IMG/VR virus record: IMGVR_UViG_3300015203_000010
Location: 1-54,037 of that record
DNA from: a virus
Taxonomy: Duplodnaviria > Caudoviricetes
Reading direction: 5' to 3' (one strand)
Length of the DNA: 54,037 nt
A program made the translations under genes and the position numbers. The notes beneath the pieces were generated by a model. It was not told where the DNA came from. It saw only the letters and a list, made by a program, of their open reading frames with translations, and did not search any database. Positions within the stretch are counted from its first letter, which is position 1, and each line of letters begins with the position of its first letter. Shown one piece after another: positions 1 through 54,037 of the stretch.

Positions 1-29
1 GGGGGGGTAGTGCAAAAATGTCACACTCT

Positions 30-135
30 ATATAGCTTTTTACTTACTATTAGATATATTAGATATATTAGATAGATAGTAGAATCAATGACTTGCAAGA
101 TTAGACAAAATTAGATAGGCTTAGATAATTTAGGC
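30..135. repeat. AT-rich TTAGA(T) iteron-like repeats with IHF-consensus site; putative replication origin
   Basis: TTAGAT at 50, 59, 68, 111 and 121, TTAGAC at 101, TTAGG at 130; AATCAATGACTTG at 83-95 matches WATCAANNNNTTR. Confidence 0.45.
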
Positions 136-155
136 AACAGCAAAAGGGACAAGAG

Positions 156-350
156 ATGACTGAAATTACGATTAAAACGGTAAGCTATGATACAAAAGCT
201 GGCGAAGTTTATATGGAATGGATTGACGAAACTGAGGTTATTATTGAATTGCGCTCATTCGATGAAACCGAAAAGTTGTATCACTCTGTTGTTATTCTCG
301 GCAAAGCTCAAATCGAGCAACTAATGGGGTTTTTAAAAGCTGGAGCCTAA
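156..350 (+). CDS. hypothetical protein
   Basis: 64-aa ORF with purine-rich RBS upstream. Confidence 0.6.
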   Translation: MTEITIKTVSYDTKAGEVYMEWIDETEVIIELRSFDETEKLYHSVVILGKAQIEQLMGFLKAGA

Positions 351-384
351 TTGTGGGGATAATTAAAATAGTTTGGATTAGGGA

Positions 385-412
385 TTGACAGGAAATTTAA
401 AAGGAGTAGGTT
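385..412 (+). promoter_or_regulatory. sigma70-like early promoter
   Basis: TTGACA-16 nt-TAGGTT in intergenic AT-rich DNA. Confidence 0.5.
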
Positions 413-616
413 AAGGATACAAACAACGGGAGCTACAAAATGCAAATGGGACTTATCAAATATAAAGTTATTAAAAGCAATAACGAATGGCTTGTTTTAT
501 CTTACCGGACGAATAAGTTGCAGTCGTCACATAAAACAAAAGAAGAATCTGAAGAAGCGGCTCAATCCTATGTTGCTGAAGATTACCTGTCATATTAAAA
601 TTCTTTAAAACACCGC

Positions 617-644
617 TTGACTACGGTTTGGATTAGTGTATGGT
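617..644 (+). promoter_or_regulatory. sigma70-like early promoter
   Basis: TTGACT-16 nt-TATGGT, intergenic. Confidence 0.5.
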
Positions 645-1045
645 TAGAACATCGAAATGAGGGAGAGAGAAGATGAATACAAATGATAGACCGGAGTATA
701 GCACTAACGAGTTACTGAAGCTGGCTCTTACAATGTTAGATGTTGCGAGAGAAAATCAAGTTGAGCGTAAGCGTAATTAAAATTGGTTGGTTAAAAATAC
801 AACGCTAGAAGTTATCAGGGCACGGGTTGCTGCAAATAAAGGTAAAGTAAAATGACCAAACGCGAACTTTCAAAATGGGACTTTGAAGCTCTTGATCATT
901 GTTTCGCTGAATATCTCAAAACGAATAGAGCTACAAACTTTCGTATTGAAGAACTCAAAGACCTATTCGCAAAAGCTCACACAGGTTGGTTAGAGATTGA
1001 GGAAGATTGATTGGCAATAATGCCGAATAACTCAAAATAAAGGAA

Positions 1046-1342
1046 ATGAAAATGCTGAATATGTTTAGCTTTGCTCGTCTTGTGAGCTATATCACAAAAA
1101 TTTCAAATGTGTTGCCGTCGCAAGTTGAAATTACTGACATTCATGCGATGGTTACTAATTGTTTGCCGGAACAGTCGCCAACATCGCGTTGCGATGATAG
1201 CGAGCTTCACAATTTGTTGTCTGCAATGCAAGTCGGTAAGAAGATCGAAGCCATTAAGGCGCATCGTTCGTTGACTGGTTACGGCTTGAAGGAAAGCAAA
1301 GACGCTGTTGAAAAGTATTGGTTTACTCGTCAACAGGATTAA
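1046..1342 (+). CDS. ribosomal protein bL12 (L7/L12) C-terminal-domain protein
   Basis: C-terminal GKKIEAIKAHRSLTGYGLKESKDAVE matches the bL12 CTD signature KI.VIK.VR.ITGLGLKEAK..VE; AAGGA RBS. Confidence 0.8.
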   Translation: MKMLNMFSFARLVSYITKISNVLPSQVEITDIHAMVTNCLPEQSPTSRCDDSELHNLLSAMQVGKKIEAIKAHRSLTGYGLKESKDAVEKYWFTRQQD

Positions 1343-1375
1343 GCTATAAATATCAAATCTTCACAAATAAAGGAA

Positions 1376-1561
1376 ATGACTCAAATGACTGTTATCAAGC
1401 TTGGAAAAAAGAAGAAATCTTACAAGTCGATTAAGGAAGCTGCTGAAGCTGTCGGGTTATCGTATATGGTTTATTATATGCGATTGCGCGCTGGTAAGAA
1501 TCCGGCGCAGGCTTTGAAGGCTCCGGTTCGTCCCTATCATCGCAAAGCGATTGCCGCGTAG
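1376..1561 (+). CDS. small HTH/NUMOD1-like DNA-binding protein
   Basis: YKSIKEAAEAVGLSY...RL pattern, basic; strong RBS. Confidence 0.6.
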   Translation: MTQMTVIKLGKKKKSYKSIKEAAEAVGLSYMVYYMRLRAGKNPAQALKAPVRPYHRKAIAA

Positions 1562-1620
1562 CCTTGCAAAACCCCTTGCCTGAGCGATAGTCTTTGGCGA
1601 GGGGTGCAACGGGGTCCGAA

Positions 1621-2007
1621 ATGGATTTAAAACGCTCAGTGATCGTCCTAGGGCTTTTTCTGGTTATCTCGCCAGCTAGTGCCCGCGATTTGGGCCAATG
1701 GTCCGATTCGGCTGTTGCCGAGTGGTTCCGTAGCCTGATGCAACCGGACGCGCCTATGGTGCCGTGTTGCGGCGAGGCTGACGCCTATTGGGCCGATAGC
1801 TTTGAAACCGATGGCGACAAATTCGTTGCGATTGTAACCGATACTAGGGACGATGGCCCGCTGCATCGCCAGCATATCGAGCCGGGAAATCGCGTCACGA
1901 TACCGAATGCCAAATTGAAATGGGATAAAGGCAATCCAACAGGTCATGGGATATTGTTTATCGGTGCCGGTGGTGTATACTGCTACTTGCCACCAGGATT
2001 AATTTAA
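1621..2007 (+). CDS. secreted Cys-containing protein (CCGEAD motif)
   Basis: signal peptide ...SPASA|RD; CCGEADAY, GNPTGH and YCYLP motifs resemble a Rhizobiales hypothetical family; ATG 1621 preferred over TTG 1594. Confidence 0.65.
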   Translation: MDLKRSVIVLGLFLVISPASARDLGQWSDSAVAEWFRSLMQPDAPMVPCCGEADAYWADSFETDGDKFVAIVTDTRDDGPLHRQHIEPGNRVTIPNAKLKWDKGNPTGHGILFIGAGGVYCYLPPGLI

Positions 2008-2156
2008 ATGAAACCTAAGCTCGATTTACAAACTCGCAAGAAATTGAAAGCTTGGGTCACACGTCGCACAAGACGTGTTACCGATAATGGAACGGTAGTG
2101 ACTGAAAAGCGGACGAAAATAACTTTGCCGCATTATTCGATACAGGATGAAAAGCA

Positions 2157-2381
2157 ATGATTAAAATATCCAATCAAATTTTAAAATCTGTTGACGGATG
2201 GATGCGTTATTGGGGTTGGTCACATATTGAAAATGGTGCGTGTAAGTATGATGAAGATGGTAGAATTATAGCTCGTCATGGCGACGGTGTTTGGAATAAA
2301 GATGTGACTTGCGCTATCTTAATATGCGAGCGCGATGATTTTAATAATCAATTAATGGATGAAATTGAAAGAACTCTTTAA
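2157..2381 (+). CDS. hypothetical protein
   Basis: tightly packed ORF in early array. Confidence 0.55.
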   Translation: MIKISNQILKSVDGWMRYWGWSHIENGACKYDEDGRIIARHGDGVWNKDVTCAILICERDDFNNQLMDEIERTL

Positions 2382-2567
2382 ATGATCGAAACCATTGCCC
2401 GCGCCATCGCACCGCTTGCCTGGGCAAGAATGGGTAATCATGCGGATAAAGTTTCGTTTAAGATTGACCGGCTCAGATCGTTGGTGCAAGCTAAGGCTGC
2501 GGTTAAGGCGATTAAGTTGATTCGAGCTACTGAGAAAGGTAGCAAAGAGTTTGATGAATTTAAATAG
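2382..2567 (+). CDS. hypothetical protein
   Basis: abuts previous stop. Confidence 0.5.
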   Translation: MIETIARAIAPLAWARMGNHADKVSFKIDRLRSLVQAKAAVKAIKLIRATEKGSKEFDEFK

Positions 2568-2572
2568 AGGGA

Positions 2573-2809
2573 ATGAGAATGACTAAGATAGACTGCCCCC
2601 ATTGCGGCGGCGAAATAAATACAAAATCCGAAAACAAAAAGAAATCCACAGGGACGGTTAATCCTTATGGGCATCCGTTCCCACATGCCAAACTTTACAA
2701 TGTTAAGATTGCACCACGTCTTTTAAATCCTAAAGGTGGCGCGGTCGTATTAATTCCTAATGACGATATTCGGAACTATTCGATTAGCGGCAAGGTTCCG
2801 GGCAAATGA
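2573..2809 (+). CDS. hypothetical protein with CxxC
   Basis: CPHCG; GAGG RBS; ATGA overlap with next gene. Confidence 0.55.
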   Translation: MRMTKIDCPHCGGEINTKSENKKKSTGTVNPYGHPFPHAKLYNVKIAPRLLNPKGGAVVLIPNDDIRNYSISGKVPGK

Positions 2810-2988
2810 TTTCCCCTCGCCTTGTCCTAGCCGTTCGCGTTGGCCGCTGCGAGCTAGAAGCCGGTCGCCAGATAACTTTCGATTGCGCGAATCAGGGGAA
2901 CGCGGTAAAGTTTCTTAGCGTTTGCTTTCCTGGTGCGGTCTTTGAATTGATTGGTGAAAGCAAGATTAGGATTTGGGGTAGGAAATGA
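2806..2988 (+). CDS. hypothetical protein
   Basis: ATGA-coupled on both sides. Confidence 0.5.
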   Translation: MISPRLVLAVRVGRCELEAGRQITFDCANQGNAVKFLSVCFPGAVFELIGESKIRIWGRK

Positions 2989-3401
2989 GAAAATTTAGTA
3001 TTGTTGTGATTCTGTTTTTGGTAATGATCGCGCCTGCGTTAGCTCAATCTCTTATGCTTGACGGGAAACTACGAGAACCGTTTGATGCGGTTTTTAGCAC
3101 CAAGTCTGCCAGCGTCATGATGACCGGGCAGGTCCACATCACGACTACGCCAGAAGAAGCCGCTAAAGAAGCTGCCGAACAGGTAAATATTGATTGCGAC
3201 AAACTTGTTGCTGGCGCTGGCGCTGGAGTCACCGTATATACAATGGAGTTTGATGTTCACCTTGTTGCGCTAAATAATTATAAATGGTCTGTATTTTTTA
3301 AACCTAATGGCGAAGTCATCTATGAAAATATCACACCCTCAGAAAGTGCAGACAGATATTTTCGTGCTCTAGCGCGCGAGCTTTCGTGTAAATCAAAATA
3401 G
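2985..3401 (+). CDS. putative secreted protein
   Basis: MRKFSIVVILFLVMIAPALA|Q signal peptide; two Cys. Confidence 0.65.
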   Translation: MRKFSIVVILFLVMIAPALAQSLMLDGKLREPFDAVFSTKSASVMMTGQVHITTTPEEAAKEAAEQVNIDCDKLVAGAGAGVTVYTMEFDVHLVALNNYKWSVFFKPNGEVIYENITPSESADRYFRALARELSCKSK

Positions 3402-3410
3402 GAATATAAA

Positions 3411-3770
3411 ATGACTACAGCAGCCGACATAATTGATGGAACGTTTGGTTATCGTTCCGTTGAACTCACAATCCCCATTATCGACGGCTGGCCTGTCACC
3501 CTCGACGCAAAACAAGTTGGCGACTTGGCCGTTCACCACTTAGCCGATGAATGGCGAGTTACTCACGTCCCCACATTGACAAGTTTTCATAAGGCTATTC
3601 CAAAAGGTGATTGGAACGAAGCCCAACTTTTAAATTGGTGCGCCAAGGTTCAAGCCGATAAATTAGCCGATTGGGCGTTGCTTCGTAGCTTGACAAAAGA
3701 TAATTATAAAGGCATGTTTGAAGCTAAGCGAAGCGTGTTAGAGCATTGCTTAGGAGTTGATGTAATTTAG
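3411..3770 (+). CDS. hypothetical protein
   Basis: 119-aa ORF, AGGA RBS. Confidence 0.65.
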   Translation: MTTAADIIDGTFGYRSVELTIPIIDGWPVTLDAKQVGDLAVHHLADEWRVTHVPTLTSFHKAIPKGDWNEAQLLNWCAKVQADKLADWALLRSLTKDNYKGMFEAKRSVLEHCLGVDVI

Positions 3771-3846
3771 TCCTCGATAGAGCAACCGGATAGCTCGACG
3801 TTCTTCTAAAACGCAGTTCCTGGTTCGAGTCCAGGTCGGGGAGCCA
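3771..3846 (+). tRNA. tRNA-Arg(TCT)
   Basis: acceptor TCCTCGA/TCGGGGA, D stem GAGC/GCTC, loop CTTCTAA, T arm CCTGG-TTCGAGT-CCAGG, encoded CCA. Confidence 0.9.
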
Positions 3847-4319
3847 AATAATTTAAAATGGAGAATGCAAAATGTCATGGATTTTAATAGCAATTGTTAG
3901 CGGCTCAATCGTTGTAAGCGGCCACGATACTAAGGAAGCTTGCCTAGGCCGAATAGCTACTTTGAGCGAACAAAAAATCAACGCGAAGTGTGTTGAAGCG
4001 CCGAGCCATTATTGGGTGACACCTACAATAGGAAATATCAAATGACTAACGACAAAATCAAAATCATCGCATGGCAAGTTTTTAGCGTCATTCTCTTGAC
4101 GCTGTCAATCGTCTTGGGATCGTTGATCGGGACAGCAGTTATTTGGGGATTGCTCCGATGGTAGCAACAATCTTTTACCTTTTGCTTTATATCTTTTTTG
4201 GTACTCTGGGAATTATAGCCGTTGTTTGTATTGTTGACGAGATTTTAAAATGCAAATGAAATTCAATTCAAAGACCCAACAATTCTATTACGGATATAGC
4301 TGGTACGATTACATTCCGT

Positions 4320-4571
4320 TTGTCGGGAATTTGGTGTTGTGGTGGCGACGTGCTCCCTCCCGGTAATCGCTGGCTCTATGAATATTATTGCGGCTTGCCT
4401 TTGAAAGAGATTGCTGCAAAACAATTTGTATGCAGTTCGGCAATTAAGGATAGAATGCAGCGGGCCGGGTTGCCAATGCGACCGAGAGGTAGCTTTCACG
4501 CGAATGTCAAAGCTCGCTGGCTAAAGAGGCAAGACGTTAAGATGCTTAGAAGGATATTTAAAAATGTCTAA
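4320..4571 (+). CDS. HTH-like protein (start uncertain)
   Basis: GLPLKEIAAKQFVCSSAIKDRMQRAGLPMR pattern. Confidence 0.45.
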   Translation: MSGIWCCGGDVLPPGNRWLYEYYCGLPLKEIAAKQFVCSSAIKDRMQRAGLPMRPRGSFHANVKARWLKRQDVKMLRRIFKNV

Positions 4572-4956
4572 AGCCCCTTCCCCTGAAGCATATGCTGCGA
4601 GTGGTTCGGAATATGCCGAGCAAGTAGCGTTAATGATGTGGGCAGCATCCAGTAAAATTCCCGAATTGAAATGGCTTGTCGCTATTCCAAATGGTGAATA
4701 TCGAAATAAGGCTACGGCTGGTAAGCTCAAGGCGATGGGTGTTCGGGCCGGAATGCCAGATTTATTTCTTGCGATAGCTCGTCATCCTTATCCTGGTTTA
4801 TGGATCGAGCTAAAGAAGCTCAAAGGTGGAAAGGTTTCACCTGACCAAGTGATTTGGCTTGAACATTTGGAGCGGCAAGGGTATAAGACTTATGTTTGTT
4901 ACGGCTGGATCGAAGCTAGAGACGCAATTTTAAAATATTTAAAATATGGGGAATGA
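4564..4956 (+). CDS. VRR-NUC domain nuclease
   Basis: E..EQ, AIPNG, GVRAGMPDL, WIELK, VSPDQ..W motifs. Confidence 0.9.
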   Translation: MSKAPSPEAYAASGSEYAEQVALMMWAASSKIPELKWLVAIPNGEYRNKATAGKLKAMGVRAGMPDLFLAIARHPYPGLWIELKKLKGGKVSPDQVIWLEHLERQGYKTYVCYGWIEARDAILKYLKYGE

Positions 4957-5364
4957 ATGCTTAACTTTTGGACAAATCCAAAAACATTGGCCGATGCTGA
5001 AAAACGGTTTGTCGAAGCTAAAAATTGGCTAGACGCGGTACATATTAAGATAGGATTAGAAATGGATAATCGTTCTACACAAGAGCGATATAATCGTTTA
5101 ATGTCTGTTGGTGTTGAAAAGGAAAATAAACAAATGACTAGAGAAGAAGCTATGGAAAAATGTTTTGCTACATTAGCTGGTGAAAAAATGAAAGCTGGCG
5201 ACATTGTAGTTCGTCAATTAATCAATATGCTCGAAGCCCTCGGTTTGATTAAGTTTGAGGAAGAAAAAATAATTACTAAGACAGACGATGCAATTGTTGT
5301 TGGAAAAATGGATAATCTCAATCACATGCTAGGTATCATTGGCTATAAAATTGTAAAGAAATGA
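4957..5364 (+). CDS. hypothetical protein
   Basis: 135-aa ORF abutting VRR-NUC. Confidence 0.55.
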   Translation: MLNFWTNPKTLADAEKRFVEAKNWLDAVHIKIGLEMDNRSTQERYNRLMSVGVEKENKQMTREEAMEKCFATLAGEKMKAGDIVVRQLINMLEALGLIKFEEEKIITKTDDAIVVGKMDNLNHMLGIIGYKIVKK

Positions 5365-5425
5365 AAATCATCTACTATCCTATCGCAATTTATGTTATAA
5401 TTTTAATTATGGTTATGCTTACGAA

Positions 5426-5623
5426 ATGACTAAATTCATAATTCAAAAATCTCCTGACGAACAATTATATTTTAGTTTGAGTTATCCAGATATTGAATGG
5501 ACTGGCAATAAGGAGATTGCTATTCATTATTCGTCAAAGTATGCAGCTAGACGGCACATGCGAGATATTGAATTGCCAAGCGAAGCCTTGGTTGTTAGTA
5601 AAGATTTAACGATTGTTAGGTAG
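5426..5623 (+). CDS. hypothetical protein
   Basis: ORF in early array. Confidence 0.5.
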   Translation: MTKFIIQKSPDEQLYFSLSYPDIEWTGNKEIAIHYSSKYAARRHMRDIELPSEALVVSKDLTIVR

Positions 5624-5720
5624 GTTGTTGGGGTAGGAAATGGAGAGGCAAAATGGCTATTGAATTTCTCAGATTTTCAATCATCATAGGGTTGGCTTTA
5701 TTCATCGCGCAAACCTTGGA

Positions 5721-5954
5721 ATGGGTGTTCGGATGACTAATCCTTTTGCATGGGCACCTGGATCAGAGCCAAAATATTTCGTTTGGGTTAACGAAAAAGG
5801 TACACCTTACCCACAACTTTGGTATGGTGAACGCGAAAAAATCCCTAGCGTTTTGTTCATCAAAAGGCTAGAACCAAAACACGAATCACTACCGTTCAAT
5901 GAACTTGTAAAATTGTTTCCCTACACTCCACCTAAACAGGAAAATGAGAAATGA
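5721..5954 (+). CDS. hypothetical protein
   Basis: ATGA overlap with next gene. Confidence 0.5.
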   Translation: MGVRMTNPFAWAPGSEPKYFVWVNEKGTPYPQLWYGEREKIPSVLFIKRLEPKHESLPFNELVKLFPYTPPKQENEK

Positions 5955-6208
5955 AAAAGCTAATCCTAATCGCTATTTTGCTTTCGACTTCCACCGCGTT
6001 CGCTCAGCAGGAAAAAGAATTTACCCTTAAGCTTAAGGGGTCGCAGGTTCAATTGCTTGGCGAAGCACTTGGCCTAATGCCTTATGGCAAGGTTGCTCCG
6101 TTTATGGGTGAATTGCAGCAACAGATTAATGCTCAGAATGTTGAGACACCTGTAGCGCCTCCCGCTGTGTCAATACCGGCACCGGCACCAGGGCCTGAGA
6201 AGAAGTAA
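5951..6208 (+). CDS. small secreted protein
   Basis: MKKLILIAILLSTSTAFA|QQ signal peptide, helical core, Pro-rich tail. Confidence 0.7.
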   Translation: MKKLILIAILLSTSTAFAQQEKEFTLKLKGSQVQLLGEALGLMPYGKVAPFMGELQQQINAQNVETPVAPPAVSIPAPAPGPEKK

Positions 6209-6232
6209 AATTCAAATTTAAAATAAAGGAAA

Positions 6233-7423
6233 ATGACAATGAAATATGTTTTGCGGACAATTTTAACAATAGTATCCATCCTTGGTTATGGTTGGATTAA
6301 TTATTTGCTTAAGCCTGTAGCCACTCTTGGCGCTGGCAAGATAGCTGCTCGCCAATTTGACGCTAGTGATTTGTCCTACGCCGTCTCACAGTTTGGCGTA
6401 GACTTTTTCAGTCATCTTGGTATTCCGTTTGTTATCTTGGTGGCAGTTTTGGCGCTCATTTGGTGGAAGCCGGTCAAATCAATCTTAGCTCCTGCGCTTG
6501 TCGCTATGCTAATTTTAGCTTTGCCGTTGCCGTCGCGAGCGTATTATGATAAAACGGACTACACGGAAGCCTTCTTCATTCTGCCAAACGAAAGCGCCTT
6601 CTATGTGCCTGATGTTGGCGACAACAAATCATCGCAGGCCAAGTTTGGCTCGGAACAATACTACCAGGAGAATAAGATCGCGGCGAAGCGGTTTGTAATC
6701 CCGCATGTAAAGCTTGAAGGCTCCAGCCTTTGGAGCAATTTCTATGTTCCCGCTGGTCGTCTTTTCGTTCTGAGCCGTTCGCCGGTTAGCCTCGAATGGG
6801 TTGCTGACCCAAAGAAGGGAAGCTCGCCCGTTAATGAAGCTTTCCCATGTCAGTCGAGGGAAGGGTTAAACATCACGGTGGGAATGGCTATCGGCGTCAG
6901 TGTTCAAGATGAAAACGCCGCTAAATATCTCGCACACTTTGGCATTGAGCCTCTTAAGGGCGACCGTTCCACACCGGAAGTAACGTTTACGTCAATCATG
7001 ACAGCCCGCACACTTTTTAATGTTATGACAACGGTAGGCCGCAATAAGGTGCAGGCATTAGTTTGCAACGAGCTTACCAGCCGTTCTTTCGACGATGGTA
7101 ATACTCAGGCGCTACAAGTTATGCAGAATGTGAAGGATGCCGCGACAAAATATTTTGATAGCGTCGGCATAACGCTTGAATACCTTGGTTGGGCAGACAC
7201 AATGACCTTCGACAAAGATATTCAAGACGCGATCAATCATCGCTATGCCAATGAAAAGATACGTCCTGTGCTAGACGTTATGACCACAAAAGCCCAACTC
7301 GACACCATGCAGAAATGGAACGGCGTTGTACCTAGTTTTTCCGGCTTGTGGTTACTGCCGCATAGTATGATTGATGCTGTTACTAACTGGTTTACTACTA
7401 AAGCGGCACAGCCAGTCAAATAA
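6233..7423 (+). CDS. SPFH/Band-7-like membrane protein
   Basis: N-terminal TM helices; CQSREGLNITVG and GITLEYLG...FDKDIQDAIN motifs typical of phage SPFH proteins. Confidence 0.7.
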   Translation: MTMKYVLRTILTIVSILGYGWINYLLKPVATLGAGKIAARQFDASDLSYAVSQFGVDFFSHLGIPFVILVAVLALIWWKPVKSILAPALVAMLILALPLPSRAYYDKTDYTEAFFILPNESAFYVPDVGDNKSSQAKFGSEQYYQENKIAAKRFVIPHVKLEGSSLWSNFYVPAGRLFVLSRSPVSLEWVADPKKGSSPVNEAFPCQSREGLNITVGMAIGVSVQDENAAKYLAHFGIEPLKGDRSTPEVTFTSIMTARTLFNVMTTVGRNKVQALVCNELTSRSFDDGNTQALQVMQNVKDAATKYFDSVGITLEYLGWADTMTFDKDIQDAINHRYANEKIRPVLDVMTTKAQLDTMQKWNGVVPSFSGLWLLPHSMIDAVTNWFTTKAAQPVK

Positions 7424-7449
7424 CAATACCTTTAAATGGAGCAAAATAA

Positions 7450-7635
7450 ATGTGGATCACTCTAACGCTATTCGACGGCAAACCAGTTAGAGTAAATATG
7501 AATCAAGCGTTGTCTTGTTGCGCTGACAAAGACTTTACGGAAATTGATTTTGGTTTTAGTGTCTATAGGGTTAAGGAATCACCTAACCAAATTGCTGAAG
7601 AATTGAACCCGGCACCAAGAGGCGGCTGGAAATGA
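7450..7635 (+). CDS. small FlbD-like hypothetical protein
   Basis: WITLT..DGKPVRVN...YRVKES..QI pattern; GGAG RBS. Confidence 0.5.
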   Translation: MWITLTLFDGKPVRVNMNQALSCCADKDFTEIDFGFSVYRVKESPNQIAEELNPAPRGGWK

Positions 7636-7789
7636 CCCATTCCCTTTCCGCTTACAAAGATGGATTTTCTTGGATTGTCTTTTGCAAAGAGTGTGGGTTA
7701 GAAAATCCTGAAGGACAGCCTTGCGTTCCTTTGGTGGAAAAGTATCATAAGCGCGAAGTCGAAAAGGTAGCGTTTAAATCTGGATTACC

Positions 7790-7818
7790 TTGACATTAAT
7801 CCACTAACGTAATAATTT
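7790..7818 (+). promoter_or_regulatory. sigma70-like promoter with overlapping inverted repeat
   Basis: TTGACA-17-TAATTT; TGGATTA (7781) and TAATCCA (7797) flank the -35. Confidence 0.55.
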
Positions 7819-7865
7819 CTAGCTGTTGGGAATGGTTCCTAATAGAAATTAAAAGGAAATGAATA

Positions 7866-8504
7866 ATGGCAAAGAAGCCGAAATCTTCCACAATTAATGT
7901 TGCTTTTCTTGAGGCTATCGGTAGCGGTGAAATTACCCACATTTCACAGCCTGATGGCCAGCCGCTTGTCGATCACTCGCCCGCTCTTATCCAGGTCAAC
8001 ACAGGCGATCTTGACGAAAACGGCGCAGCCGCTTGTCGGTTGACTGAAGCGGGTAAGGCTTACATCGCTGGTGGTGCGGCTCCTGTCGCCGCTTCAAAGT
8101 ATGAAATCATTACTGGCGCGGTGCTGCCTCCTTCCAAGCGTGGCAATCGCGGCGGTGGTGCGCCGACTCAGTATCCGTTTGATGCTCTTGAAGTCGGACA
8201 GACTTTCTTTGTGTCGAATGATGACAAGCCTAACGCCGTCAAGAAGCTTGGCTCTACCGTTTCTAGCGCCAATGCTCGTTACGCGGAACCGACTGGCGAG
8301 ACCAAGACCGTCATGCGTACTAAGCGCGGTCCTGGTAACAAGGCCGTCAAGGATTTGCATACTGGTGAGAACGTCAAGGAACAAAAGAGTGTGCCGGTTA
8401 AGAAGGCTACTCGCAAGTTCACCATCCGGCCTGTGACAGCCGGACAGGAATATGGTAGCTTTACCGCGCCTGCGGACGGTGCGTTGATCGGACGGATTCT
8501 CTAA
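7866..8504 (+). CDS. putative phage DNA-binding protein (YPFDxLEVG family)
   Basis: KRGNRGGG...YPFDALEVGQTFFV motif, basic; own promoter and terminator. Confidence 0.7.
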   Translation: MAKKPKSSTINVAFLEAIGSGEITHISQPDGQPLVDHSPALIQVNTGDLDENGAAACRLTEAGKAYIAGGAAPVAASKYEIITGAVLPPSKRGNRGGGAPTQYPFDALEVGQTFFVSNDDKPNAVKKLGSTVSSANARYAEPTGETKTVMRTKRGPGNKAVKDLHTGENVKEQKSVPVKKATRKFTIRPVTAGQEYGSFTAPADGALIGRIL

Positions 8505-8515
8505 GGTAGTGCGTA

Positions 8516-8550
8516 CCCTTCCCGGCGAAAGCCGGGGAGGGATTTAATTT
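8516..8550 (+). terminator. rho-independent terminator
   Basis: CCCTTCCCGGC-GAAA-GCCGGGGAGGG followed by ATTTAATTT. Confidence 0.7.
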
Positions 8551-8564
8551 GAAAGAAAATAAAA

Positions 8565-8792
8565 ATGACTGAGCCTCCCAATATGAATGGGCCTGAATCG
8601 GCTCCGCTTCGCAATTACATAAAGTCTTACGCTATAACGCTAAACATTTATGATGGCGAGGATAATCTAGTTAAGACTGAAAATCTCGATTACGGAAACT
8701 TCGAGCATAAGAAGTTTTTGGGTCGTTTAAGTTTTTGGGCCTGGGATTTGGGCTATACCGTCGAGACAATGGCTTATAAGAAGGTTGAATAG
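8565..8792 (+). CDS. hypothetical protein
   Basis: 75-aa ORF ending at tRNA start. Confidence 0.6.
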   Translation: MTEPPNMNGPESAPLRNYIKSYAITLNIYDGEDNLVKTENLDYGNFEHKKFLGRLSFWAWDLGYTVETMAYKKVE

Positions 8793-8869
8793 TCCCCATA
8801 GCCCAATCGGTAGCAGGCAAAGAACTTAAAATTCTTACAGTGTCAGTTCGAATCTGACTGGGGACACCA
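8792..8869 (+). tRNA. tRNA-Leu(TAA), short variable loop
   Basis: GTCCCCA/TGGGGAC acceptor, AAGAA-CTTAAAA-TTCTT anticodon arm, GTCAG-TTCGAAT-CTGAC T arm, A73, CCA. Confidence 0.9.
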
Positions 8870-8885
8870 AATAAGGAATGAATAA

Positions 8886-9092
8886 ATGAAACACCACAAA
8901 TTCTCAGGCTCGCAGGCCATCGCTTCAATTAGGCACGATCCTTCCGCCAAGGTTTTAACCGTCAGTTTTCACTCAGGTTCTAGCCATGACTTTGCTGAAG
9001 TACCTGAAGAAATATTTGACGCGATGAAGGTTAGTGAGAGTGCGGGAAAGTTTTATCATAGTGAAGTGAAAAATAAATATAAGCCGGTTTAG
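8886..9092 (+). CDS. KTSC domain protein
   Basis: S.AIASI..D....LTVSF..G......VP...F......S.GKFY...VK..Y pattern. Confidence 0.85.
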   Translation: MKHHKFSGSQAIASIRHDPSAKVLTVSFHSGSSHDFAEVPEEIFDAMKVSESAGKFYHSEVKNKYKPV

Positions 9093-9158
9093 CTCAGCGG
9101 TAGCAGCAGCGTCTTTGTAAGGCGAGGGTCGGTGGTTCAACTCCATCAACCGGCACCA
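9083..9158 (+). tRNA. tRNA-Thr(TGT)
   Basis: GCCGGTT/AACCGGC acceptor, loop TTTGTAA, GGTGG-TTCAACT-CCATC T arm, ACCA end. Confidence 0.88.
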
Positions 9159-9171
9159 AAAGGAAATCAAA

Positions 9172-9375
9172 ATGAATCAAATAGCTCTTGTCCCCAATCG
9201 TCCCGACTCCGAAGTTGCAGCCGAGTTGAAAGAGAAAATTATACAGGCTTATGAGCCTATCAATCAGGTGTTGACGGAAGCTAAGAAGGCCGGATTTGAG
9301 GTTAGTGTGGGCATTGGTCCTAACCCGTTCGGTAAATTCGTGATTACGCAATTGGTCATTGCGAAGCATTTTTAA
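9172..9375 (+). CDS. hypothetical protein
   Basis: AAGGA RBS, 67 aa. Confidence 0.65.
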   Translation: MNQIALVPNRPDSEVAAELKEKIIQAYEPINQVLTEAKKAGFEVSVGIGPNPFGKFVITQLVIAKHF

Positions 9376-9376
9376 A

Positions 9377-9550
9377 ATGTCACCTGAAACCATTAAAGCT
9401 ATTCTTGAAAGATTTCGCGAAAAACTTATTGACGTTGAGCAAGAAGCGCGTGAAAGTCACAAATTAGCGATGAATAGTTACGGTGCTGGCTATGATCGCG
9501 GTTTTGCTGACGCCATCAGAGAAGTTTTATCAGAGTTTGAAGATTTTTAA
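9377..9550 (+). CDS. hypothetical protein
   Basis: ATG right after previous stop; YGAGYDRGF motif. Confidence 0.55.
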   Translation: MSPETIKAILERFREKLIDVEQEARESHKLAMNSYGAGYDRGFADAIREVLSEFEDF

Positions 9551-9583
9551 CCGACTGCGTTAAGCCTCTCCGCGTCGGTTAAG

Positions 9584-9623
9584 CCCCTGGCATAGTCCCC
9601 CACTGTGCCGGGGGAACTTTTTT
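9584..9623 (+). terminator. rho-independent terminator
   Basis: CCCCTGGCATAG/CTGTGCCGGGG hairpin followed by T run. Confidence 0.65.
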
Positions 9624-9671
9624 GTATTTGACACGTTGTAAACCAATCCCTCTTTTCAAAAGGAATTGGTC

Positions 9672-10256
9672 ATGAGCGACGTGCAGGAAGTTTCAAAGCC
9701 CTATGACGCCACTAATCCAGGCTATACGCCTCCCGCTGACTATAGAAAGCAGCCGGATTCGCAAGACGCTGGTATTAAGCCTGCCTATGCTTATTCCAAA
9801 AAGCCTTTTGTCGAAGCTACCAAGATTACCCCGGCAAAGTTTGTAGCGGTCAAAGGTGCGTTAGACCTTTCCAAGCCTGTTTACGAAACTCGCTATCCGT
9901 TCAATGATCTTGCTGTTGGCGATGGTTACTTTGTCGCTGACGATGATGTTATTGGTGACAGTATTGATTATTTACGCAAGGAAACTTATCGCGCTCGAAA
10001 TTATTATTCGATAGTAGAGCATGACGAAAACGGCGACGAAGTTTGGGAAACACTGACAATCAAGAATCGAAAGATTACAAACGGTAAGTTTGACCTTGAT
10101 GATGCTGGCAACTTTATTATGAGCGCCACGCAGGTTAGCCGTCCTAAGCTAATCTATTCTCGCCATTTCAGCGCGATTGCTGTTGAAAAGGATGCGGATA
10201 TGGGCAACGGTCAAAAGGCCCCCGCTGCTGGCGTACTTGTAATTCGCGAAGCTTAG
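9672..10256 (+). CDS. paralogue of 7866 DNA-binding protein
   Basis: YPFNDLAVGDGYFV, Y...TGE-like segment, RHF...V and APAAGVLVIR mirror the 7866 protein; TTGACA at 9628. Confidence 0.7.
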   Translation: MSDVQEVSKPYDATNPGYTPPADYRKQPDSQDAGIKPAYAYSKKPFVEATKITPAKFVAVKGALDLSKPVYETRYPFNDLAVGDGYFVADDDVIGDSIDYLRKETYRARNYYSIVEHDENGDEVWETLTIKNRKITNGKFDLDDAGNFIMSATQVSRPKLIYSRHFSAIAVEKDADMGNGQKAPAAGVLVIREA

Positions 10257-10268
10257 CTTTTAAAGATT

Positions 10269-10302
10269 AGCCCCTGATGCTTTATTGCGTCAGGGGTTTT
10301 TC
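10269..10302 (+). terminator. rho-independent terminator
   Basis: AGCCCCTGATGC/GCGTCAGGGGTT followed by TTT. Confidence 0.7.
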
Positions 10303-10319
10303 TATGGTAATGTAGTAGT

Positions 10320-11075
10320 ATGAAAAATTCTGGAATTTATCAAATTAAAAATACTGTCACCGATAAAATTTATATTGGTAGTACATTAAATTTTATTAAG
10401 CGTTGGAATATTCATAAACGTCAACTTAATAAAAATATCCACCACAGTATACATCTCCAACGCGCTTGGAATAAGTATGGCGCGGAAGCTTTTGAATTTT
10501 GTGTTATAGAATTTGTTAATGACAAAACAAAGTTGATAGAGCGTGAACAACTTTGGATGAATGGAACAGGCTGTTATTATAGAAACACAGGTTACAATTC
10601 AAATCCAACAGCAGGAAATTTATTAGGCTTTAAACATTCTGCTGAATCAAAATTAAAAATGTCAAAGTCTCAAACTGGAAAGAAACTTTCTCCAGAAGCA
10701 ATATTAAAACTTTCAATTAGAAATAAAACTTGTGGGATTAGACCGCCTTCTAATAAAGGTAAGCATCATTCCGAAGAAACTAAAATAAAGATTGCGCTCG
10801 CTCAGAAAGGTAAAATTATATCTGAAGAATCAAAAAGAAAAATGTCTTTATCGGCCACAGGGAAAATAATATCTGAGGCGGCTAGGCGAAATATGTCTTT
10901 GGGGCAAACAGGGCGCAAACATGCAAAAGATGAAGTATTAAAAAGAAGAAATTTTAACAAATGGCCTTGTGAACTTGGAAGTGATTGTAAGTGTATTACT
11001 TGCAAGGAAAGAAGAACTGTGTTTCAAAGAGAGTATAGAAAGAGTTTGAAGCAAAATGCCGTTCGGCTATCCTGA
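10320..11075 (+). CDS. GIY-YIG homing endonuclease with NUMOD3 repeats
   Basis: SGIYQI...IYIGS...RW..H; repeated H/I-SEE.K.KMS. Confidence 0.93.
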   Translation: MKNSGIYQIKNTVTDKIYIGSTLNFIKRWNIHKRQLNKNIHHSIHLQRAWNKYGAEAFEFCVIEFVNDKTKLIEREQLWMNGTGCYYRNTGYNSNPTAGNLLGFKHSAESKLKMSKSQTGKKLSPEAILKLSIRNKTCGIRPPSNKGKHHSEETKIKIALAQKGKIISEESKRKMSLSATGKIISEAARRNMSLGQTGRKHAKDEVLKRRNFNKWPCELGSDCKCITCKERRTVFQREYRKSLKQNAVRLS

Positions 11076-11595
11076 CATATTTCAAGTGTCTCCTTTGAAC
11101 CAAGATGTTGAAAAAAAACAACATTTTGGTCTAGAACTCGCTAAAAAACATCGCAATTCGTTTGAAGCGGCTTGTGTTGTATTTCCATCAGACCCAACTC
11201 GCGCTTTATGGATCGTCAACAATTGGATGAATGACCCGATTGTGACTGAGGCTCGCGAAACTTTAAAAGCAGCCGAATTAAACAAACCCATCCTTGACAA
11301 AGAACAACTTGCGGCTAAAGTGCTGCAATTCGCCGAAGAAAAGAATGCTGACGGCACAAAATATTTAGTTGAAGCCAAGGATCGAATTGTAGCATTGAAG
11401 CTGTATTCTGAAATTGCCGGTTATACTGGTAAAATTGACATTGATGCTTCAACGAAGAATTTCACTCATAACGAAATGGTAATTAAACTAGTAAAGCCTG
11501 ATGTTAAAAAAGAGGCTAAAGTTATAGAAGCAAAACCTATTGATGAAACTTTAATTGAAAATCCTTTACCTTTAAAAATAAAACTCGTTGGCTGA
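11056..11595 (+). CDS. terS: terminase small subunit (putative)
   Basis: helical protein with AKDRIVALKLYSEIAGY oligomerisation-like motif; first gene of late region. Confidence 0.55.
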   Translation: MPFGYPDIFQVSPLNQDVEKKQHFGLELAKKHRNSFEAACVVFPSDPTRALWIVNNWMNDPIVTEARETLKAAELNKPILDKEQLAAKVLQFAEEKNADGTKYLVEAKDRIVALKLYSEIAGYTGKIDIDASTKNFTHNEMVIKLVKPDVKKEAKVIEAKPIDETLIENPLPLKIKLVG

Positions 11596-11621
11596 TTCAT
11601 TTTAACACAGGAACTTTAATT

Positions 11622-12197
11622 ATGATTAAACGCATTTCTCTTAGTTTGATTGCTGTTTTTGTTGTTGCTGGTGTTGCTCTTGCTGCTGGACTTTGGGCCA
11701 ACTTTCCAATTGTCGGTGGTGCTTCGTATTCGTGCGGTAGCGTCAATGCCGTGAGCAACTGTACGGTTGCCGCTGGTCCAGTTCGCCTAACTGGCAATGA
11801 GACAATCCCGGCTGATACGAATTTGTCGAGCGGGCAGACTCCGCAGACCGTTTTGCTCAAGCCTGCTGTGCTTGGCGCTGGTCCGCATCAATACGCGGCT
11901 TCGTTGAATGGTGACACGGTTACACTGACTGGCCTTCAGCGTCGGCTTATCATTGAACCGGCTGGCACTATTGCCGGTCTGACTGTTGTGTTCCCTGCGG
12001 CTTCGACGCTGGTGGATAATCAGTTGCTTGGTATCTGCACCACGCAGATTATAACATCGCTTACGCTAACCGCTGGTTCGGGCACTACAATTCTCAATGG
12101 CCCAACAGCACTTCTTGTGCCGGTTACGACTGGTGGCGCTTCGTGTGTTGAGTGGGTTTATCGCCTTACAAACACGTCTTGGTATCGCGTACAGTAA
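11622..12197 (+). CDS. signal-peptide, Cys-paired beta-rich protein
   Basis: ...VAGVALA|AG; 4 Cys; LIIEPAGTIAGLTVVFP...WYR C-terminal fibre-tip-like domain. Confidence 0.75.
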   Translation: MIKRISLSLIAVFVVAGVALAAGLWANFPIVGGASYSCGSVNAVSNCTVAAGPVRLTGNETIPADTNLSSGQTPQTVLLKPAVLGAGPHQYAASLNGDTVTLTGLQRRLIIEPAGTIAGLTVVFPAASTLVDNQLLGICTTQIITSLTLTAGSGTTILNGPTALLVPVTTGGASCVEWVYRLTNTSWYRVQ

Positions 12198-12228
12198 TCG
12201 GGCGAAAGCCTAACAGGGATTTGCCCAC

Positions 12229-12936
12229 ATGAAACGTATACTTACTGTAATCGCGGCTTTGATTATCGGTACTACAGCAGTTAATGCCGCTGCACTTAGT
12301 AAATACCAGCCGGGTTTCCGGCTGGTTGACGGTTCGCAACTCAATTTGATGGTTGCTGCTGTCAATAACCTTACTGGTAATGGTACGGCTGGCCCGGTTA
12401 CTGCGACTAGCCTTAGTTATACCACTACTTTAACTGGTATTTCGGCAAACGCGGCTTGCTTGTCGGTTGGTCCCGCTGGTAATACGAATCCTTCGCTTAG
12501 GGTTGTTTGCTCTACTGCGTCGGCTGCTACTGGCTTGCAGGTCACAAGCGCGGCTGCCGCTGGCGGCGTAGCTCTTGCTACCATTTCGTCCGGCACGAAC
12601 GAAAACCTGACGATTGATGCCAAAGGTTCCGGCACTGTCACAATCAACGGCACTGGCACTGGCAACATTGTCATGGGTCGCGCTGTTACGGGCGTCTCTA
12701 CTTCACTCACTGGTGGTTTTACCGCCTATTCTGGCACGGCCACGCCTGCCGCTGCGTCGGCTGTAGCGGCTCTCACGATGGGTTCGGCTGGTATCACCCT
12801 CACTTGGGGCACCGGCACGCCTAGCATCGCCGCTCCACAGGGTTCTATTTATATTCAAACCGATGGTAGCTCTAGCTCGACTCGACTATTCGTTCGCGGA
12901 TCGTCTACCTGGATTGCTGTCACTACCGCTTCTTAA
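12229..12936 (+). CDS. signal-peptide, T/G/A/S-rich fibre-like protein
   Basis: ...TTAVNA|AA; LTIDAKGSGTV and GTGTPSIAAPQGSIYIQTDG fibre motifs; 2 Cys. Confidence 0.75.
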   Translation: MKRILTVIAALIIGTTAVNAAALSKYQPGFRLVDGSQLNLMVAAVNNLTGNGTAGPVTATSLSYTTTLTGISANAACLSVGPAGNTNPSLRVVCSTASAATGLQVTSAAAAGGVALATISSGTNENLTIDAKGSGTVTINGTGTGNIVMGRAVTGVSTSLTGGFTAYSGTATPAAASAVAALTMGSAGITLTWGTGTPSIAAPQGSIYIQTDGSSSSTRLFVRGSSTWIAVTTAS

Positions 12937-12961
12937 GTTTCTACGTAGCCTCCCCCAAACT

Positions 12962-12993
12962 TCCCGGCTGGTGAAAGCTGGCCGGGATTTTTT
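12962..12993 (+). terminator. rho-independent terminator
   Basis: TCCCGGCTGG/CTGGCCGGGA followed by TTTTT. Confidence 0.65.
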
Positions 12994-13005
12994 CTAGGAC
13001 AAGTC

Positions 13006-13335
13006 ATGGTTAAGTACACCAAAGCAACTGTGGCGGGAAAGGTTGTTTTTACCTGGAAATTAAAAGCAAACGAGTGTGGGGAATACGCTTTCGACACTCA
13101 GGATAGAATGAGTGTACAGTTATCAGGCTATTTCAACGGTGCCAAATGTGTTTTTGAAGGCACTAACGACAAAGATTTAGAGCCTTCTAAGCTTTATGTT
13201 GCTTTTGAAGGCGATTTTGATTTTACAAAACCTTCCATTAAATCCATTCCAGACGTTTCACTGCTTGTGCGCCCTAGAATTATAGGCGGCGACAAGAGTA
13301 CAGAAATCACAGTAACCCTTTTGATGGTGCCATAA
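13006..13335 (+). CDS. small all-beta putative virion protein
   Basis: SVQLSG.F.GA..VFEG.ND motif of small phage jelly-roll-like proteins. Confidence 0.55.
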   Translation: MVKYTKATVAGKVVFTWKLKANECGEYAFDTQDRMSVQLSGYFNGAKCVFEGTNDKDLEPSKLYVAFEGDFDFTKPSIKSIPDVSLLVRPRIIGGDKSTEITVTLLMVP

Positions 13336-13868
13336 TGAGCGCAGACGATGACGTTTTGCAGGGTTTGCGATTTATAAAACAATATTTAGGACCGCTAATC
13401 GCGGCGGTTCCTGAGTTTGAAAAGGTTACATCGCTTCAGAATCATATTGCTTCGTATGAAGCGCAGAATGAAGATTTGAAGAAAGTTAAAGCAGACTTAG
13501 AAAGAGCCGTTGAAAACCTGCAAGCCGAAGTCGAAAAGACTAAGGGTGAATTGGCTGTTGTCGAAGGCAAGTCGAATGATGTTGCTGCCTACATCAAAGG
13601 CAAGCAAAAAGAGGCCGACGACCATCTTTCCGGCATTGTCAATAACGCTTCATTGATTGCTGAAGAAAAAGCAACAAAAATTATTGAAGATGCGAAGATT
13701 GCGGCTAAAAAACTAACCAATACTACAAACGCAAATCTCGCTGCTACGTTGAAACAAATTGACGATGCAAACGCGAATTTGCAGTCAATCGTTGTTAAGA
13801 CTGCTGATGCTCAGGCTGCATTAGACAAAATCAATAAGATGCTCGATGCACTTCGACCAGGGAATTAA
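13335..13868 (+). CDS. coiled-coil protein
   Basis: long heptad-rich A/E/K/L helix; TAATG coupling. Confidence 0.7.
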   Translation: MSADDDVLQGLRFIKQYLGPLIAAVPEFEKVTSLQNHIASYEAQNEDLKKVKADLERAVENLQAEVEKTKGELAVVEGKSNDVAAYIKGKQKEADDHLSGIVNNASLIAEEKATKIIEDAKIAAKKLTNTTNANLAATLKQIDDANANLQSIVVKTADAQAALDKINKMLDALRPGN

Positions 13869-13871
13869 TCT

Positions 13872-14282
13872 ATGGCGAAAGGTATCGTTGAACGCATTCA
13901 TGGTGTTGGTGACCCGAATTTTCCAAGTCGGACTATTAAAGTTAATGCCGATGGTTCAATTAATGTAAATTCATTTGCACCTGTTGTCGCGACCGTTACA
14001 GATAAAAGTTTTGATCCCGATGGATCGAGTCATATTGTAATAGCGGCTAATGCGGCCAGATTAAATTATTTGATTTATAATCCTATTGATGTTTCTTTAA
14101 ATCCAAATGGCAACAGCGTTTTTATAAATCTTGGCGCATCTGCTACTTCTACTGGCAATAGTTTTGAAGTTACTCCTGGTGGTTATTTCCCCCCTCCTGG
14201 CATGCCTCTATATCTTGGTGATATTTATGCAATCGGTAACGCAACGATTACTTCGGTTGCAGCAAAAGAGTTTACAGCATGA
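13872..14282 (+). CDS. putative spike/fibre base protein
   Basis: IKVNADGSINV; IAANAAR..YLIYN...VFINLG...FEVTPGG beta-sandwich pattern. Confidence 0.55.
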   Translation: MAKGIVERIHGVGDPNFPSRTIKVNADGSINVNSFAPVVATVTDKSFDPDGSSHIVIAANAARLNYLIYNPIDVSLNPNGNSVFINLGASATSTGNSFEVTPGGYFPPPGMPLYLGDIYAIGNATITSVAAKEFTA

Positions 14283-15244
14283 AAAAATTAATTTTAATTT
14301 TTAGCTTGCTTTTATGTGGTTCGGCATTTGCTCAAAATAGCGGCGTACAAATTCAAGGCCCGTTTGCTGTTAATGATTGTACTCAAATTGTTAATCGGTT
14401 GCTTATTAAAAGTACAGGTGCGCCTTGTAGTAGTGGCACTCCTACTGGCGCTGCTGGTGGCAGCCTCAAAGGTACGTACCCCAACCCCGGTCTGGCCGAT
14501 GTAAACTCTATTGCGACTTCGCTCGCCATCGGCGGCGCGAGTGGGGTTCACGCCCTTAGCATATACGGTGGCCCCGGGGTCGCAGGCCCGCAAGCGGTAT
14601 TCTACCAAGATGGCGTTTCTATAGGCGGGATGCTGTCAAACAGTCAGTTGAATGGTGGAACGGGGAGTGACTTCGCCCTTGTCACTGGCGTAGGCCGGGG
14701 GCTGCACTTCTACACCAATGATGGTGCGGTCAACGTTGACCGCATGGCAATCACATCTGGCGGCAACGTCGGGATTGGGACGACGGGGCCTGGACAGAAA
14801 TTGGTCGTAGGTAACATAACAGGACAAAATACTCTGCGCATCAATGGTTTAAGTACAGCCGATATGGCTCCTGTACTTTCTTTGCTTCGGAGTGGCGCAC
14901 GGGAAGCAGTTATTGCTCAGACCCTTGGTGCAGGATTCGTTATCGCGAATACAGGCGGCCTTGCCAACTATAATGATGCAACAATTGATGCGGCGGCTAA
15001 CCTTGTTATCAATAACTTAGGCTACGTCGGCATCGGGACGACGGCGCCGAGCAGTACATTACAAGTCGCTGGTAATATTACCATCCCCGGCGCTGCTGCG
15101 CCGATTTTGACCACCGTCACCACCGTTACATCGGGTGCAGCCGCCGCAGTCGGTACGCTTACGAACGCTCCTGCTGCTGGTAATCCTACAAAGTGGATAC
15201 CGTTCAACGATGCTGGCGTAACGCGCTATATACCAGCTTGGTAA
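14279..15244 (+). CDS. signal-peptide fibre-like protein
   Basis: ...GSAFA|QN; GAAGGSLKGTYPNP; two G.VGIGTT.P fibre repeats; NAPAAGNPTKWIPF C-terminus. Confidence 0.8.
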   Translation: MKKLILIFSLLLCGSAFAQNSGVQIQGPFAVNDCTQIVNRLLIKSTGAPCSSGTPTGAAGGSLKGTYPNPGLADVNSIATSLAIGGASGVHALSIYGGPGVAGPQAVFYQDGVSIGGMLSNSQLNGGTGSDFALVTGVGRGLHFYTNDGAVNVDRMAITSGGNVGIGTTGPGQKLVVGNITGQNTLRINGLSTADMAPVLSLLRSGAREAVIAQTLGAGFVIANTGGLANYNDATIDAAANLVINNLGYVGIGTTAPSSTLQVAGNITIPGAAAPILTTVTTVTSGAAAAVGTLTNAPAAGNPTKWIPFNDAGVTRYIPAW

Positions 15245-15262
15245 GGGGTACGATTATAAGGA

Positions 15263-16819
15263 ATGCTTTTAATGAAATTCTTTCGTGAACTTTGGTTTGG
15301 TATTCCTCTTAGCCTAATTATTTGGGCTGTAATGTTTGTTGGCTATGCTAACGCAGCTTGCTCCGCTGGAAACTATTATACCACTACCGGAACGAATTGT
15401 ATTTTTGTTTCTCCTACAAACCCGTTGCCAACTACTTCCACATTCACACCTTCGGGAACGCAAGACGTTAATTTGACTAAAATTCTCGGTGCCGCGCCTT
15501 CGCTGACTAACCCTCTGTGGGTTTTTCCGGCGACTGGTGCGACGTTCCCAATTAGCGGGACTGTGAGTGCAACACAATCAGGCACTTGGACTGTGCAGCC
15601 GGGTAATACTGCCAATACAACGGCTTGGCTTGTGACTGGCACAGGTGGCACGTTTCCGGTCACAGGTACGTTTTGGCAAGCTACGCAGCCTGTTAGTGGT
15701 ACGTTTTGGCAGGCGACTCAGCCTGTAAGCGGCACCTTCTGGCAAGCTACGCAGCCAATTAGTGCTGCATCTTTACCGCTTCCCGCACTTGCTGCGACTT
15801 CTACAAAACAATCTGACGGTACTCAAAAAACGCAGATTGTTGATGGCTCCGGTAATGTCATTGGTGCTACTTCAAACGCATTAAACGTGAATATTTCATC
15901 CGGCTTTGGAACGACCATTGCAGTTACACAAAGCACAAGCCCTTGGGTTGTTTCAAATGGCGGCACGTTTGCTGTTCAAGCAACACTTAGCGCAGAAACA
16001 ACAAAGGTTATAGGTACAGTCAATCAAGGAACTAGCCCTTGGGTTGTTTCCGGCACTGTTACCGCAAACGCAGGTACTAATTTAAATACTTCGCTCTTGG
16101 CTTTGGAAAGCGGCGGCAATCTCGCTACGCTTGCTGGTGGAGTGACTGCTTCGGTTTATCAGCACAACACAAAGCAGATTAATGGTGTCGTTCCATTAAT
16201 GGGCAATGGTGTTACCGGCACAGGTTCGCAGCGCGTAACCATTGCGTCTGACAATACGGCGTTTTCGGTTAACGCTACGTTGTCGGCTGAAACGACAAAG
16301 GTAATTGGTACGGTTAACCAGGGTACAAGTCCTTGGGTTGTAGCTGGTGGAGGTACAGCGGGAAGCGCCGCCAGTGGCGTTGTTACTGTCCAAGGTATCG
16401 CGTCAATGACAGCCTTGGCAACCACGCTTCCTACAACTCCCGCCATCGCAAGTGGTTCGGGTGTTGTGCCTGCACCAAGTTCCGCCGCTGCTGCTGGCAT
16501 GGCAAACGTGGTTTCAACGGCTGCTGAATCAAATCATGTTCTTAAGGCGTCTGCTGGAAACCTGTACTCGTTAACGGCAACTATTGGCGCGACAAGCGGA
16601 TATTTGATGCTCTTTAATGCAACATCATTACCGGGAAACGGTGCTGTGACACCAGTAGGATGCTATCGAGTTTTGAGCGATGGTACGGCTGGCGGGATTA
16701 GCCTTCGGTGGGATTATCCGCTGGTATTTTCAACCGGCATCACGGCTGGATTTAGCACTACAGGTTGCTTCACGCTCACAGCGTCGGCTACGGGTAATTT
16801 CTTTGGGCAGATACAATAA
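15263..16819 (+). CDS. signal-peptide repetitive fibre-like protein
   Basis: hydrophobic leader ending YANA|AC; GTFWQATQPVS x3; SPWVV x3; C-terminal beta domain; 4 Cys. Confidence 0.8.
   Translation: MLLMKFFRELWFGIPLSLIIWAVMFVGYANAACSAGNYYTTTGTNCIFVSPTNPLPTTSTFTPSGTQDVNLTKILGAAPSLTNPLWVFPATGATFPISGTVSATQSGTWTVQPGNTANTTAWLVTGTGGTFPVTGTFWQATQPVSGTFWQATQPVSGTFWQATQPISAASLPLPALAATSTKQSDGTQKTQIVDGSGNVIGATSNALNVNISSGFGTTIAVTQSTSPWVVSNGGTFAVQATLSAETTKVIGTVNQGTSPWVVSGTVTANAGTNLNTSLLALESGGNLATLAGGVTASVYQHNTKQINGVVPLMGNGVTGTGSQRVTIASDNTAFSVNATLSAETTKVIGTVNQGTSPWVVAGGGTAGSAASGVVTVQGIASMTALATTLPTTPAIASGSGVVPAPSSAAAAGMANVVSTAAESNHVLKASAGNLYSLTATIGATSGYLMLFNATSLPGNGAVTPVGCYRVLSDGTAGGISLRWDYPLVFSTGITAGFSTTGCFTLTASATGNFFGQIQ
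15656..15763 (+). repeat. 33-bp in-frame tandem repeat (3 copies, degenerate third positions)
   Basis: encodes (PV[TS]GTFWQATQ)x3. Confidence 0.85.
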
Positions 16820-17400
16820 TGCGTAAAATAATTTATGGACTACTGTTAGCTTTTGGAATTGTTGCGCTGGCGAATGCTCAGTACGTGAGCCAAGTCGTCA
16901 CTGCGGCCTGTACGGCCTTCGGCACCACGTCCGGTACTTGTATCCAAGGCGCTGGTGCGCTCGGCACACCATCGTCCGGCACGGCGACAAATTTAACCGG
17001 ATTGCCGTTGACTACGGGTGTGACTGGGACGCTTCCGGTTGCTAATGGCGGGACAAACGATACGGGGACAGGATGGACTTCTTATACAGCTACAGCTACT
17101 TGCGGCACTGGAACTGCTACCGGAACAGGCTGGTATAAAGCTATCGGTAAAACTGTTTTTGTTGTTATAAATATTAATGACTCCGGTACTTGCTTGGTGT
17201 CTTTGACTGTAGCTTTACCAGTAGCGATTAACGCTACAATTGGTGCTGTAATTAGCGGTACAAACATAGCGAGCGGTATTGCTCAGTATGGATATGGTGG
17301 AGCTACATTTTCTGTACTTACAGTTTTATCAGCTACGGGTGCTTTTCCTTTTGCTGCTGGCCAAAATGTTATAATCAGTGGCGTTTATTGGTCGTCTTAA
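16819..17400 (+). CDS. signal-peptide fibre-like protein
   Basis: ...ALANA|QY; LGTPSSGTATNLTGLPLTTGVTGTLPVANGGT fibre motif; 4 Cys. Confidence 0.78.
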   Translation: MRKIIYGLLLAFGIVALANAQYVSQVVTAACTAFGTTSGTCIQGAGALGTPSSGTATNLTGLPLTTGVTGTLPVANGGTNDTGTGWTSYTATATCGTGTATGTGWYKAIGKTVFVVININDSGTCLVSLTVALPVAINATIGAVISGTNIASGIAQYGYGGATFSVLTVLSATGAFPFAAGQNVIISGVYWSS

Positions 17401-17422
17401 ATCCTTTGAAAAATTATGAATT

Positions 17423-18121
17423 ATGGAAGTAGGTTTTCCCAAATCTGGAATTTACGCAATACTGAATACGGTAAATGATAAACTGTATGTTGGAAGTGCT
17501 GTAAATTTTAAACGTCGCTGGTCTAAACATATTCGTTATTTAAATAATAAAATTCATCCGAATAAGTTTCTCGAAAATTCTTGGCATAAACACGGACAGC
17601 AAAATTTTATCTTTGTTATCTTGGAAATTTGTCTTGTGCGAGAAAATTTAATCAAGCGTGAGCAGCACTGGATCAATCTTACTAAGTGCTACGAAAGGGA
17701 ATTAGGTTACAACATTTGTAGAGTGGCCGAAACTAGACTCGGTACTATACATACCGACGAAGCTAAAAAGAAAATGTCCATTTCTCGAAAAGGCCGCGTT
17801 GTCTCTGTTGAGACGCGCGCCAAAATTGCAGCGGCTCATAAAGGTAAAATTATATCTGAGGAGACTAGACTAAAATTGAGCATTGCTAATAAGGGCTGCA
17901 TTGTCTCGCAAGAGACTCGTGTTAATATGGCAAAAGGACAAACTGGCCGCAAACACTCAGAAGAAAGTAAATTAAAAAGGTCGGTGATTTTAAAAGGAAA
18001 ACCATTTCCTAATCCTAAAAAAGACCCACGACACTCAGAAGCTACAAAACTAAAACAATCCATCGCTAGGAAAAAATATTTAGAAAAACTAAACGGTGGT
18101 TGGTCAACCACATGGAAATAA
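17423..18121 (+). CDS. GIY-YIG homing endonuclease with NUMOD3 repeats
   Basis: SGIYAI...LYVGS...RW..H; HSEE repeats. Confidence 0.93.
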   Translation: MEVGFPKSGIYAILNTVNDKLYVGSAVNFKRRWSKHIRYLNNKIHPNKFLENSWHKHGQQNFIFVILEICLVRENLIKREQHWINLTKCYERELGYNICRVAETRLGTIHTDEAKKKMSISRKGRVVSVETRAKIAAAHKGKIISEETRLKLSIANKGCIVSQETRVNMAKGQTGRKHSEESKLKRSVILKGKPFPNPKKDPRHSEATKLKQSIARKKYLEKLNGGWSTTWK

Positions 18122-19464
18122 ATTTCCCACAGAAATTGACTTTTCTTTTAGACAGCCCCGCACGATACAAGGTATTGTGGGGAGGCCGTGGCGGTATGAA
18201 AACCGAAACTATGGCCATGGCTTTAATTATTTTGACTACTCAAAAAAAATTGAGAATAGCTTGTTTTAGAGAATTACAAAATTCAATTGAAGAATCTGTA
18301 TATGAAACTATTAAAAATAGAATTTCTGATATGGATTTGGAAGATGAATTTGTTATTCAATCTCGCACAATAGTATCAAAACGCACAGGCTCAGAATTTA
18401 TATTTTCTGGATTAAGATATAATATCAATAAAATTAAAAGTATGGCGCGCATTGACATAGCGTGGGTAGAAGAAGCCGTCAATGTAACAAAAATGTCCTG
18501 GGACAAATTAGCGCCAACAATTCGTGGACGGCATGAAGATGACCCAAATGGAATGGGTGGTCCTTTTGGTCTAGGCCCGGAAATTTGGATTTCATATAAT
18601 CCTGAGACGGATCAAGATGAAACTTATAAAAGATTTTATTTACAACGAGATAAATTTGCTCCTGATTTTGATAAAAACGGTGAACGCTTTGCGTATGTAG
18701 TTAAAGTTGGATGGGAAGATAACCCTTGGTTTCCGCCAGACCTTCGACGCGAAATGGAAATATTAAAGTTGGCTGATGAAACAGCTTGGCTAAATGTTTG
18801 GCAAGGAAATACTCGGCAAACTCTCGACGGCGCTATTTTTGCAAAGGAAATTAAAACGGTATTGCTAGAAGGCCGTCGCGGCAAAGTGCCTTACGATTCT
18901 TCACGTCCCGTTCACACTTTTTGGGACCTCGGTCATTCCGATCACACAGCTATTTGGTTTGTGCAGCAAGTCGGTATGGAATACAATATTATAAATTACT
19001 ATCAGGATCATCTTCAAAAAATTGGATTTTATTTAGAGTATCTGCAATCTCAAAAATATATGTACGGCAAGCATTACTTGCCGCATGACGCTGATAATGA
19101 AACTTTGGCTAGTCGAAGCATTGCTAAGATTGTTAGAGAGACTTACCCTAACAGCGTTAAGCTTGTGCCGCGCATTGCTAAGAAAGTTTTGGGTATCAAC
19201 GCGAGTAGAACAGTTTTTGATTTATGTAATTTTGACGAAGAAAACACTAGTGACGGCTGGCAATGTCTTTGCCGCTATCAGTACGATGTAAATGCAGAGA
19301 CAGGGCAATTTAGCCGTGAGCCTGCCCACAACGAATATTCGCACGGCGCTGACGCCTTCCAAACCTTCGCTCTATCTTTAAAATCTGAGACAGCTACCAA
19401 AAAACATGTTAAGTCGTCCACTAACGTAATTCCTATGCGTAACGCAAACAATTGGATGGCGTGA
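18112..19464 (+). CDS. terL: terminase large subunit (PBSX-like)
   Basis: Walker A GGRGGMKT, RELQNSI, Walker B AWVEEA, nuclease WDLG and SHGADAF. Confidence 0.95.
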   Translation: MEINFPQKLTFLLDSPARYKVLWGGRGGMKTETMAMALIILTTQKKLRIACFRELQNSIEESVYETIKNRISDMDLEDEFVIQSRTIVSKRTGSEFIFSGLRYNINKIKSMARIDIAWVEEAVNVTKMSWDKLAPTIRGRHEDDPNGMGGPFGLGPEIWISYNPETDQDETYKRFYLQRDKFAPDFDKNGERFAYVVKVGWEDNPWFPPDLRREMEILKLADETAWLNVWQGNTRQTLDGAIFAKEIKTVLLEGRRGKVPYDSSRPVHTFWDLGHSDHTAIWFVQQVGMEYNIINYYQDHLQKIGFYLEYLQSQKYMYGKHYLPHDADNETLASRSIAKIVRETYPNSVKLVPRIAKKVLGINASRTVFDLCNFDEENTSDGWQCLCRYQYDVNAETGQFSREPAHNEYSHGADAFQTFALSLKSETATKKHVKSSTNVIPMRNANNWMA

Positions 19465-19468
19465 TCTA

Positions 19469-21778
19469 ATGTCCGACGAAGAAATTGTTATTGAAGCAAA
19501 AAAGCGATTTAATACCTGTGAAGAATGGGAAGCTCCCACTCGTCGCTTATTCGATTACGATTACAAATTTGCCAATGGTGATTCCCATAATTTGTATCAA
19601 TGGGATAACCGCATTTCGTCTGACCGCTTTGTTAACAATCGTCCTGTGTTGACTGTCAATAAAGTCAATCAGCATAATTTAATGGTTATCAATGACGCCA
19701 AGCAAAACAAACCGGGTGTGAACATTCGTCCGGTTGGCGAAGCTGCAAGCTTTGAAGCCGCACAGGTTTTTCAAGGTATTGTTAGGCACATTGAATATAT
19801 TTCAAACGCCGAAAGCGTTTATGACCACGCCACAACATTTCAGGTTGAAGCTGGTATAGGCTACTGGCGCGTTCAAACCGATTATATGTCGCCAAAGTCT
19901 TTCGACCAGGAAATTTATATTCGGTCAATTAAAGACCCGCGTTCGGTTTATCTTGACCCTGATATTAATGAGGAAGATGGGTCTGACGCGCGTTTCGGTT
20001 TTATCTTTGAAGATATGCCGAAAGATTTGTATGATGACAAATATCCCGAATTTAAAGATTTGGGTTGGGCAACTACATTTAATCAAAAGCCTGATATGTG
20101 GCTAACACGCGATTTGGTTCGCGTTGCCGAATACTATCGCAAGACTCAGAAAAAAGATAAATACGTTTATTTCGTCAATCCACAAAGCGGCGAAGCTGTT
20201 CAAAAGTTTTTGAGTGAATTAGAGCCTGACGAAAAGGCACTGTACACTCAAATTAAAAAAAGTGAAAGCCAAATACCGGAAACGATGCGCTCTTATAAAG
20301 AGCGTAAGATTCTGACTGACAATATTGAATGGTTCAAGATCGCTGGCAACACGATTATTGATCGTGGCCCTTGGCTTGGTAAATATATTCCGATTGTTCG
20401 CTTAGTCGGTACGGAAACAATTATTGATGGCATTATGGACCGCAAGGGCCATACTCGCGCATTGATTGACCCACAGAAAATCTATAATTGGAACACCAGC
20501 GCAAACCAGGAATACGGAGCGCTGCAAACCAAGTCGCCTTATATTGCTGCTACAAAAGCAATTGAAGGTTACGAAGAAATTTATAAAACCGCTAACACGG
20601 TTAATCATTCCTACATTCCATATAACTCGCTTGACGAAGATGGCAACGTAATTCCGCCTCCACAGCGTAACCCGCCTCCTACGGGTTCGCCTGCTTATAT
20701 GGATCAACTAAAAATTTCTGAAAATGAAATGATGGCTGCCAGCGGGCAGTATCAAGCCCAAATGGGTGAAAATGAAAATGCAAAATCTGGCGTTGCTATT
20801 AATGCTCGTCAACGGCAAGGCGATAGAGCAACATATCACTTCATTGACAACAATGCCAAAGCCATTCGCTTTACCGGAAAGATTTTAATTGATTTGATTC
20901 CGAAAGTTTATGATACCAAGCGAGTTATGCAGATTTCGGCTAGTGACGGTAGCATGATGGACGTTACCGTTGATCCTGAAGCACAAGAAGCATTTCAAAA
21001 GCAACAGCCGGGGCCGGAAGGTCCGGTTATGGATAAGGGGCAAGAAATTGCTCAGATTATTTTTAATCCTAATATTGGCACTTACGATATTCATTCTGAA
21101 GTCGGGCCTTCTTATGCTACACGCCGTCAAGAGGCTTTCAACGCTCTTACTCAGATTGCCGCTCAGAATAAAGAATTTATGGGTGTTGCTGGCGACATTC
21201 TTTGGAAGGTTGCGGACTTCCCCGAAGCACAGGTACTCGCGGAACGCTGGCGCAAGATTATCCCGCCAAACATTACGGGAGATACACCTAACCCACAAAT
21301 TGAACAGGCGATGCACGCGGCGTCTGATAAAATCGAGCAACAGCTTGCACTTATCGCGCAACAGCAAAAGGAGTTGGCTGACAAGGAAATGGAGTTTAAA
21401 ATCAAGAGTCTTGAAGCTGATACCAAGTATAAAACGGCATTGGCTGATGCTTCACGTCTCGATTATGAAGCTGAGACAAAACGCCTAGTCGCCTTGGGTA
21501 ATTCTGGCCCTGCTATTGCTATGGAGCAAATTCAACCTGTTCTTAAACAATTGTTGGCTGGCATGATTCAAAACGGTGAATTGATTGTCAATCAACCGGG
21601 TGTCAATGAAGGCGGTACGCCTGTGCCTAGCGGGGAAGCGCCAACGGAAGGCGAGGAAGCCGCGCCTGAGCCGCAGGAACAACCGCCTGTGCCGGGGGCA
21701 AAACTCGCACCTGACGGTAATCACTACGTTCCAGACCCTAACCGCGAAGGTAAATATTTAAGGGTCGATAATGCCTGA
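19469..21778 (+). CDS. portal protein (P22 gp1-like)
   Basis: follows terL; RPVLTVN, GIGYWRV, SGVAINARQRQG, DI..EVGPSYATRRQE motifs. Confidence 0.92.
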   Translation: MSDEEIVIEAKKRFNTCEEWEAPTRRLFDYDYKFANGDSHNLYQWDNRISSDRFVNNRPVLTVNKVNQHNLMVINDAKQNKPGVNIRPVGEAASFEAAQVFQGIVRHIEYISNAESVYDHATTFQVEAGIGYWRVQTDYMSPKSFDQEIYIRSIKDPRSVYLDPDINEEDGSDARFGFIFEDMPKDLYDDKYPEFKDLGWATTFNQKPDMWLTRDLVRVAEYYRKTQKKDKYVYFVNPQSGEAVQKFLSELEPDEKALYTQIKKSESQIPETMRSYKERKILTDNIEWFKIAGNTIIDRGPWLGKYIPIVRLVGTETIIDGIMDRKGHTRALIDPQKIYNWNTSANQEYGALQTKSPYIAATKAIEGYEEIYKTANTVNHSYIPYNSLDEDGNVIPPPQRNPPPTGSPAYMDQLKISENEMMAASGQYQAQMGENENAKSGVAINARQRQGDRATYHFIDNNAKAIRFTGKILIDLIPKVYDTKRVMQISASDGSMMDVTVDPEAQEAFQKQQPGPEGPVMDKGQEIAQIIFNPNIGTYDIHSEVGPSYATRRQEAFNALTQIAAQNKEFMGVAGDILWKVADFPEAQVLAERWRKIIPPNITGDTPNPQIEQAMHAASDKIEQQLALIAQQQKELADKEMEFKIKSLEADTKYKTALADASRLDYEAETKRLVALGNSGPAIAMEQIQPVLKQLLAGMIQNGELIVNQPGVNEGGTPVPSGEAPTEGEEAAPEPQEQPPVPGAKLAPDGNHYVPDPNREGKYLRVDNA

Positions 21779-24005
21779 TATTCTACAATACACAGAGGGC
21801 GATAATTTACCCTATTATCAGCATTACCCCGATGCTGAAGAAAACAAACTATATCAGCCTGCACAGGCGCAAGGATCGGCACAGGTTCAATATCCGTTGC
21901 CGGTTGAAGCTCCTACGTTTCAACAGCCTGTAGAGGCTTCCAAGCCTGCCTACAAATTAACTCAGGTTGATGTTGACCCGTTTCAATCGACTGGAACGGA
22001 AAATAATATAAAAGACGAAAGCAGCGGGTTTAAACCGCTTGATAAATTATTTGGCTTAGGTGGACAAGAGCGTTATCAAACTTGGCCGGAAAAGATGGTA
22101 CGAGAAGCCGTAACCGCGCCGCATGATGTAATGAATAGTCCTACGCCAATGACTAGCGAGCAAATGATTCCAGCCGCACAAGCTATTTCTAGTTTAGCGG
22201 CAGTCGGCTCTATGCCGATGGCTGGCAAGGGGACGTTGGGGGCTTTGGGAGGGCGCTTAATTCAAGTTGACCATGATCCATTTGCTACGGCTCCCACATT
22301 TTATTCTGCTGTTGAAAACGGTATTAATCAAGTACCTGAAAATGTGTTAACTGGTGAACAGTGGTTGTCGAGAGTATGGCAACCTGAAAGCACTAGAACT
22401 GTTGCTGTACGCGATCCTGCTACAAACAAACCTACTGGTGAGACTCGACAAGTTGTAATGCCCGCGTCTAGTCCGATGAAAGGTGTAAAGCCTGAAGAAT
22501 TAGATTGGCTAGGCTTAAGAGAATTTTTAAATGAAAATAAAGGCAAGCCTGTTACCAAGCAAGAAGTCTTAGATCATGTGGAGGGGAATAAGGTTGGGTT
22601 GCAGGAGATTAATAAGGGAAATACTATTGATCCAGATACAATTTATGAGCAAGCTAAAAATATAGTAGAAGAAAGATATCCTCAATATAATCCAGATCAT
22701 CCCATGTATGAGGAATTAATTAGAGACGTTTCTGATGAATTAGAGGGAGCTTCTAAATCGTCTACAAAATTTTCCTCCTACCAACTTCCCGGCGGCGAAA
22801 ATTATCGTGAGATGTTGCTGACGTTGCCATATGAAAAAAAAGGTTTACAAATACGGGAAGGCGAAACTGCTATTGACGCTTTTGATAGAATGAATGCTGA
22901 AAATAAACAGCCTTATTACAAATCCTCCCATTGGGACGAGCCAAACGTCCTAGCTCACGTTCGCATGAACGATAGGGTTATTGATGGAAAGAAAAGTTTA
23001 CACTTAGAAGAAATTCAAAGTGACTGGCATCAGGCGGGACGTGGAAAAGGATATGATAGTCCTGCGGAACGCGCTAAAGATTTAAATGAACTTCCTGAAG
23101 GCTATAAAGTCGGGATTGGGCATTTGAATGGGCGTGATAGATACGAAGTTCGCGAGCCAGATGGAAAGCTAATAGCTGCACACGCCACTAAAGATGGCGC
23201 GGTAGTGTCGGCTCTTAATCATGTAAATGATGAACTTAGGCGTGCGCGAGGTCAAGAGGGTTCGCCGGTTCCAGATGCCCCCTTCAAAAAATCTTGGCAT
23301 GAACTTGCCTTGAAACGAATGATTCGTGAAGCCGCTGAAAAAGGTTATGACAGAATTTCTTGGACTCCTGGTGAGGCACAGGCGGCTAGGTATGATTTGA
23401 GTAAGCAGGTTGATACTATTCAGGCTACGAAGCTTCCTGACGGAACGTACAATGTTTATGCTAGACCTCTAAACGACGCTGGTTTTTCGCCAGTCGGCCA
23501 TTCAATTCCTGAAAATAAATTGGCTGAAAGTGTGGGTAAAGATTTAGCTGAAAAAATTATTAAACAAGATGTTGATAAAGCCAAAAGTTATAAGGGAGTT
23601 GATTTAAAAATTGGCGGCGAAGGTATGAAAGGTTTCTATGACCAAATCATCCCCAAAGCCGTAGAAAAGATTGGTAAGGAACATGGGGTGAAGGTAAAGC
23701 AGGGTGGCGCTGAAACACATAGAGGTTATCCTGAGCAACTTTCTGTTATGGATAAAAATGGGAATCATGTTAAAGATTTTAAAACAATGGATGAAGCTAG
23801 AAAATTTTTAAATGATCCTAGCAATGGTGTTTTCGGTGGAAAAATTAAAGGAAATAAGGCTATCCCACCTAAGATTGAACCCATCCACTACATCGATATT
23901 CCGCAATCTTTAAAAGATACCGCCTTACGAAAAGGATTCCCTTTGTTTTCGTCGGGAATGATGCTAAGCCCGGTGGAGCACAATCCCTTTGAGGAAAATA
24001 AATAA
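21771..24005 (+). CDS. large conserved phage protein, possibly virion-packaged/ejected
   Basis: PGGENYRE, SHWDEPNVLAHVR, EEIQSDWHQ, PDAPFK, GGEGMKGFYD motifs; translationally coupled to portal. Confidence 0.7.
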   Translation: MPDILQYTEGDNLPYYQHYPDAEENKLYQPAQAQGSAQVQYPLPVEAPTFQQPVEASKPAYKLTQVDVDPFQSTGTENNIKDESSGFKPLDKLFGLGGQERYQTWPEKMVREAVTAPHDVMNSPTPMTSEQMIPAAQAISSLAAVGSMPMAGKGTLGALGGRLIQVDHDPFATAPTFYSAVENGINQVPENVLTGEQWLSRVWQPESTRTVAVRDPATNKPTGETRQVVMPASSPMKGVKPEELDWLGLREFLNENKGKPVTKQEVLDHVEGNKVGLQEINKGNTIDPDTIYEQAKNIVEERYPQYNPDHPMYEELIRDVSDELEGASKSSTKFSSYQLPGGENYREMLLTLPYEKKGLQIREGETAIDAFDRMNAENKQPYYKSSHWDEPNVLAHVRMNDRVIDGKKSLHLEEIQSDWHQAGRGKGYDSPAERAKDLNELPEGYKVGIGHLNGRDRYEVREPDGKLIAAHATKDGAVVSALNHVNDELRRARGQEGSPVPDAPFKKSWHELALKRMIREAAEKGYDRISWTPGEAQAARYDLSKQVDTIQATKLPDGTYNVYARPLNDAGFSPVGHSIPENKLAESVGKDLAEKIIKQDVDKAKSYKGVDLKIGGEGMKGFYDQIIPKAVEKIGKEHGVKVKQGGAETHRGYPEQLSVMDKNGNHVKDFKTMDEARKFLNDPSNGVFGGKIKGNKAIPPKIEPIHYIDIPQSLKDTALRKGFPLFSSGMMLSPVEHNPFEENK

Positions 24006-24364
24006 TGTCAAAATTGAAAACAGTAATTCCAAAATATACCGTCATCGAAAAGACAGCCGGTGAACTCGCTGCATGTTTTTATGAAGCTGGCCGCTCGTCT
24101 GGATTAACTAGCAAACATAAGAACGCGCGTGCCTATGCTAAAGCGAACATAGAGAGATTTATTCCAAAAGCAGTAGAAATTTTGACTACTATGTTAGGTC
24201 AAAACAATATTGCTGATTTGGCCAAACAAGAGATATACGAAGCGTTGATGGAGCGCGCAAACGCTCCCGGCCTTGAAATCTTGAATGAACCTGTGCCGCA
24301 ATTTAAATTGCCTGAAAGTTGGACGCCTGTTATAAATTCTAAAGGTAGCAAAAGGATTCAGTGA
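24005..24364 (+). CDS. hypothetical protein
   Basis: TAATG-coupled ORF. Confidence 0.65.
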   Translation: MSKLKTVIPKYTVIEKTAGELAACFYEAGRSSGLTSKHKNARAYAKANIERFIPKAVEILTTMLGQNNIADLAKQEIYEALMERANAPGLEILNEPVPQFKLPESWTPVINSKGSKRIQ

Positions 24365-24585
24365 TGCGAAACAAATTACCAGTGCAAAAAGCCGGTGGTC
24401 CTACCCCTGAAATTCCAGCGGCGATGCACGCCAGAGTCGATATGGATAGGGAAATGCAGTATAAAGCTAAATCGGCTTTAGATGATATTGAACGCGCCGA
24501 AGGTCATAAGAAAGACCGCGAGCTTATGAAGCACGTCAAGAAGCTTGGACGTGAGAAGATCAAAACGCTAAAGGACATTTGCTAA
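24361..24585 (+). CDS. hypothetical protein
   Basis: coupled ORF; A.SALDDIERAE.HKKD..LM pattern. Confidence 0.6.
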   Translation: MMRNKLPVQKAGGPTPEIPAAMHARVDMDREMQYKAKSALDDIERAEGHKKDRELMKHVKKLGREKIKTLKDIC

Positions 24586-24605
24586 AATGAAAAAGGAATA
24601 ATCAA

Positions 24606-25094
24606 ATGAATTTGTCTCGACGCTTTTTCTTAGGTGGTGCAATTTCTTTAGTGGCTGTGCAGACGTTCATTCCAAATGTTTCAGCTATGATGAATTTACC
24701 TACAATTTACGGTGACGGTGTTCATGATGATACTGCTGGTTTAGGCGCTATTTTTAGAAATGAGCCGGTAACTTTTAATAAAGAGCAAATTGGTGTCGAT
24801 AGTCACGAAGGGCTTACCTTTCATCATGGTAGATTTAAAATTACCAACACTGTTAATATTCCAGCGAATAGTAAAATTGAAGTTATACGCGCTATATTTG
24901 TGGGTATAGAGTTAGACCCTAATTTTCCTTTCTTTAGTTGCGAAGATTTTAGCGGACATTCTTTTTCTGGAAATGGAATTTTTGAAATGAAAAAACTACC
25001 TAGAAAAGTTTTGATTGAATTTAAACATTTGAAACAAGATCGTGAATGGGTTGATGAACGTAAAGAAAAAGACTTAGAATGGATGCCTCGCTGA
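24606..25094 (+). CDS. Tat-signal protein with beta-helix cap motif
   Basis: SRRFFL twin-arginine motif plus h-region; GDGVHDDTA. Confidence 0.7.
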   Translation: MNLSRRFFLGGAISLVAVQTFIPNVSAMMNLPTIYGDGVHDDTAGLGAIFRNEPVTFNKEQIGVDSHEGLTFHHGRFKITNTVNIPANSKIEVIRAIFVGIELDPNFPFFSCEDFSGHSFSGNGIFEMKKLPRKVLIEFKHLKQDREWVDERKEKDLEWMPR

Positions 25095-25297
25095 TGTTCG
25101 ATCCTAAATTCATCCCCATCGCCTCTGACGACGAGCTTAGCCAAGCGAGCCGGTCGCTTGATCTATTGATTAAAAATCACTACGCTAGACTGAGCGAGTT
25201 AACTAAAAAGCTTTCGCCTATGCCTACAATAAATCCCGCAACTTTAGAATTGAAATCAAAAATTGACTCTGAAATAGAAAGTAGAAAAAATGGATGA
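25094..25297 (+). CDS. hypothetical protein
   Basis: TGATG-coupled ORF. Confidence 0.5.
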   Translation: MFDPKFIPIASDDELSQASRSLDLLIKNHYARLSELTKKLSPMPTINPATLELKSKIDSEIESRKNG

Positions 25298-26117
25298 AGT
25301 TAAAGAAAAATCCGCTGTAGAACTTGCGCGCGAAGCTATTAAAGTTACTTCACATACCGTTCCTGAAATAGAGGAAGAAAATGTTGTTGAAGAATCACCT
25401 GTAGTTGAAGAAGAAAAGCAAGTTGAAGAAGCGGAAGAAACAATTGAAAAACACGAAGCTACCGAAGAAGAACTTAAAGAGCAAAAGGCGGAAGCGGACA
25501 CCGAAGCTGCTAAAGCCAAAATTCAAAAGCGAATTGATAAAGAAGTTGCAAAGCGCAAAGCTGTTGAAGCTGAGCGAGACGAATTAAAGCGTAAGCTTGA
25601 AGCTAAGCCAGATGCGGAAAATGCGTTAACCGAAGCCGATGTTGAAACTCGCGCGGAACGTCTAGCCGCTGAAAAGGACGCGCAGCGCGAATTTGTCAAG
25701 GCTTGCAATCGCGTTGCCGATGCTGCTGCAAAGGTTGATCCGAAGTTTAAGGACAAGGTTGACGCAATGGCTGAAGAAATTGGACCTATTCCTGGTCAAA
25801 TGATCGGCGCTTTGGATGACCTTGACAATGGCGGTGCTGTTCTAAGCTATCTGTCCAATAACGTAGACGAAGCCGAAGAAATCTATAATTTGCCGCCTAT
25901 GCGTATGGTATCGGCTTTGAACAAGCTGGCGTTCAAGCTCGAAAAGGCCGCTGTTAAAATCAAACCGCCGTCTAAGGTTCCTGCACCATTGGAAGGTGTT
26001 GGCGGCAATAGCAGACCGGCAAGCCCAACGATTACGGCGGCGGATGATCGCTTGCCTATGTCAAGTTGGGTGGAAAAGCGCAATGCTGAATTGAAAGCTA
26101 AAGGTAAGCGGTTTTAA
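25290..26117 (+). CDS. scaffolding protein
   Basis: acidic N-terminus, KIQKRIDK coiled coil, SKVPAPL, W...RN C-terminus; directly upstream of coat. Confidence 0.82.
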   Translation: MDEVKEKSAVELAREAIKVTSHTVPEIEEENVVEESPVVEEEKQVEEAEETIEKHEATEEELKEQKAEADTEAAKAKIQKRIDKEVAKRKAVEAERDELKRKLEAKPDAENALTEADVETRAERLAAEKDAQREFVKACNRVADAAAKVDPKFKDKVDAMAEEIGPIPGQMIGALDDLDNGGAVLSYLSNNVDEAEEIYNLPPMRMVSALNKLAFKLEKAAVKIKPPSKVPAPLEGVGGNSRPASPTITAADDRLPMSSWVEKRNAELKAKGKRF

Positions 26118-26123
26118 TAATAG

Positions 26124-26151
26124 AACTCCCGGTGTAATAACCGGGAGTTTT
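26124..26151 (+). terminator. rho-independent terminator
   Basis: AACTCCCGGT/ACCGGGAGTT perfect stem. Confidence 0.75.
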
Positions 26152-26154
26152 CAT

Positions 26155-26182
26155 TTGACAAGAGTTTTAATTTAGGTATTCT
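26155..26182 (+). promoter_or_regulatory. promoter of major capsid gene
   Basis: TTGACA-16-TATTCT. Confidence 0.55.
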
Positions 26183-26372
26183 AAAACTTCTAGCCCCTGT
26201 GGTCGGCTTATAATTGGCCCTGTTGTTTCGCCCCCGCGTCGGCTTCGTTGGCGCTGATTGGCTTGCTAAATTTGTCGGACTCAAGCCCCGGCTATTCACC
26301 ATTTTCTATTTCATCACCAAATTTATTGCACTTTAACTAGTGCTACATTTGATAAAATAAGGGTATTATACA

Positions 26373-27602
26373 ATGGCAAATTCGCTACTTACAGTGGACC
26401 AAATTACGCGCGAAGCGGTACGGTTATTCAAAAACTCTAACCTGTTCATCCAGAATCTTGATACTCAGTACGATAGCTCTTTTGCTATTGACGGTGCCAA
26501 GATTGGTACAGCGTTGCGTATTCGTCTGCCTAACGATTATGTCGTTAACGATGGTCCTGCGATGCAGTTGCAGGACACAACGGAACAGTACACCACGCTT
26601 AACGTGTCGTCTCAGAAAAACGTCGCGGTGCCGTTTACCACAGCGGAACGCACTATGTCGCTGGATGACTACGGCGAGCGTGTTATGGCTCCCATCATCA
26701 ACAACCTCGCTGGCAAGGTCGCGGCGACGATTATGGGCGCTGCTGAAGATGCCTGTAACCTCGTTTACAACGCCGATGGCGCGGGCACTCTGATTAGCCC
26801 CACGTCTCAGCAGTTCCTACAGGCTAACGCCGTGCTGGACGACAATTCGGCGGATATGATGACCCGCAACATGGTCAATGATCCGACGACCGATGCGCGT
26901 ACTACCGTCTCACTTCAGGGCTTGCTCAACCCGACTCCTGAAATTAGCCAGCAGTTCCGTACCGGCATGATGAAATCCGGCCTTGGTTTCGACAAGTGGT
27001 TCCGCGACCAGACCGTTATCAAGCATACTGTGGGTACATTCTCGGCTGGTGGTACTGTCAATCTCGGCAGTCAAACCGGCTCCACGATCAACGTCAACGC
27101 GATTACCGGCACGCTTAAGAAGGGCGATATTATTACCTTTGCGAACGTGAACGCCGTTAACCGCGTCACCAAGCAGTCGCTTGGCACGCTTCGTCAGTTC
27201 GTTGTGACTGCGGACGTGTTGACCGCTGCGACTTCGATTCCGATCTATCCGGCGCTTATTCCCCCGGCTGGTGGTGTTTCGACTGGTGCTGACGTTCAGT
27301 ATCAGACGGTTGATAGCTCGCCCATTAACGGCGCTGCTATGCTCCTGGTTCTGCCCGCTGGTACGGTTTACCGCAAGTCGCTTGCCTACGTTAAGAAGGC
27401 AATCACGATGGCGACTGCCGATCTTGTACTGCCTCGCAAGGCGGTGGAAGAAGCCGGACGCGCGGAATATGACGGTATCTCGATGCGCGTGTTGACCGAT
27501 TACCTTCCGGGTACAGATCAGTTGGCAACGCGAGTCGATGTGCTCTTTGGGTATAAAACCCTACGCGGAGAATGGTTGGTCGCCGTTGCCGATTCTATCT
27601 GA
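26373..27602 (+). CDS. major capsid protein (P22 coat gp5 family)
   Basis: MANSLLT..ITREA, GAKIG..LRIRLP, LKKGDIITF, RVDVLFG; high-expression codon bias. Confidence 0.93.
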   Translation: MANSLLTVDQITREAVRLFKNSNLFIQNLDTQYDSSFAIDGAKIGTALRIRLPNDYVVNDGPAMQLQDTTEQYTTLNVSSQKNVAVPFTTAERTMSLDDYGERVMAPIINNLAGKVAATIMGAAEDACNLVYNADGAGTLISPTSQQFLQANAVLDDNSADMMTRNMVNDPTTDARTTVSLQGLLNPTPEISQQFRTGMMKSGLGFDKWFRDQTVIKHTVGTFSAGGTVNLGSQTGSTINVNAITGTLKKGDIITFANVNAVNRVTKQSLGTLRQFVVTADVLTAATSIPIYPALIPPAGGVSTGADVQYQTVDSSPINGAAMLLVLPAGTVYRKSLAYVKKAITMATADLVLPRKAVEEAGRAEYDGISMRVLTDYLPGTDQLATRVDVLFGYKTLRGEWLVAVADSI

Positions 27603-27624
27603 TGATTTTATAACCGAATGATAC

Positions 27625-27655
27625 ATAGCCGGGGGTTAATCCTCCCGGCTATTTT
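27625..27655 (+). terminator. rho-independent terminator
   Basis: ATAGCCGGG/CCCGGCTAT followed by TTT. Confidence 0.75.
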
Positions 27656-27684
27656 CCCACAAATTTAAAATCAGGAACATTGAA

Positions 27685-27861
27685 ATGGCTAAAGACTCCA
27701 ACATCGCGAATGAGCGCGGTCACACTTTTTACCCAAAATTCGTGTACCCCAACGGCGAAAAGAAACCCGGTGTAATCGTTCAAGACGCGGACGAAGAAGC
27801 CAAGGCTATGGCTACTGCCAAGAAGCCGGTAGCGACCCCCGCTTGGAACGATAAAGCCTAA
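27685..27861 (+). CDS. small post-capsid protein (58 aa, not in ORF track)
   Basis: AGGA RBS; MAKDSNIANERGHTFYPKFVYPNGEKKPGVIVQDADEEAK...; TAATG coupling. Confidence 0.7.
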   Translation: MAKDSNIANERGHTFYPKFVYPNGEKKPGVIVQDADEEAKAMATAKKPVATPAWNDKA

Positions 27862-28829
27862 TGACAACGGCCCGCGACATTATCAATCTCGCCATGCGTG
27901 AGGTTGGCGTGCTCGGTGTGGGCCAGTCATTGCTCGCTCAAGACGTTAACGATGGCTTTACGCTTCTACAGCGCATGTTGGCACAGTGGCAAAAGCGTCG
28001 TTGGCTTGTCCCTGCACTCATTGACATTAAAACCAACGGTAACGGACTGAAAAGTAATAAAATTGGTCCCGGTCAATATTATAATTCTCCTAGACCAAAC
28101 GCAATTAAAGCCGGGTATATGATCCAGCTAAACACTGGATCAAACCCGGTTAGCTTGCCACTAGGTCAAATATTCAGTTACGAAGATTACGCGCTACTCG
28201 CATTGAAAAATCTTTCGAGTTTGCCTGAAGGTTTTTTCTATGACGGCGCTTTTCCTTACGGCAATGTTTTTATTTGGCCGGTGCCAAGCTCGATTTACGA
28301 AATTCATTTACTTGTGCAATGCGCGATTGGTTTTGATACCGCCGTTTCAGCCGGTACAATTTTAACGGTTGGTGTGGGCTACACCGATGGTGTCTATCCG
28401 GTAGTTCCCTTGACAGGTGGCACAGGTACGGCGGCTACAGCCGATATTACTGTTGCCGGTGGTGTGGTGACAGTCGTTACGCCAAATGATTCAGGCAACG
28501 GATACGTTATTAACGATACGTTGTCTGCCGATGCTTCGACTATCGGCGGCACAGGTGCGGGCTTTACTTATCAAGTGACCGGATTAGTCGGCAGTCTTGA
28601 TAGCGAATTTGATATGCCGCCTGAATATGAGGAAGCAATTCATTATAATTTAGCGATGCGCTTAGGCACTATGTATCAAATGCCGCTTGAGCGTTCACAA
28701 ATTACTTTGGCGAAGATTGCGCTTAACACGATTCGTGTCAGCAATACCCAAATCCCGTCGCTTTCGATGCCAAGAGGATTGCGACAAGGCCGTGCCTTCA
28801 ACCTATATAATGCGGATGGTAGTAGCTAG
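27861..28829 (+). CDS. head-tail adaptor (P22 gp4-like) with inserted Gly-rich beta domain
   Basis: MTTARDII..AM..VGVLG.G and PPEYEEAIHYNLA motifs; insertion at about 28345-28580. Confidence 0.8.
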   Translation: MTTARDIINLAMREVGVLGVGQSLLAQDVNDGFTLLQRMLAQWQKRRWLVPALIDIKTNGNGLKSNKIGPGQYYNSPRPNAIKAGYMIQLNTGSNPVSLPLGQIFSYEDYALLALKNLSSLPEGFFYDGAFPYGNVFIWPVPSSIYEIHLLVQCAIGFDTAVSAGTILTVGVGYTDGVYPVVPLTGGTGTAATADITVAGGVVTVVTPNDSGNGYVINDTLSADASTIGGTGAGFTYQVTGLVGSLDSEFDMPPEYEEAIHYNLAMRLGTMYQMPLERSQITLAKIALNTIRVSNTQIPSLSMPRGLRQGRAFNLYNADGSS

Positions 28830-28889
28830 TAGCACTTGAAATACTCAAATTGTGTGTTATGTTAATTTCCTCAAACATAGGAGATTGAC

Positions 28890-29552
28890 GTGGCAAATTC
28901 GATCATGAGACTTAAGGGCGGCGGCTTAAATTTACAGGGTTTAAAATTTGGTAGATGGACTGTTGAAAAATTAGCGAAAGAAAGACGGCACGGAAACGTA
29001 TGTTGGCTTTGCACCTGCGAGTGTGGGGAGCAAAGAGAGGTGATGGCGTCAACTTTAAATACAGGTAGAAGTCGCTCATGCGGTTGTCTTTTGAGAGATA
29101 CTAATAGCGAAGTGCAGCGAACGCACGGCATGAGCCGAGTAGGAAGTAGACTTTATTCTATTTGGAAAGGTATGAAAAGTAGATGCATAAATAAAAGATC
29201 GTATACTTATAAAAGCTATGGTGGCAGAGGAATTACAGTTTGCGCTAGATGGCTAGAAGATTTTGTAAATTTTTATAATGATATGAACCCGACTTACGCG
29301 CCCGGACTCACTTTAGATAGAATTGATTTTGACAAAGGATATGAACCCTCTAATTGCCGTTGGGCTACAAGAGCAGAGCAATCCAAAAATAGAAAAAGTT
29401 CTGTTTTTGTGGATACGTTGGAAGGTAAAATGTATGTAGCCGAAGCCGCAAGGCGCGCAGGATTAAGTCAAGCTGGTATGATGAGCCGCGTTAGAAATAA
29501 CTTTCCAATTGAACAATTGCTATTACCGCCGCGTACTGCAAAAAGAGAATGA
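28890..29552 (+). CDS. HNH-type homing endonuclease
   Basis: WLCTCECG, SCGC, YGGRGITVC.RW, TLDRID...YEP.NCRWAT..Q..N. Confidence 0.9.
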   Translation: MANSIMRLKGGGLNLQGLKFGRWTVEKLAKERRHGNVCWLCTCECGEQREVMASTLNTGRSRSCGCLLRDTNSEVQRTHGMSRVGSRLYSIWKGMKSRCINKRSYTYKSYGGRGITVCARWLEDFVNFYNDMNPTYAPGLTLDRIDFDKGYEPSNCRWATRAEQSKNRKSSVFVDTLEGKMYVAEAARRAGLSQAGMMSRVRNNFPIEQLLLPPRTAKRE

Positions 29553-29559
29553 TTCTTAA

Positions 29560-31509
29560 ATGCGTTACCCCTTACTAGGTGCAGCCTATGCAGGCCGTAG
29601 CGTAATTGCCAGCGGTCAAGAAGCTATCAACCTTATCGCTGAGAGTAACGCGAAAGACCCGCAAGCCCCTACGCCAGTAACTTATTATCCTACCCCTGGT
29701 ACGGTTTTATACGCAGACCCTAACAACCCTCGCAATACGCGGTGCACTTATCGCACAAGCAAGGGCACAGCTTACGTTGTTGTCGGCGCTACGGTTTACT
29801 TTTTAGATAGCACACAACATTTAAGCATTGTTGGTTTCATTGCGGATAGACCTTCGCAAGTTTATATGGCCGACAATGGGAGCGCCCTTGTCATAGTTGA
29901 CGGCGCTAACGGCTACGCCGTCGATATGGCGTCGAATGATTTTGGGCAAATTGTTGATCCGGCTTTTTACGGTGCCGATTTCGTCGTCTATCTCGACACT
30001 TTCTTTATTTTTAATCGTCCTGCCACAAATCAATTTTATATTTCCGGTTCTATCGTCAACTTTGGAATGCTTACTAACAGCGCCATTGACATAGGAACAA
30101 TTGTCGGTGGTGGCACGGGTGTAAAAACTGGCGCAATAAGTGCAGCCGGTTCTTTATATGTAAATGCTGTTTATTTGGCGGTTCCCCTAACTGGTGGTAC
30201 AGGCACAGGAGCTAAAGCCGACATTACAGTTTCCGGTGGTGCCGTCACTGTAGTTACAAACATAGTCCCAGGCACAGGCTATGGAGTGGGTAATGTTCTT
30301 AGTGCCTCTAACGCAAATCTAGGCGGCGCGGGAAGCGGTTTTACTTTTACGATTGCGACTTTAGATTTATATACCAACGGTCTTTATCAGAATGTTCCGC
30401 TCACAGGTGGTTCGGGTTCTGGCGCGATTGCCTCTAGCTTTACGGTTAGTGGCGGTGTTGTCACGGCTGTAGCCATTGGCGATGGTGGCAAAAACTATTT
30501 GATTGGTGACGTTTTATCAGCGGCAAAAGCTAACATTGGCGGTACAGGTAGCGGATTCACATGGACCGCTACGGTAATGGCGACTGCCTTTGATGCGTTG
30601 GATATTGCGGCCAAGAGCGGTTCGGCAGACCCAATTGTAGGCATGACTACAACCCATCAAGAGCTTTGGCTTATTGGCGCTCTGACAACCGAAGTTTGGA
30701 TTGGTACTGGCGCGGCTGATTTCTTTTTCCAGGAACAGCAAGGAGCTTATATCGACCACGGTTGCACCGCCCAATATTCAATTGCCAATATAGATATTCT
30801 CCAATTCTGGATTTCGCAAGATAAGCAAGGTAACGGCATTATTTTGCAAGGTGCCAATTATCAGGTTAAAGAAATTTCAACGCCTCGCGTCTTAGCTTTA
30901 ATTAAAAATTATGTAACGCTTACTGATGCCATTGGTTTTTGTTTTCAAGTTTCAGACCATGCTTTTTATTGTCTAACTTTTCCAAGAGCCAATAAGACTT
31001 GGCTCTATGATTTGACAACCGAATTATGGAGTGAGTGGAATTGGAGTGACAGCGAAGGAAATCTTAATAGATCGCGCGCTAATTGCGCCATGTTTGCTTA
31101 CGGTAAAAATATTATTGGTGACTGGGAAAACGGAACGCTACTGACATTAGAGCCTGACGTATTTACCGATTTGGGCTATCCGATTGTACGCATTCGCACG
31201 TTTCCCCACATTATGAAAAACGGGGACCGTGTTTCGTATAAACAGTTTACCGCTGATGTTTCAGTAGGAAATTATAACGATCAAAACGCGGCAGAGCCTA
31301 TGATTTATCTGTCATGGTCGGATGATCGCGGGGTAACGTACGGCAATCCGGTTGCACAGTCGCTAGGCTCGCTTGGCGAGTATCTAACACAGCCGTCTTG
31401 GAATCGGCTTGGGCAGGCGCGTGATAGGGTGTTTAAATTGCAGCACTCCGCGCCGATGAATGTTGCAATAAACGGCGCTTTCATTGATACTGTTCCGGCA
31501 AAGAGCTAA
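29560..31509 (+). CDS. tail hub/nozzle, DNA stabilisation protein (P22 gp10-like)
   Basis: YPTPG, MADNG, YLDTFFIFN, LSWSDDRG.T, WNRLGQARDRVF motifs. Confidence 0.88.
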   Translation: MRYPLLGAAYAGRSVIASGQEAINLIAESNAKDPQAPTPVTYYPTPGTVLYADPNNPRNTRCTYRTSKGTAYVVVGATVYFLDSTQHLSIVGFIADRPSQVYMADNGSALVIVDGANGYAVDMASNDFGQIVDPAFYGADFVVYLDTFFIFNRPATNQFYISGSIVNFGMLTNSAIDIGTIVGGGTGVKTGAISAAGSLYVNAVYLAVPLTGGTGTGAKADITVSGGAVTVVTNIVPGTGYGVGNVLSASNANLGGAGSGFTFTIATLDLYTNGLYQNVPLTGGSGSGAIASSFTVSGGVVTAVAIGDGGKNYLIGDVLSAAKANIGGTGSGFTWTATVMATAFDALDIAAKSGSADPIVGMTTTHQELWLIGALTTEVWIGTGAADFFFQEQQGAYIDHGCTAQYSIANIDILQFWISQDKQGNGIILQGANYQVKEISTPRVLALIKNYVTLTDAIGFCFQVSDHAFYCLTFPRANKTWLYDLTTELWSEWNWSDSEGNLNRSRANCAMFAYGKNIIGDWENGTLLTLEPDVFTDLGYPIVRIRTFPHIMKNGDRVSYKQFTADVSVGNYNDQNAAEPMIYLSWSDDRGVTYGNPVAQSLGSLGEYLTQPSWNRLGQARDRVFKLQHSAPMNVAINGAFIDTVPAKS

Positions 31510-31844
31510 TGCAAAAGTTACCAAACCTAAACGCTCCGTTAGTCGATATTCAAACCGGCAAATGCGTTCCACCTTGGAATAGTTTCTTTCAGCAATTTGG
31601 TTCGCCACCTTCGGGAGTAACGAATACAATTGTAGGAGCTTCGCCTTTTGCATTTACACCTAACGTAAACGGTACAGTTATAATTTCAGGCGGTACAGTT
31701 TCTTTAATTACGTTAACTAGGGGTACAGTAGTTATAAACATCGCTACTTCTACTACCAATCCTGTAATCATTCCCATTTCAATTGCCGATACAATAACTG
31801 TTACTTGGTCTGTTAAACCAACAATTCAAGTTGTGCCGTCATGA
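31509..31844 (+). CDS. small tail-associated protein
   Basis: APLVD..TG....W..FF N-terminus then beta strands; coupled to gp10. Confidence 0.65.
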   Translation: MQKLPNLNAPLVDIQTGKCVPPWNSFFQQFGSPPSGVTNTIVGASPFAFTPNVNGTVIISGGTVSLITLTRGTVVINIATSTTNPVIIPISIADTITVTWSVKPTIQVVPS

Positions 31845-32284
31845 CCGATATTGCTAGTTTTGACGATGTAACAACGCGAGAAAAAGTTATTGCTTTAGAA
31901 TCTTTAATGAAGGAACAGCCGCAACTTGAGTTAAAAGTTGAACACTATTTTTCACCAGGAGTTTACGCCCGCGAGCTTCACATTCCAGCCGGAACGATAC
32001 TCACAGGTAAGATACACAAAAATGTTCAATTGAACATTTTAATAAAAGGTGATATGTCGGTATTGACTGAAAATGGTGTTAAACGGGTGCAAGCGCCTTT
32101 TACGGTTGTTTCCCCGGCTGGCACAAAACGAATTGCCTACGCTCACGAAGATTGCGTTTGGACTACAATTTTAGGGACCGATCAGACAGACCCGGAAGAA
32201 ATTGAGAAATTATTTACAGTAAATACCGAAGAAGAATATTTAGATTTTTGCAAGACAATTGATTTGATAGGTACACAGTTATGA
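31841..32284 (+). CDS. cupin-fold phage protein
   Basis: HYFSPGVYARELHIPAG..LTGKIH, SPAGTKR..YAHED.VW. Confidence 0.75.
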   Translation: MTDIASFDDVTTREKVIALESLMKEQPQLELKVEHYFSPGVYARELHIPAGTILTGKIHKNVQLNILIKGDMSVLTENGVKRVQAPFTVVSPAGTKRIAYAHEDCVWTTILGTDQTDPEEIEKLFTVNTEEEYLDFCKTIDLIGTQL

Positions 32285-33027
32285 ATCCATTTATTGAATG
32301 GACTCCTAAAGGAATATATTGTGAGGCATTTGTCGCAACCGCTATTGTGGGCGCTGGTGTAATCGGTGCTGGCGCTTCAATCTATGGAGCGAACAAAGCA
32401 GCGCAAGCGCAGAAAGATGCTGCTAATACTGCCGCTGGTACAGCGATGGCTCAATACAACACTACGCGCGGCGATCTTTCTCCCTATCGAGATATTGGTA
32501 GTGTTGCTGCTGGACAATTAACGAATCGTCTTGGCGAATTGACCGCGCCAATTACGATGGATCAGGCTACATTAGACGCTACTCCTGGTTATCAATTCAA
32601 TTTAAAATATGGTTTGAAAGCGGCTCAAAATTCTGCCGCTGCTAGAGGCTTGGGCGCTTCCGGTGCTGCATTAAAAGGTGCGTCTGCGTTTGCTACGGGC
32701 TTGGCCGATAGCACTTACCAAAATCAATTTAATAATGCCAACATAAATCAAACCAATGCTTACAATCGTTTGAAGGGTTTGGTTGATACTGGTGAGAATG
32801 CTTCGGCTCAGACTGGCGTATTAGGAGCGAACGCGGCTAATACAACCGCGTCTGCACAGATAGGCGCTGGTAATGCCGCTGCTGCTGGTTACAATGCGAG
32901 CGGTGCAGCCGTAAATAATTTTGCGAATAATATTGCAGGGTACGCGGCTTATAAGGGCCTGTATGGAACGACTCAAGGGCAGGGGGGTCTTACTGGCGAA
33001 GCCTATGGAAGCGCGGGGATAGGTTGA
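32281..33027 (+). CDS. DNA ejection protein (P22 gp7-like)
   Basis: A/G/N/Q-rich; L.PYR..G, TPGYQF, AAARG...SGAALK motifs. Confidence 0.85.
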   Translation: MNPFIEWTPKGIYCEAFVATAIVGAGVIGAGASIYGANKAAQAQKDAANTAAGTAMAQYNTTRGDLSPYRDIGSVAAGQLTNRLGELTAPITMDQATLDATPGYQFNLKYGLKAAQNSAAARGLGASGAALKGASAFATGLADSTYQNQFNNANINQTNAYNRLKGLVDTGENASAQTGVLGANAANTTASAQIGAGNAAAAGYNASGAAVNNFANNIAGYAAYKGLYGTTQGQGGLTGEAYGSAGIG

Positions 33028-33029
33028 TT

Positions 33030-34358
33030 ATGGCCGAAGTCGATACCAGTTCATATCCTAAACTTGGGGCAGTCGCGCCTCCTAATTTTCTTGATACTGC
33101 CGGTAAGTATCAGCAGCTTCAAAGCAATCAAATTGGTATAGATCAACAGAAGTTGAAATTATATAACGATCACTTTCAGATAATGAACAATGAACTTGGT
33201 ACAATGGCTGCAATGCCGGGAATTACCAAAGACGTTGTTTTAGAACGTATGCACAGAATCGGTGACACGTTTAATATGCCGCCTGCTGTACGGCAACAAA
33301 TGGAAGCTGAATTTAAAGACGCCAATACACCGCAGCAAGTTCAAGATAAACTGAATTTTGTTCAACGTCGCGGTTGGGACGCCAATCAACGTATTAACGC
33401 AACGTATGCCGCTCCTGGAATTACCCCCGCGCAAATGAATCAAGCTACACAAGTTCCTAATGCGGTTACAGGTAGGACAGACACCGTTCCGTTTCAAAAA
33501 TTTATCGCTGACACTGGCGGCAACCCAAATCAAATGCCGGGTGCGACTCCATTACCTTCTAATAAGTTGCCTGTGCAGCAGCCTATGCAAAGTGGTGGCG
33601 GTGCTCCCGGTACACCTAATTTACCTGTGCAACAACCTGCTATGGCGCAGCCGTCAGGTGGTCGCACCGCCATTCAAGGGCAGTCGCCTTCCCTTGATTC
33701 CGCTGTTACTCAATTAGCTACTGATAGAAAATCTGCCGCTGATTTAAATGCTGGCAATGTCCCGCTTATGGACGTTATTCGTCTCGCTAGTAAAATGCAG
33801 GCTAATACGGGTAAAGGCACGCCTACATTAAATGAAGTGCGAGCGTTTATGTATAACGCAGGATGGCTTAAAGACAGTCAAGCTGACGCCACTACAGTTT
33901 ATCAGGAACTAAATAAAAAGCTTAAACAGGTTGCCGGTAATCAACCGGGAGCTAATCGTTCCGATTTGGCCGCGCAAGACGTATCGGAAGCAAACCCCAA
34001 CGCCAAAACGCAAATCCTTCCCGCTTTGCTTAATGTGGCAAAAGATAATCTTGCTCAGAATAGAATGGCTATCGCAAAAACAACTTCGTTTGATGCTAAG
34101 GGATCAAATACAAATCCTAACGATTACCCCACACATGCCGCCAATTTTACAACGTCGCAAGAGCGAGACGCTTATAAATTTGATACGTTGCCGAAGGATC
34201 AACAAACCAAGCTTCTCAAAGATAAATTGGATGCCGCTAAAATCACTATCGTTAACGGTGAACCTGTAATGGGCCAAGGCGGTGACAAAAACGCAATCAA
34301 ATTTATTAAATCTCTTGCTCTCGCTCGTAAACAAAAACTTCTAAATTATTCTGAATAA
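33030..34358 (+). CDS. DNA ejection protein (gp20-like position)
   Basis: Q/P-rich, lies between gp7-like and gp16-like genes. Confidence 0.6.
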   Translation: MAEVDTSSYPKLGAVAPPNFLDTAGKYQQLQSNQIGIDQQKLKLYNDHFQIMNNELGTMAAMPGITKDVVLERMHRIGDTFNMPPAVRQQMEAEFKDANTPQQVQDKLNFVQRRGWDANQRINATYAAPGITPAQMNQATQVPNAVTGRTDTVPFQKFIADTGGNPNQMPGATPLPSNKLPVQQPMQSGGGAPGTPNLPVQQPAMAQPSGGRTAIQGQSPSLDSAVTQLATDRKSAADLNAGNVPLMDVIRLASKMQANTGKGTPTLNEVRAFMYNAGWLKDSQADATTVYQELNKKLKQVAGNQPGANRSDLAAQDVSEANPNAKTQILPALLNVAKDNLAQNRMAIAKTTSFDAKGSNTNPNDYPTHAANFTTSQERDAYKFDTLPKDQQTKLLKDKLDAAKITIVNGEPVMGQGGDKNAIKFIKSLALARKQKLLNYSE

Positions 34359-34368
34359 GGAAATCAAA

Positions 34369-34572
34369 ATGATGGTTAGTGGATCAATACTTCAATTAAG
34401 AGCGGCTTTTGAAGATGCTGACATTGTAAAAGAGGAAGATGGGCCTCTTACAATAGGACTAAGTGAATCTCAATACGCTCGGCTACAAGTAGTGCTAGCT
34501 GGATTGGTAGAAAATATTGATGAAAATACTTGTAGCGGGCTGATGACTATTTTTAAGAAGATTAAGGAGTGA
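34369..34572 (+). CDS. hypothetical protein inserted in ejection operon
   Basis: AATAAGGA RBS, 67 aa. Confidence 0.55.
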   Translation: MMVSGSILQLRAAFEDADIVKEEDGPLTIGLSESQYARLQVVLAGLVENIDENTCSGLMTIFKKIKE

Positions 34573-34713
34573 TTGTGCGCATAATCTATTGGAAGTGGGA
34601 TGGATGGGAAATTGTAAGAACCAAAACGGCCAACCCGTACATGATCGTTAATCTGCCGTGTAACGCTTGTGTGTGGTTAGTGCCTAACAACTAAGGAATA
34701 GAGCAGGAATAAT

Positions 34714-37056
34714 ATGGACGGCCTTTCGCCACAAGATAGGGATATGCTCGTTAGGACCGTTATCGGTGAGGCCGATAGTGAGCCTGATGTAGGTAAGGCT
34801 GCCGTTGCAAATGTTGTTTTGAATCGTCTAAACGCAGGCGGCTACGGTAAAACCATTCCTGACGTTTTGTTAGCGCCTAAACAATTCGAGCCGTGGTCTA
34901 ATCCCGATAAGATGATGCGTTATTCGGCGGATAGCCCTTCGTATAAAAAAGCCGCAAGTATCGTTGATAATGTTTTAGCTGGTAGTGTTGATGATCCTAC
35001 AGGCGGTGCTACTCATTTCGCTAATGTCGATACGGTCAAAGCACGCGGCAATAATTCCGCAATGAAGTGGATTAACGGAATGTCTAATGTGAGTCAGATC
35101 GGCTCGCATACTTTTGGCAACGCCGATGCAGGTAGAACTAAGATGGCTAAAAACGATTTGGACGGCGTTGACATTAAAGGTTTGCTTGAAGATTACGGCA
35201 GTAAATCAGACTCGTCTAAAGAGCCTTACTACACGCCAGCGCAAAATGGGCAACCGGCTAAACTTGTAATTGGCGCGCCTGGCAAAGACAATCCGTTAGC
35301 CGATGTTGATATAAAAGGATTGTTAGAAGATTATGGGCAAGCTCCTAAATCTGCCACTCCCGCTGTAGCTGAACAAAAGCCTTTTGATATTAATGATGCT
35401 GTATCTCAGCAACGCGGCTATGTAGGACGCGGCATTAAAGACGTTGCTGATACAGTTGGCGGCGCTATTGACCAAGGCGCGGCCTACGTCGCCAATAAAG
35501 TTTTGCCTGAAAGCATTTCGGTTCCATTCGCGCAAGGCGTTGCTGAAAGACAAGCATCACACTTGGCCGCGCGAAACGAATACGATGCTCAAAACCCGCC
35601 AGCCGAAGGGTTGATGCCTAATGCCTCACAGCTAGGGCGTGGCGTAGGCCAAATGATCGCGACGGCTCCCTTGATGCCAGCTAAGGCGTTTACGGCTATT
35701 GGCGCTGGTATGAAGTCGCTGCCAACTGTCAACGCTGTAGGTGAGCAAGTAGCGGCTCCTTTACTCAATCGACTCGGCGCGGCAACAGTTCAAGGTGGCC
35801 TTGGTGGTGGAATTTATGGGGCTGCTACATCGTCTCAGAATGACAAATCTTTAGCCGAAAATGTTGGTGAAAACGCGCTTGGTGGCGCGATTGCCGGTCC
35901 TGTTATTGCCGGTGCGGCTTCCGCTGCACGCGGCTTGGGCGGCAAGATTGTGGGTAACATTAATTCTAATCGTGCGTCGTTAGCAAAACGCGCTGAAGAA
36001 TTGGGAATTGATTTAAAAGCAAGTCAAGTTTCTACAAATCCAACATTTAAAAAATACGATCAAATTAGCGGTATGCTTCCGTTTTCTGGCGCGCAAGGAG
36101 TCACGGAAAAACAAATCGGTCAGTTTAGTAGAGCCGCGTCTAAATTAGCTGGCGAGGACACGGAAAATATTACACCGCAAGTTATTCAAAATGCTAAAAA
36201 GCGTATTGGAAAAGATTACGATACTGTCGCAGCCAATACGCAAATAAAATTAGCGCCTGATTTGCAAACTAAATTAAGCAAAGCTTATGATGATGCCGAG
36301 AGGATTTTACCGCCAGATCAATTTGCAACTTTCAAAAAACAATTACAAAACATTGCTGGCAAATTTCAGAACGGAGAAATGCCGGGTGACGTTTGGCAGT
36401 CTATGCGCCGTACTACTGAGCCTATGAGCCGTCTTATAAATTCGCGCAACAATGTAGAATTGGGGCAATCTGTTAAAGCTATTCAACAAGCTATGGATGA
36501 AGCTTTCAATGCGTCTGCCCCAAAAAGTATGCAAGATTTATTGAAGCAAGCCAATCGGCAATACAAAGTTGTAAAGACACTAGAACCGTTAGTAAATGGC
36601 GATGCCGAAGGGCATGTTAGCCCGCTCAAATTAATGCAGAAAGTAAATTCGTCCCCAGGCGGCAAATTGCGTTCCGGCGAGCTTGGCGAATTGGCCGATA
36701 TTGGCCGCGCTTTCTTTCCCACGTCTGCCGATAGCGGCACGCCTTTGGGAGAAAAAATACTTGGTGGAATTACAGGTTTGATGCACAGTCCGCTATCAGG
36801 TGCAGCCGCCGTTGGTGCGGCAGTAACTCACGGCTCGCCAATTTTAGATATGGGCGCTAGTGCTGTAGGATTGGGTGTGAACCGTCTTATTCGTTCCGGT
36901 ATGAATAGCAAAGCCATTACCCGCTCTATGATTAACGCAGCGAACGGGAAAACTTACGGTGCTGTCAATAAACTTGGCGATGCTGTTACGCCTTATTCGT
37001 TTGCTCTTGCTCCACCTAGAGACGCATTGAGACTTACCGACGACCGACGCAAATAG
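34714..37056 (+). CDS. DNA ejection protein with N-terminal SleB-like cell wall hydrolase (Hydrolase_2)
   Basis: RTVIGEA..E...GKAAVANVVLNR, QFEPW, DPTGGATHF, IGSHTF; Ala/Gly-rich gp16-like body. Confidence 0.85.
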   Translation: MDGLSPQDRDMLVRTVIGEADSEPDVGKAAVANVVLNRLNAGGYGKTIPDVLLAPKQFEPWSNPDKMMRYSADSPSYKKAASIVDNVLAGSVDDPTGGATHFANVDTVKARGNNSAMKWINGMSNVSQIGSHTFGNADAGRTKMAKNDLDGVDIKGLLEDYGSKSDSSKEPYYTPAQNGQPAKLVIGAPGKDNPLADVDIKGLLEDYGQAPKSATPAVAEQKPFDINDAVSQQRGYVGRGIKDVADTVGGAIDQGAAYVANKVLPESISVPFAQGVAERQASHLAARNEYDAQNPPAEGLMPNASQLGRGVGQMIATAPLMPAKAFTAIGAGMKSLPTVNAVGEQVAAPLLNRLGAATVQGGLGGGIYGAATSSQNDKSLAENVGENALGGAIAGPVIAGAASAARGLGGKIVGNINSNRASLAKRAEELGIDLKASQVSTNPTFKKYDQISGMLPFSGAQGVTEKQIGQFSRAASKLAGEDTENITPQVIQNAKKRIGKDYDTVAANTQIKLAPDLQTKLSKAYDDAERILPPDQFATFKKQLQNIAGKFQNGEMPGDVWQSMRRTTEPMSRLINSRNNVELGQSVKAIQQAMDEAFNASAPKSMQDLLKQANRQYKVVKTLEPLVNGDAEGHVSPLKLMQKVNSSPGGKLRSGELGELADIGRAFFPTSADSGTPLGEKILGGITGLMHSPLSGAAAVGAAVTHGSPILDMGASAVGLGVNRLIRSGMNSKAITRSMINAANGKTYGAVNKLGDAVTPYSFALAPPRDALRLTDDRRK

Positions 37057-37177
37057 TATAAACTAAATTATATACAAAAGTCATCACTACCAACGCTATT
37101 AAAAGTTTCCAGTTAACTAATTCTCTAAAAGTGATTGCGGCTATTAGCCAGATTGACCAAAATATGACCAAATTCAT
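37034..37177 (-). CDS. small two-TM membrane protein (47 aa, not in ORF track)
   Basis: MNLVIFWSIWLIAAITFRELVNWKLLIALVVMTFVYNLVYTICVGRR, preceded by AATAAGGA RBS on - strand. Confidence 0.55.
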   Translation of the reverse strand: MNLVIFWSIWLIAAITFRELVNWKLLIALVVMTFVYNLVYTICVGRR

Positions 37178-40148
37178 TAACAAATTCCTTATTGTTTTTG
37201 CAATTCTAAGTTACGGCTTATTTACAACGGCTGCTTCCGCCGATACGGCGGGATTGCTCCCGGCTGGTAAAATTCAATTTCTGGATTCAAATGGCAAGCC
37301 GCTTGTAGGTGGCAAGGTCTATTTTAAAATTCCTGCTACGGATGCTTTAAAAACGACTTGGCAAGACGCAGCCGAGACAATTCCAAATGCGAACCCGGTT
37401 ATTTTAGATTCAGCCGGTCGCGCGATCATATGGGGTTTCGGAAGTTATCGCCAGCAAGTTTATGACCGAAACTCAAATTTAATTTGGGACGTTGTTACAT
37501 CGTCTGCCGGTTCGGGCGGTGGAGGCGGCGGCACGGTAGTTGGAGACGCTAGTTATGTAGGTACGATATTGCCTTGGTCGTCTTTAGTTTTACCTACCAA
37601 TTATCTTTTTGCATTTGGTCAAGAAATAAGCCGTCTTACATATCCTGAATATTTTGCTGCTATAACTTCGATTCAAGCGGTTTCTTGTACTTCAAGTAGC
37701 CCTACTTTAAGCGGTCTTACTGATACAACTCAAATTCCAATCGGTGCGCCGGTCGAAGCATCTTGTATTGCTGCTGGCGCAACAGTTTTATCTAAAACAT
37801 CTTCTACAATTACCGTTAGTGTCAATGCCACTGTTTCTACAAGCGCATTGGCTACAATTTTTCCTTGGGGTAATGGCGACGGTTCTACTACATTCAATGT
37901 GCAAGATTTGCGTGGCCGTACTTTAGCTGGCCGCGACAACATGGGCGGCACAGCGGCTTCACGCTTGACAACGACCTATTTCGCTAACGCCAATGCTATT
38001 GGTGCGGCTGGTGGATCGCAAAGCCATCTTTTGACGGCTCTCGAAACGCCAGTATTAACTTCAACGTCTGTTGTGACCGATCCGGGGCATAACCACACTT
38101 ATGCCAATTCGCAAAATGCCGCTGGTGTTAGTGCTGGTGCTGGTTCGGCGGTATATCAGACACCGCAAATAACTTCCAATACATCAACTTCAACTACCGG
38201 CGTTACCGTTGCTACTACTACTAACGTAGGCGGCGGCGCTTCTCATTCCATCGTTCAACCTACAATTACAATAAACTATATTGTAAAGGTTAAATCAGAC
38301 AACGTATTAGCAACCGGCGCGATTGCTCTTTCTAATTTAGCATTACAAGCAAATAATACAGTTGTAGGCAATGTGTCCGGTGTTTCAAGCTCGCCAATTG
38401 CTTTAACAACTACTCAGTTAACAACACTTTGTAATTCATTTACTTCAACGCTATCCGGCTGTGTCCCTAGTAGCGGTGGCGGTACATCTAATTTTCTTAG
38501 AGCCGATGGAACATGGGCTGCGGCTGGTGGTGGCACGGGGTCTGTGACTGCCGTTGGTACTGGCAGCGGTTTAAACGGTGGCCCGATCACAACCACAGGA
38601 ACCATTACTTGTAATAATTTTGGCGCGGCGACAATTGGCTGTGTTCCGGCTTCCGGTGGCGGCTCTACCAATTTCTTAAGAGCCGATGGCACATGGGCTG
38701 CACCTACATTTTCTTCACAGTGGACAACAAGTGGTTCAAATATTTATTACAATACCGGCAAGGTCGGTATTGGGAATACTGCGCCAACAGCAACGCTTAC
38801 TGTTGGCCCTGTTTTTGGAAATACGGCAAACTCTGCAACATTTACTACAAATGCCGGTGCACTCGGCACGACTGCGGGAAATACGCTTCGCTTGGGAAGC
38901 CTGGGTTTTACTTCTACAAATGAAGAACATCTTGGCGTTATGGCTTATCGTACTACGAATGGTGCTACCTATGTGAGTACAGCAATAGGACTTGGCATTG
39001 ATGTAGATAGTACGGCGTTTGGCCCAACAAGCGGTCTTTGGTTATCATTTGGCGGCAATGTTGGCATTGGAACAGCAACCCCGGCTAGTTTACTCGATAT
39101 AGTTGGAGGCAACGTACAGACACTAATTTCTGCTGTTGGTGCTAACTCGGCAGCATTTACAGTTCCTGGTCAAGCTTCCAATATTCAAACCGACTCTGTT
39201 AACGGTCATACTCTGTACGGCATTTCATGCCCCGGCTGCACATACTACGCAGCCTTTTCGTCCACACTGAATGTTATAGCCGGGACCACAGTAACCTTGC
39301 CTGCTGGTATTGCGGCTTTTGTCAGCAATAAAGCAGAACGCTCAAATAGCGGAAACGGCACTAACGCGGTGGCACTGTTTGGGACTGTCTCTTGCGAAGT
39401 TGGGACCGGAACCTTTGGTTCCGGCTGTTGGGGAGTCAATACAGTAGTCACCGACAGCGCAACAGCTGCGCCGACAACATCAGGAATAAGATTATTAGAG
39501 AATGAATTTAGCTTCAATGTTTACAACGGAGGTACAATAGTAAGAGGCATTAACGTAGTTGGCCAATTTACAGTATCGACGCCTAATTCATACGCTTTCT
39601 TGTGCGATAGTAACGCCTCTTTTCCGTGGAGCTACTGCTTAAGAAGCCAAGACGGCGCGGTAACAACGGCGGCATCAATAGGCACGCAAACTACAACAGC
39701 CTATTCAAGCGGCCAATTCATTGAACTTGACTATCGCGACGGTTCAAACGTTGTAAAAAAGCCACAACTTTATATGCAGGCAAACGTGGGGAGTAGTGCC
39801 GCATTGACGTTAACTAAGGCTCACTTTGTAGTTGGAGAGGGTTTCATACAAGGAGTCCACCTAGGCGGAATCAATACAGGCGGCGTCTTACCTACTGTTA
39901 CAAGCTGTGGGGGCGGTTCTCCTACCATATCAGGGACAGACGTAGCGGGTATTGTAGCTGCTGGAACTGGTGCGATAACAAGTTGCACAGTGCATTTTGC
40001 TTTCCCCTATATCGCGCAGCCGTATTGCACAGTTAGCCCCGTGTCTGCTTCTCCCGTAACTCAAATTGGCATAACCACAACCGACCTTGTAATTGCATTC
40101 TCGTCGTTTACGTCTGCAATATTCTCTTACATTTGTATGGGTACATAA
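37164..40148 (+). CDS. tail fibre with signal peptide, virion-anchor domain and tail-collar domain
   Basis: MTKFINKFLIVFAIL...AASA|DT; QFLD.NGKPL.GGKVYF/NPVILDSAGRA anchor; collar motifs GQEISR.TYPE and GDGSTTFN..DLRGR; G.VGIG repeats; 16 Cys. Confidence 0.85.
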   Translation: MTKFINKFLIVFAILSYGLFTTAASADTAGLLPAGKIQFLDSNGKPLVGGKVYFKIPATDALKTTWQDAAETIPNANPVILDSAGRAIIWGFGSYRQQVYDRNSNLIWDVVTSSAGSGGGGGGTVVGDASYVGTILPWSSLVLPTNYLFAFGQEISRLTYPEYFAAITSIQAVSCTSSSPTLSGLTDTTQIPIGAPVEASCIAAGATVLSKTSSTITVSVNATVSTSALATIFPWGNGDGSTTFNVQDLRGRTLAGRDNMGGTAASRLTTTYFANANAIGAAGGSQSHLLTALETPVLTSTSVVTDPGHNHTYANSQNAAGVSAGAGSAVYQTPQITSNTSTSTTGVTVATTTNVGGGASHSIVQPTITINYIVKVKSDNVLATGAIALSNLALQANNTVVGNVSGVSSSPIALTTTQLTTLCNSFTSTLSGCVPSSGGGTSNFLRADGTWAAAGGGTGSVTAVGTGSGLNGGPITTTGTITCNNFGAATIGCVPASGGGSTNFLRADGTWAAPTFSSQWTTSGSNIYYNTGKVGIGNTAPTATLTVGPVFGNTANSATFTTNAGALGTTAGNTLRLGSLGFTSTNEEHLGVMAYRTTNGATYVSTAIGLGIDVDSTAFGPTSGLWLSFGGNVGIGTATPASLLDIVGGNVQTLISAVGANSAAFTVPGQASNIQTDSVNGHTLYGISCPGCTYYAAFSSTLNVIAGTTVTLPAGIAAFVSNKAERSNSGNGTNAVALFGTVSCEVGTGTFGSGCWGVNTVVTDSATAAPTTSGIRLLENEFSFNVYNGGTIVRGINVVGQFTVSTPNSYAFLCDSNASFPWSYCLRSQDGAVTTAASIGTQTTTAYSSGQFIELDYRDGSNVVKKPQLYMQANVGSSAALTLTKAHFVVGEGFIQGVHLGGINTGGVLPTVTSCGGGSPTISGTDVAGIVAAGTGAITSCTVHFAFPYIAQPYCTVSPVSASPVTQIGITTTDLVIAFSSFTSAIFSYICMGT

Positions 40149-40738
40149 TGAATCCAAATGTAATTGATATTTCGCATTGGAATACCGTGCGTGATTTTGC
40201 AGCGTTGAAAGCTGCCGGAATCTTAGGAGTTATTTTAAAATGCACGCAAGGGACTAACTACGTTGATCCTACTTACGTTGCTCGTCGAAAATTAATAACA
40301 GACGCAGGTTTGTTATTCGGAGCCTACACATTCAACACAGGTGAAAATGTTAAAGCGCAAGTAGAGCAATTCTTTTCACATGCAGAACCGGATGATAATA
40401 CGTTAATGGCGCTTGATTTTGAAGATAATCCACATAGTCAAATGTCATTAGATCAAGCTCGACTATTCTTGCAATTGGCCGATGCTCGCCTTGGTAGAAA
40501 ATTGGTTCTTTACAGTGGCAATCGAATTAAAGATATGCTAGGAAATCATGCGGACGCATTTTTTGGTTCGCACAAGCTTTGGCTCGCCCAATACGGACCC
40601 GTTGCTAAAACTCAGCCTAGTTGGCTAACTCCTTTCCTCTGGCAATATAGCGAAAACGGTCAATTACCTGGAACTGATGGCAAGATTGATTTAAATTATT
40701 ACGCTGGCACTAATTTAAAATCTGAATGGGTTTCTTAG
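40148..40738 (+). CDS. endolysin, GH25 muramidase
   Basis: IDISHW, KCTQG..YVD, ALDFE, LWLAQY, WQYS, IDLN. Confidence 0.92.
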   Translation: MNPNVIDISHWNTVRDFAALKAAGILGVILKCTQGTNYVDPTYVARRKLITDAGLLFGAYTFNTGENVKAQVEQFFSHAEPDDNTLMALDFEDNPHSQMSLDQARLFLQLADARLGRKLVLYSGNRIKDMLGNHADAFFGSHKLWLAQYGPVAKTQPSWLTPFLWQYSENGQLPGTDGKIDLNYYAGTNLKSEWVS

Positions 40739-40754
40739 AACAAAGGAATTTAAA

Positions 40755-41108
40755 GTGAATAATGCACAAAAACTTGCGCTTGCTATTGGTATTCTCGGCT
40801 TTCTTGCCGGTGGTGGTACACAGCTAACCGATATTTTTGCACCCTTTGGAAGCGCAGCCCCGTTGATTGTAAAAGAAATTGTGAGCGTGTCGGGCTTTGC
40901 GTCCGGCATTATGGGCGTTATTCTAGCGTTTATTACTGGCGGACGTTCGCAGATTCAAGCCGTTGTTGAAATGGCTAAGGATGAAAATAGTCCGGTGCAG
41001 GGTATTATCACTTCGGCCACTACCGAAGGTAAATCGCTTGCTGCAAGCATTCCCGGCCCGATTGTCACAGCCGGTAGCGCCGCAGCTACAGAACTTAGCA
41101 AACCATAA
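40755..41108 (+). CDS. putative holin
   Basis: two hydrophobic segments, follows endolysin, AAGGA RBS. Confidence 0.55.
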   Translation: MNNAQKLALAIGILGFLAGGGTQLTDIFAPFGSAAPLIVKEIVSVSGFASGIMGVILAFITGGRSQIQAVVEMAKDENSPVQGIITSATTEGKSLAASIPGPIVTAGSAAATELSKP

Positions 41109-41118
41109 GGAATATGAA

Positions 41119-41490
41119 ATGAAACGTCTCCTACCTATTATTTTTGCTTTTGCGCTTGCAGGCTGTACAGCGGTTAACCCGCTTGCAAGCGTTACTAATC
41201 CGGTAAACACTACCAATCTTTATCAAGGTGAATTGGTGTTCGACGCTACGCTAAAGACGTTCAACGAATTGAAAGGGCTTTGCGTCTCGCGCGTTCTGCC
41301 TTCGAAGTGCCGGACCTACGTGGTTCAGGGCCAAGGCTATATCCGTAAAGCTTACGCCGCTGATATTGCCGCACGCAAGTTTGTCACTAATAATCCTACG
41401 CTTGACGCTACTAACGTAGTGCAGGCTTTTGTCGGTATTGTTTCTAATTTTAAATCGACTGTTGACAGTCTCAGCGCAACAAAAGGTTAA
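41119..41490 (+). CDS. lipoprotein (spanin-like candidate)
   Basis: MKRLLPIIFAFALAG|C lipobox; AAGGA RBS supports start 41119. Confidence 0.75.
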   Translation: MKRLLPIIFAFALAGCTAVNPLASVTNPVNTTNLYQGELVFDATLKTFNELKGLCVSRVLPSKCRTYVVQGQGYIRKAYAADIAARKFVTNNPTLDATNVVQAFVGIVSNFKSTVDSLSATKG

Positions 41491-41493
41491 CAC

Positions 41494-41730
41494 ATGAATA
41501 TTTCAGGAATTATTGCACTACTGCAAACCATCGTTACAAGTTTGCCCGGTGCCATCACTACCGTAACTCAGTTGGTGGATTTGGGAACAAAGTTTTTTGA
41601 AACTGTCAACGGTCGCGCGCCGACTGCCGACGAAATTGCGGAATTGGAAAAGTCGATTGACGCTGATGTTATTATTGCTTTGTCGTCATTGCCCGATCCG
41701 CAAGTTGGCGATCCTGATTACCCTAAATGA
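41494..41730 (+). CDS. hypothetical protein, lysis region
   Basis: amphipathic N-terminus; R.PT.DE..EL motif. Confidence 0.6.
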   Translation: MNISGIIALLQTIVTSLPGAITTVTQLVDLGTKFFETVNGRAPTADEIAELEKSIDADVIIALSSLPDPQVGDPDYPK

Positions 41731-41963
41731 CCGGAGGGGAGTTTGCACAACTAACAACGGCTATCGGGGTAGTAATTACCTCGTTAGCCTCTTTAGCAGC
41801 AACGCTAAGCTCATTGCATAACGGTAGAAAAATTGAGCAAGTACACCTTGCCACTAATTCATTACAAGATAAGCTGGTAACTGCTACCGCCGTAGCTTCT
41901 AAGGCCGAAGGTAAAGCGGAAGGCGTCGAATTAGGACGCGCTCAAATGACCGATAGGACATAA
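41727..41963 (+). CDS. membrane protein (holin-like)
   Basis: N-terminal TM then KIEQVH.ATNS. Confidence 0.6.
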   Translation: MTGGEFAQLTTAIGVVITSLASLAATLSSLHNGRKIEQVHLATNSLQDKLVTATAVASKAEGKAEGVELGRAQMTDRT

Positions 41964-41967
41964 CGCT

Positions 41968-42135
41968 ATGCTTGGCACAATTTTAATTATTCTACTCATT
42001 CTTGTTTTGCTAGGTGGCGTTGGCCCTTGGTCGCCCGGTGGCGGTCCTGGTTATGGCTACGGTCACGGTCTTAACGGCGGTCTAGGACTTGTTCTAGTAA
42101 TTATCGTTGTGCTTGTTCTTTTAGGTCGATTCTAA
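41968..42135 (+). CDS. DUF3309-like small membrane protein (not in ORF track)
   Basis: MLGTILIILLILVLLGG...GYGYG...GGLGLVLVIIVVLVLLGRF. Confidence 0.8.
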   Translation: MLGTILIILLILVLLGGVGPWSPGGGPGYGYGHGLNGGLGLVLVIIVVLVLLGRF

Positions 42136-42148
42136 GATTGGAATTAAA

Positions 42149-42454
42149 GTGATTGACCTAACAATAACTGTAGGTAACATTATAGAAATTAGCACCATCG
42201 CTATTGGTGGAATTTATGCTTTCGTCAATGTTAAAAACAGTGTTGCTAATTTTGCTAACGATTTAACTAGAATGCAAATAGACTTTACCGATATGAAAGT
42301 TGAGATTAGAAAAGTCAGTGACGTATTGATTAGAATGGCTGTTGCTGATACAAGGCTTACCGGACTTGAACAAGACATACGCGAAATGAAACACGGTAAA
42401 GGATTTGTTCAAGACATTAACGGCGAATATTCACGTCAAGAAAAACTTAGGTAG
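42149..42454 (+). CDS. membrane-anchored coiled-coil protein
   Basis: N-terminal TM then heptads. Confidence 0.6.
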   Translation: MIDLTITVGNIIEISTIAIGGIYAFVNVKNSVANFANDLTRMQIDFTDMKVEIRKVSDVLIRMAVADTRLTGLEQDIREMKHGKGFVQDINGEYSRQEKLR

Positions 42455-42499
42455 AAAGGACTACGAAAACACACCGAAACAACAACCCAAAGGAACACC

Positions 42500-43027
42500 A
42501 TGCGAGCACTTCACATGGCGGCGATTTTCGTTGCCGTTTCCCTGCCAATCGTAGCCTCTACCGCAGAAGCTAAAACAAGACACCACAGCTACCACCACGT
42601 CGCTACCAGGGCTTACAGCCCCGCTCAGCCATGTGTTTCAGACAATAGCGGGCGTCAATCATGCCAAGTGACTCAGGAAACGCACCAGCGGTCACGGCAA
42701 AGAGTTTCTGACAACGCCGAAATGATTCCGCACCCTGCGGGATGCCCTAGTACGGCTTTCTGTGCCTGTGGGGCGTCCGTCAGGGTGTTTGGTCACTCTG
42801 TACGCTCGCTATGGCCTGCAAGCGCGTGGTATCGCTTCCCGCGTACATCGCCAGCGCCGGAAATGGTGGCGGTTCGCTCGCATCACGTCTTTGTGCTAGA
42901 AAGCCAAGTGAGCGGCAATGAATGGCTAGTGATCGATTACAATTCAGGCGGTCATCAATCGCGTCGGCATGTGCGAAACATTGCAGGCTACGCGATAGTT
43001 AATCCACATGCTTCGGCTAGTTTGTGA
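42500..43027 (+). CDS. secreted CHAP/NlpC-like protein
   Basis: signal ...AEA|K; FCACG, A..W..FP, HHVF, D.NSG arrangement resembles a CHAP Cys/His fold. Confidence 0.55.
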   Translation: MRALHMAAIFVAVSLPIVASTAEAKTRHHSYHHVATRAYSPAQPCVSDNSGRQSCQVTQETHQRSRQRVSDNAEMIPHPAGCPSTAFCACGASVRVFGHSVRSLWPASAWYRFPRTSPAPEMVAVRSHHVFVLESQVSGNEWLVIDYNSGGHQSRRHVRNIAGYAIVNPHASASL

Positions 43028-43220
43028 AATATTGAACAAAAAACCAAACTGCTGCTAAAATTGCAATCGTTAAAAGAGGTATCGGCCAAAAAGCAGGTGC
43101 CTCTTTTTTCGCTATGTCTGTTAATGATGTAGAAGTTTCACCGCAACAATTACATACCCACACTATTCCGTGTGGAGTGTCTGTAATATTAAAGCTACAA
43201 CCGTCGAAGTAGCAGGACAT
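43017..43220 (-). CDS. hypothetical Cys-rich membrane protein
   Basis: GGAG RBS on - strand, C-terminal TM. Confidence 0.55.
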   Translation of the reverse strand: MSCYFDGCSFNITDTPHGIVWVCNCCGETSTSLTDIAKKEAPAFWPIPLLTIAILAAVWFFVQYFTN

Positions 43221-43228
43221 TTCAACTC

Positions 43229-45157
43229 CTAAAAGAAAACCACCTGTTTCGACTTTGCGTAGTAGCCTACATCCTCTAACATTTCGTTAGCACGCTGTAT
43301 ATACCAATCAAAGTTAATGTTTGTGGGGAACTCGTCAGGAAGGTCCATAAGCGGTGTAGCGGTATCGGTATTAGCTACCTTGTTGCCAGTTAAAATATAA
43401 TTAATTGTCCCAATACCTTCCTTTAGATAAATCCAGCGGATCACCTTACCTAAATAGTTACCGTCTTTATGCGCTCCACCTTTTACATTTCTTATCTCTA
43501 CAAATCGCGTAATATCCTGGCATTCTCTAATTGTTTTTTCTACTGGAATATTTTTACTGAGTAAAAGCTTAACAGCATCGGAGCAAATCAGCGTAGCGCA
43601 ATTAGTATCTAGCTGAGTGCCGCTCTGTGAGCCGACTTCCGCGTAAGTACCTTTGACTTTAACGCTATCATCTAGTTTCAACGCAAAATACGAATTTACG
43701 TCTTTGGCGTAGTATGCTTTATAGCGAGTTTCTTCCGTGTTGAATTTGGTTTCTTGCTCCCAAAATTTAATTATTTGCTCTAGCTTTTTGTAGTCTAATT
43801 TTTTGCAATAAATAACAATGCCGTCTGTGTTGCCTGATATAACCTTAATCCCGTTGGTGACAAGAAGCTCAGTCAACATAAGAATTGAAAACTGGCCTGT
43901 GAGCGTCATTTGAATATAAGATTTTGGCGAATAGAGACGGCTATCTTTTTGATTTAACTTTCCGCTCGCGCCATTGATAAAGATTTTTAAGCCTTTATCG
44001 TAAGTAAATTGTTTATTGCGCTTGGCTGCGACACGTTCGGCTTTGAAGCCTCCATAAATATCTAAGAACATAGGCCCGATTGATTCAGGATACAAACCTA
44101 AAGTTAAAAGAATATCTGGATAGTATGCAGTAACGTCCCGGTCAACAATTAAATTTTCGTCGTCTGCTTTGTAAGCAATACATTTTTCGCAGCTATGCAA
44201 TCCACCAATGCCAAACGAAAATACAAGGTCACCCACATTAACAGTTCGTTGATTTAGTGTTGCAGGCCGATCAATGCCTCCTACTTCATTTACAACAAAA
44301 GCTGATTCTTTTATGTCGGCTAGTAGCTGCTGTAAAACAGGTGTTGTATATTTGATATAGCTCGGCACATCATAATTAAATGAATAACCTTCTTTAATAT
44401 TTGATTTTTTAGGATATTTTCCGGTTCTATTCATAATCTCTTTGCAGATAATGGCTTCTGCAATTTGCGGATCGGACTTACTCATTACATCTTCTTTGTA
44501 ACGAGCGGAAATATCAGCGCGGAGTGCCAGTCGCTCTTTCATGAAGTCAAACAACAACTCCGTTGTATCCAAATCATTAATGCAATAATCCTGCGTAACA
44601 GGAATTTGCCAATCCTCTAGCGAATTATTACCACCCCAAGGCACATCTTGAATACGCTTGGCGTGAAGCCTCGCGCCGTAAAGCTTTAAACTTCCGCGTA
44701 ACGGAGCTACCTCGATTAAGTCTATTGTGGCCGTAGGATGAATTGTAAAATTAAATTCTTTTTGTAATTCCTTATACCACATTCCATTGATTAGCGCATT
44801 GGAAGCTTCTTTCAAAACTCTTGTGTCTTGCGTAACGTATGAAAGCCAAAGCAAAGGTAAATCATATTTCAAGCTATTGAATCCCACACAAGTATAATTG
44901 TGCATAATCCAGGAAAGCTTGAATTGGTTAAATGGCGGAATAAAAAGAATTATCTTTTTTGTTTTAGTGTCTTTGAAAGCGATCAAGAAATAATTCTTGA
45001 AGCACTCGCTATCAAAAATAAGAATACCGCCAGCGCCAGCAGCTATTTCCTCGTCAGACATTAAGCTAAAAGGAATAGGCTCGCGTGGCCGATAAGGTAA
45101 AAGCTTTACGCTCTTATCAGCAGAAATAATTATTTGATTTTCGTCATTTAAAAGCAT
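43229..45157 (-). CDS. DNA polymerase, family B-like
   Basis: exo DSEC, FNSLKYD, YCIND; pol DVTAYYP, KIFINGASGK, NTDGI. Confidence 0.9.
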   Translation of the reverse strand: MLLNDENQIIISADKSVKLLPYRPREPIPFSLMSDEEIAAGAGGILIFDSECFKNYFLIAFKDTKTKKIILFIPPFNQFKLSWIMHNYTCVGFNSLKYDLPLLWLSYVTQDTRVLKEASNALINGMWYKELQKEFNFTIHPTATIDLIEVAPLRGSLKLYGARLHAKRIQDVPWGGNNSLEDWQIPVTQDYCINDLDTTELLFDFMKERLALRADISARYKEDVMSKSDPQIAEAIICKEIMNRTGKYPKKSNIKEGYSFNYDVPSYIKYTTPVLQQLLADIKESAFVVNEVGGIDRPATLNQRTVNVGDLVFSFGIGGLHSCEKCIAYKADDENLIVDRDVTAYYPDILLTLGLYPESIGPMFLDIYGGFKAERVAAKRNKQFTYDKGLKIFINGASGKLNQKDSRLYSPKSYIQMTLTGQFSILMLTELLVTNGIKVISGNTDGIVIYCKKLDYKKLEQIIKFWEQETKFNTEETRYKAYYAKDVNSYFALKLDDSVKVKGTYAEVGSQSGTQLDTNCATLICSDAVKLLLSKNIPVEKTIRECQDITRFVEIRNVKGGAHKDGNYLGKVIRWIYLKEGIGTINYILTGNKVANTDTATPLMDLPDEFPTNINFDWYIQRANEMLEDVGYYAKSKQVVFF

Positions 45158-45271
45158 TTGTTGAGATTAGAGAGTGGCCTATTCCTTGCGGGAAGCGCGG
45201 TCCCGGTTTGCGCGCTTCCCAAGTTGCCGATCCAGTCTCCGGGCGGCCAGAAACCTTATAAAGCACATTCA

Positions 45272-45302
45272 ATTTGACTTGTCAAATACCCTGTGCTATC
45301 AA
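45272..45302 (+). promoter_or_regulatory. promoter with palindrome over the -35
   Basis: ATTTGAC-TT-GTCAAAT palindrome; TTGACT-17-TATCAA just before ATG 45311. Confidence 0.5.
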
Positions 45303-45310
45303 TATTCGGA

Positions 45311-45862
45311 ATGCCGGACATTAGAAGCTTCAAAAACCCCTTTCCGCCGTCCTACGGCGACTCGTGGCAGGCCGAGCGCCTGACGGGCGAGGTCTACACC
45401 GATTGGGACGCACTACTGCGCTCAATGCGTCCCGGCTCGATTGTCGAAGTCGCGGAAGGGTTTTTGCTGGCACCTGTGACCGGCAAGCCGTCGCGGCGAC
45501 GGGACGCGCTGCTGGAACGGATCGAACAGGTGAAGGCCCGCAAGGGAGTTTTGCACGAAGTTTCCACAGGCCACAGGTCGAACAATCGCGGCGAATGTAA
45601 CCGGATGCTGTTGCGGGCGTTTGAAATGATTGCCACATCGGGCAGGGGTCGGAAGTCGGCGGCGAACGGGCGCATGTCAAAGAACGGCGGCAGACCGACG
45701 CACATAGACAAGCTGACGCCGGAACAAAAGGGCGCGGTCGAAAAGATTTGGGGCGCACGGAAATATAAGACAGCCGAGCAGGCACTAGCCGCGATACATG
45801 CTCTAGGCTTGAAGTGGATCAAACGCGGTTGGATGTACACGCATTTCGGAAAGCGTGACTAA
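45311..45862 (+). CDS. degenerate serine-resolvase-like protein with C-terminal HTH
   Basis: LLRSMRPGSIVEV...RIEQVKARKGVL resembles resolvase core; GGRP linker then HTH-like tail; RVS and DRL.R motifs absent. Confidence 0.5.
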   Translation: MPDIRSFKNPFPPSYGDSWQAERLTGEVYTDWDALLRSMRPGSIVEVAEGFLLAPVTGKPSRRRDALLERIEQVKARKGVLHEVSTGHRSNNRGECNRMLLRAFEMIATSGRGRKSAANGRMSKNGGRPTHIDKLTPEQKGAVEKIWGARKYKTAEQALAAIHALGLKWIKRGWMYTHFGKRD

Positions 45863-46091
45863 CAGAGCAGGAGCGACCGTGCATTTCAGTGATGTCGTTC
45901 CGGTGTGGAAGATGCCGCCACATCCTGGAGAAAAATGGCGAAGCCGCAAGCCTTACGAGACGCGGCATGTCGTTGATCGAACCTTTGGTGGTGATGTCGT
46001 CTACCGCTATGGTCGGTCGCTGTACAACGCCTCCTGCTCCCTAGCCGAATGGTTCGACTGGGAGCGGACGGCAAAGATGTTGAAGAATTAG
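45855..46091 (+). CDS. hypothetical protein
   Basis: island ORF; alternative GTG at 45879 after AGGAG. Confidence 0.55.
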   Translation: MTNRAGATVHFSDVVPVWKMPPHPGEKWRSRKPYETRHVVDRTFGGDVVYRYGRSLYNASCSLAEWFDWERTAKMLKN

Positions 46092-46101
46092 GAGCGCGAC
46101 G

Positions 46102-46287
46102 ATGGTCTGCCTTGAAGATGTGGTCCGTAAGATGATTGCCGCTAACCCCGACAAGGTTGCGCAGACAAAGACGCGCCCGGCGACGATGGTAAATTGGTGG
46201 GTGGGTCGCGTGATGAAAGAAACCGATGGCGCGTTTTCGAGTGCCGCCGTTCGCCTGACGGTCTACGAAGAACTATTCACTCGTTGA
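46102..46287 (+). CDS. stand-alone GatB C-terminal (GatB/YqeY) domain protein
   Basis: IAANPDKVAQ.K......WWVGRVMKET.G.....AV resembles GatB tail; AGGAG RBS. Confidence 0.75.
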   Translation: MVCLEDVVRKMIAANPDKVAQTKTRPATMVNWWVGRVMKETDGAFSSAAVRLTVYEELFTR

Positions 46288-46305
46288 ATGTAGAGGAGCG
46301 CGGAG

Positions 46306-46476
46306 ATGGACCTAGACAAAGTGGAACGCCAGCTTAAGGCCACACTGCGCAAAGACCAGTGGGACAAATGGTATGCCGCGCTGCCAGAAGATTTGCGTGC
46401 AAAACTATCTATTCACGACTTCAAGCGCCTTGGCGACAGCTTCAAGGCCGCTTTCGATATTGACGGCAAGAGTTGA
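46306..46476 (+). CDS. hypothetical protein (56 aa, not in ORF track)
   Basis: GAGGAG RBS; MDLDKVERQLKATLRKDQWDKWY... Confidence 0.6.
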   Translation: MDLDKVERQLKATLRKDQWDKWYAALPEDLRAKLSIHDFKRLGDSFKAAFDIDGKS

Positions 46477-46598
46477 TGCGCCACGATGGGGAGAAGCCTC
46501 AAGTGTTTGCATATTGGTTTTTGGCCGTGACGGTGCTTTGCGACGCCTCGATCATCACGTTTGTTTTCTTTTGGTAGTTATCAGAACAGGAGCCGATT

Positions 46599-46823
46599 TT
46601 GGAGATTGTACGCCGCTTGCGCCTGCTCACACACTCTGCCGCGTCTCTCGGCAAAGACGCAGTAGCTAGTATTGCGACTGACGCAATTGCTGAGATTGAC
46701 CGCGCACAAGCCCATGCGGCTGATTGGGAAAGCGCATACAAAGTAAAATATGAAGAATGCGAAAGACTGGCGGAGCGCGTCGGACACCTAGAAAGATGTT
46801 ACGTCAAACTGGAAACAGATTAG
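46599..46823 (+). CDS. hypothetical protein
   Basis: AGGAG RBS, TTG start; EIV.RLR...A.AEIDR pattern. Confidence 0.55.
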   Translation: MEIVRRLRLLTHSAASLGKDAVASIATDAIAEIDRAQAHAADWESAYKVKYEECERLAERVGHLERCYVKLETD

Positions 46824-47186
46824 GAACTACTCAATGGCTAATTGGTTTTATCTCACAGGCTCGGTCTGTTTTGCTGTGGGCACAATCTTGAATATGCTGC
46901 CATCGTCAAAGCCGCTGCGCGTCGGTGACTTCGGCCAGTATCATGTAATGACGCCAGAGGAAGCGGCGCGTAGTTTAGTGCCTCTGACGCAAAACAACGT
47001 CACAAAATAAGGAAACGGAAAATGCACATAGAATTTACTTGGTCGAAGTGGTGCATCTTATTCACACAGCAGCCAACGCCATCCGGCATTGATCGCTGGC
47101 TTACAATCGGTCCGGTCCATTTCCGGTGGACCGCTAAGCAGCTTCGCCCGCTGTCATAGGCGGTCAGTCCCCGTCGCCCGGCGCGG

Positions 47187-47522
47187 GTGGGTAACTTACG
47201 ACAAACACTACTGGCGCATGACGGACGCGGGCCGCGCGGCGCTTCGTTCGCAACCTGCCACAATGTAAAGGAGATTGGCTTGACTGAACGTGAGCGCCTT
47301 TGCCTTGAATATCTGTCTCCGCTCATGGAGGCCGATACGCACATGATCGGTCGGCACGTTCGCGCAAACTTATTGGACCCGGCCAAGGGTGGGAGTAATC
47401 TTTCGTCCATAGGTGCGGCAGTAGTCGGTAGGCTACGCAAGCGCGGTCTTGTAATTCAAATTCATGATCTTAACGCATGGCGCATTTCGGCTGCTGGCCG
47501 TCAGGCGCTTGAGACAAATTAG
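47187..47522 (+). CDS. winged-helix-like protein (start uncertain)
   Basis: LTERER.CLEYL...RLRKRGLV......WRISAAGRQAL. Confidence 0.55.
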   Translation: MGNLRQTLLAHDGRGPRGASFATCHNVKEIGLTERERLCLEYLSPLMEADTHMIGRHVRANLLDPAKGGSNLSSIGAAVVGRLRKRGLVIQIHDLNAWRISAAGRQALETN

Positions 47523-47531
47523 GAGAATTTT

Positions 47532-47720
47532 ATGAGCATCGAAGCCAATACCGATGACGTTGAAAATCTCGAAGGATTGGACCCGGCAGTTATTGCCAAG
47601 CGCGATGAAATTGCCATCGCGCGAGATTGCTGGCGTCCGTGCGGCTGCTATCGTAATCCGCAATTAAACGATTGCATGGCGAAGGCGCTGGCGTTTGTCG
47701 CAAACACTCACAAGGATTAG
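47532..47720 (+). CDS. hypothetical protein
   Basis: AGGAG RBS. Confidence 0.5.
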   Translation: MSIEANTDDVENLEGLDPAVIAKRDEIAIARDCWRPCGCYRNPQLNDCMAKALAFVANTHKD

Positions 47721-47726
47721 GAGCCG

Positions 47727-48710
47727 TTACTTTCTTCCCGCAATCGCACCACGAATTGACTCCCCAAAAAATTTTAGCATCGTTCCATTAGGAGCCGGTG
47801 CTGAAAAATCTATTTCTTTTGCATAAGACTGAATTAGCTTTAATTGCTTTGCATTAAAAATTGGTCCCTTCGGCAAGCCTAGCACTTCATAGGAAGCCCC
47901 CGTACTATCGCTAGGATGGCTTTGCAGGCGGTCATTCTCAAAATGAACTAGACCATCAGGCGAGAATGGCGTCACGGCTTCCAGCGCCTTCCAAAAGTCA
48001 TTGGGAACGGCAACGGGATTGCAAGCGCCGTCTAAAATACCTTTCAAATCAGGCCAGACGCCAGCATATAACTGCGTTCTAATCCAACTTTCATCTTCAA
48101 AATAGAACGAAGCGGTTGCCTTTGAAAATCCAAATTCAATTAATTTTTTTGAATTATTCAACGGTTGGACTAGCGACTTTGGTAACGCCAAGCCAGGTGG
48201 CAAATCCAGACCGTGCCAAGCTTCAAAAATAACAACTCGATTTGTCGCTATGAGCGATTGACCATTCATTAAAATTGAAGCCGCTACTACATTATCAGCA
48301 TTTTCATTTGCTAAAACTCCTACAACCTCGATGGCCGTTTTAAATTTATCATTCATAGGAGCTACGGAAACATCGGGAATAGCTACCGTTAACAATTCAG
48401 GATTGATACACGGCACGATAGCTTTAAATTTATCCGACTTAATCGAAAGTTTGCTTTGATCTATTTGAGTGATTGAGAGATTGTCCCCACACTTAGACAA
48501 AGCATCAATCAAAAGTTTGTTGCTAGGTGCGCAACAAATATCCTCTTGTATCTTACAACCCGCTGCAAGAATACCATTGAAAGCGCAGGCTTTACCATCT
48601 TTCAACAAAACATGCGTTTCATTAATCGTTCCTTCGGCTTTCAATACTGAGCCGACGAAGCGGAGGGATTCTAAGAGAGGGGTAGAAGGGGGTTTTGGTT
48701 TTTTAGGCAT
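47727..48710 (-). CDS. DNA polymerase sliding clamp (beta-clamp-like)
   Basis: 327 aa; three repeated beta/alpha modules (AFNG, ATNR, FNAKQL); replication module context. Confidence 0.65.
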   Translation of the reverse strand: MPKKPKPPSTPLLESLRFVGSVLKAEGTINETHVLLKDGKACAFNGILAAGCKIQEDICCAPSNKLLIDALSKCGDNLSITQIDQSKLSIKSDKFKAIVPCINPELLTVAIPDVSVAPMNDKFKTAIEVVGVLANENADNVVAASILMNGQSLIATNRVVIFEAWHGLDLPPGLALPKSLVQPLNNSKKLIEFGFSKATASFYFEDESWIRTQLYAGVWPDLKGILDGACNPVAVPNDFWKALEAVTPFSPDGLVHFENDRLQSHPSDSTGASYEVLGLPKGPIFNAKQLKLIQSYAKEIDFSAPAPNGTMLKFFGESIRGAIAGRK

Positions 48711-50303
48711 TTAATATGTTACCTGCAAAATCTCAGGATATTTTAAATTCAAATGCACTCTTATCGTCTTAGGCTTCCTTAACGTCGATACAAACCGAAG
48801 CGCATCATCCGTAGTCAATGGCGGTTCCTCTTTGCTACGTTGCCGCCACCAATCCCTAAATATCTTACGCGACATTCCACCGTGTTGCGGAAAAACATTT
48901 TGTTTGAATGCCTGCATTCCGCTGAAATATGTAGCTCGAATATAAGGAGGCTTTCCCATTTTATTTTCTTGACGAGCGTAAATTACGTAATCGACAGGGA
49001 AGGTTTCAATGATTGGATCGTCTAGCCTTTTGATTAAAGGCGCAGTTCCAGGTTGTGCGACAAGCTTTGTCTGAAAGATAAATTCCGCACCACAGTCGCA
49101 ACAGAAACGAGCGCCTGCATAATTGTAGGCACCGCAATGCTCACAAAGCTTAATTGGTGCATCACCGAGCTTGTCGCCCTTCTTGCGAGGGATGACTGGG
49201 TAATTTATAGGGCCGAGTCGTGGAACATTGCGACCAAAATCTAGGACGACGCAGTTATTTTTCCCCTCGCAGGGTCGCGTACCACGGCCAAGCTTTTGAA
49301 CATGCCGAATAGGCGACATGGTAGGCTGTAGATCAATAATAAAATCTAGTGCAGGCACGTTAATGCCAGTTGTTAGCTTGACCACATTTACAACAGACCT
49401 AAGCGAGCCGTCTTTAAATGCTTTGATGGCTGCTTTATTATATTCGTCGGGTTTTTGTGAGTGAACAGCCGCGCAATCTATACCAAACTTTTCATTCATC
49501 GTTTCAGCAATGTGTTCCGCGTGTTCGATACCAGTCGCGAATATCATCCACGATTTTCTATTTTGCCCCGGCCCCATCGCCTCAGTCAAAGCCGCGTCTG
49601 TAATTTCTTTTTTATTGACGGCCTTTTGCAATTGACCTTTTATAAACTCACCATTGGCTACGCCGACTTCAGAAATGTCTAAGATGGTGTCTGTCTTGTG
49701 TGGGATCAACGGCGCGAGATAGCCGTCATCAATTAATTTGTTGAAGGCGTTCATTTCGGTTAGATCATGAACAATATCTGTGAAAAGACCCCCATCGGTG
49801 ATTAGCCCTTGGCCGACGCGGAATGGAGTTGCAGTCAAACCGATTATTTTTAATTGAGGATTGATTAGTTTCAACGCAGCAAAAAATGTTTGATACATCG
49901 AATTGTCATTCTGCGAAATTAAATGAGCTTCATCTACAAAGGCTATATCACGAAAACCAAATTTCTCAGGATGCTTGATGGCCGATTGGATTCCGGCATA
50001 AATAATTGGTAGCGCCGTTTCACGTTTGCCAAGGCCAGCACTGTGAATGCCGAGAGGAGCATTCGGCCAAATATCTAAAAGGGCTTCGGCGTTCTGAGAA
50101 ATTAAATCCGAAACATGCGTTGCTAAAATAAATCTTTGAGACGGCCAAGTTTTTAAAACATGCTGAATAAAGACGGCTGGAAGTATGGTCTTGCCGACGC
50201 CGGTTGGCCAGCAGACGAGCGCGTTGCCTTTATTACCTTGCTGATAATAATTCCATACCGCAGCGAGTCCGTCGATTTGATAGGGGCGAAGTTCTAGGGT
50301 CAT
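48711..50303 (-). CDS. SF2 DEAH helicase with Zn finger
   Basis: LRPYQ, PTGVGKT, DEAH, LTATP, LTTG, QKLGRGTR, CxxC...CxxC. Confidence 0.93.
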   Translation of the reverse strand: MTLELRPYQIDGLAAVWNYYQQGNKGNALVCWPTGVGKTILPAVFIQHVLKTWPSQRFILATHVSDLISQNAEALLDIWPNAPLGIHSAGLGKRETALPIIYAGIQSAIKHPEKFGFRDIAFVDEAHLISQNDNSMYQTFFAALKLINPQLKIIGLTATPFRVGQGLITDGGLFTDIVHDLTEMNAFNKLIDDGYLAPLIPHKTDTILDISEVGVANGEFIKGQLQKAVNKKEITDAALTEAMGPGQNRKSWMIFATGIEHAEHIAETMNEKFGIDCAAVHSQKPDEYNKAAIKAFKDGSLRSVVNVVKLTTGINVPALDFIIDLQPTMSPIRHVQKLGRGTRPCEGKNNCVVLDFGRNVPRLGPINYPVIPRKKGDKLGDAPIKLCEHCGAYNYAGARFCCDCGAEFIFQTKLVAQPGTAPLIKRLDDPIIETFPVDYVIYARQENKMGKPPYIRATYFSGMQAFKQNVFPQHGGMSRKIFRDWWRQRSKEEPPLTTDDALRFVSTLRKPKTIRVHLNLKYPEILQVTY

Positions 50304-50568
50304 TTCCAGCCGTGATTTTGTATTCGCTCGATTGCTAAATTATAATATGTTTCGTCTTTTTCAATGCAAACCCATTTGCGTTTTGTATTAATAGCGGCGA
50401 TTGCCGTTGTGCCTGATCCAGCCGTATTGTCTAAAACTAAGTCGCCTTCGTTGGTGTAGGTTTTAATTAGATACCCGAAAAGAGCGACTGGTTTTTGGGT
50501 GGGGTGAAATTTGTCAATCCTCAATCGGCGTTGTAGAAACGTCCGCCTTTTAAATCTTTATAAATCAT
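50300..50568 (-). pseudogene. internally deleted N6/N4 DNA methyltransferase
   Basis: MIYKDLKGGRFYNAD-stop joined out of frame to HPTQKP...GDLVLDNTAGSGTT; DPPY region missing. Confidence 0.65.
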
Positions 50569-50699
50569 AGGGTCACACAAATAGTTAACACTCCCGCCGC
50601 TATCCAGTACGTCATCATTCGCCAATCAAAATAAACAGCGTAAACGCCAGCGGCGGCGAAGTCCAAAAGTATTAATATTATGGGGAAAAGTTCGGTCAT
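50565..50699 (-). CDS. small membrane protein (44 aa, not in ORF track)
   Basis: MTELFPIILILLDFAAAGVYAVYFDWRMMTYWIAAGVLTICVTL; ATGA overlaps on both sides. Confidence 0.65.
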   Translation of the reverse strand: MTELFPIILILLDFAAAGVYAVYFDWRMMTYWIAAGVLTICVTL

Positions 50700-51562
50700 T
50701 CGTTTATGCTGCTATGTGAGTTGCAGCCTTTCGCTACCGCTTCTTTTGGAATAATTGCTTTCCAATGCTCACAATACCATTCGCCATTAGCAACCGGATT
50801 AGCGTGTTTACAACTGCGACAATTCTTTTCCACCACAACCCCATGATGGCATACGTCCACATAACTACAAAACTTACACTCATGATAAGCCGGATTGTCG
50901 CTAATCCTAGCTGGTGGCGTCTTGGCTTCGATAATATCTTTGGCCTTATTCTCTAGCAGCGTTCCGTAATTCCAATCGAGCGGAACAATCTCAATTGTTA
51001 TATCGCTATCGTTTTTATTTTCAATAACGTACAAACCATATTTAATTTTATAGAATGCTCCGTAAGCACACATTTGCGCCCAATGCTTCGGCTTCTCTTT
51101 CTGCATTCCATTTTTGGCGACGTTAGCGTAGCCTGCACCTGTGCCGTTGGTTTTAAATTCCAATAGAAAAGGCTCAGTCGTTTCCCAATCGGCGGGAGCT
51201 TTAGCCATACCATCAGCAGAGCCGCCGTAATGACCGTTGCAGCCTGAAATTCTAAATTGTTTACCGGCGGTAGCAGGGTCGCGTTCCCATACCTCGAACC
51301 CAATGCCGCGAAGCAATTGAATAGCGCGCGGCTCAAATAAATGTCCGACTTGAAACAAGCGTAACATTCGACCTGAAAATTTTTCAGCGGCAACCCATCT
51401 GAAATTATAAAACAATTTTCGGCTGCAAGACTCGCCCATCAAGCTCGCGCCCAAATGCTCGCGATGGCCTTGCGTGTAAGTTTTCTCGCAGTAGGCGTCT
51501 ATGTCGGCTTTGATTCGTTCGGCCAGAACGTCGCGGTCATCGGGTTGGGATAGATCGAGCAT
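50696..51562 (-). CDS. Cas4-like PD-(D/E)XK exonuclease
   Basis: HLGAS..G..CSR, GH..E, DG, LEFKT, H.AQ, CKFC.Y...C. Confidence 0.88.
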   Translation of the reverse strand: MLDLSQPDDRDVLAERIKADIDAYCEKTYTQGHREHLGASLMGESCSRKLFYNFRWVAAEKFSGRMLRLFQVGHLFEPRAIQLLRGIGFEVWERDPATAGKQFRISGCNGHYGGSADGMAKAPADWETTEPFLLEFKTNGTGAGYANVAKNGMQKEKPKHWAQMCAYGAFYKIKYGLYVIENKNDSDITIEIVPLDWNYGTLLENKAKDIIEAKTPPARISDNPAYHECKFCSYVDVCHHGVVVEKNCRSCKHANPVANGEWYCEHWKAIIPKEAVAKGCNSHSSINE

Positions 51563-51583
51563 TTATTTATTCCTAATGAAAAA

Positions 51584-51607
51584 CGGGTAGGAATTATCCT
51601 ACCCGTA
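51584..51607 (-). terminator. rho-independent terminator
   Basis: ACGGGTAGGA/TCCTACCCGT stem with flanking A/T runs. Confidence 0.75.
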
Positions 51608-51625
51608 ATTTTATTTTAATGATTA

Positions 51626-52204
51626 CTACTTGTTAGGAGTCGCCCAAGGCGGGGTATTAGTCGGATTGGCCTGTCCCTGTTGCGATGGTTGCCACGCGGG
51701 AGTCTGGGCAGGGGCTTGCGGCTGTGCCGGGGCAGGATTACCCCAAGATGGTGCCGGTGCCGCCTGTGCGGGCTGCTGTGGCGGAATGCCAGGACCACGA
51801 CCCGGCTCATTGCCGTTGGCGTCCATGATCTTCTTGACTTCAACGTAGCCATCAGGCTCGGCTTCATTCTGCAAGCCAACATCAATCTTGCAGCGAGCAT
51901 TGCGAAGCGCAGCGCCGTCATTCTGGAAGTCGAGACGGAAAACGCCGGTAGCGTGGCACAAGGCCGAAAGCTCGCCATGCGCGATTTGTACGGCCTTTTC
52001 ATTTTTATTCCAAAGATTGTAACGGCTTACGATTGAGCCAGCGGGAGTTGTAAACGTCACAACAAACATTCCGCCTTCGCCGCTGCTAGTCGGCTTGATT
52101 TCCGTATTGCTGATTGTCGCGTCAAAGCCTTTACCGACAGGGTGAGCACCGCCGCCCTGCTTAGGTGCAAACTGTGAAGCATCGAAAGAACCTTGCATTG
52201 GCAT
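51626..52204 (-). CDS. DUF669-like ssDNA-binding protein
   Basis: I.NTEIK.T..G.G, YNLWNKNEKAVQIA...L..LC.A.G; P/Q/A-rich tail ending PPW. Confidence 0.8.
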   Translation of the reverse strand: MPMQGSFDASQFAPKQGGGAHPVGKGFDATISNTEIKPTSSGEGGMFVVTFTTPAGSIVSRYNLWNKNEKAVQIAHGELSALCHATGVFRLDFQNDGAALRNARCKIDVGLQNEAEPDGYVEVKKIMDANGNEPGRGPGIPPQQPAQAAPAPSWGNPAPAQPQAPAQTPAWQPSQQGQANPTNTPPWATPNK

Positions 52205-52221
52205 ATTTTATTTTCCTTGTT

Positions 52222-52395
52222 TTAGAAGTTTTCAAGACGCAACAACTGCGCCTCGATACGATCAACGGCGATAGCAAGCCGCTGGCAGATGGAGTTGGTT
52301 TTGGTAGGCAACTCTACAGTGACGGTATCGCCCCTAGCGTAAGTTGTCTTTTCCAATTCTTTTGGAATATTTAAAGTAACTGTGCGTTTCTTCAT
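52222..52395 (-). CDS. hypothetical protein (57 aa, not in ORF track)
   Basis: MKKRTVTLNIPKELEK...; starts 1 nt after the upstream stop. Confidence 0.55.
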   Translation of the reverse strand: MKKRTVTLNIPKELEKTTYARGDTVTVELPTKTNSICQRLAIAVDRIEAQLLRLENF

Positions 52396-52396
52396 C

Positions 52397-52543
52397 TTAC
52401 CGCACCTTGTTCAAAGCAGAGACGACCAAGCTGCCAAGAGTAATTTTCTTTTTCTTGGCGAGAGCCTTTAGCTTGGCGCGAAGCTGGCGAGGGATGATGG
52501 TAGAAAACATAACGGTCTTGGTAGTCTTAGCCTTCTTTGACAT
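52397..52543 (-). CDS. ribbon-helix-helix-like DNA-binding protein (48 aa, not in ORF track)
   Basis: MSKKAKTTKTVMFSTIIPRQLRAKLKALAKKKKITLGSLVVSAL; AAAGGA RBS. Confidence 0.65.
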   Translation of the reverse strand: MSKKAKTTKTVMFSTIIPRQLRAKLKALAKKKKITLGSLVVSALNKVR

Positions 52544-52603
52544 TTTAAATTTCCTTTATTTTGTTGGTAGGAGAAAGAAATATAATAGTTTGAAGCCGAT
52601 TGG

Positions 52604-53278
52604 TCAAGCCATGATTTTGCGCACAATTTCCGAGAATATTGGCGGTTCAAATTCATTAAGTGTAGAAGAACGATCCCTTGCCATTACATCACGCGAAGCA
52701 ATACACCTAAAAGCTTTTTGTTCCCCGACACCAGGGATAGGAACTTTTGCTAAATGTAGGATAGCGTCGAATAGGTGAGGCAATTTTACAGGCAAGTCTT
52801 GGCCCGGTACATAAGGCCGTTTCATCATTATGCCGTTGTCATCAAGCTTTTGTTCTTTACAAATTAAATATGTATGCTTGTTTTGCAAAAAATAAAGCCC
52901 GGTAAGCTTGTCCATTACAGCACGCGACATGTCGCCGTAAGCTTTGCGACTATCTTTATTCTTTTTCAAAGCTTCGGTGAGAAATATTTCAGCCATTTGA
53001 CTAACTGAATCAATACCGACCGTATCAAAGTTTTTAGTTTCGGCAGAAGTAAACAGCCATTTGAAACGATCTTCTATTTCATCGCCGGTGAATGCTGGAA
53101 TTGTGGGGATATTGGATTGCCTCATTGAAAGCATTCCAGGTTCGGTAATTATTAGCATTGGTCTAGGAGCCGAGTTAAGTGTGGGTGTTTTGCCCGATCC
53201 TGCCGCGCCGTAAATAACAGATTTTACACCGTAGCGAAGTGCGAAGTCGCGAGCGGGCTTTAGGTCTGAGAGTTGCAT
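52604..53278 (-). CDS. Sak4-like AAA_24 ATPase/recombinase
   Basis: IYGAAGSGKT, TEPG.LS, IDSVS, ARDRS..L..FE. Confidence 0.88.
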   Translation of the reverse strand: MQLSDLKPARDFALRYGVKSVIYGAAGSGKTPTLNSAPRPMLIITEPGMLSMRQSNIPTIPAFTGDEIEDRFKWLFTSAETKNFDTVGIDSVSQMAEIFLTEALKKNKDSRKAYGDMSRAVMDKLTGLYFLQNKHTYLICKEQKLDDNGIMMKRPYVPGQDLPVKLPHLFDAILHLAKVPIPGVGEQKAFRCIASRDVMARDRSSTLNEFEPPIFSEIVRKIMA

Positions 53279-53279
53279 T

Positions 53280-53447
53280 TTAATATCCGGCTTCGGTTAG
53301 CGAATCGCAAATGTCTTTATCTTCAAGTTTTTTAAAAAACATATAAATATCACAATATACCATAGACCTCATAGGGTGACTGTCACGATTAAATGTTTTA
53401 TGTTCGTTCAAATAATCTTTAAATTCATTTATTGTTTCTTGTTTCAT
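53280..53447 (-). CDS. hypothetical protein (55 aa, not in ORF track)
   Basis: MKQETINEFKDYLNEH...; ATGA overlap. Confidence 0.5.
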   Translation of the reverse strand: MKQETINEFKDYLNEHKTFNRDSHPMRSMVYCDIYMFFKKLEDKDICDSLTEAGY

Positions 53448-53899
53448 TTCTTATCCTTCGGCGCTTTGATTTCCAAAGTCGGCGCTGCATCTGTAATTGT
53501 CAAAACACTTTCGATAATTCGACGAATTACTTTTTGATCTTCGGTAGCATCATCTTTGCAAAGTTCGCGGTACTCTGTCAGCAAAAATGACGCGCGCCAA
53601 ACCACCAGCCTATCTGCAATAAACGATCCCTGATTTCCTACCTTGGCAATGGCATCTAACGCCGCTTCAACTTTTGCGTTGTCACTATCAAGAGTATAAT
53701 TAAACTTCACGCCAGCTTTCAAAGCATATCCCGCACCCAACTCGATTGTGTTCATTCCTTCGGTGCGGTCAGGAAACGCCCTGCTAACAACATACTTGCG
53801 TAGCTCTAACTCAAAGTCTTTTGCTTTGGCTAGAGCATCTTTGGCTTGCTGCCATTTGAGCAAGACTTGATCTTGTGAGAGTGAGTCGAGGGGATTCAT
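53444..53899 (-). CDS. conserved phage recombination-module protein
   Basis: W...K..L..AK..E.ELRK, EG.NT.ELG.GY.LK; upstream of Sak4. Confidence 0.7.
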   Translation of the reverse strand: MNPLDSLSQDQVLLKWQQAKDALAKAKDFELELRKYVVSRAFPDRTEGMNTIELGAGYALKAGVKFNYTLDSDNAKVEAALDAIAKVGNQGSFIADRLVVWRASFLLTEYRELCKDDATEDQKVIRRIIESVLTITDAAPTLEIKAPKDKK

Positions 53900-54036
53900 T
53901 TTGGAGCCTTTTTAATCGCGGCCAAAACCATTTTTTCAAGCATTTTTTCTTGATCTTTTTTAGCAGCCGCCCGAGCAGCCGACCAAGCAGCCGACCGAGC
54001 AGCCGACCAAGCAACCGACCAAGCAGCCGACCAAGC
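53896..54036 (-). CDS. 3' end of Ala-rich (AWSA)n repeat protein, truncated by window
   Basis: frame reads AWSAAWSVAWSAARSAAWSAARAAAKKDQEKMLEKMVLAAIKKAPK-stop, ATGA-coupled to next gene. Confidence 0.7.
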   Translation of the reverse strand, partial: AWSAAWSVAWSAARSAAWSAARAAAKKDQEKMLEKMVLAAIKKAPK

Positions 54037-54037
54037 A
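53962..54037. repeat. 12-bp tandem repeat AGCAGCCGACC(A/G)
   Basis: about 6 copies running to window end. Confidence 0.9.

What the first reader, a model, noticed from the sequence alone, without database searches (positions are those of the whole stretch)
11622..17400. Cluster of Sec-exported, disulfide-paired fibre/spike proteins inserted between terS and terL
Seen: eight genes separate the putative terS from terL. Five of them (11622, 12229, 14279, 15263, 16819) begin with classic signal peptides ending A-x-A. Their mature regions are T/G/A/S-rich, carry tail/head-fibre motifs (G.VGIGTT.P, GTLPVANGGT, GTGTP...GSIY) and contain 4, 2, 2, 4 and 4 Cys, mostly in close pairs. Three signal-less genes (two small beta proteins, one coiled coil) sit in the middle. 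Established: tailed-phage virions assemble in the cytoplasm and fibres normally lack signal peptides, while disulfides form in the periplasm via Dsb. Inference: this may be an undescribed split-compartment assembly system, in which cytoplasmic base proteins dock on the capsid and periplasmically folded appendages attach at or after lysis. An alternative is a secreted receptor-masking or adhesin system.
Basis: partly seen in the sequence, partly recalled or inferred. Interest (0 to 1): 0.88.

Follow-up and report, generated by a model that had tools for sequence, protein, structure and literature searches.

The report
Exported, disulfide-paired phage fibre gene cluster
An uncultured soil phage with a short P22-type tail encodes, between its two DNA-packaging genes, five fibre-like proteins that carry bacterial export signals and paired cysteines, so they almost certainly fold outside the cytoplasm where tailed-phage particles are built.

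Summary
Between terS (11056-11595) and terL (18100-19464) lie eight co-directional genes plus a GIY-YIG homing endonuclease. Five genes have Sec-type leaders and 4, 2, 2, 4 and 4 cysteines in the mature part.

The export signature is evolutionary, not chance:
- g1 has at least 265 homologues. All 120 examined keep a leader and exactly four Cys.
- Signal-less relatives of g1 and g8 lack the Cys pairs.

The proteins are real fibre parts:
- The C-domain of g1 has the T4 gp10-like hub fold (Z 8-9) and models as a trimer.
- g6, g7 and g8 are mosaics of modules shared with ordinary signal-less fibres.

In relatives (TerL 40-68% identical), g1 always follows terS. The cassette behind it varies from 0.8 to 8.4 kb.

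It gains plausibility from two cultured Cellulophaga phages: their records list proteins with such leaders as virion components found by MS/MS. The main rival is an envelope-acting role without virion attachment.

Seven literature searches found no description of this route. This scan has noted the same theme on other DNA at least eight times.

The parts
10320..11075 (+). GIY-YIG/NUMOD3 homing endonuclease ORF; its end overlaps the terS start (context)
   Evidence: Pfam PF01541 2.1e-12, PF07460 6.4e-13
11056..11595 (+). terminase small subunit (terS)
   Evidence: phrog_5334 1e-13; 48-53% identical terS precedes g1 in relatives
11622..12197 (+). g1: conserved exported hub. Leader (cleavage about ALA|AG), an N-terminal Cys38-Cys47 pair, then a gp10-like C-domain (86-191) holding Cys139/Cys175
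   Evidence: At least 265 homologues. 120 of 120 have a leader and 4 Cys. AF2 pLDDT 81.6. VIA Z 9.0/8.7/8.1 to the KP1 baseplate, CBA120 TSP4 79-176 and the Pa223 capsid spike. Trimer model 0.87 against 0.00 for the controls.
12229..12936 (+). g2: exported T/G/A/S-rich fibre-like protein (leader VNA|AA, Cys77/Cys94)
   Evidence: Its mature N-terminus (YQPGFRLVDGSQLN) recurs in an SP+ protein of L001 and looks by eye like the N-termini of signal-less 131-141-aa proteins of L085-L087 and L091.
12962..12987 (+). strong terminator-like hairpin (11-bp stem, T-run) between g2 and g3
13006..13335 (+). g3: signal-less 109-aa beta protein
   Evidence: ESM Atlas: nearest clusters are viral hypothetical proteins, TM 0.91-0.93; no Pfam or PHROG hit
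13335..13868 (+). g4: signal-less 177-aa coiled-coil protein; its start overlaps the g3 stop
   Evidence: only sub-threshold coiled-coil matches; junction -1 nt
13872..14282 (+). g5: signal-less 136-aa jelly-roll protein with an N-terminal arm
   Evidence: AF2 pLDDT 90.6. VIA Z 9.0, rmsd 2.3, 82 aligned to the PM2 spike P1 receptor-binding domain; cupins at Z 6-7. 46 relatives in the representative library.
14279..15244 (+). g6: exported mosaic fibre (leader AFA|QN, Cys34/Cys50), two VGIGTT motifs and a conserved roughly 40-aa C-terminal tail ending YIPAW
   Evidence: phrog_9942 tail fiber 7.3e-9. Only partial matches to 477 proteins. 95 of the 120 listed share the tail, and 6 of those have a leader.
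15263..16819 (+). g7: exported 518-aa fibre (probable start 15272; leader ANA|AC; Cys pairs 33/46 and 467/502), with a 3 x 11-aa GTFWQATQPVS repeat
   Evidence: Relatives on 144 of 153 candidate stretches in IMG/VR. 14 of the 70 matching ORFs pass the strict leader test.
16819..17400 (+). g8: exported 193-aa fibre-tip ('knob'-type) protein (leader ANA|QY, Cys31/41 and Cys95/125); its start overlaps the g7 stop
   Evidence: 1195 homologues, 120 listed, 15 flagged SP+ and all with even Cys counts. The Cys95/125 pair is enriched in SP+ homologues.
17423..18121 (+). second GIY-YIG/NUMOD3 homing endonuclease ORF; its end overlaps the terL start (context)
   Evidence: PF01541 3.3e-15, PF07460 5.6e-14
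18100..19464 (+). terminase large subunit (terL)
   Evidence: PF04466 1e-36; phrog_3717 2.3e-49

Best explanation
The cluster is a late-expressed cassette of trimeric fibre or spike proteins. They are sent through the Sec pathway and stabilised by disulfide bonds outside the cytoplasm.

g1 is the conserved core. It consists of a cleavable leader, a small Cys loop and a T4 gp10-like trimeric 'hub' domain. It always lies directly after terS in this phage lineage. Behind it comes a lineage-variable set of mosaic fibres (here g2, g6, g7 and g8) and three signal-less small proteins (g3, g4 and g5).

Most likely course:
1. The genes are transcribed with the packaging and head genes.
2. The five precursors are exported and cleaved by signal peptidase I.
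3. They are oxidised and trimerise in the periplasm.
4. They meet the cytoplasm-built P22-type particles only when holin and endolysin lysis mixes the compartments.
5. They then dock as extra host-recognition appendages, with g1 as the adaptor.

Shown: the leaders, the link between leader and cysteines, the fibre and hub folds, and the conserved position. Inferred: export itself, leader cleavage, disulfide formation, and above all attachment to the virion.
For: Leaders and cysteines
- Leaders sit on 5 of 8 cluster genes against 5 of 71 other ORFs (p = 5e-4).
- In the g1 family, 120 of 120 listed homologues keep a leader and exactly 4 mature Cys. The leader sequence itself drifts.
- Natural controls: 7 of 7 signal-less homologues of the g1 C-domain have no Cys at the positions of Cys139 and Cys175.
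- In the g8 family, 15 of 15 SP+ homologues have even Cys counts, against 71 of 105 SP- homologues (p = 0.006). The Cys95/125 pair is in 4 of 14 SP+ and 3 of 100 SP- homologues (p = 0.004).

Fibre nature
- The g1 C-domain matches gp10-like docking domains: Z 9.0 (rmsd 2.4, 91 aligned), Z 8.7 and Z 8.1.
- The same domain ends signal-less fibre proteins of alphaproteobacterial MAGs.
- The g1 homotrimer model scores 0.87, best of 3 controls 0.00. That mark was reached by 20 of 30 proteins solved as pairs of one chain and by 1 of 23 solved as single chains. The runs agree in at least 60% of contacts and partner pLDDT is at least 76. Caveats: my own alignment and three copies differ from the calibration, and solved gp10-like trimers exist, so the pass may reflect likeness.
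- g6 hits tail-fibre PHROGs and shares its C-tail with 95 of 120 listed proteins.

Late operon
- Same strand as terS and terL, with junctions of -4 to +31 nt except one 69-nt gap that holds a terminator-like hairpin.
- No integrase or repressor match among the 30 proteins outside the cluster scanned with PHROGs.

Conserved layout
- terS then g1 in six relatives (L085-L088, L090 = G001, and, by my reading of its ORFs, L091). In L089 g1 lies 0.8 kb before terL, but no terS match was found.
- The gap from g1 to terL ranges from 0.8 to 8.4 kb.

Virion precedent
- Cellulophaga phage phi10:1 gp091-094 and phi18:3 gp085-087 have the same kind of leader. Their records annotate them as virion proteins 'based on experimental MS/MS proteomics'.

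From my own knowledge, not a call: P22 tailspikes add to finished heads in vitro, so attachment after lysis is physically possible.
Against: - No experiment bears on this phage. It is a soil metagenome contig with an unknown host.
- SignalP was not run. Leader calls rest on my own heuristic.
- The phage already has an ordinary tail module with a 1005-aa collar-domain fibre at 37131-40148. The cluster is therefore not needed to explain adsorption.
- No docking site on the particle was identified. The signal-less trio g3-g5 was not seen in the closest relative.
- Three relatives carry a polytopic membrane protein with a weak Wzy_C match in the same cassette. This hints at an envelope-directed rather than a virion role.
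- The Cellulophaga proteins are not homologous to these. tblastn of g1, g6 and g7 against GenBank phages found nothing. Their Cys counts are not paired. Proteins in a virion preparation may also be co-purified contaminants.
- One SP- g8 homologue (P0266) carries the Cys pair. One SP+ homologue (P0334) was missed by my heuristic.
Confidence: 0.45

Rival explanations
1. The proteins are exported but never join the virion. They act on the infected cell's envelope or its surroundings. Possible roles: masking the receptor so that progeny or competing phages do not adsorb to the cell or its debris, or serving as secreted adhesins or lectins.
For: - The export signature is as strong as above.
- The particle has its own tail fibre gene.
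- In L085, L086 and L087 the same cassette holds a polytopic membrane protein with a weak O-antigen-ligase-type match (Wzy_C, E 0.002, 18.4 bits, below the 31.7 cut-off) followed by a small protein. Such enzymes act on the envelope.
- Bdellovibrio MAT fibres show that phage-like trimeric fibres with leaders work as cell-surface adhesins (passages of PMC10769870).
Against: - Masking would need one binder. It would not need a conserved hub plus four or more long variable fibres that take about 11% of the genome (5.8 of 54 kb).
- g1 is conserved at 55-89% identity. That is at or above TerS (48-53%) and TerL (40-68%) between the same relatives. This suggests a fixed protein partner rather than a variable host surface.
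- The genes sit in the late packaging operon, not among early genes.
- No lipobox or membrane anchor is present to retain the proteins.
- Leader-bearing fibre proteins were detected in virions of two cultured phages.
Confidence: 0.3
2. The N-terminal hydrophobic segments are not cleaved export signals. The proteins are ordinary cytoplasmic virion fibres, or are held at the inner membrane by an uncleaved anchor.
For: - No signal-peptide predictor and no experiment was available.
- Homologous modules occur mostly in signal-less fibres: 113 of 120 g6 hits and 105 of 120 g8 hits.
Against: - All five have a basic n-region, a hydrophobic core of about 10-18 residues and a small-x-small site.
- The feature is kept in 120 of 120 g1 homologues while the sequence drifts.
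- Strict Cys pairing appears only together with the leader. That has no rationale in a reducing cytoplasm.
Confidence: 0.1
3. The cassette is selfish or neutral cargo. It would have been carried in with the flanking homing endonucleases and have no role for the phage.
For: - GIY-YIG/NUMOD3 genes flank terS and the cluster on both sides.
- Distant relatives have terS abutting terL (H66), or only small ORFs before terL (MW202674).
Against: - g1 sits at the same place in relatives down to 40% TerL identity, with or without endonucleases.
- At least 265 homologues are under clear purifying selection.
- The junctions are tightly coupled.
Confidence: 0.05

Closest known systems
Branched receptor-binding complexes built on T4 gp10-like domains (CBA120 TSP4 N-terminal XD domains, T4 gp10, Klebsiella phage KP1 baseplate)
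   Same: The g1 C-domain has this fold: Z 8.7-9.0, about 91 residues aligned at rmsd 2.4-2.8. It models as a trimer. As in those systems, a conserved adaptor is followed by variable fibres.
   Different: g1 carries a leader and four invariant Cys and is only 170 residues when mature. It is encoded between terS and terL of a short-tailed phage. No binding to other fibres or to a particle was tested. That these domains serve as docking hubs is my own knowledge, not a call.
Leader-bearing virion proteins of Cellulophaga phages phi10:1 (gp091-094) and phi18:3 (gp085-087)
   Same: Both are runs of consecutive fibre, lyase or tail proteins with classic leaders in a tailed phage. In phi18:3 they lie upstream of the terminase, with the lysis genes between. 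The records annotate them as found in virions by MS/MS.
   Different: There is no detectable sequence homology. The host is a Bacteroidota bacterium. Their Cys counts are not paired (0-3). I found no published discussion of their leaders; the original paper is not in the searchable library.
Bdellovibrio bacteriovorus MAT (mosaic adhesive trimer) fibres (PMC10769870, passages read)
   Same: In both, a leader is followed by a conserved beta-rich N-terminal domain. Then comes a trimeric phage-like fibre with swappable tips. Both form families of many mosaic paralogues.
   Different: MATs are chromosomal genes of a predatory bacterium and are displayed on its own surface. Here the genes lie in a phage late operon. 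I did not compare the sequences or folds directly.
Phage receptor-masking and exclusion proteins (T5 Llp, Cor) and envelope morons (lambda Lom, Bor); recalled, not from a call
   Same: These are phage-encoded proteins with export signals that act at the host envelope.
   Different: They are single small lipoproteins or outer-membrane proteins without fibre modules. None of the five proteins here has a lipobox.

Membership tests
Sec / signal peptidase I substrates | Basic n-region, hydrophobic h-region of about 7-15 residues, and small residues at -3 and -1 of the c-region | tested here: met
   My own heuristic on g1, g2, g6, g7 and g8; kept in 120 of 120 g1 homologues. SignalP was not available.
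Sec / signal peptidase I substrates | Actual translocation and leader cleavage | not testable with these tools
   Needs PhoA fusions or N-terminal sequencing.
Disulfide-bonded extracytoplasmic proteins | Even, conserved Cys counts that depend on the presence of a leader | tested here: met
   g1: 4 Cys in 120 of 120 homologues, and none at the two C-domain positions in 7 of 7 SP- homologues. g8: even counts in 15 of 15 SP+ against 71 of 105 SP- homologues.
Disulfide-bonded extracytoplasmic proteins | Cys pairs adjacent in the 3D structure | not testable with these tools
   Model coordinates are not exposed to scripts.
T4 gp10-like (XD) fibre-docking domain | The fold | tested here: met
   VIA Z 9.0, 8.7 and 8.1, with rmsd 2.4-2.8 over 89-92 residues. 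Foldseek gave only weak E-values (5e-3 and worse, probabilities 0.92-1.0).
T4 gp10-like (XD) fibre-docking domain | Homotrimer | tested here: met
   The model supports it: 0.87 against a best control of 0.00, with the caveats given by the tool.
T4 gp10-like (XD) fibre-docking domain | Binds N-termini of other fibres or the baseplate | not tested
Bacterial lipoproteins (Llp/Cor-type exclusion proteins) | Lipobox L-[ASTVI]-[GAS]-C at the cleavage site | tested here: not met
   By eye, none of the five leaders has a lipobox. g6 reads LLLC and g7 NAAC, which do not fit. The consensus is recalled.
Bdellovibrio MAT fibres | Conserved N-terminal domain of about 130 aa after the leader that is homologous among members | not tested
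   Only passages of PMC10769870 were read. No MAT sequence was fetched.
O-antigen ligase / Wzy_C family (membrane protein in the cassettes of relatives L085-L087) | Pfam PF04932 above its gathering score | tested here: inconclusive
   E 0.002 at 18.4 bits against a 31.7 cut-off. No NCBIfam hit. No PDB sequence hit.
Trimeric autotransporter adhesins | C-terminal beta-barrel membrane anchor | tested here: inconclusive
   No Pfam family at all at E <= 0.1 on the five proteins. The folds of their C-termini were not modelled.

The most novel reading that the evidence does not exclude
Many soil tailed phages would build their particles in two compartments. Heads and tails form in the cytoplasm. A conserved trimeric hub (the g1 family, at least 265 clusters) and a swappable set of disulfide-bonded fibres fold in the periplasm, in some relatives perhaps glycosylated there by a phage-encoded ligase-like enzyme. 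These parts would snap onto the particle only at lysis. Host-range hardware would then depend on the host's Sec and Dsb systems.
Probability: 0.4. Interest if true: 0.9.

Novelty: new variant of a known kind. Interest (0 to 1): 0.72.

Why it matters
Textbook tailed-phage assembly is wholly cytoplasmic. Fibre proteins that must pass through Sec and be oxidised in the periplasm would add a compartment, and host factors such as SecYEG, LepB and DsbA/B, to phage morphogenesis and host-range determination.

It would also explain a widespread class of unannotated genes. The g1 family alone has at least 265 clusters. Runs of 2-6 leader-bearing fibre genes occur in many unrelated IMG/VR contigs.

The finding matters for engineering or expressing such receptor-binding proteins, which would misfold in the cytoplasm. 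It also matters for predicting virion proteins from sequence.

If the proteins instead stay off the virion, they would be a new kind of phage-secreted adhesin or masking system.

Tried and rejected
Sequence and family searches
- Megablast of 11000-19500 against GenBank phages: no match.
- tblastn of g7, g1 and g6 against GenBank phages: no match. The low-complexity filter may contribute.
- Pfam and NCBIfam on the eight proteins: nothing above threshold.
- Foldseek of the g1 model against PDB: no hit at E <= 0.001.
- PDB sequence search with the Wzy-like alignment: 0 hits.
- g3 in IMG/VR: no relative. g5 in IMG/VR: 3 weak loci with uninformative neighbours.
- BFVD matches of g5: all uncharacterised proteins.
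- ESM Atlas leads for g3 and g5 (XepA, DUF6385, PRD1 P5 N-domain) were each carried by a minority or a far cluster. I did not pursue them.
- Comparison of the cluster proteins with the rest of the window gave no significant paralogy (E > 0.1). The script stopped with an index error after g6, so g7 and g8 were not reached. There is thus no evidence that the exported proteins copy the virion's own fibre tip.

Literature and expression
- Seven full-text searches found no paper on leader-bearing tailed-phage fibres. A hit in PMC12923769 was only a reference-list title.
- Supplements of papers were closed. Virion proteome tables that might list such proteins could not be seen.
- Sequencing runs: only one soil DNA run, possibly the source, holds the stretch, and no RNA holder is listed.
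- This scan's notes hold nothing on this genome or on look-alikes of it.

Readings rejected
- Lysogenic-conversion moron: no lysogeny gene was found among 30 proteins scanned outside the cluster.
- Spanin: no membrane or lipoprotein pairing, and the genes lie far from the endolysin at 40133.
- Type IV pilin: no G|F-x-x-x-E leader seen (motif recalled).

Full report
**What the window is.** The window is a whole IMG/VR virus record of 54,037 bp, classed as linear and estimated 95% complete. The only sequencing run found to hold the stretch is a soil metagenome, which may be its source.

PHROG and Pfam scans give a short-tailed, P22-type structural module:
- terS 11056-11595
- terL 18100-19464
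- portal 19469-21778
- scaffold 25290
- major head protein 26373
- adaptor 27861
- gp10-type head-closure/tail protein 29560
- a small protein matching 'short tail fiber protein'/'tail fiber adhesin' PHROGs at 31841 (where P22 has its needle gene)
- ejection proteins 32281 and 34714
- a 1005-aa tail protein with a collar domain at 37131
- endolysin 40133

The other arm carries a family-A DNA polymerase, a helicase, a processivity factor, a Cas4-type exonuclease and a Sak4-type annealing protein. None of the 30 proteins scanned outside the cluster matched an integrase or repressor, so I read the phage as probably virulent. The closest GenBank phages share at most 45% TerL identity.

A simple n/h/c-region test flags 11622, 12229, 14279, 15263 and 16819. 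Predicted sites are ALA|AG, VNA|AA, AFA|QN, ANA|AC and ANA|QY. This is 5 of 8 genes, against 5 of 71 other non-overlapping ORFs (p = 5e-4).

Mature Cys counts are 4, 2, 2, 4 and 4, at positions 38/47/139/175, 77/94, 34/50, 33/46/467/502 and 31/41/95/125. The mature parts are 43-58% T+G+A+S and 2-7% charged residues.

Three corrections apply:
- A ninth ORF before terL (17423-18121) is a GIY-YIG/NUMOD3 homing endonuclease. A second one (10320-11075) overlaps the terS start.
- g7 most likely starts at its second ATG (15272), 9 nt after an AAGGA.
- g6 has a third Cys inside the leader.

**Are the leaders real?** The best evidence is comparative.

g1 has at least 265 homologues, all unnamed and without a Pfam domain. 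Their contigs are no longer than about 60 kb. In all 120 listed, my test finds a leader and the mature part has exactly four Cys. In a 38-sequence alignment the leader varies freely in sequence but keeps its character, while Cys139 and Cys175 are invariant.

Nature supplies the control. The g1 C-domain also ends signal-less proteins in soil alphaproteobacterial MAGs. These are three long fibre proteins (L093, L094, L097) and four small proteins (L095, L096, L098, L099). In all 7 of these, neither Cys position holds a Cys. L092, a distant leader-bearing homologue, also lacks that pair but keeps an N-terminal pair.

g8 behaves the same way. It has 1195 homologues, of which 120 are listed. Fifteen pass the leader test, and all 15 have an even number of mature Cys. 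Among the 105 without a leader, 71 have even counts (p = 0.006). The Cys95/125 pair is present in 4 of 14 leader-bearing and 3 of 100 leader-less aligned homologues (p = 0.004). Of the three exceptions, one (P0334) clearly has a leader that my threshold missed. One (P0260) looks N-terminally truncated. One (P0266) is a true counter-example.

A leader that comes and goes together with cysteine pairs is what export into an oxidising compartment predicts. A reducing cytoplasm does not predict it.

**Are they fibres?**

*g1.* The AF2 model (pLDDT 81.6) has a C-domain (residues 86-191) that matches gp10-like docking domains:
- Klebsiella phage KP1 baseplate: Z 9.0, rmsd 2.4, 91 aligned
- CBA120 TSP4 residues 79-176: Z 8.7
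- Pseudomonas phage Pa223 capsid spike: Z 8.1
- an Acinetobacter phage tailspike: Z 7.8

The next unrelated rows fall to Z 6 and below. Foldseek alone was weak.

Three copies of mature g1 model as a trimer. The score is 0.87 and the best of 3 controls is 0.00. That mark was reached by 20 of 30 proteins solved as pairs of one chain and by 1 of 23 solved as single chains. The runs agree in at least 60% of contacts and partner pLDDT is at least 76. My own alignment and three copies differ from the calibration, and solved gp10-like trimers exist, so the pass may reflect likeness.

*g6.* It hits tail-fibre PHROGs (7.3e-9). As a whole it is unique, a mosaic of parts. Its last 40 or so residues (…NAPAAGNPTKWIP.ND.G.TRYIPAW) recur at the C-terminus of 95 of the 120 listed hits, and only 6 of those have a leader.

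*g7.* It shares its repeats (3 x GTFWQATQPVS, encoded by a 33-bp tandem repeat) and other segments with ORFs on 144 of 153 candidate IMG/VR stretches. Of 70 matching ORFs, 14 pass the strict leader test and about five more are near misses.

*g8.* One of its homologues is named 'pyocin knob domain-containing protein' by NCBI.

So the same modules exist in ordinary cytoplasmic fibres and, in a minority, behind leaders.

**The signal-less trio.**
- g5 folds confidently (pLDDT 90.6) as a jelly-roll with an N-terminal arm. The best match is the receptor-binding domain of the PM2 spike P1 (Z 9.0, rmsd 2.3, 82 aligned). Cupins follow at Z 6-7, so this is a common fold.
- g3 resembles small viral beta proteins.
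- g4 is a coiled coil.
- g3/g4, g4/g5 and g5/g6 are separated by -1, +3 and -4 nt, which suggests coupled translation.

Nothing shows that these proteins sit on the capsid.

**Context in relatives.**

| Locus | TerL identity | g1 identity | Layout |
|---|---|---|---|
| L085 | 59% | 60-61% | terS, g1, then 7 kb to terL |
| L086 | 59% | 60-61% | terS, g1, then 2.2 kb to terL |
| L087 / L088 | 59% | 60-61% | terS, g1, then 2.4 kb to terL |
| L089 | 40% | 58% | g1, then 0.8 kb to terL; no terS match found |
| G001 (= L001/L090) | 68% | 53% | terS, g1, then about 8.4 kb across the contig junction |
| L091 | – | 51% | g1 before the packaging genes; its ORF at 1686-2213 reads like a terS, though it matched no window protein |

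The table draws.

In these relatives too, the proteins behind g1 mostly carry leaders:
- G001: every cassette ORF with a visible N-terminus, that is g1, proteins of 175, 160, 1275 and 102 aa, and one of 534 aa by eye. A Cys-rich ORF of at least 267 aa runs off the contig end.
- L085: five, of 140, 58, 350, 339 and 835 aa.
- L087: one, of 167 aa.
- L089: one, of 185 aa.

L085, L086 and L087 also hold a polytopic membrane protein with a weak O-antigen-ligase-type match (Wzy_C, E 0.002, below threshold). It has no NCBIfam or PDB match. A small protein follows it.

In more distant phages terS abuts terL (H66), or only small ORFs precede terL (MW202674). The picture is a conserved exported hub plus a swappable cassette.

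In unrelated IMG/VR contigs, leader-bearing g7-like genes also come in runs of two to six. Examples are L004, L007, L036, L047 (next to a terS) and L078.

**Expression signals.** All genes are on the strand of the packaging genes. A strong terminator-like hairpin (11-bp stem plus a T-run) lies at 12962-12987, between g2 and g3. It may set off terS-g1-g2 as a highly expressed unit. This is inference only. No RNA data set was found.

**How it most likely works.**

Shown: the leaders, the link between leader and cysteines, the fibre and hub folds, the modelled g1 trimer, the late-operon position, and the conserved terS-g1 linkage.

Inferred: Sec export, cleavage, Dsb oxidation and trimerisation in the periplasm.

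The open step is what happens next. I favour attachment to particles at lysis (0.45), for four reasons:
- A conserved gp10-type hub followed by variable fibres is the architecture of virion receptor-binding complexes (own knowledge of CBA120, G7C and T4).
- g1 is as conserved as, or more conserved than, the terminase subunits between the same relatives. This points to a fixed protein partner.
- The cassette costs about 11% of the genome.
- Two cultured Cellulophaga phages give a precedent. This lead came from earlier notes of this scan and I checked it myself. phi10:1 gp091-gp095 and phi18:3 gp085-gp087 have the same kind of leader. The records annotate gp091-094 and gp085-087 as virion proteins 'based on experimental MS/MS proteomics analysis'.

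P22 tailspikes join heads in vitro (own knowledge), so docking after lysis is feasible.

Against this reading:
- The particle already has a fibre gene.
- No socket was found.
- The Cellulophaga proteins are not homologues and lack paired Cys.
- The Wzy-like gene in relatives hints at an envelope role.

The main rival (0.30) is export without virion attachment, for receptor masking or as adhesins like the Bdellovibrio MAT fibres (passages of PMC10769870).

**Known or new?** Seven full-text searches found no description of leader-bearing fibres of tailed phages or of periplasmic maturation of virion parts. The 2013 Cellulophaga paper is not in the searchable library, and supplements were closed.

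This scan has noted the same theme on at least eight other stretches of DNA. None of those is a look-alike of this window.

What this window adds:
- the g1 hub family with its fixed position after terS;
- two natural SP-plus/SP-minus comparisons that tie cysteine pairs to the leader;
- the variable-cassette picture.

I rate it a new variant of a known kind: phage fibres rerouted through the export pathway.

Noticed in passing
window 10320-11075, 17423-18121 and 28890-29552: Three homing-endonuclease-type ORFs sit inside the structural operon. Two are GIY-YIG/NUMOD3 genes whose ends overlap the starts of terS and terL. One is an HNH endonuclease between the adaptor and the gp10-type gene. Relatives carry GIY-YIG genes at other places (L001 5427-6032, L086 10637-11233).
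   Followed up: partly
L085 5376-6750; L086 1541-3002; L087 2981-4361: In three relatives, g1 is followed directly by a polytopic membrane protein of about 360-395 aa with a weak Wzy_C (O-antigen ligase/polymerase) match, and then by a protein of about 155 aa. This could mean periplasmic glycosylation of the exported fibres or O-antigen modification. The layout recalls pilin genes followed by their O-glycosylase (recalled).
   Followed up: partly
window 15120-15244 (C-terminus of g6): A C-terminal module of about 40 residues ending ...TRYIPAW is up to about 90% identical across fibre-like proteins from soil, marine and other metagenomes (95 of 120 hits). It looks to me like a foldon-type trimerisation or docking tag (recalled resemblance, not tested). 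The g2 C-terminus (APQGSIYIQTDG...W) has a similar flavour.
   Followed up: partly
window 1594-2007, 2985-3401, 5951-6208 and 42500-43027: Four more small ORFs outside the cluster have leader-like N-termini. The 5951 leader is nearly identical to that of g6 (13 of 19 residues). None has a Pfam hit. The phage thus seems to encode nine exported proteins in all.
   Followed up: partly
window 12962-12987, 9584-9614 and 10269-10298: Three strong terminator-like hairpins lie on the + strand. One splits the cluster after g2. The other two bracket the 196-aa ORF at 9666-10256, which gives a weak, sub-threshold DUF7303 match.
   Followed up: no
window 3771-3846, 8792-8869 and 9083-9158: Three tRNA genes: Arg-TCT, Leu-TAA and Thr-TGT.
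   Followed up: no
L092 (contig binned in a Terriglobales MAG): This 7.6-kb contig carries a leader-bearing g1 homologue (34% identity) and a portal 37% identical to the window's. It is a weak hint that acidobacteria may host related phages; it could equally be a binning artefact.
   Followed up: no
window 21771-24005: A 744-aa ORF overlaps the portal stop by 8 nt. It has only a weak match to part of a giant PHROG 'endolysin' family. It is conserved at 35% identity in L086 and L089. Its function is unknown.
   Followed up: no

Follow-up and report, generated by a model that had tools for sequence, protein, structure and literature searches.

A putative phage tail fibre encoded as a secretory precursor that may join P22-like particles at lysis

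Overview

A tail fibre gene, located in 54,037 nucleotides of DNA of an uncultured short-tailed phage (IMG/VR record IMGVR_UViG_3300015203_000010, the whole of this stretch being hereafter called the window), appears rather likely to encode a particle-anchored fibre that is made as a secretory precursor and joins the particle at lysis. Export of the fibre is well supported by sequence analysis and the combination of export and disulfide bonding is probable. That the exported protein is the fibre of the virion itself and joins it at lysis is slightly favoured, by analogy with phage P22. The initial annotation of the window, according to which virions would become infectious only after lysis, is borne out in part, as to the anchor fold and the conserved, selected leader; its after-lysis joining is an extrapolation from the in vitro assembly of P22.

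Table 1. Position of the fibre gene, its predicted parts and its neighbours in the window
Feature	Position	Strand	Basis or remark
Adaptor (P22 gp4-like)	27861-28829		PHROG 637, PF11650
Tail hub (head closure Hc3, P22 gp10-like), leaderless	29560..31509	+	PHROG 578, E 6.6e-93
Ejection protein with N-terminal SleB-type cell-wall hydrolase domain	34714..37056	+	PF07486, E 4.7e-20; PHROG 26400
A+T-rich spacer 5' of the fibre gene, without Shine-Dalgarno-like motif	37057..37163	+	Sequence
Tail fibre gene	37164..40148	+	ATG 37164, stop TAA 40146-40148, 994 aa
Leader, residues 1-26	37164..37241	+	Sequence; AF2 helix 2-20
In-frame TTG, codon 31, first anchor residue	37254..37256	+	Sole candidate for a leaderless start
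Particle-binding (anchor) domain, residues 31-115	37254..37508	+	AF2, Foldseek and profile
Phage tail collar domain PF07484, residues 133-167	37560..37664	+	Pfam
Cys175...Cys201 pair within collar insert	37686..37766	+	Comparison with homologues
Two C-x9-C ... GCVP ... FLRADGTWAA repeats (Cys423/433, Cys483/493)	38430..38708	+	Sequence
GH25 endolysin, leaderless	40148..40738	+	PF01183, E 6.7e-30

The fibre gene and its surroundings

The fibre ORF belongs to PHROG 8763 ("tail protein", E 5.9e-21) and its collar domain scores 32.2 bits (E 1e-7), above the gathering cut-off of 24. The predicted fold of its N-terminal domain supports its assignment as a podovirus particle-binding anchor. The AF2 model of the N-terminus, built from a 28-sequence alignment, reaches a pLDDT of about 84-93 at residues 41-110, and Foldseek matches the domain to the Pan3 tail complex (9vyg_o, E 1.4e-5), to Pam1 (7eeq_A) and to the P22 head-binding domain (1lkt/2vnl), all with a probability of 1.00 and with E-values from 1.4e-5 to 4e-3. 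Furthermore, this anchor is the only significant match of the anchor profile in the six frames of the window (E 8.5e-39). Searching the fibre with the Pfam P22 head-binding model gave no match and neither did a PDB sequence search with the fibre, at E up to 1.

The morphogenesis module is P22-like, with a P22-type coat, a portal, a gp4-like adaptor and a gp10-like hub, and its genes follow the order hub, ejection proteins, fibre, endolysin. The hub and the adaptor are the presumed docking partner of the anchor. The ejection protein listed in Table 1 is the upstream neighbour of the fibre gene and the endolysin ATG overlaps the fibre stop by one base (TAATG). A related viral contig of 58.9 kb (L015) and a prophage (L029) of Methylobacterium persicinum NBRC 103628 have the fibre gene in the same position, after the ejection proteins and before the endolysin. 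The fibre had been described as the only evident receptor-binding protein; it does carry the sole anchor domain of the window, but the description needs qualifying. Positions 11622-17400 hold another five leader-bearing ORFs of fibre-like character, and the contig, whose ends share no terminal overlap, may be incomplete. The homologues of the neighbouring leader-bearing ORF at 14279-15244 share short motifs only, and 11 of 119 look signal-bearing by our rule, which yields no useful family.

The leader and the start of translation

Computation from the sequence shows that residues 1-26 are built like a Sec/signal peptidase I signal peptide. The protein begins, as read in the initial annotation, with MTKFINKFLIVFAILSYGLFTTAASA/DTAGLLPAGKIQFLDSNGKPLVGGKVYF (the slash standing for the predicted cut). 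The n-region M1-K7, with K3 and K7, is followed by a hydrophobic core of 13 residues (F8-F20; best 10-residue Kyte-Doolittle mean 2.61) and by the c-region TTAASA, in which A24-S25-A26/D27 provides small residues at -3/-1, so that the cut is predicted after A26 (ASA/DTAG). AF2 places a helix at residues 2-20 and a low-confidence stretch at 25-32. The anchor begins four residues past the cut, i.e., at the N-terminus of the predicted mature protein, as the initial annotation had it when placing a signal peptide directly ahead of the anchor. It should be specified that leaders were called here and below by our own rules (K/R, uncharged hydrophobic core, small-x-small site) and not by SignalP. Residues 1-174 contain no Cys and therefore no lipobox for signal peptidase II, and residues 1-30 contain no Arg, hence no RR motif of the Tat type. 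A SAR-type leader was rejected because the core is strongly hydrophobic and a cleavage motif comes after it; a cut at TAS/I, adjoining the anchor, was rejected as an implausible cleavage site.

Computation places the start of translation at ATG 37164, and the leader is very probably translated and functional. The closest homologues share this start site (MKSFINKF..., 81% identity over residues 1-140) and AGGA-type motifs precede the leader ATG in relatives. As had been remarked from the sequence, ATG 37164 has no clear Shine-Dalgarno motif, nothing resembling one being present upstream. An antisense ORF said to overlap this start was not found again among ORFs of at least 50 aa, the nearest ones on the minus strand being at 36631-36786 and 37730-37951. 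No promoter-like site was detected on the plus strand of the spacer; a promoter and terminator scan around the fibre gene gave nothing above chance on this strand near the start, and no RNA run containing 36700-38200 was listed, the single run listed for it being of DNA and perhaps the source itself.

Conservation of the leader

Among 119 homologues with a recognisable anchor core, 92 have at least 14 extra N-terminal residues, which nearly always combine K/R with both a hydrophobic core devoid of charges and a small-x-small site. In the same way, 131 of 135 family leaders have K/R in the n-region and a core with a Kyte-Doolittle value of at least 2.0 is found in 55 of the 57 extended representatives. 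A -3/-1 site occurs within the last 12 leader residues of 133 of the 135 leader-bearing members (most commonly AxA/Q, 52 cases, and AxG/Q, 14 cases). In 127 of these its distance to the anchor is 4-9 residues, whereas the sequence of the core drifts. Of the 33,056 representatives that match, the best 150 include 57 with an N-terminal extension of leader type.

To judge from the substitution rates, the leader codons are under purifying selection. Their dN/dS is 0.36 versus 0.25 for the anchor (32 unique loci, 275 unsaturated pairs) and close pairs display synonymous change only in these codons (e.g., pS 0.20, pN 0.00). The window falls in a clade of 86 rows, every one of which has a leader (SH-aLRT 92), although the anchor tree has poor resolution, 61 of its 133 inner branches being open. 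The possibility, raised beforehand, that homologues lack leaders is thus contradicted for the clade of the window (86/86 with leader) and applies to more distant clades and to those cultured phages that were checked: the seven phage homologues checked, six of them cultured, are all leaderless. The prophage fibre (P0124) of the cultured strain M. persicinum NBRC 103628 carries a leader, MNRILAALLALVCLCLPASA/ATLLP, with a predicted cut at A21/T22; WAX24264.1 of the Bradyrhizobium phage ppBdUSDA122-1 has an N-terminus similar to it, and leader-bearing anchors also occur in bacterial contigs.

Leaderless homologues begin with M-x-x-LLP, their first Met being 3-5 residues before the anchor motif, and a stop codon lies 1-6 codons upstream in eight loci (L028, L042, L046, L032, L049, L035, L037 and L044). 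Since they start in this way, the predicted cut ASA/DTAG reproduces the canonical N-terminus, bringing that of the mature fibre within a few residues of the first Met of its leaderless homologues. Wider scans added little: none of the 85 stretches matched by the fibre N-terminus in genome contigs was confirmed; the metagenome scan gave no relative above about 60% identity, hence no DNA-level comparison with the leader of the window; and the portal scan for prophage relatives gave one 3-kb contig labelled archaeon, which is uninformative on the host.

Cysteine content

The fibre has 16 Cys (175, 201, 423, 433, 483, 493, 689, 692, 744, 755, 814, 825, 915, 941, 955 and 991), which the initial annotation saw as local pairs, and the five pairs that it quoted are all present. 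When the Cys are paired sequentially, the within-pair gaps sum to 133, a value reached by 0.055% of 100,000 random placements (p 0.0006), although the number of gaps no longer than 11 is by itself unremarkable (p 0.07). Cys175 and Cys201 are both conserved in two leader-bearing proteins (P0006 and P0011), while the corresponding residues are T and G in the leaderless collar protein of the Bordetella phage PHB04.

The co-variation of leader and Cys, proposed as a check, turned out to be positive. An even Cys count in the mature protein is found in 85 of 92 leader-bearing homologues versus 12 of 27 leaderless ones (Fisher 3e-7). Among representatives at 50% identity of at least 400 aa, the figures are 51/52 with leader and 23/51 without, and the two sets combined (211 family members of at least 400 aa) give 122 of 129 versus 38 of 82, so that the count is odd in seven of the 129 leader-bearing proteins. 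When the C-terminal parts, unrelated to one another, are grouped into 70 clusters, 64 of these have even counts. The difference in Cys density is unclear (median 1.20 per 100 aa with leader versus 1.04 without, p 0.09), and a test of leader versus Cys parity on phylogenetically independent pairs has no power, with just two supported pairs. A preference for even Cys numbers has been described in exported proteins of Gram-negative bacteria (PMC7678975). Judged by sequence, the even-Cys pattern of the leader-bearing members is that of disulfide-bonded exported proteins. In principle, a protein made in the cytoplasm could also oxidise after release.

Proposed route and alternative explanations

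Tailed-phage assembly is classically described as wholly cytoplasmic. P22 tailspikes bind heads as the last assembly step, and do so in vitro as well. In the route proposed here, the host Sec system would export the unfolded fibre chain late in infection and the signal peptide would then be removed. The fibre would fold, form about eight disulfides and trimerise in the oxidising periplasm, while heads with portal, adaptor and hub, all leaderless, would be built in the cytoplasm. Once the holin, the leaderless GH25 endolysin and a spanin-like lipoprotein break the envelope, fibres would meet fibre-less particles and the anchor would attach to the hub in the manner of purified P22 tailspikes, which bind heads in vitro. 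It is from this assembly in vitro that joining at lysis is proposed, by analogy.

Several other explanations can be considered. The least probable is a start-codon artefact, in which TTG 37254 would be the true start and the "leader" an untranslated spacer. The absence of a Shine-Dalgarno motif before ATG 37164 and the TTG at the anchor could suggest it. However, an untranslated spacer would not stay open with an n-h-c build and a dN/dS of 0.36 over dozens of diverged loci, and the start coincides with that of the closest homologues. A start downstream of the leader, which the initial annotation had envisaged, is thus disfavoured by this ratio and by the comparison of 30 unique related loci: ATG, GTG or TTG is found within -6 to +2 codons of the anchor start in four of them, the window included, and 26 have none there. 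For the latter reason, a leaderless isoform is not conserved. This also weighs against an unlikely mixed scheme, in which both forms would be made, mostly exported, with a non-exported pool (from TTG 37254 or from late-infection Sec saturation) going onto particles in the cytoplasm and the exported pool having a second job. The TTG is in frame and exactly at the anchor start of the window, but the GGGA before it abuts directly, with zero spacer instead of a spaced Shine-Dalgarno motif, and the even-Cys rule suggests that it is the oxidised form on which selection acts.

Just as improbable is a hydrophobic segment that stays uncleaved and serves as a membrane anchor, holding the fibre at the inner membrane up to lysis or helping docking. 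The AF2 helix at residues 2-20 would suit it; nevertheless, the -3/-1 site is retained, almost always 4-9 residues ahead of the anchor, while the core drifts, and a stretch of 13 residues fits a signal-peptide core and not a membrane span. Moreover, a trimer would have three hydrophobic helices at its docking face, unlike the leaderless homologues, which dock without them. A little less improbable, though still doubtful, is that the fibre is an exported protein foreign to the virion, with a glycan-binding or glycan-cleaving role in the envelope as for WceF of Pantoea, the particle using another receptor-binding protein. Its task could be, e.g., to mask or destroy receptors, with exclusion or a clean release as the benefit. 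In the non-viral WceF, a cleaved Tat signal is combined with a head domain resembling that of P22, with a neck and with a beta-helix (PMC7949094), and both the five further leader-bearing fibre-like ORFs and the leader-bearing anchors of bacterial contigs are in keeping with such a role. On the other hand, this fibre is the sole anchor-domain protein of the window, its gene sits where related phages have leaderless tailspikes, the structural module has no other fibre-like ORF and the dN/dS of the anchor (0.25) indicates the constraint expected of a docking domain.

Implications

Whether a large share of environmental short-tailed phages assemble in two compartments, infectious virions forming only as holin and endolysin merge them, is evenly poised. 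If they do, with capsid, portal and hub in the cytoplasm and fibres exported by Sec, disulfide-bonded and trimerised in the periplasm, this would be a morphogenesis undescribed for any tailed phage. It would also be frequent, given the proportion of extended proteins among the best 150 representatives, and would have escaped notice until now, since those cultured members that were checked lack a leader. In the open full texts searched, we found no report of a tailed phage whose tail fibre carries a Sec leader, and no precedent, in these phages, for an exported fibre joining a cytoplasmic particle.

Should fibres be routinely exported and oxidised, the last assembly step would be tied to lysis, and Sec and Dsb would count among the host functions on which infectivity depends. 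Such receptor-binding proteins would come out misfolded when expressed cell-free or in the cytoplasm for engineering or diagnostics, and signal peptides of metagenomic fibre genes should not be "corrected" as start-site errors. The leader-bearing homologue in a prophage of a cultured and harmless Methylobacterium makes the case directly testable.

Comparison with known systems

The best structural matches of the anchor are the fibre N-termini of the cyanopodophages Pan3 (9VYG) and Pam1 (7EEQ), with 27-28% identity and an rmsd of 1.9-2.0 A over about 80 residues. The Pan3 tail spike also matches the N-terminus of the Methylobacterium prophage homologue in sequence; in the phage collection, this match starts at residue 33 of the prophage query and leaves the leader unmatched. 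The tailspike gp9 of P22 (1LKT, 2VNL, 8TVR) and its relatives such as Sf6 gp14 share the same predicted anchor fold (Foldseek E 2e-4 to 4e-3), although gp9 and the fibre of the window have a sequence identity of just 16-19%. The fibre gene ends a P22-like morphogenesis module. However, gp9 is leaderless, is made and attached in the cytoplasm and has a beta-helix as its body, whereas the fibre of the window has a leader and a body made of a collar plus a fibre.

The closest known case is WceF, the stewartan glycanase of Pantoea stewartii, which has an export signal directly before a P22-like head domain and a trimeric tailspike-type body (PMC7949094). It is chromosomal, belongs to an exopolysaccharide cluster, relies on Tat, the export route of folded proteins, and forms no part of a virion. 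By contrast, the leader of the fibre is of Sec type, without twin arginines, and its gene lies inside a phage structural module. SAR endolysins, such as those of phiKMV and JG068 (gp47), are late phage proteins with N-terminal signal sequences that are exported before lysis (PMC3765740). They are enzymes and not virion parts, and their SAR domains are weakly hydrophobic, Gly/Ala-rich and uncleaved, whereas the core FLIVFAILSYGLF of the window is strongly hydrophobic with a cleavage motif next to it.

The receptor-binding protein g3p of filamentous phages is exported by Sec, has disulfide bonds and is added to the particle outside the cytoplasm. The proposed route resembles it in export, disulfides and the place of joining, the two proteins having no homology. 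In inoviruses, the whole particle is assembled at the membrane by extrusion, whereas the phage of the window is a tailed one, whose DNA-packaging capsid would be built in the cytoplasm and would meet its fibres once the envelope is broken.

Genome Setting of the Fibre Gene

The window (54,037 bases, 44.9% G+C) belongs to a short-tailed phage whose morphogenesis module is of the P22 type. The fibre gene adjoins the lysis genes: downstream of the ejection proteins come the fibre, a GH25 endolysin, a membrane protein and a lipoprotein; the endolysin has no leader and its ATG overlaps the fibre stop codon (TAATG). The opposite strand encodes a DNA polymerase of family A as well as a helicase. The anchor profile, run against the six frames of the window, gave a single significant match, the fibre itself (E 8.5e-39; runner-up E 1.2), and the leader is absent from the portal, coat, adaptor and hub, all four of which were checked.

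Both window ends consist of short tandem repeats (TTAGATATA-type at 1-80, GCAGCCGACCAA-type at 53958-54037). No terminal overlap was found between them; related contigs are 57-59 kb long. The window also carries three tRNA genes (Arg-TCT 3771-3846, Leu-TAA 8792-8869, Thr-TGT 9083-9158) and two GIY-YIG and NUMOD3 homing-endonuclease genes (10320-11075 and 17423-18121), the latter directly preceding the large terminase gene.

Morphogenesis, fibre and fibre-like features of the window (positions in nucleotides unless stated)
Feature	Position	Strand	Length	Remark
Putative fibre-like ORF, predicted leader	11622		191 aa	4 Cys in mature part
Putative fibre-like ORF, predicted leader	12229		235 aa	2 Cys in mature part
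Putative fibre-like ORF, predicted leader	14279		321 aa	2 Cys in mature part
Putative fibre-like ORF, predicted leader	15263		518 aa	4 Cys in mature part
Putative fibre-like ORF, predicted leader	16819		193 aa	4 Cys in mature part
Large terminase	18100			
Portal	19469			
Scaffold	25290			
Coat	26373			56% identity to coat of Pseudomonas phage PAE2
gp4-like adaptor	27861			
gp10-like hub	29560			
Ejection protein	32281			
Ejection protein	33024			
Ejection protein	34714			SleB-type hydrolase domain
Fibre ORF	ATG 37164 to TAA 40146-40148	+	994 aa	
Tail collar domain	residues 133-167 of fibre	+		Pfam PF07484, E 1e-7

Leader, Anchor and Predicted Cut

The initial annotation had proposed a signal peptide ahead of a podovirus-type anchor. 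A signal-peptide-like leader does occupy residues 1-26 (MTKFINKFLIVFAILSYGLFTTAASA); it contains two lysines and an uncharged hydrophobic core 13 residues long, and ends in Ala-Ser-Ala, with Asp27 as the next residue. It is followed by DTAG-LLPAGKIQFLDSNGKPLVGGKVYF..., a glycine run, the tail collar domain and a long Gly/Thr/Ser-rich body. The anchor fold is supported by modelling: AlphaFold2 (residues 1-159, 28 aligned sequences) predicts a helix at 2-20, a low-confidence stretch from 25 to 32 and a beta domain spanning 36-114; residues 41-110 reach block pLDDT values of 84-93. Foldseek matched this model to the fibre N-terminus in the tail complex of cyanopodophage Pan3 (E 1.4e-5, 28% identity, rmsd 1.9 A), then to that of Pam1, also in a tail complex, and then to the P22 tailspike head-binding domain (several entries) and Sf6. 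By predicted fold and by position, the podovirus particle-binding domain is the nearest family.

Leader sequences of homologues are highly diverse, yet nearly all combine K/R with a hydrophobic core and a small-x-small site. The predicted cut, marked here by a slash, is mostly AxA/Q or AxG/Q, four residues ahead of the anchor (ASA/D in the window). Leaderless homologues start M-x-x-(L/I)LP, with a stop codon 1-6 codons upstream in eight loci; cleavage at the predicted position would therefore give nearly the natural N-terminus of leaderless fibres. In at least 74 of 135 leaders, the first residue after the predicted cut is Gln (AxA/Q, AxG/Q, SxA/Q, VxA/Q). An N-terminal Gln can cyclise to pyroglutamate. 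A Gln rule is a feature of Bacteroidota signal peptides, but AGGA-type ribosome sites are present at many window genes.

Conservation and Translation of the Leader

Among 119 homologues with a placeable anchor core, 92 have at least 14 residues ahead of it (including P0029, P0058 and P0068, which a gene call starting at an internal Met had shortened) and 27 have 3-13; P0120 and P0100, whose extensions lack hydrophobicity, were counted as leaderless. A tree built from 144 anchor domains puts the window fibre inside a clade whose 86 members all have a leader (SH-aLRT 92). Resolution of this tree is weak, with 61 of the 133 inner branches open; the leader label requires at least 11 changes on it, at least two of them on well-supported branches. 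Homologues without leaders, named beforehand as a refutation, are thus not found in the clade of the window, but do occur among phage records: the leader is absent from all seven whose gene start was checked (PAE2, Rhodoferax P26218, uncultured MW202557, Vibrio 1.183.O, Shewanella X14, Xanthomonas PBR31 and Thalassomonas BA3).

The leader is also under constraint. Across 32 unique loci (275 pairs unsaturated at synonymous sites), dN/dS is 0.36 for leader codons versus 0.25 for the first 100 anchor codons, a clear direction although the pairs are not mutually independent, and between close pairs every difference in the leader is synonymous. In only 4 of 30 unique loci, the window included, does a start codon (ATG/GTG/TTG) lie between codons -6 and +2 relative to where the anchor begins. 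AGGA-like motifs precede the leader's ATG in relatives. As first noticed, the window's own ATG 37164 has none, and a metagenome scan found no DNA nearer than about 60% identity; the case for this gene therefore rests on homology, the fibre being 81% identical to its homologue P0003 over residues 1-140. The N-termini of the two closest homologues (MKSFINKF... and MKSSVIKNYL...) agree with ATG 37164; a public gene call, P0002, uses a longer reading from GTG 37131. The antisense ORF said to overlap the start was not recovered, none of at least 50 aa doing so.

In many relatives (L005, L008, L010, L013, L017, the related phage contig L015 and others), the frame is open upstream of the leader's ATG, with a conserved ...IVGIQIQLRNLK... 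about 70 bases upstream. This conservation probably reflects a DNA element (late promoter or RNA signal) rather than coding sequence. Some gene calls begin in this region, which yields 53-residue 'leaders'.

Cysteine Parity

The 16 cysteines do fall into local pairs (175/201, 423/433, 483/493, 689/692, 744/755, 814/825, 915/941, 955/991), much closer in sequence order than under random placement (p 0.00055, 100,000 trials). Checking whether leader presence covaries with Cys pairs, as first proposed, gave a clear result. Counted from the anchor onward, cysteines are even in number in 85 of 92 leader-bearing versus 12 of 27 leaderless homologues (Fisher 3e-7), and in 51 of 52 versus 23 of 51 in an independent sample (50%-identity representatives of at least 400 aa); the combined sets give 122/129 versus 38/82. 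The C-terminal parts of the leader-bearing set form 70 clusters at 40% identity, 64 of them even, with counts from 2 to 20. Cysteine density hardly differs between the two classes, so it is parity that goes with the leader. Phylogenetically independent comparison of leader and parity had just two supported pairs. The collar-insert pair Cys175/Cys201 is kept in leader-bearing relatives and missing from the collar protein of Bordetella phage PHB04, which has no leader. A preference of exported Gram-negative proteins for even cysteine numbers is ascribed to disulfide bonding in the relevant passage of PMC7678975.

Frequency of Leaders

A profile of the anchor only (26 sequences, 12 with a leader and 14 without) matched 33,056 representatives at E <=0.001, and 21,595 at <=1e-10, among 1.84 billion. 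Of the best 150 of these 33,056, 83 begin with the anchor itself and 57 carry an extension of 22-53 residues before it, with a hydrophobic core in 55 of the 57; in the remaining 10 the anchor sits deeper in the protein (tandem anchors or over-long gene calls), and two of them again have a leader. These best 150 include new leader types of ordinary proteobacterial look. Two tandem anchors, or an anchor far inside the protein, were seen in homologues P0246, P0248, P0252, P0264, P0275, P0286 and P0313.

In the phage collection, 36 records match a leader-bearing query solely from residue 22 onward. The lack of a leader in the seven phage records checked may be why the feature went unnoticed. Anchors with a leader are present in bacterial contigs, namely from Hyphomicrobiales, Bradyrhizobium, Rhodospirillaceae and Acidobacteriota. 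In cultured Methylobacterium persicinum NBRC 103628, a leader-bearing fibre gene comes after those for hub, ejection proteins and a protein of SleB type, the order also seen in the window. In Bradyrhizobium phage ppBdUSDA122-1, a 'hypothetical protein' (WAX24264.1; L121 817-2265) lies between 'tail protein' and 'tail fiber protein'. It begins MKRNLSVLVIAAIAGSIAAGAMQTLLSAFA/VQ, with an N-terminus similar to those of leader-bearing fibres, and has a collar-type domain and six Cys, which makes it a possible case, from a cultured phage, of a fibre-like protein with a leader.

Other Leader-Bearing ORFs in the Window

Upstream of the terminase, 11622-17400 holds five Gly/Thr/Ser-rich, putatively fibre-like ORFs with predicted Sec-type leaders; the anchor profile found no anchor domain in any of them in six frames. 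ORF 14279 matches tail-fibre PHROGs, and the motif G-x-VGIGT-x-x-P-x-x-x-L occurs both in it and in the main fibre. Between portal-side genes and scaffold, ORF 24606-25094 (162 aa, no family match) has a twin-arginine-like leader (MNLSRRFFLGG...) followed by GDGVHDDTAGL, which we take to resemble the way pectate-lyase-type tailspike bodies begin. Three more small ORFs, all without a family match, have N-termini resembling signal peptides: 1594-2007 (3 Cys), 2985-3401 (2) and 42500-43027 (5).

Possible Route of the Fibre and Comparison with Known Systems

The fibre would be exported by Sec, cleaved after A26, and would fold oxidatively and trimerise in the periplasm. By analogy, once holin, endolysin and spanin-like protein open the envelope, the exported fibre could dock on fibre-less particles. 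This last step is proposed because P22 tailspikes complete heads in vitro. PMC7949094 describes the P22 tailspike N-terminal domain only as serving in capsid assembly.

Other, less likely explanations can be set beside docking at lysis. The least likely is that the leader is a start-site artefact: the missing AGGA-like motif and the start codon near the anchor speak for this, the constraint on leader codons and the entirely leader-bearing clade against it. The leader could also be translated and act as an uncleaved tether, against which the small-x-small site speaks. The fibre could exist as two pools, or be exported for a non-virion job like that of WceF, the stewartan glycanase of Pantoea stewartii; the position of the gene after the ejection proteins and the lack of any other significant anchor match in the window speak against this last proposal.

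WceF is nearest to the window fibre by architecture, since its Tat signal is followed by a P22-like head domain and then by a tailspike body, but the part of PMC7949094 that deals with it presents a bacterial enzyme, not a virion part. SAR endolysins, as treated in a section of PMC3765740, are late phage proteins able to use Sec. A search of the full-text literature, with subscription journals and supplements outside it, gave no report of a Sec-leader fibre of a tailed phage. As read from its sequence, the window fibre would be an ordinary anchor-bearing fibre placed on an export route.
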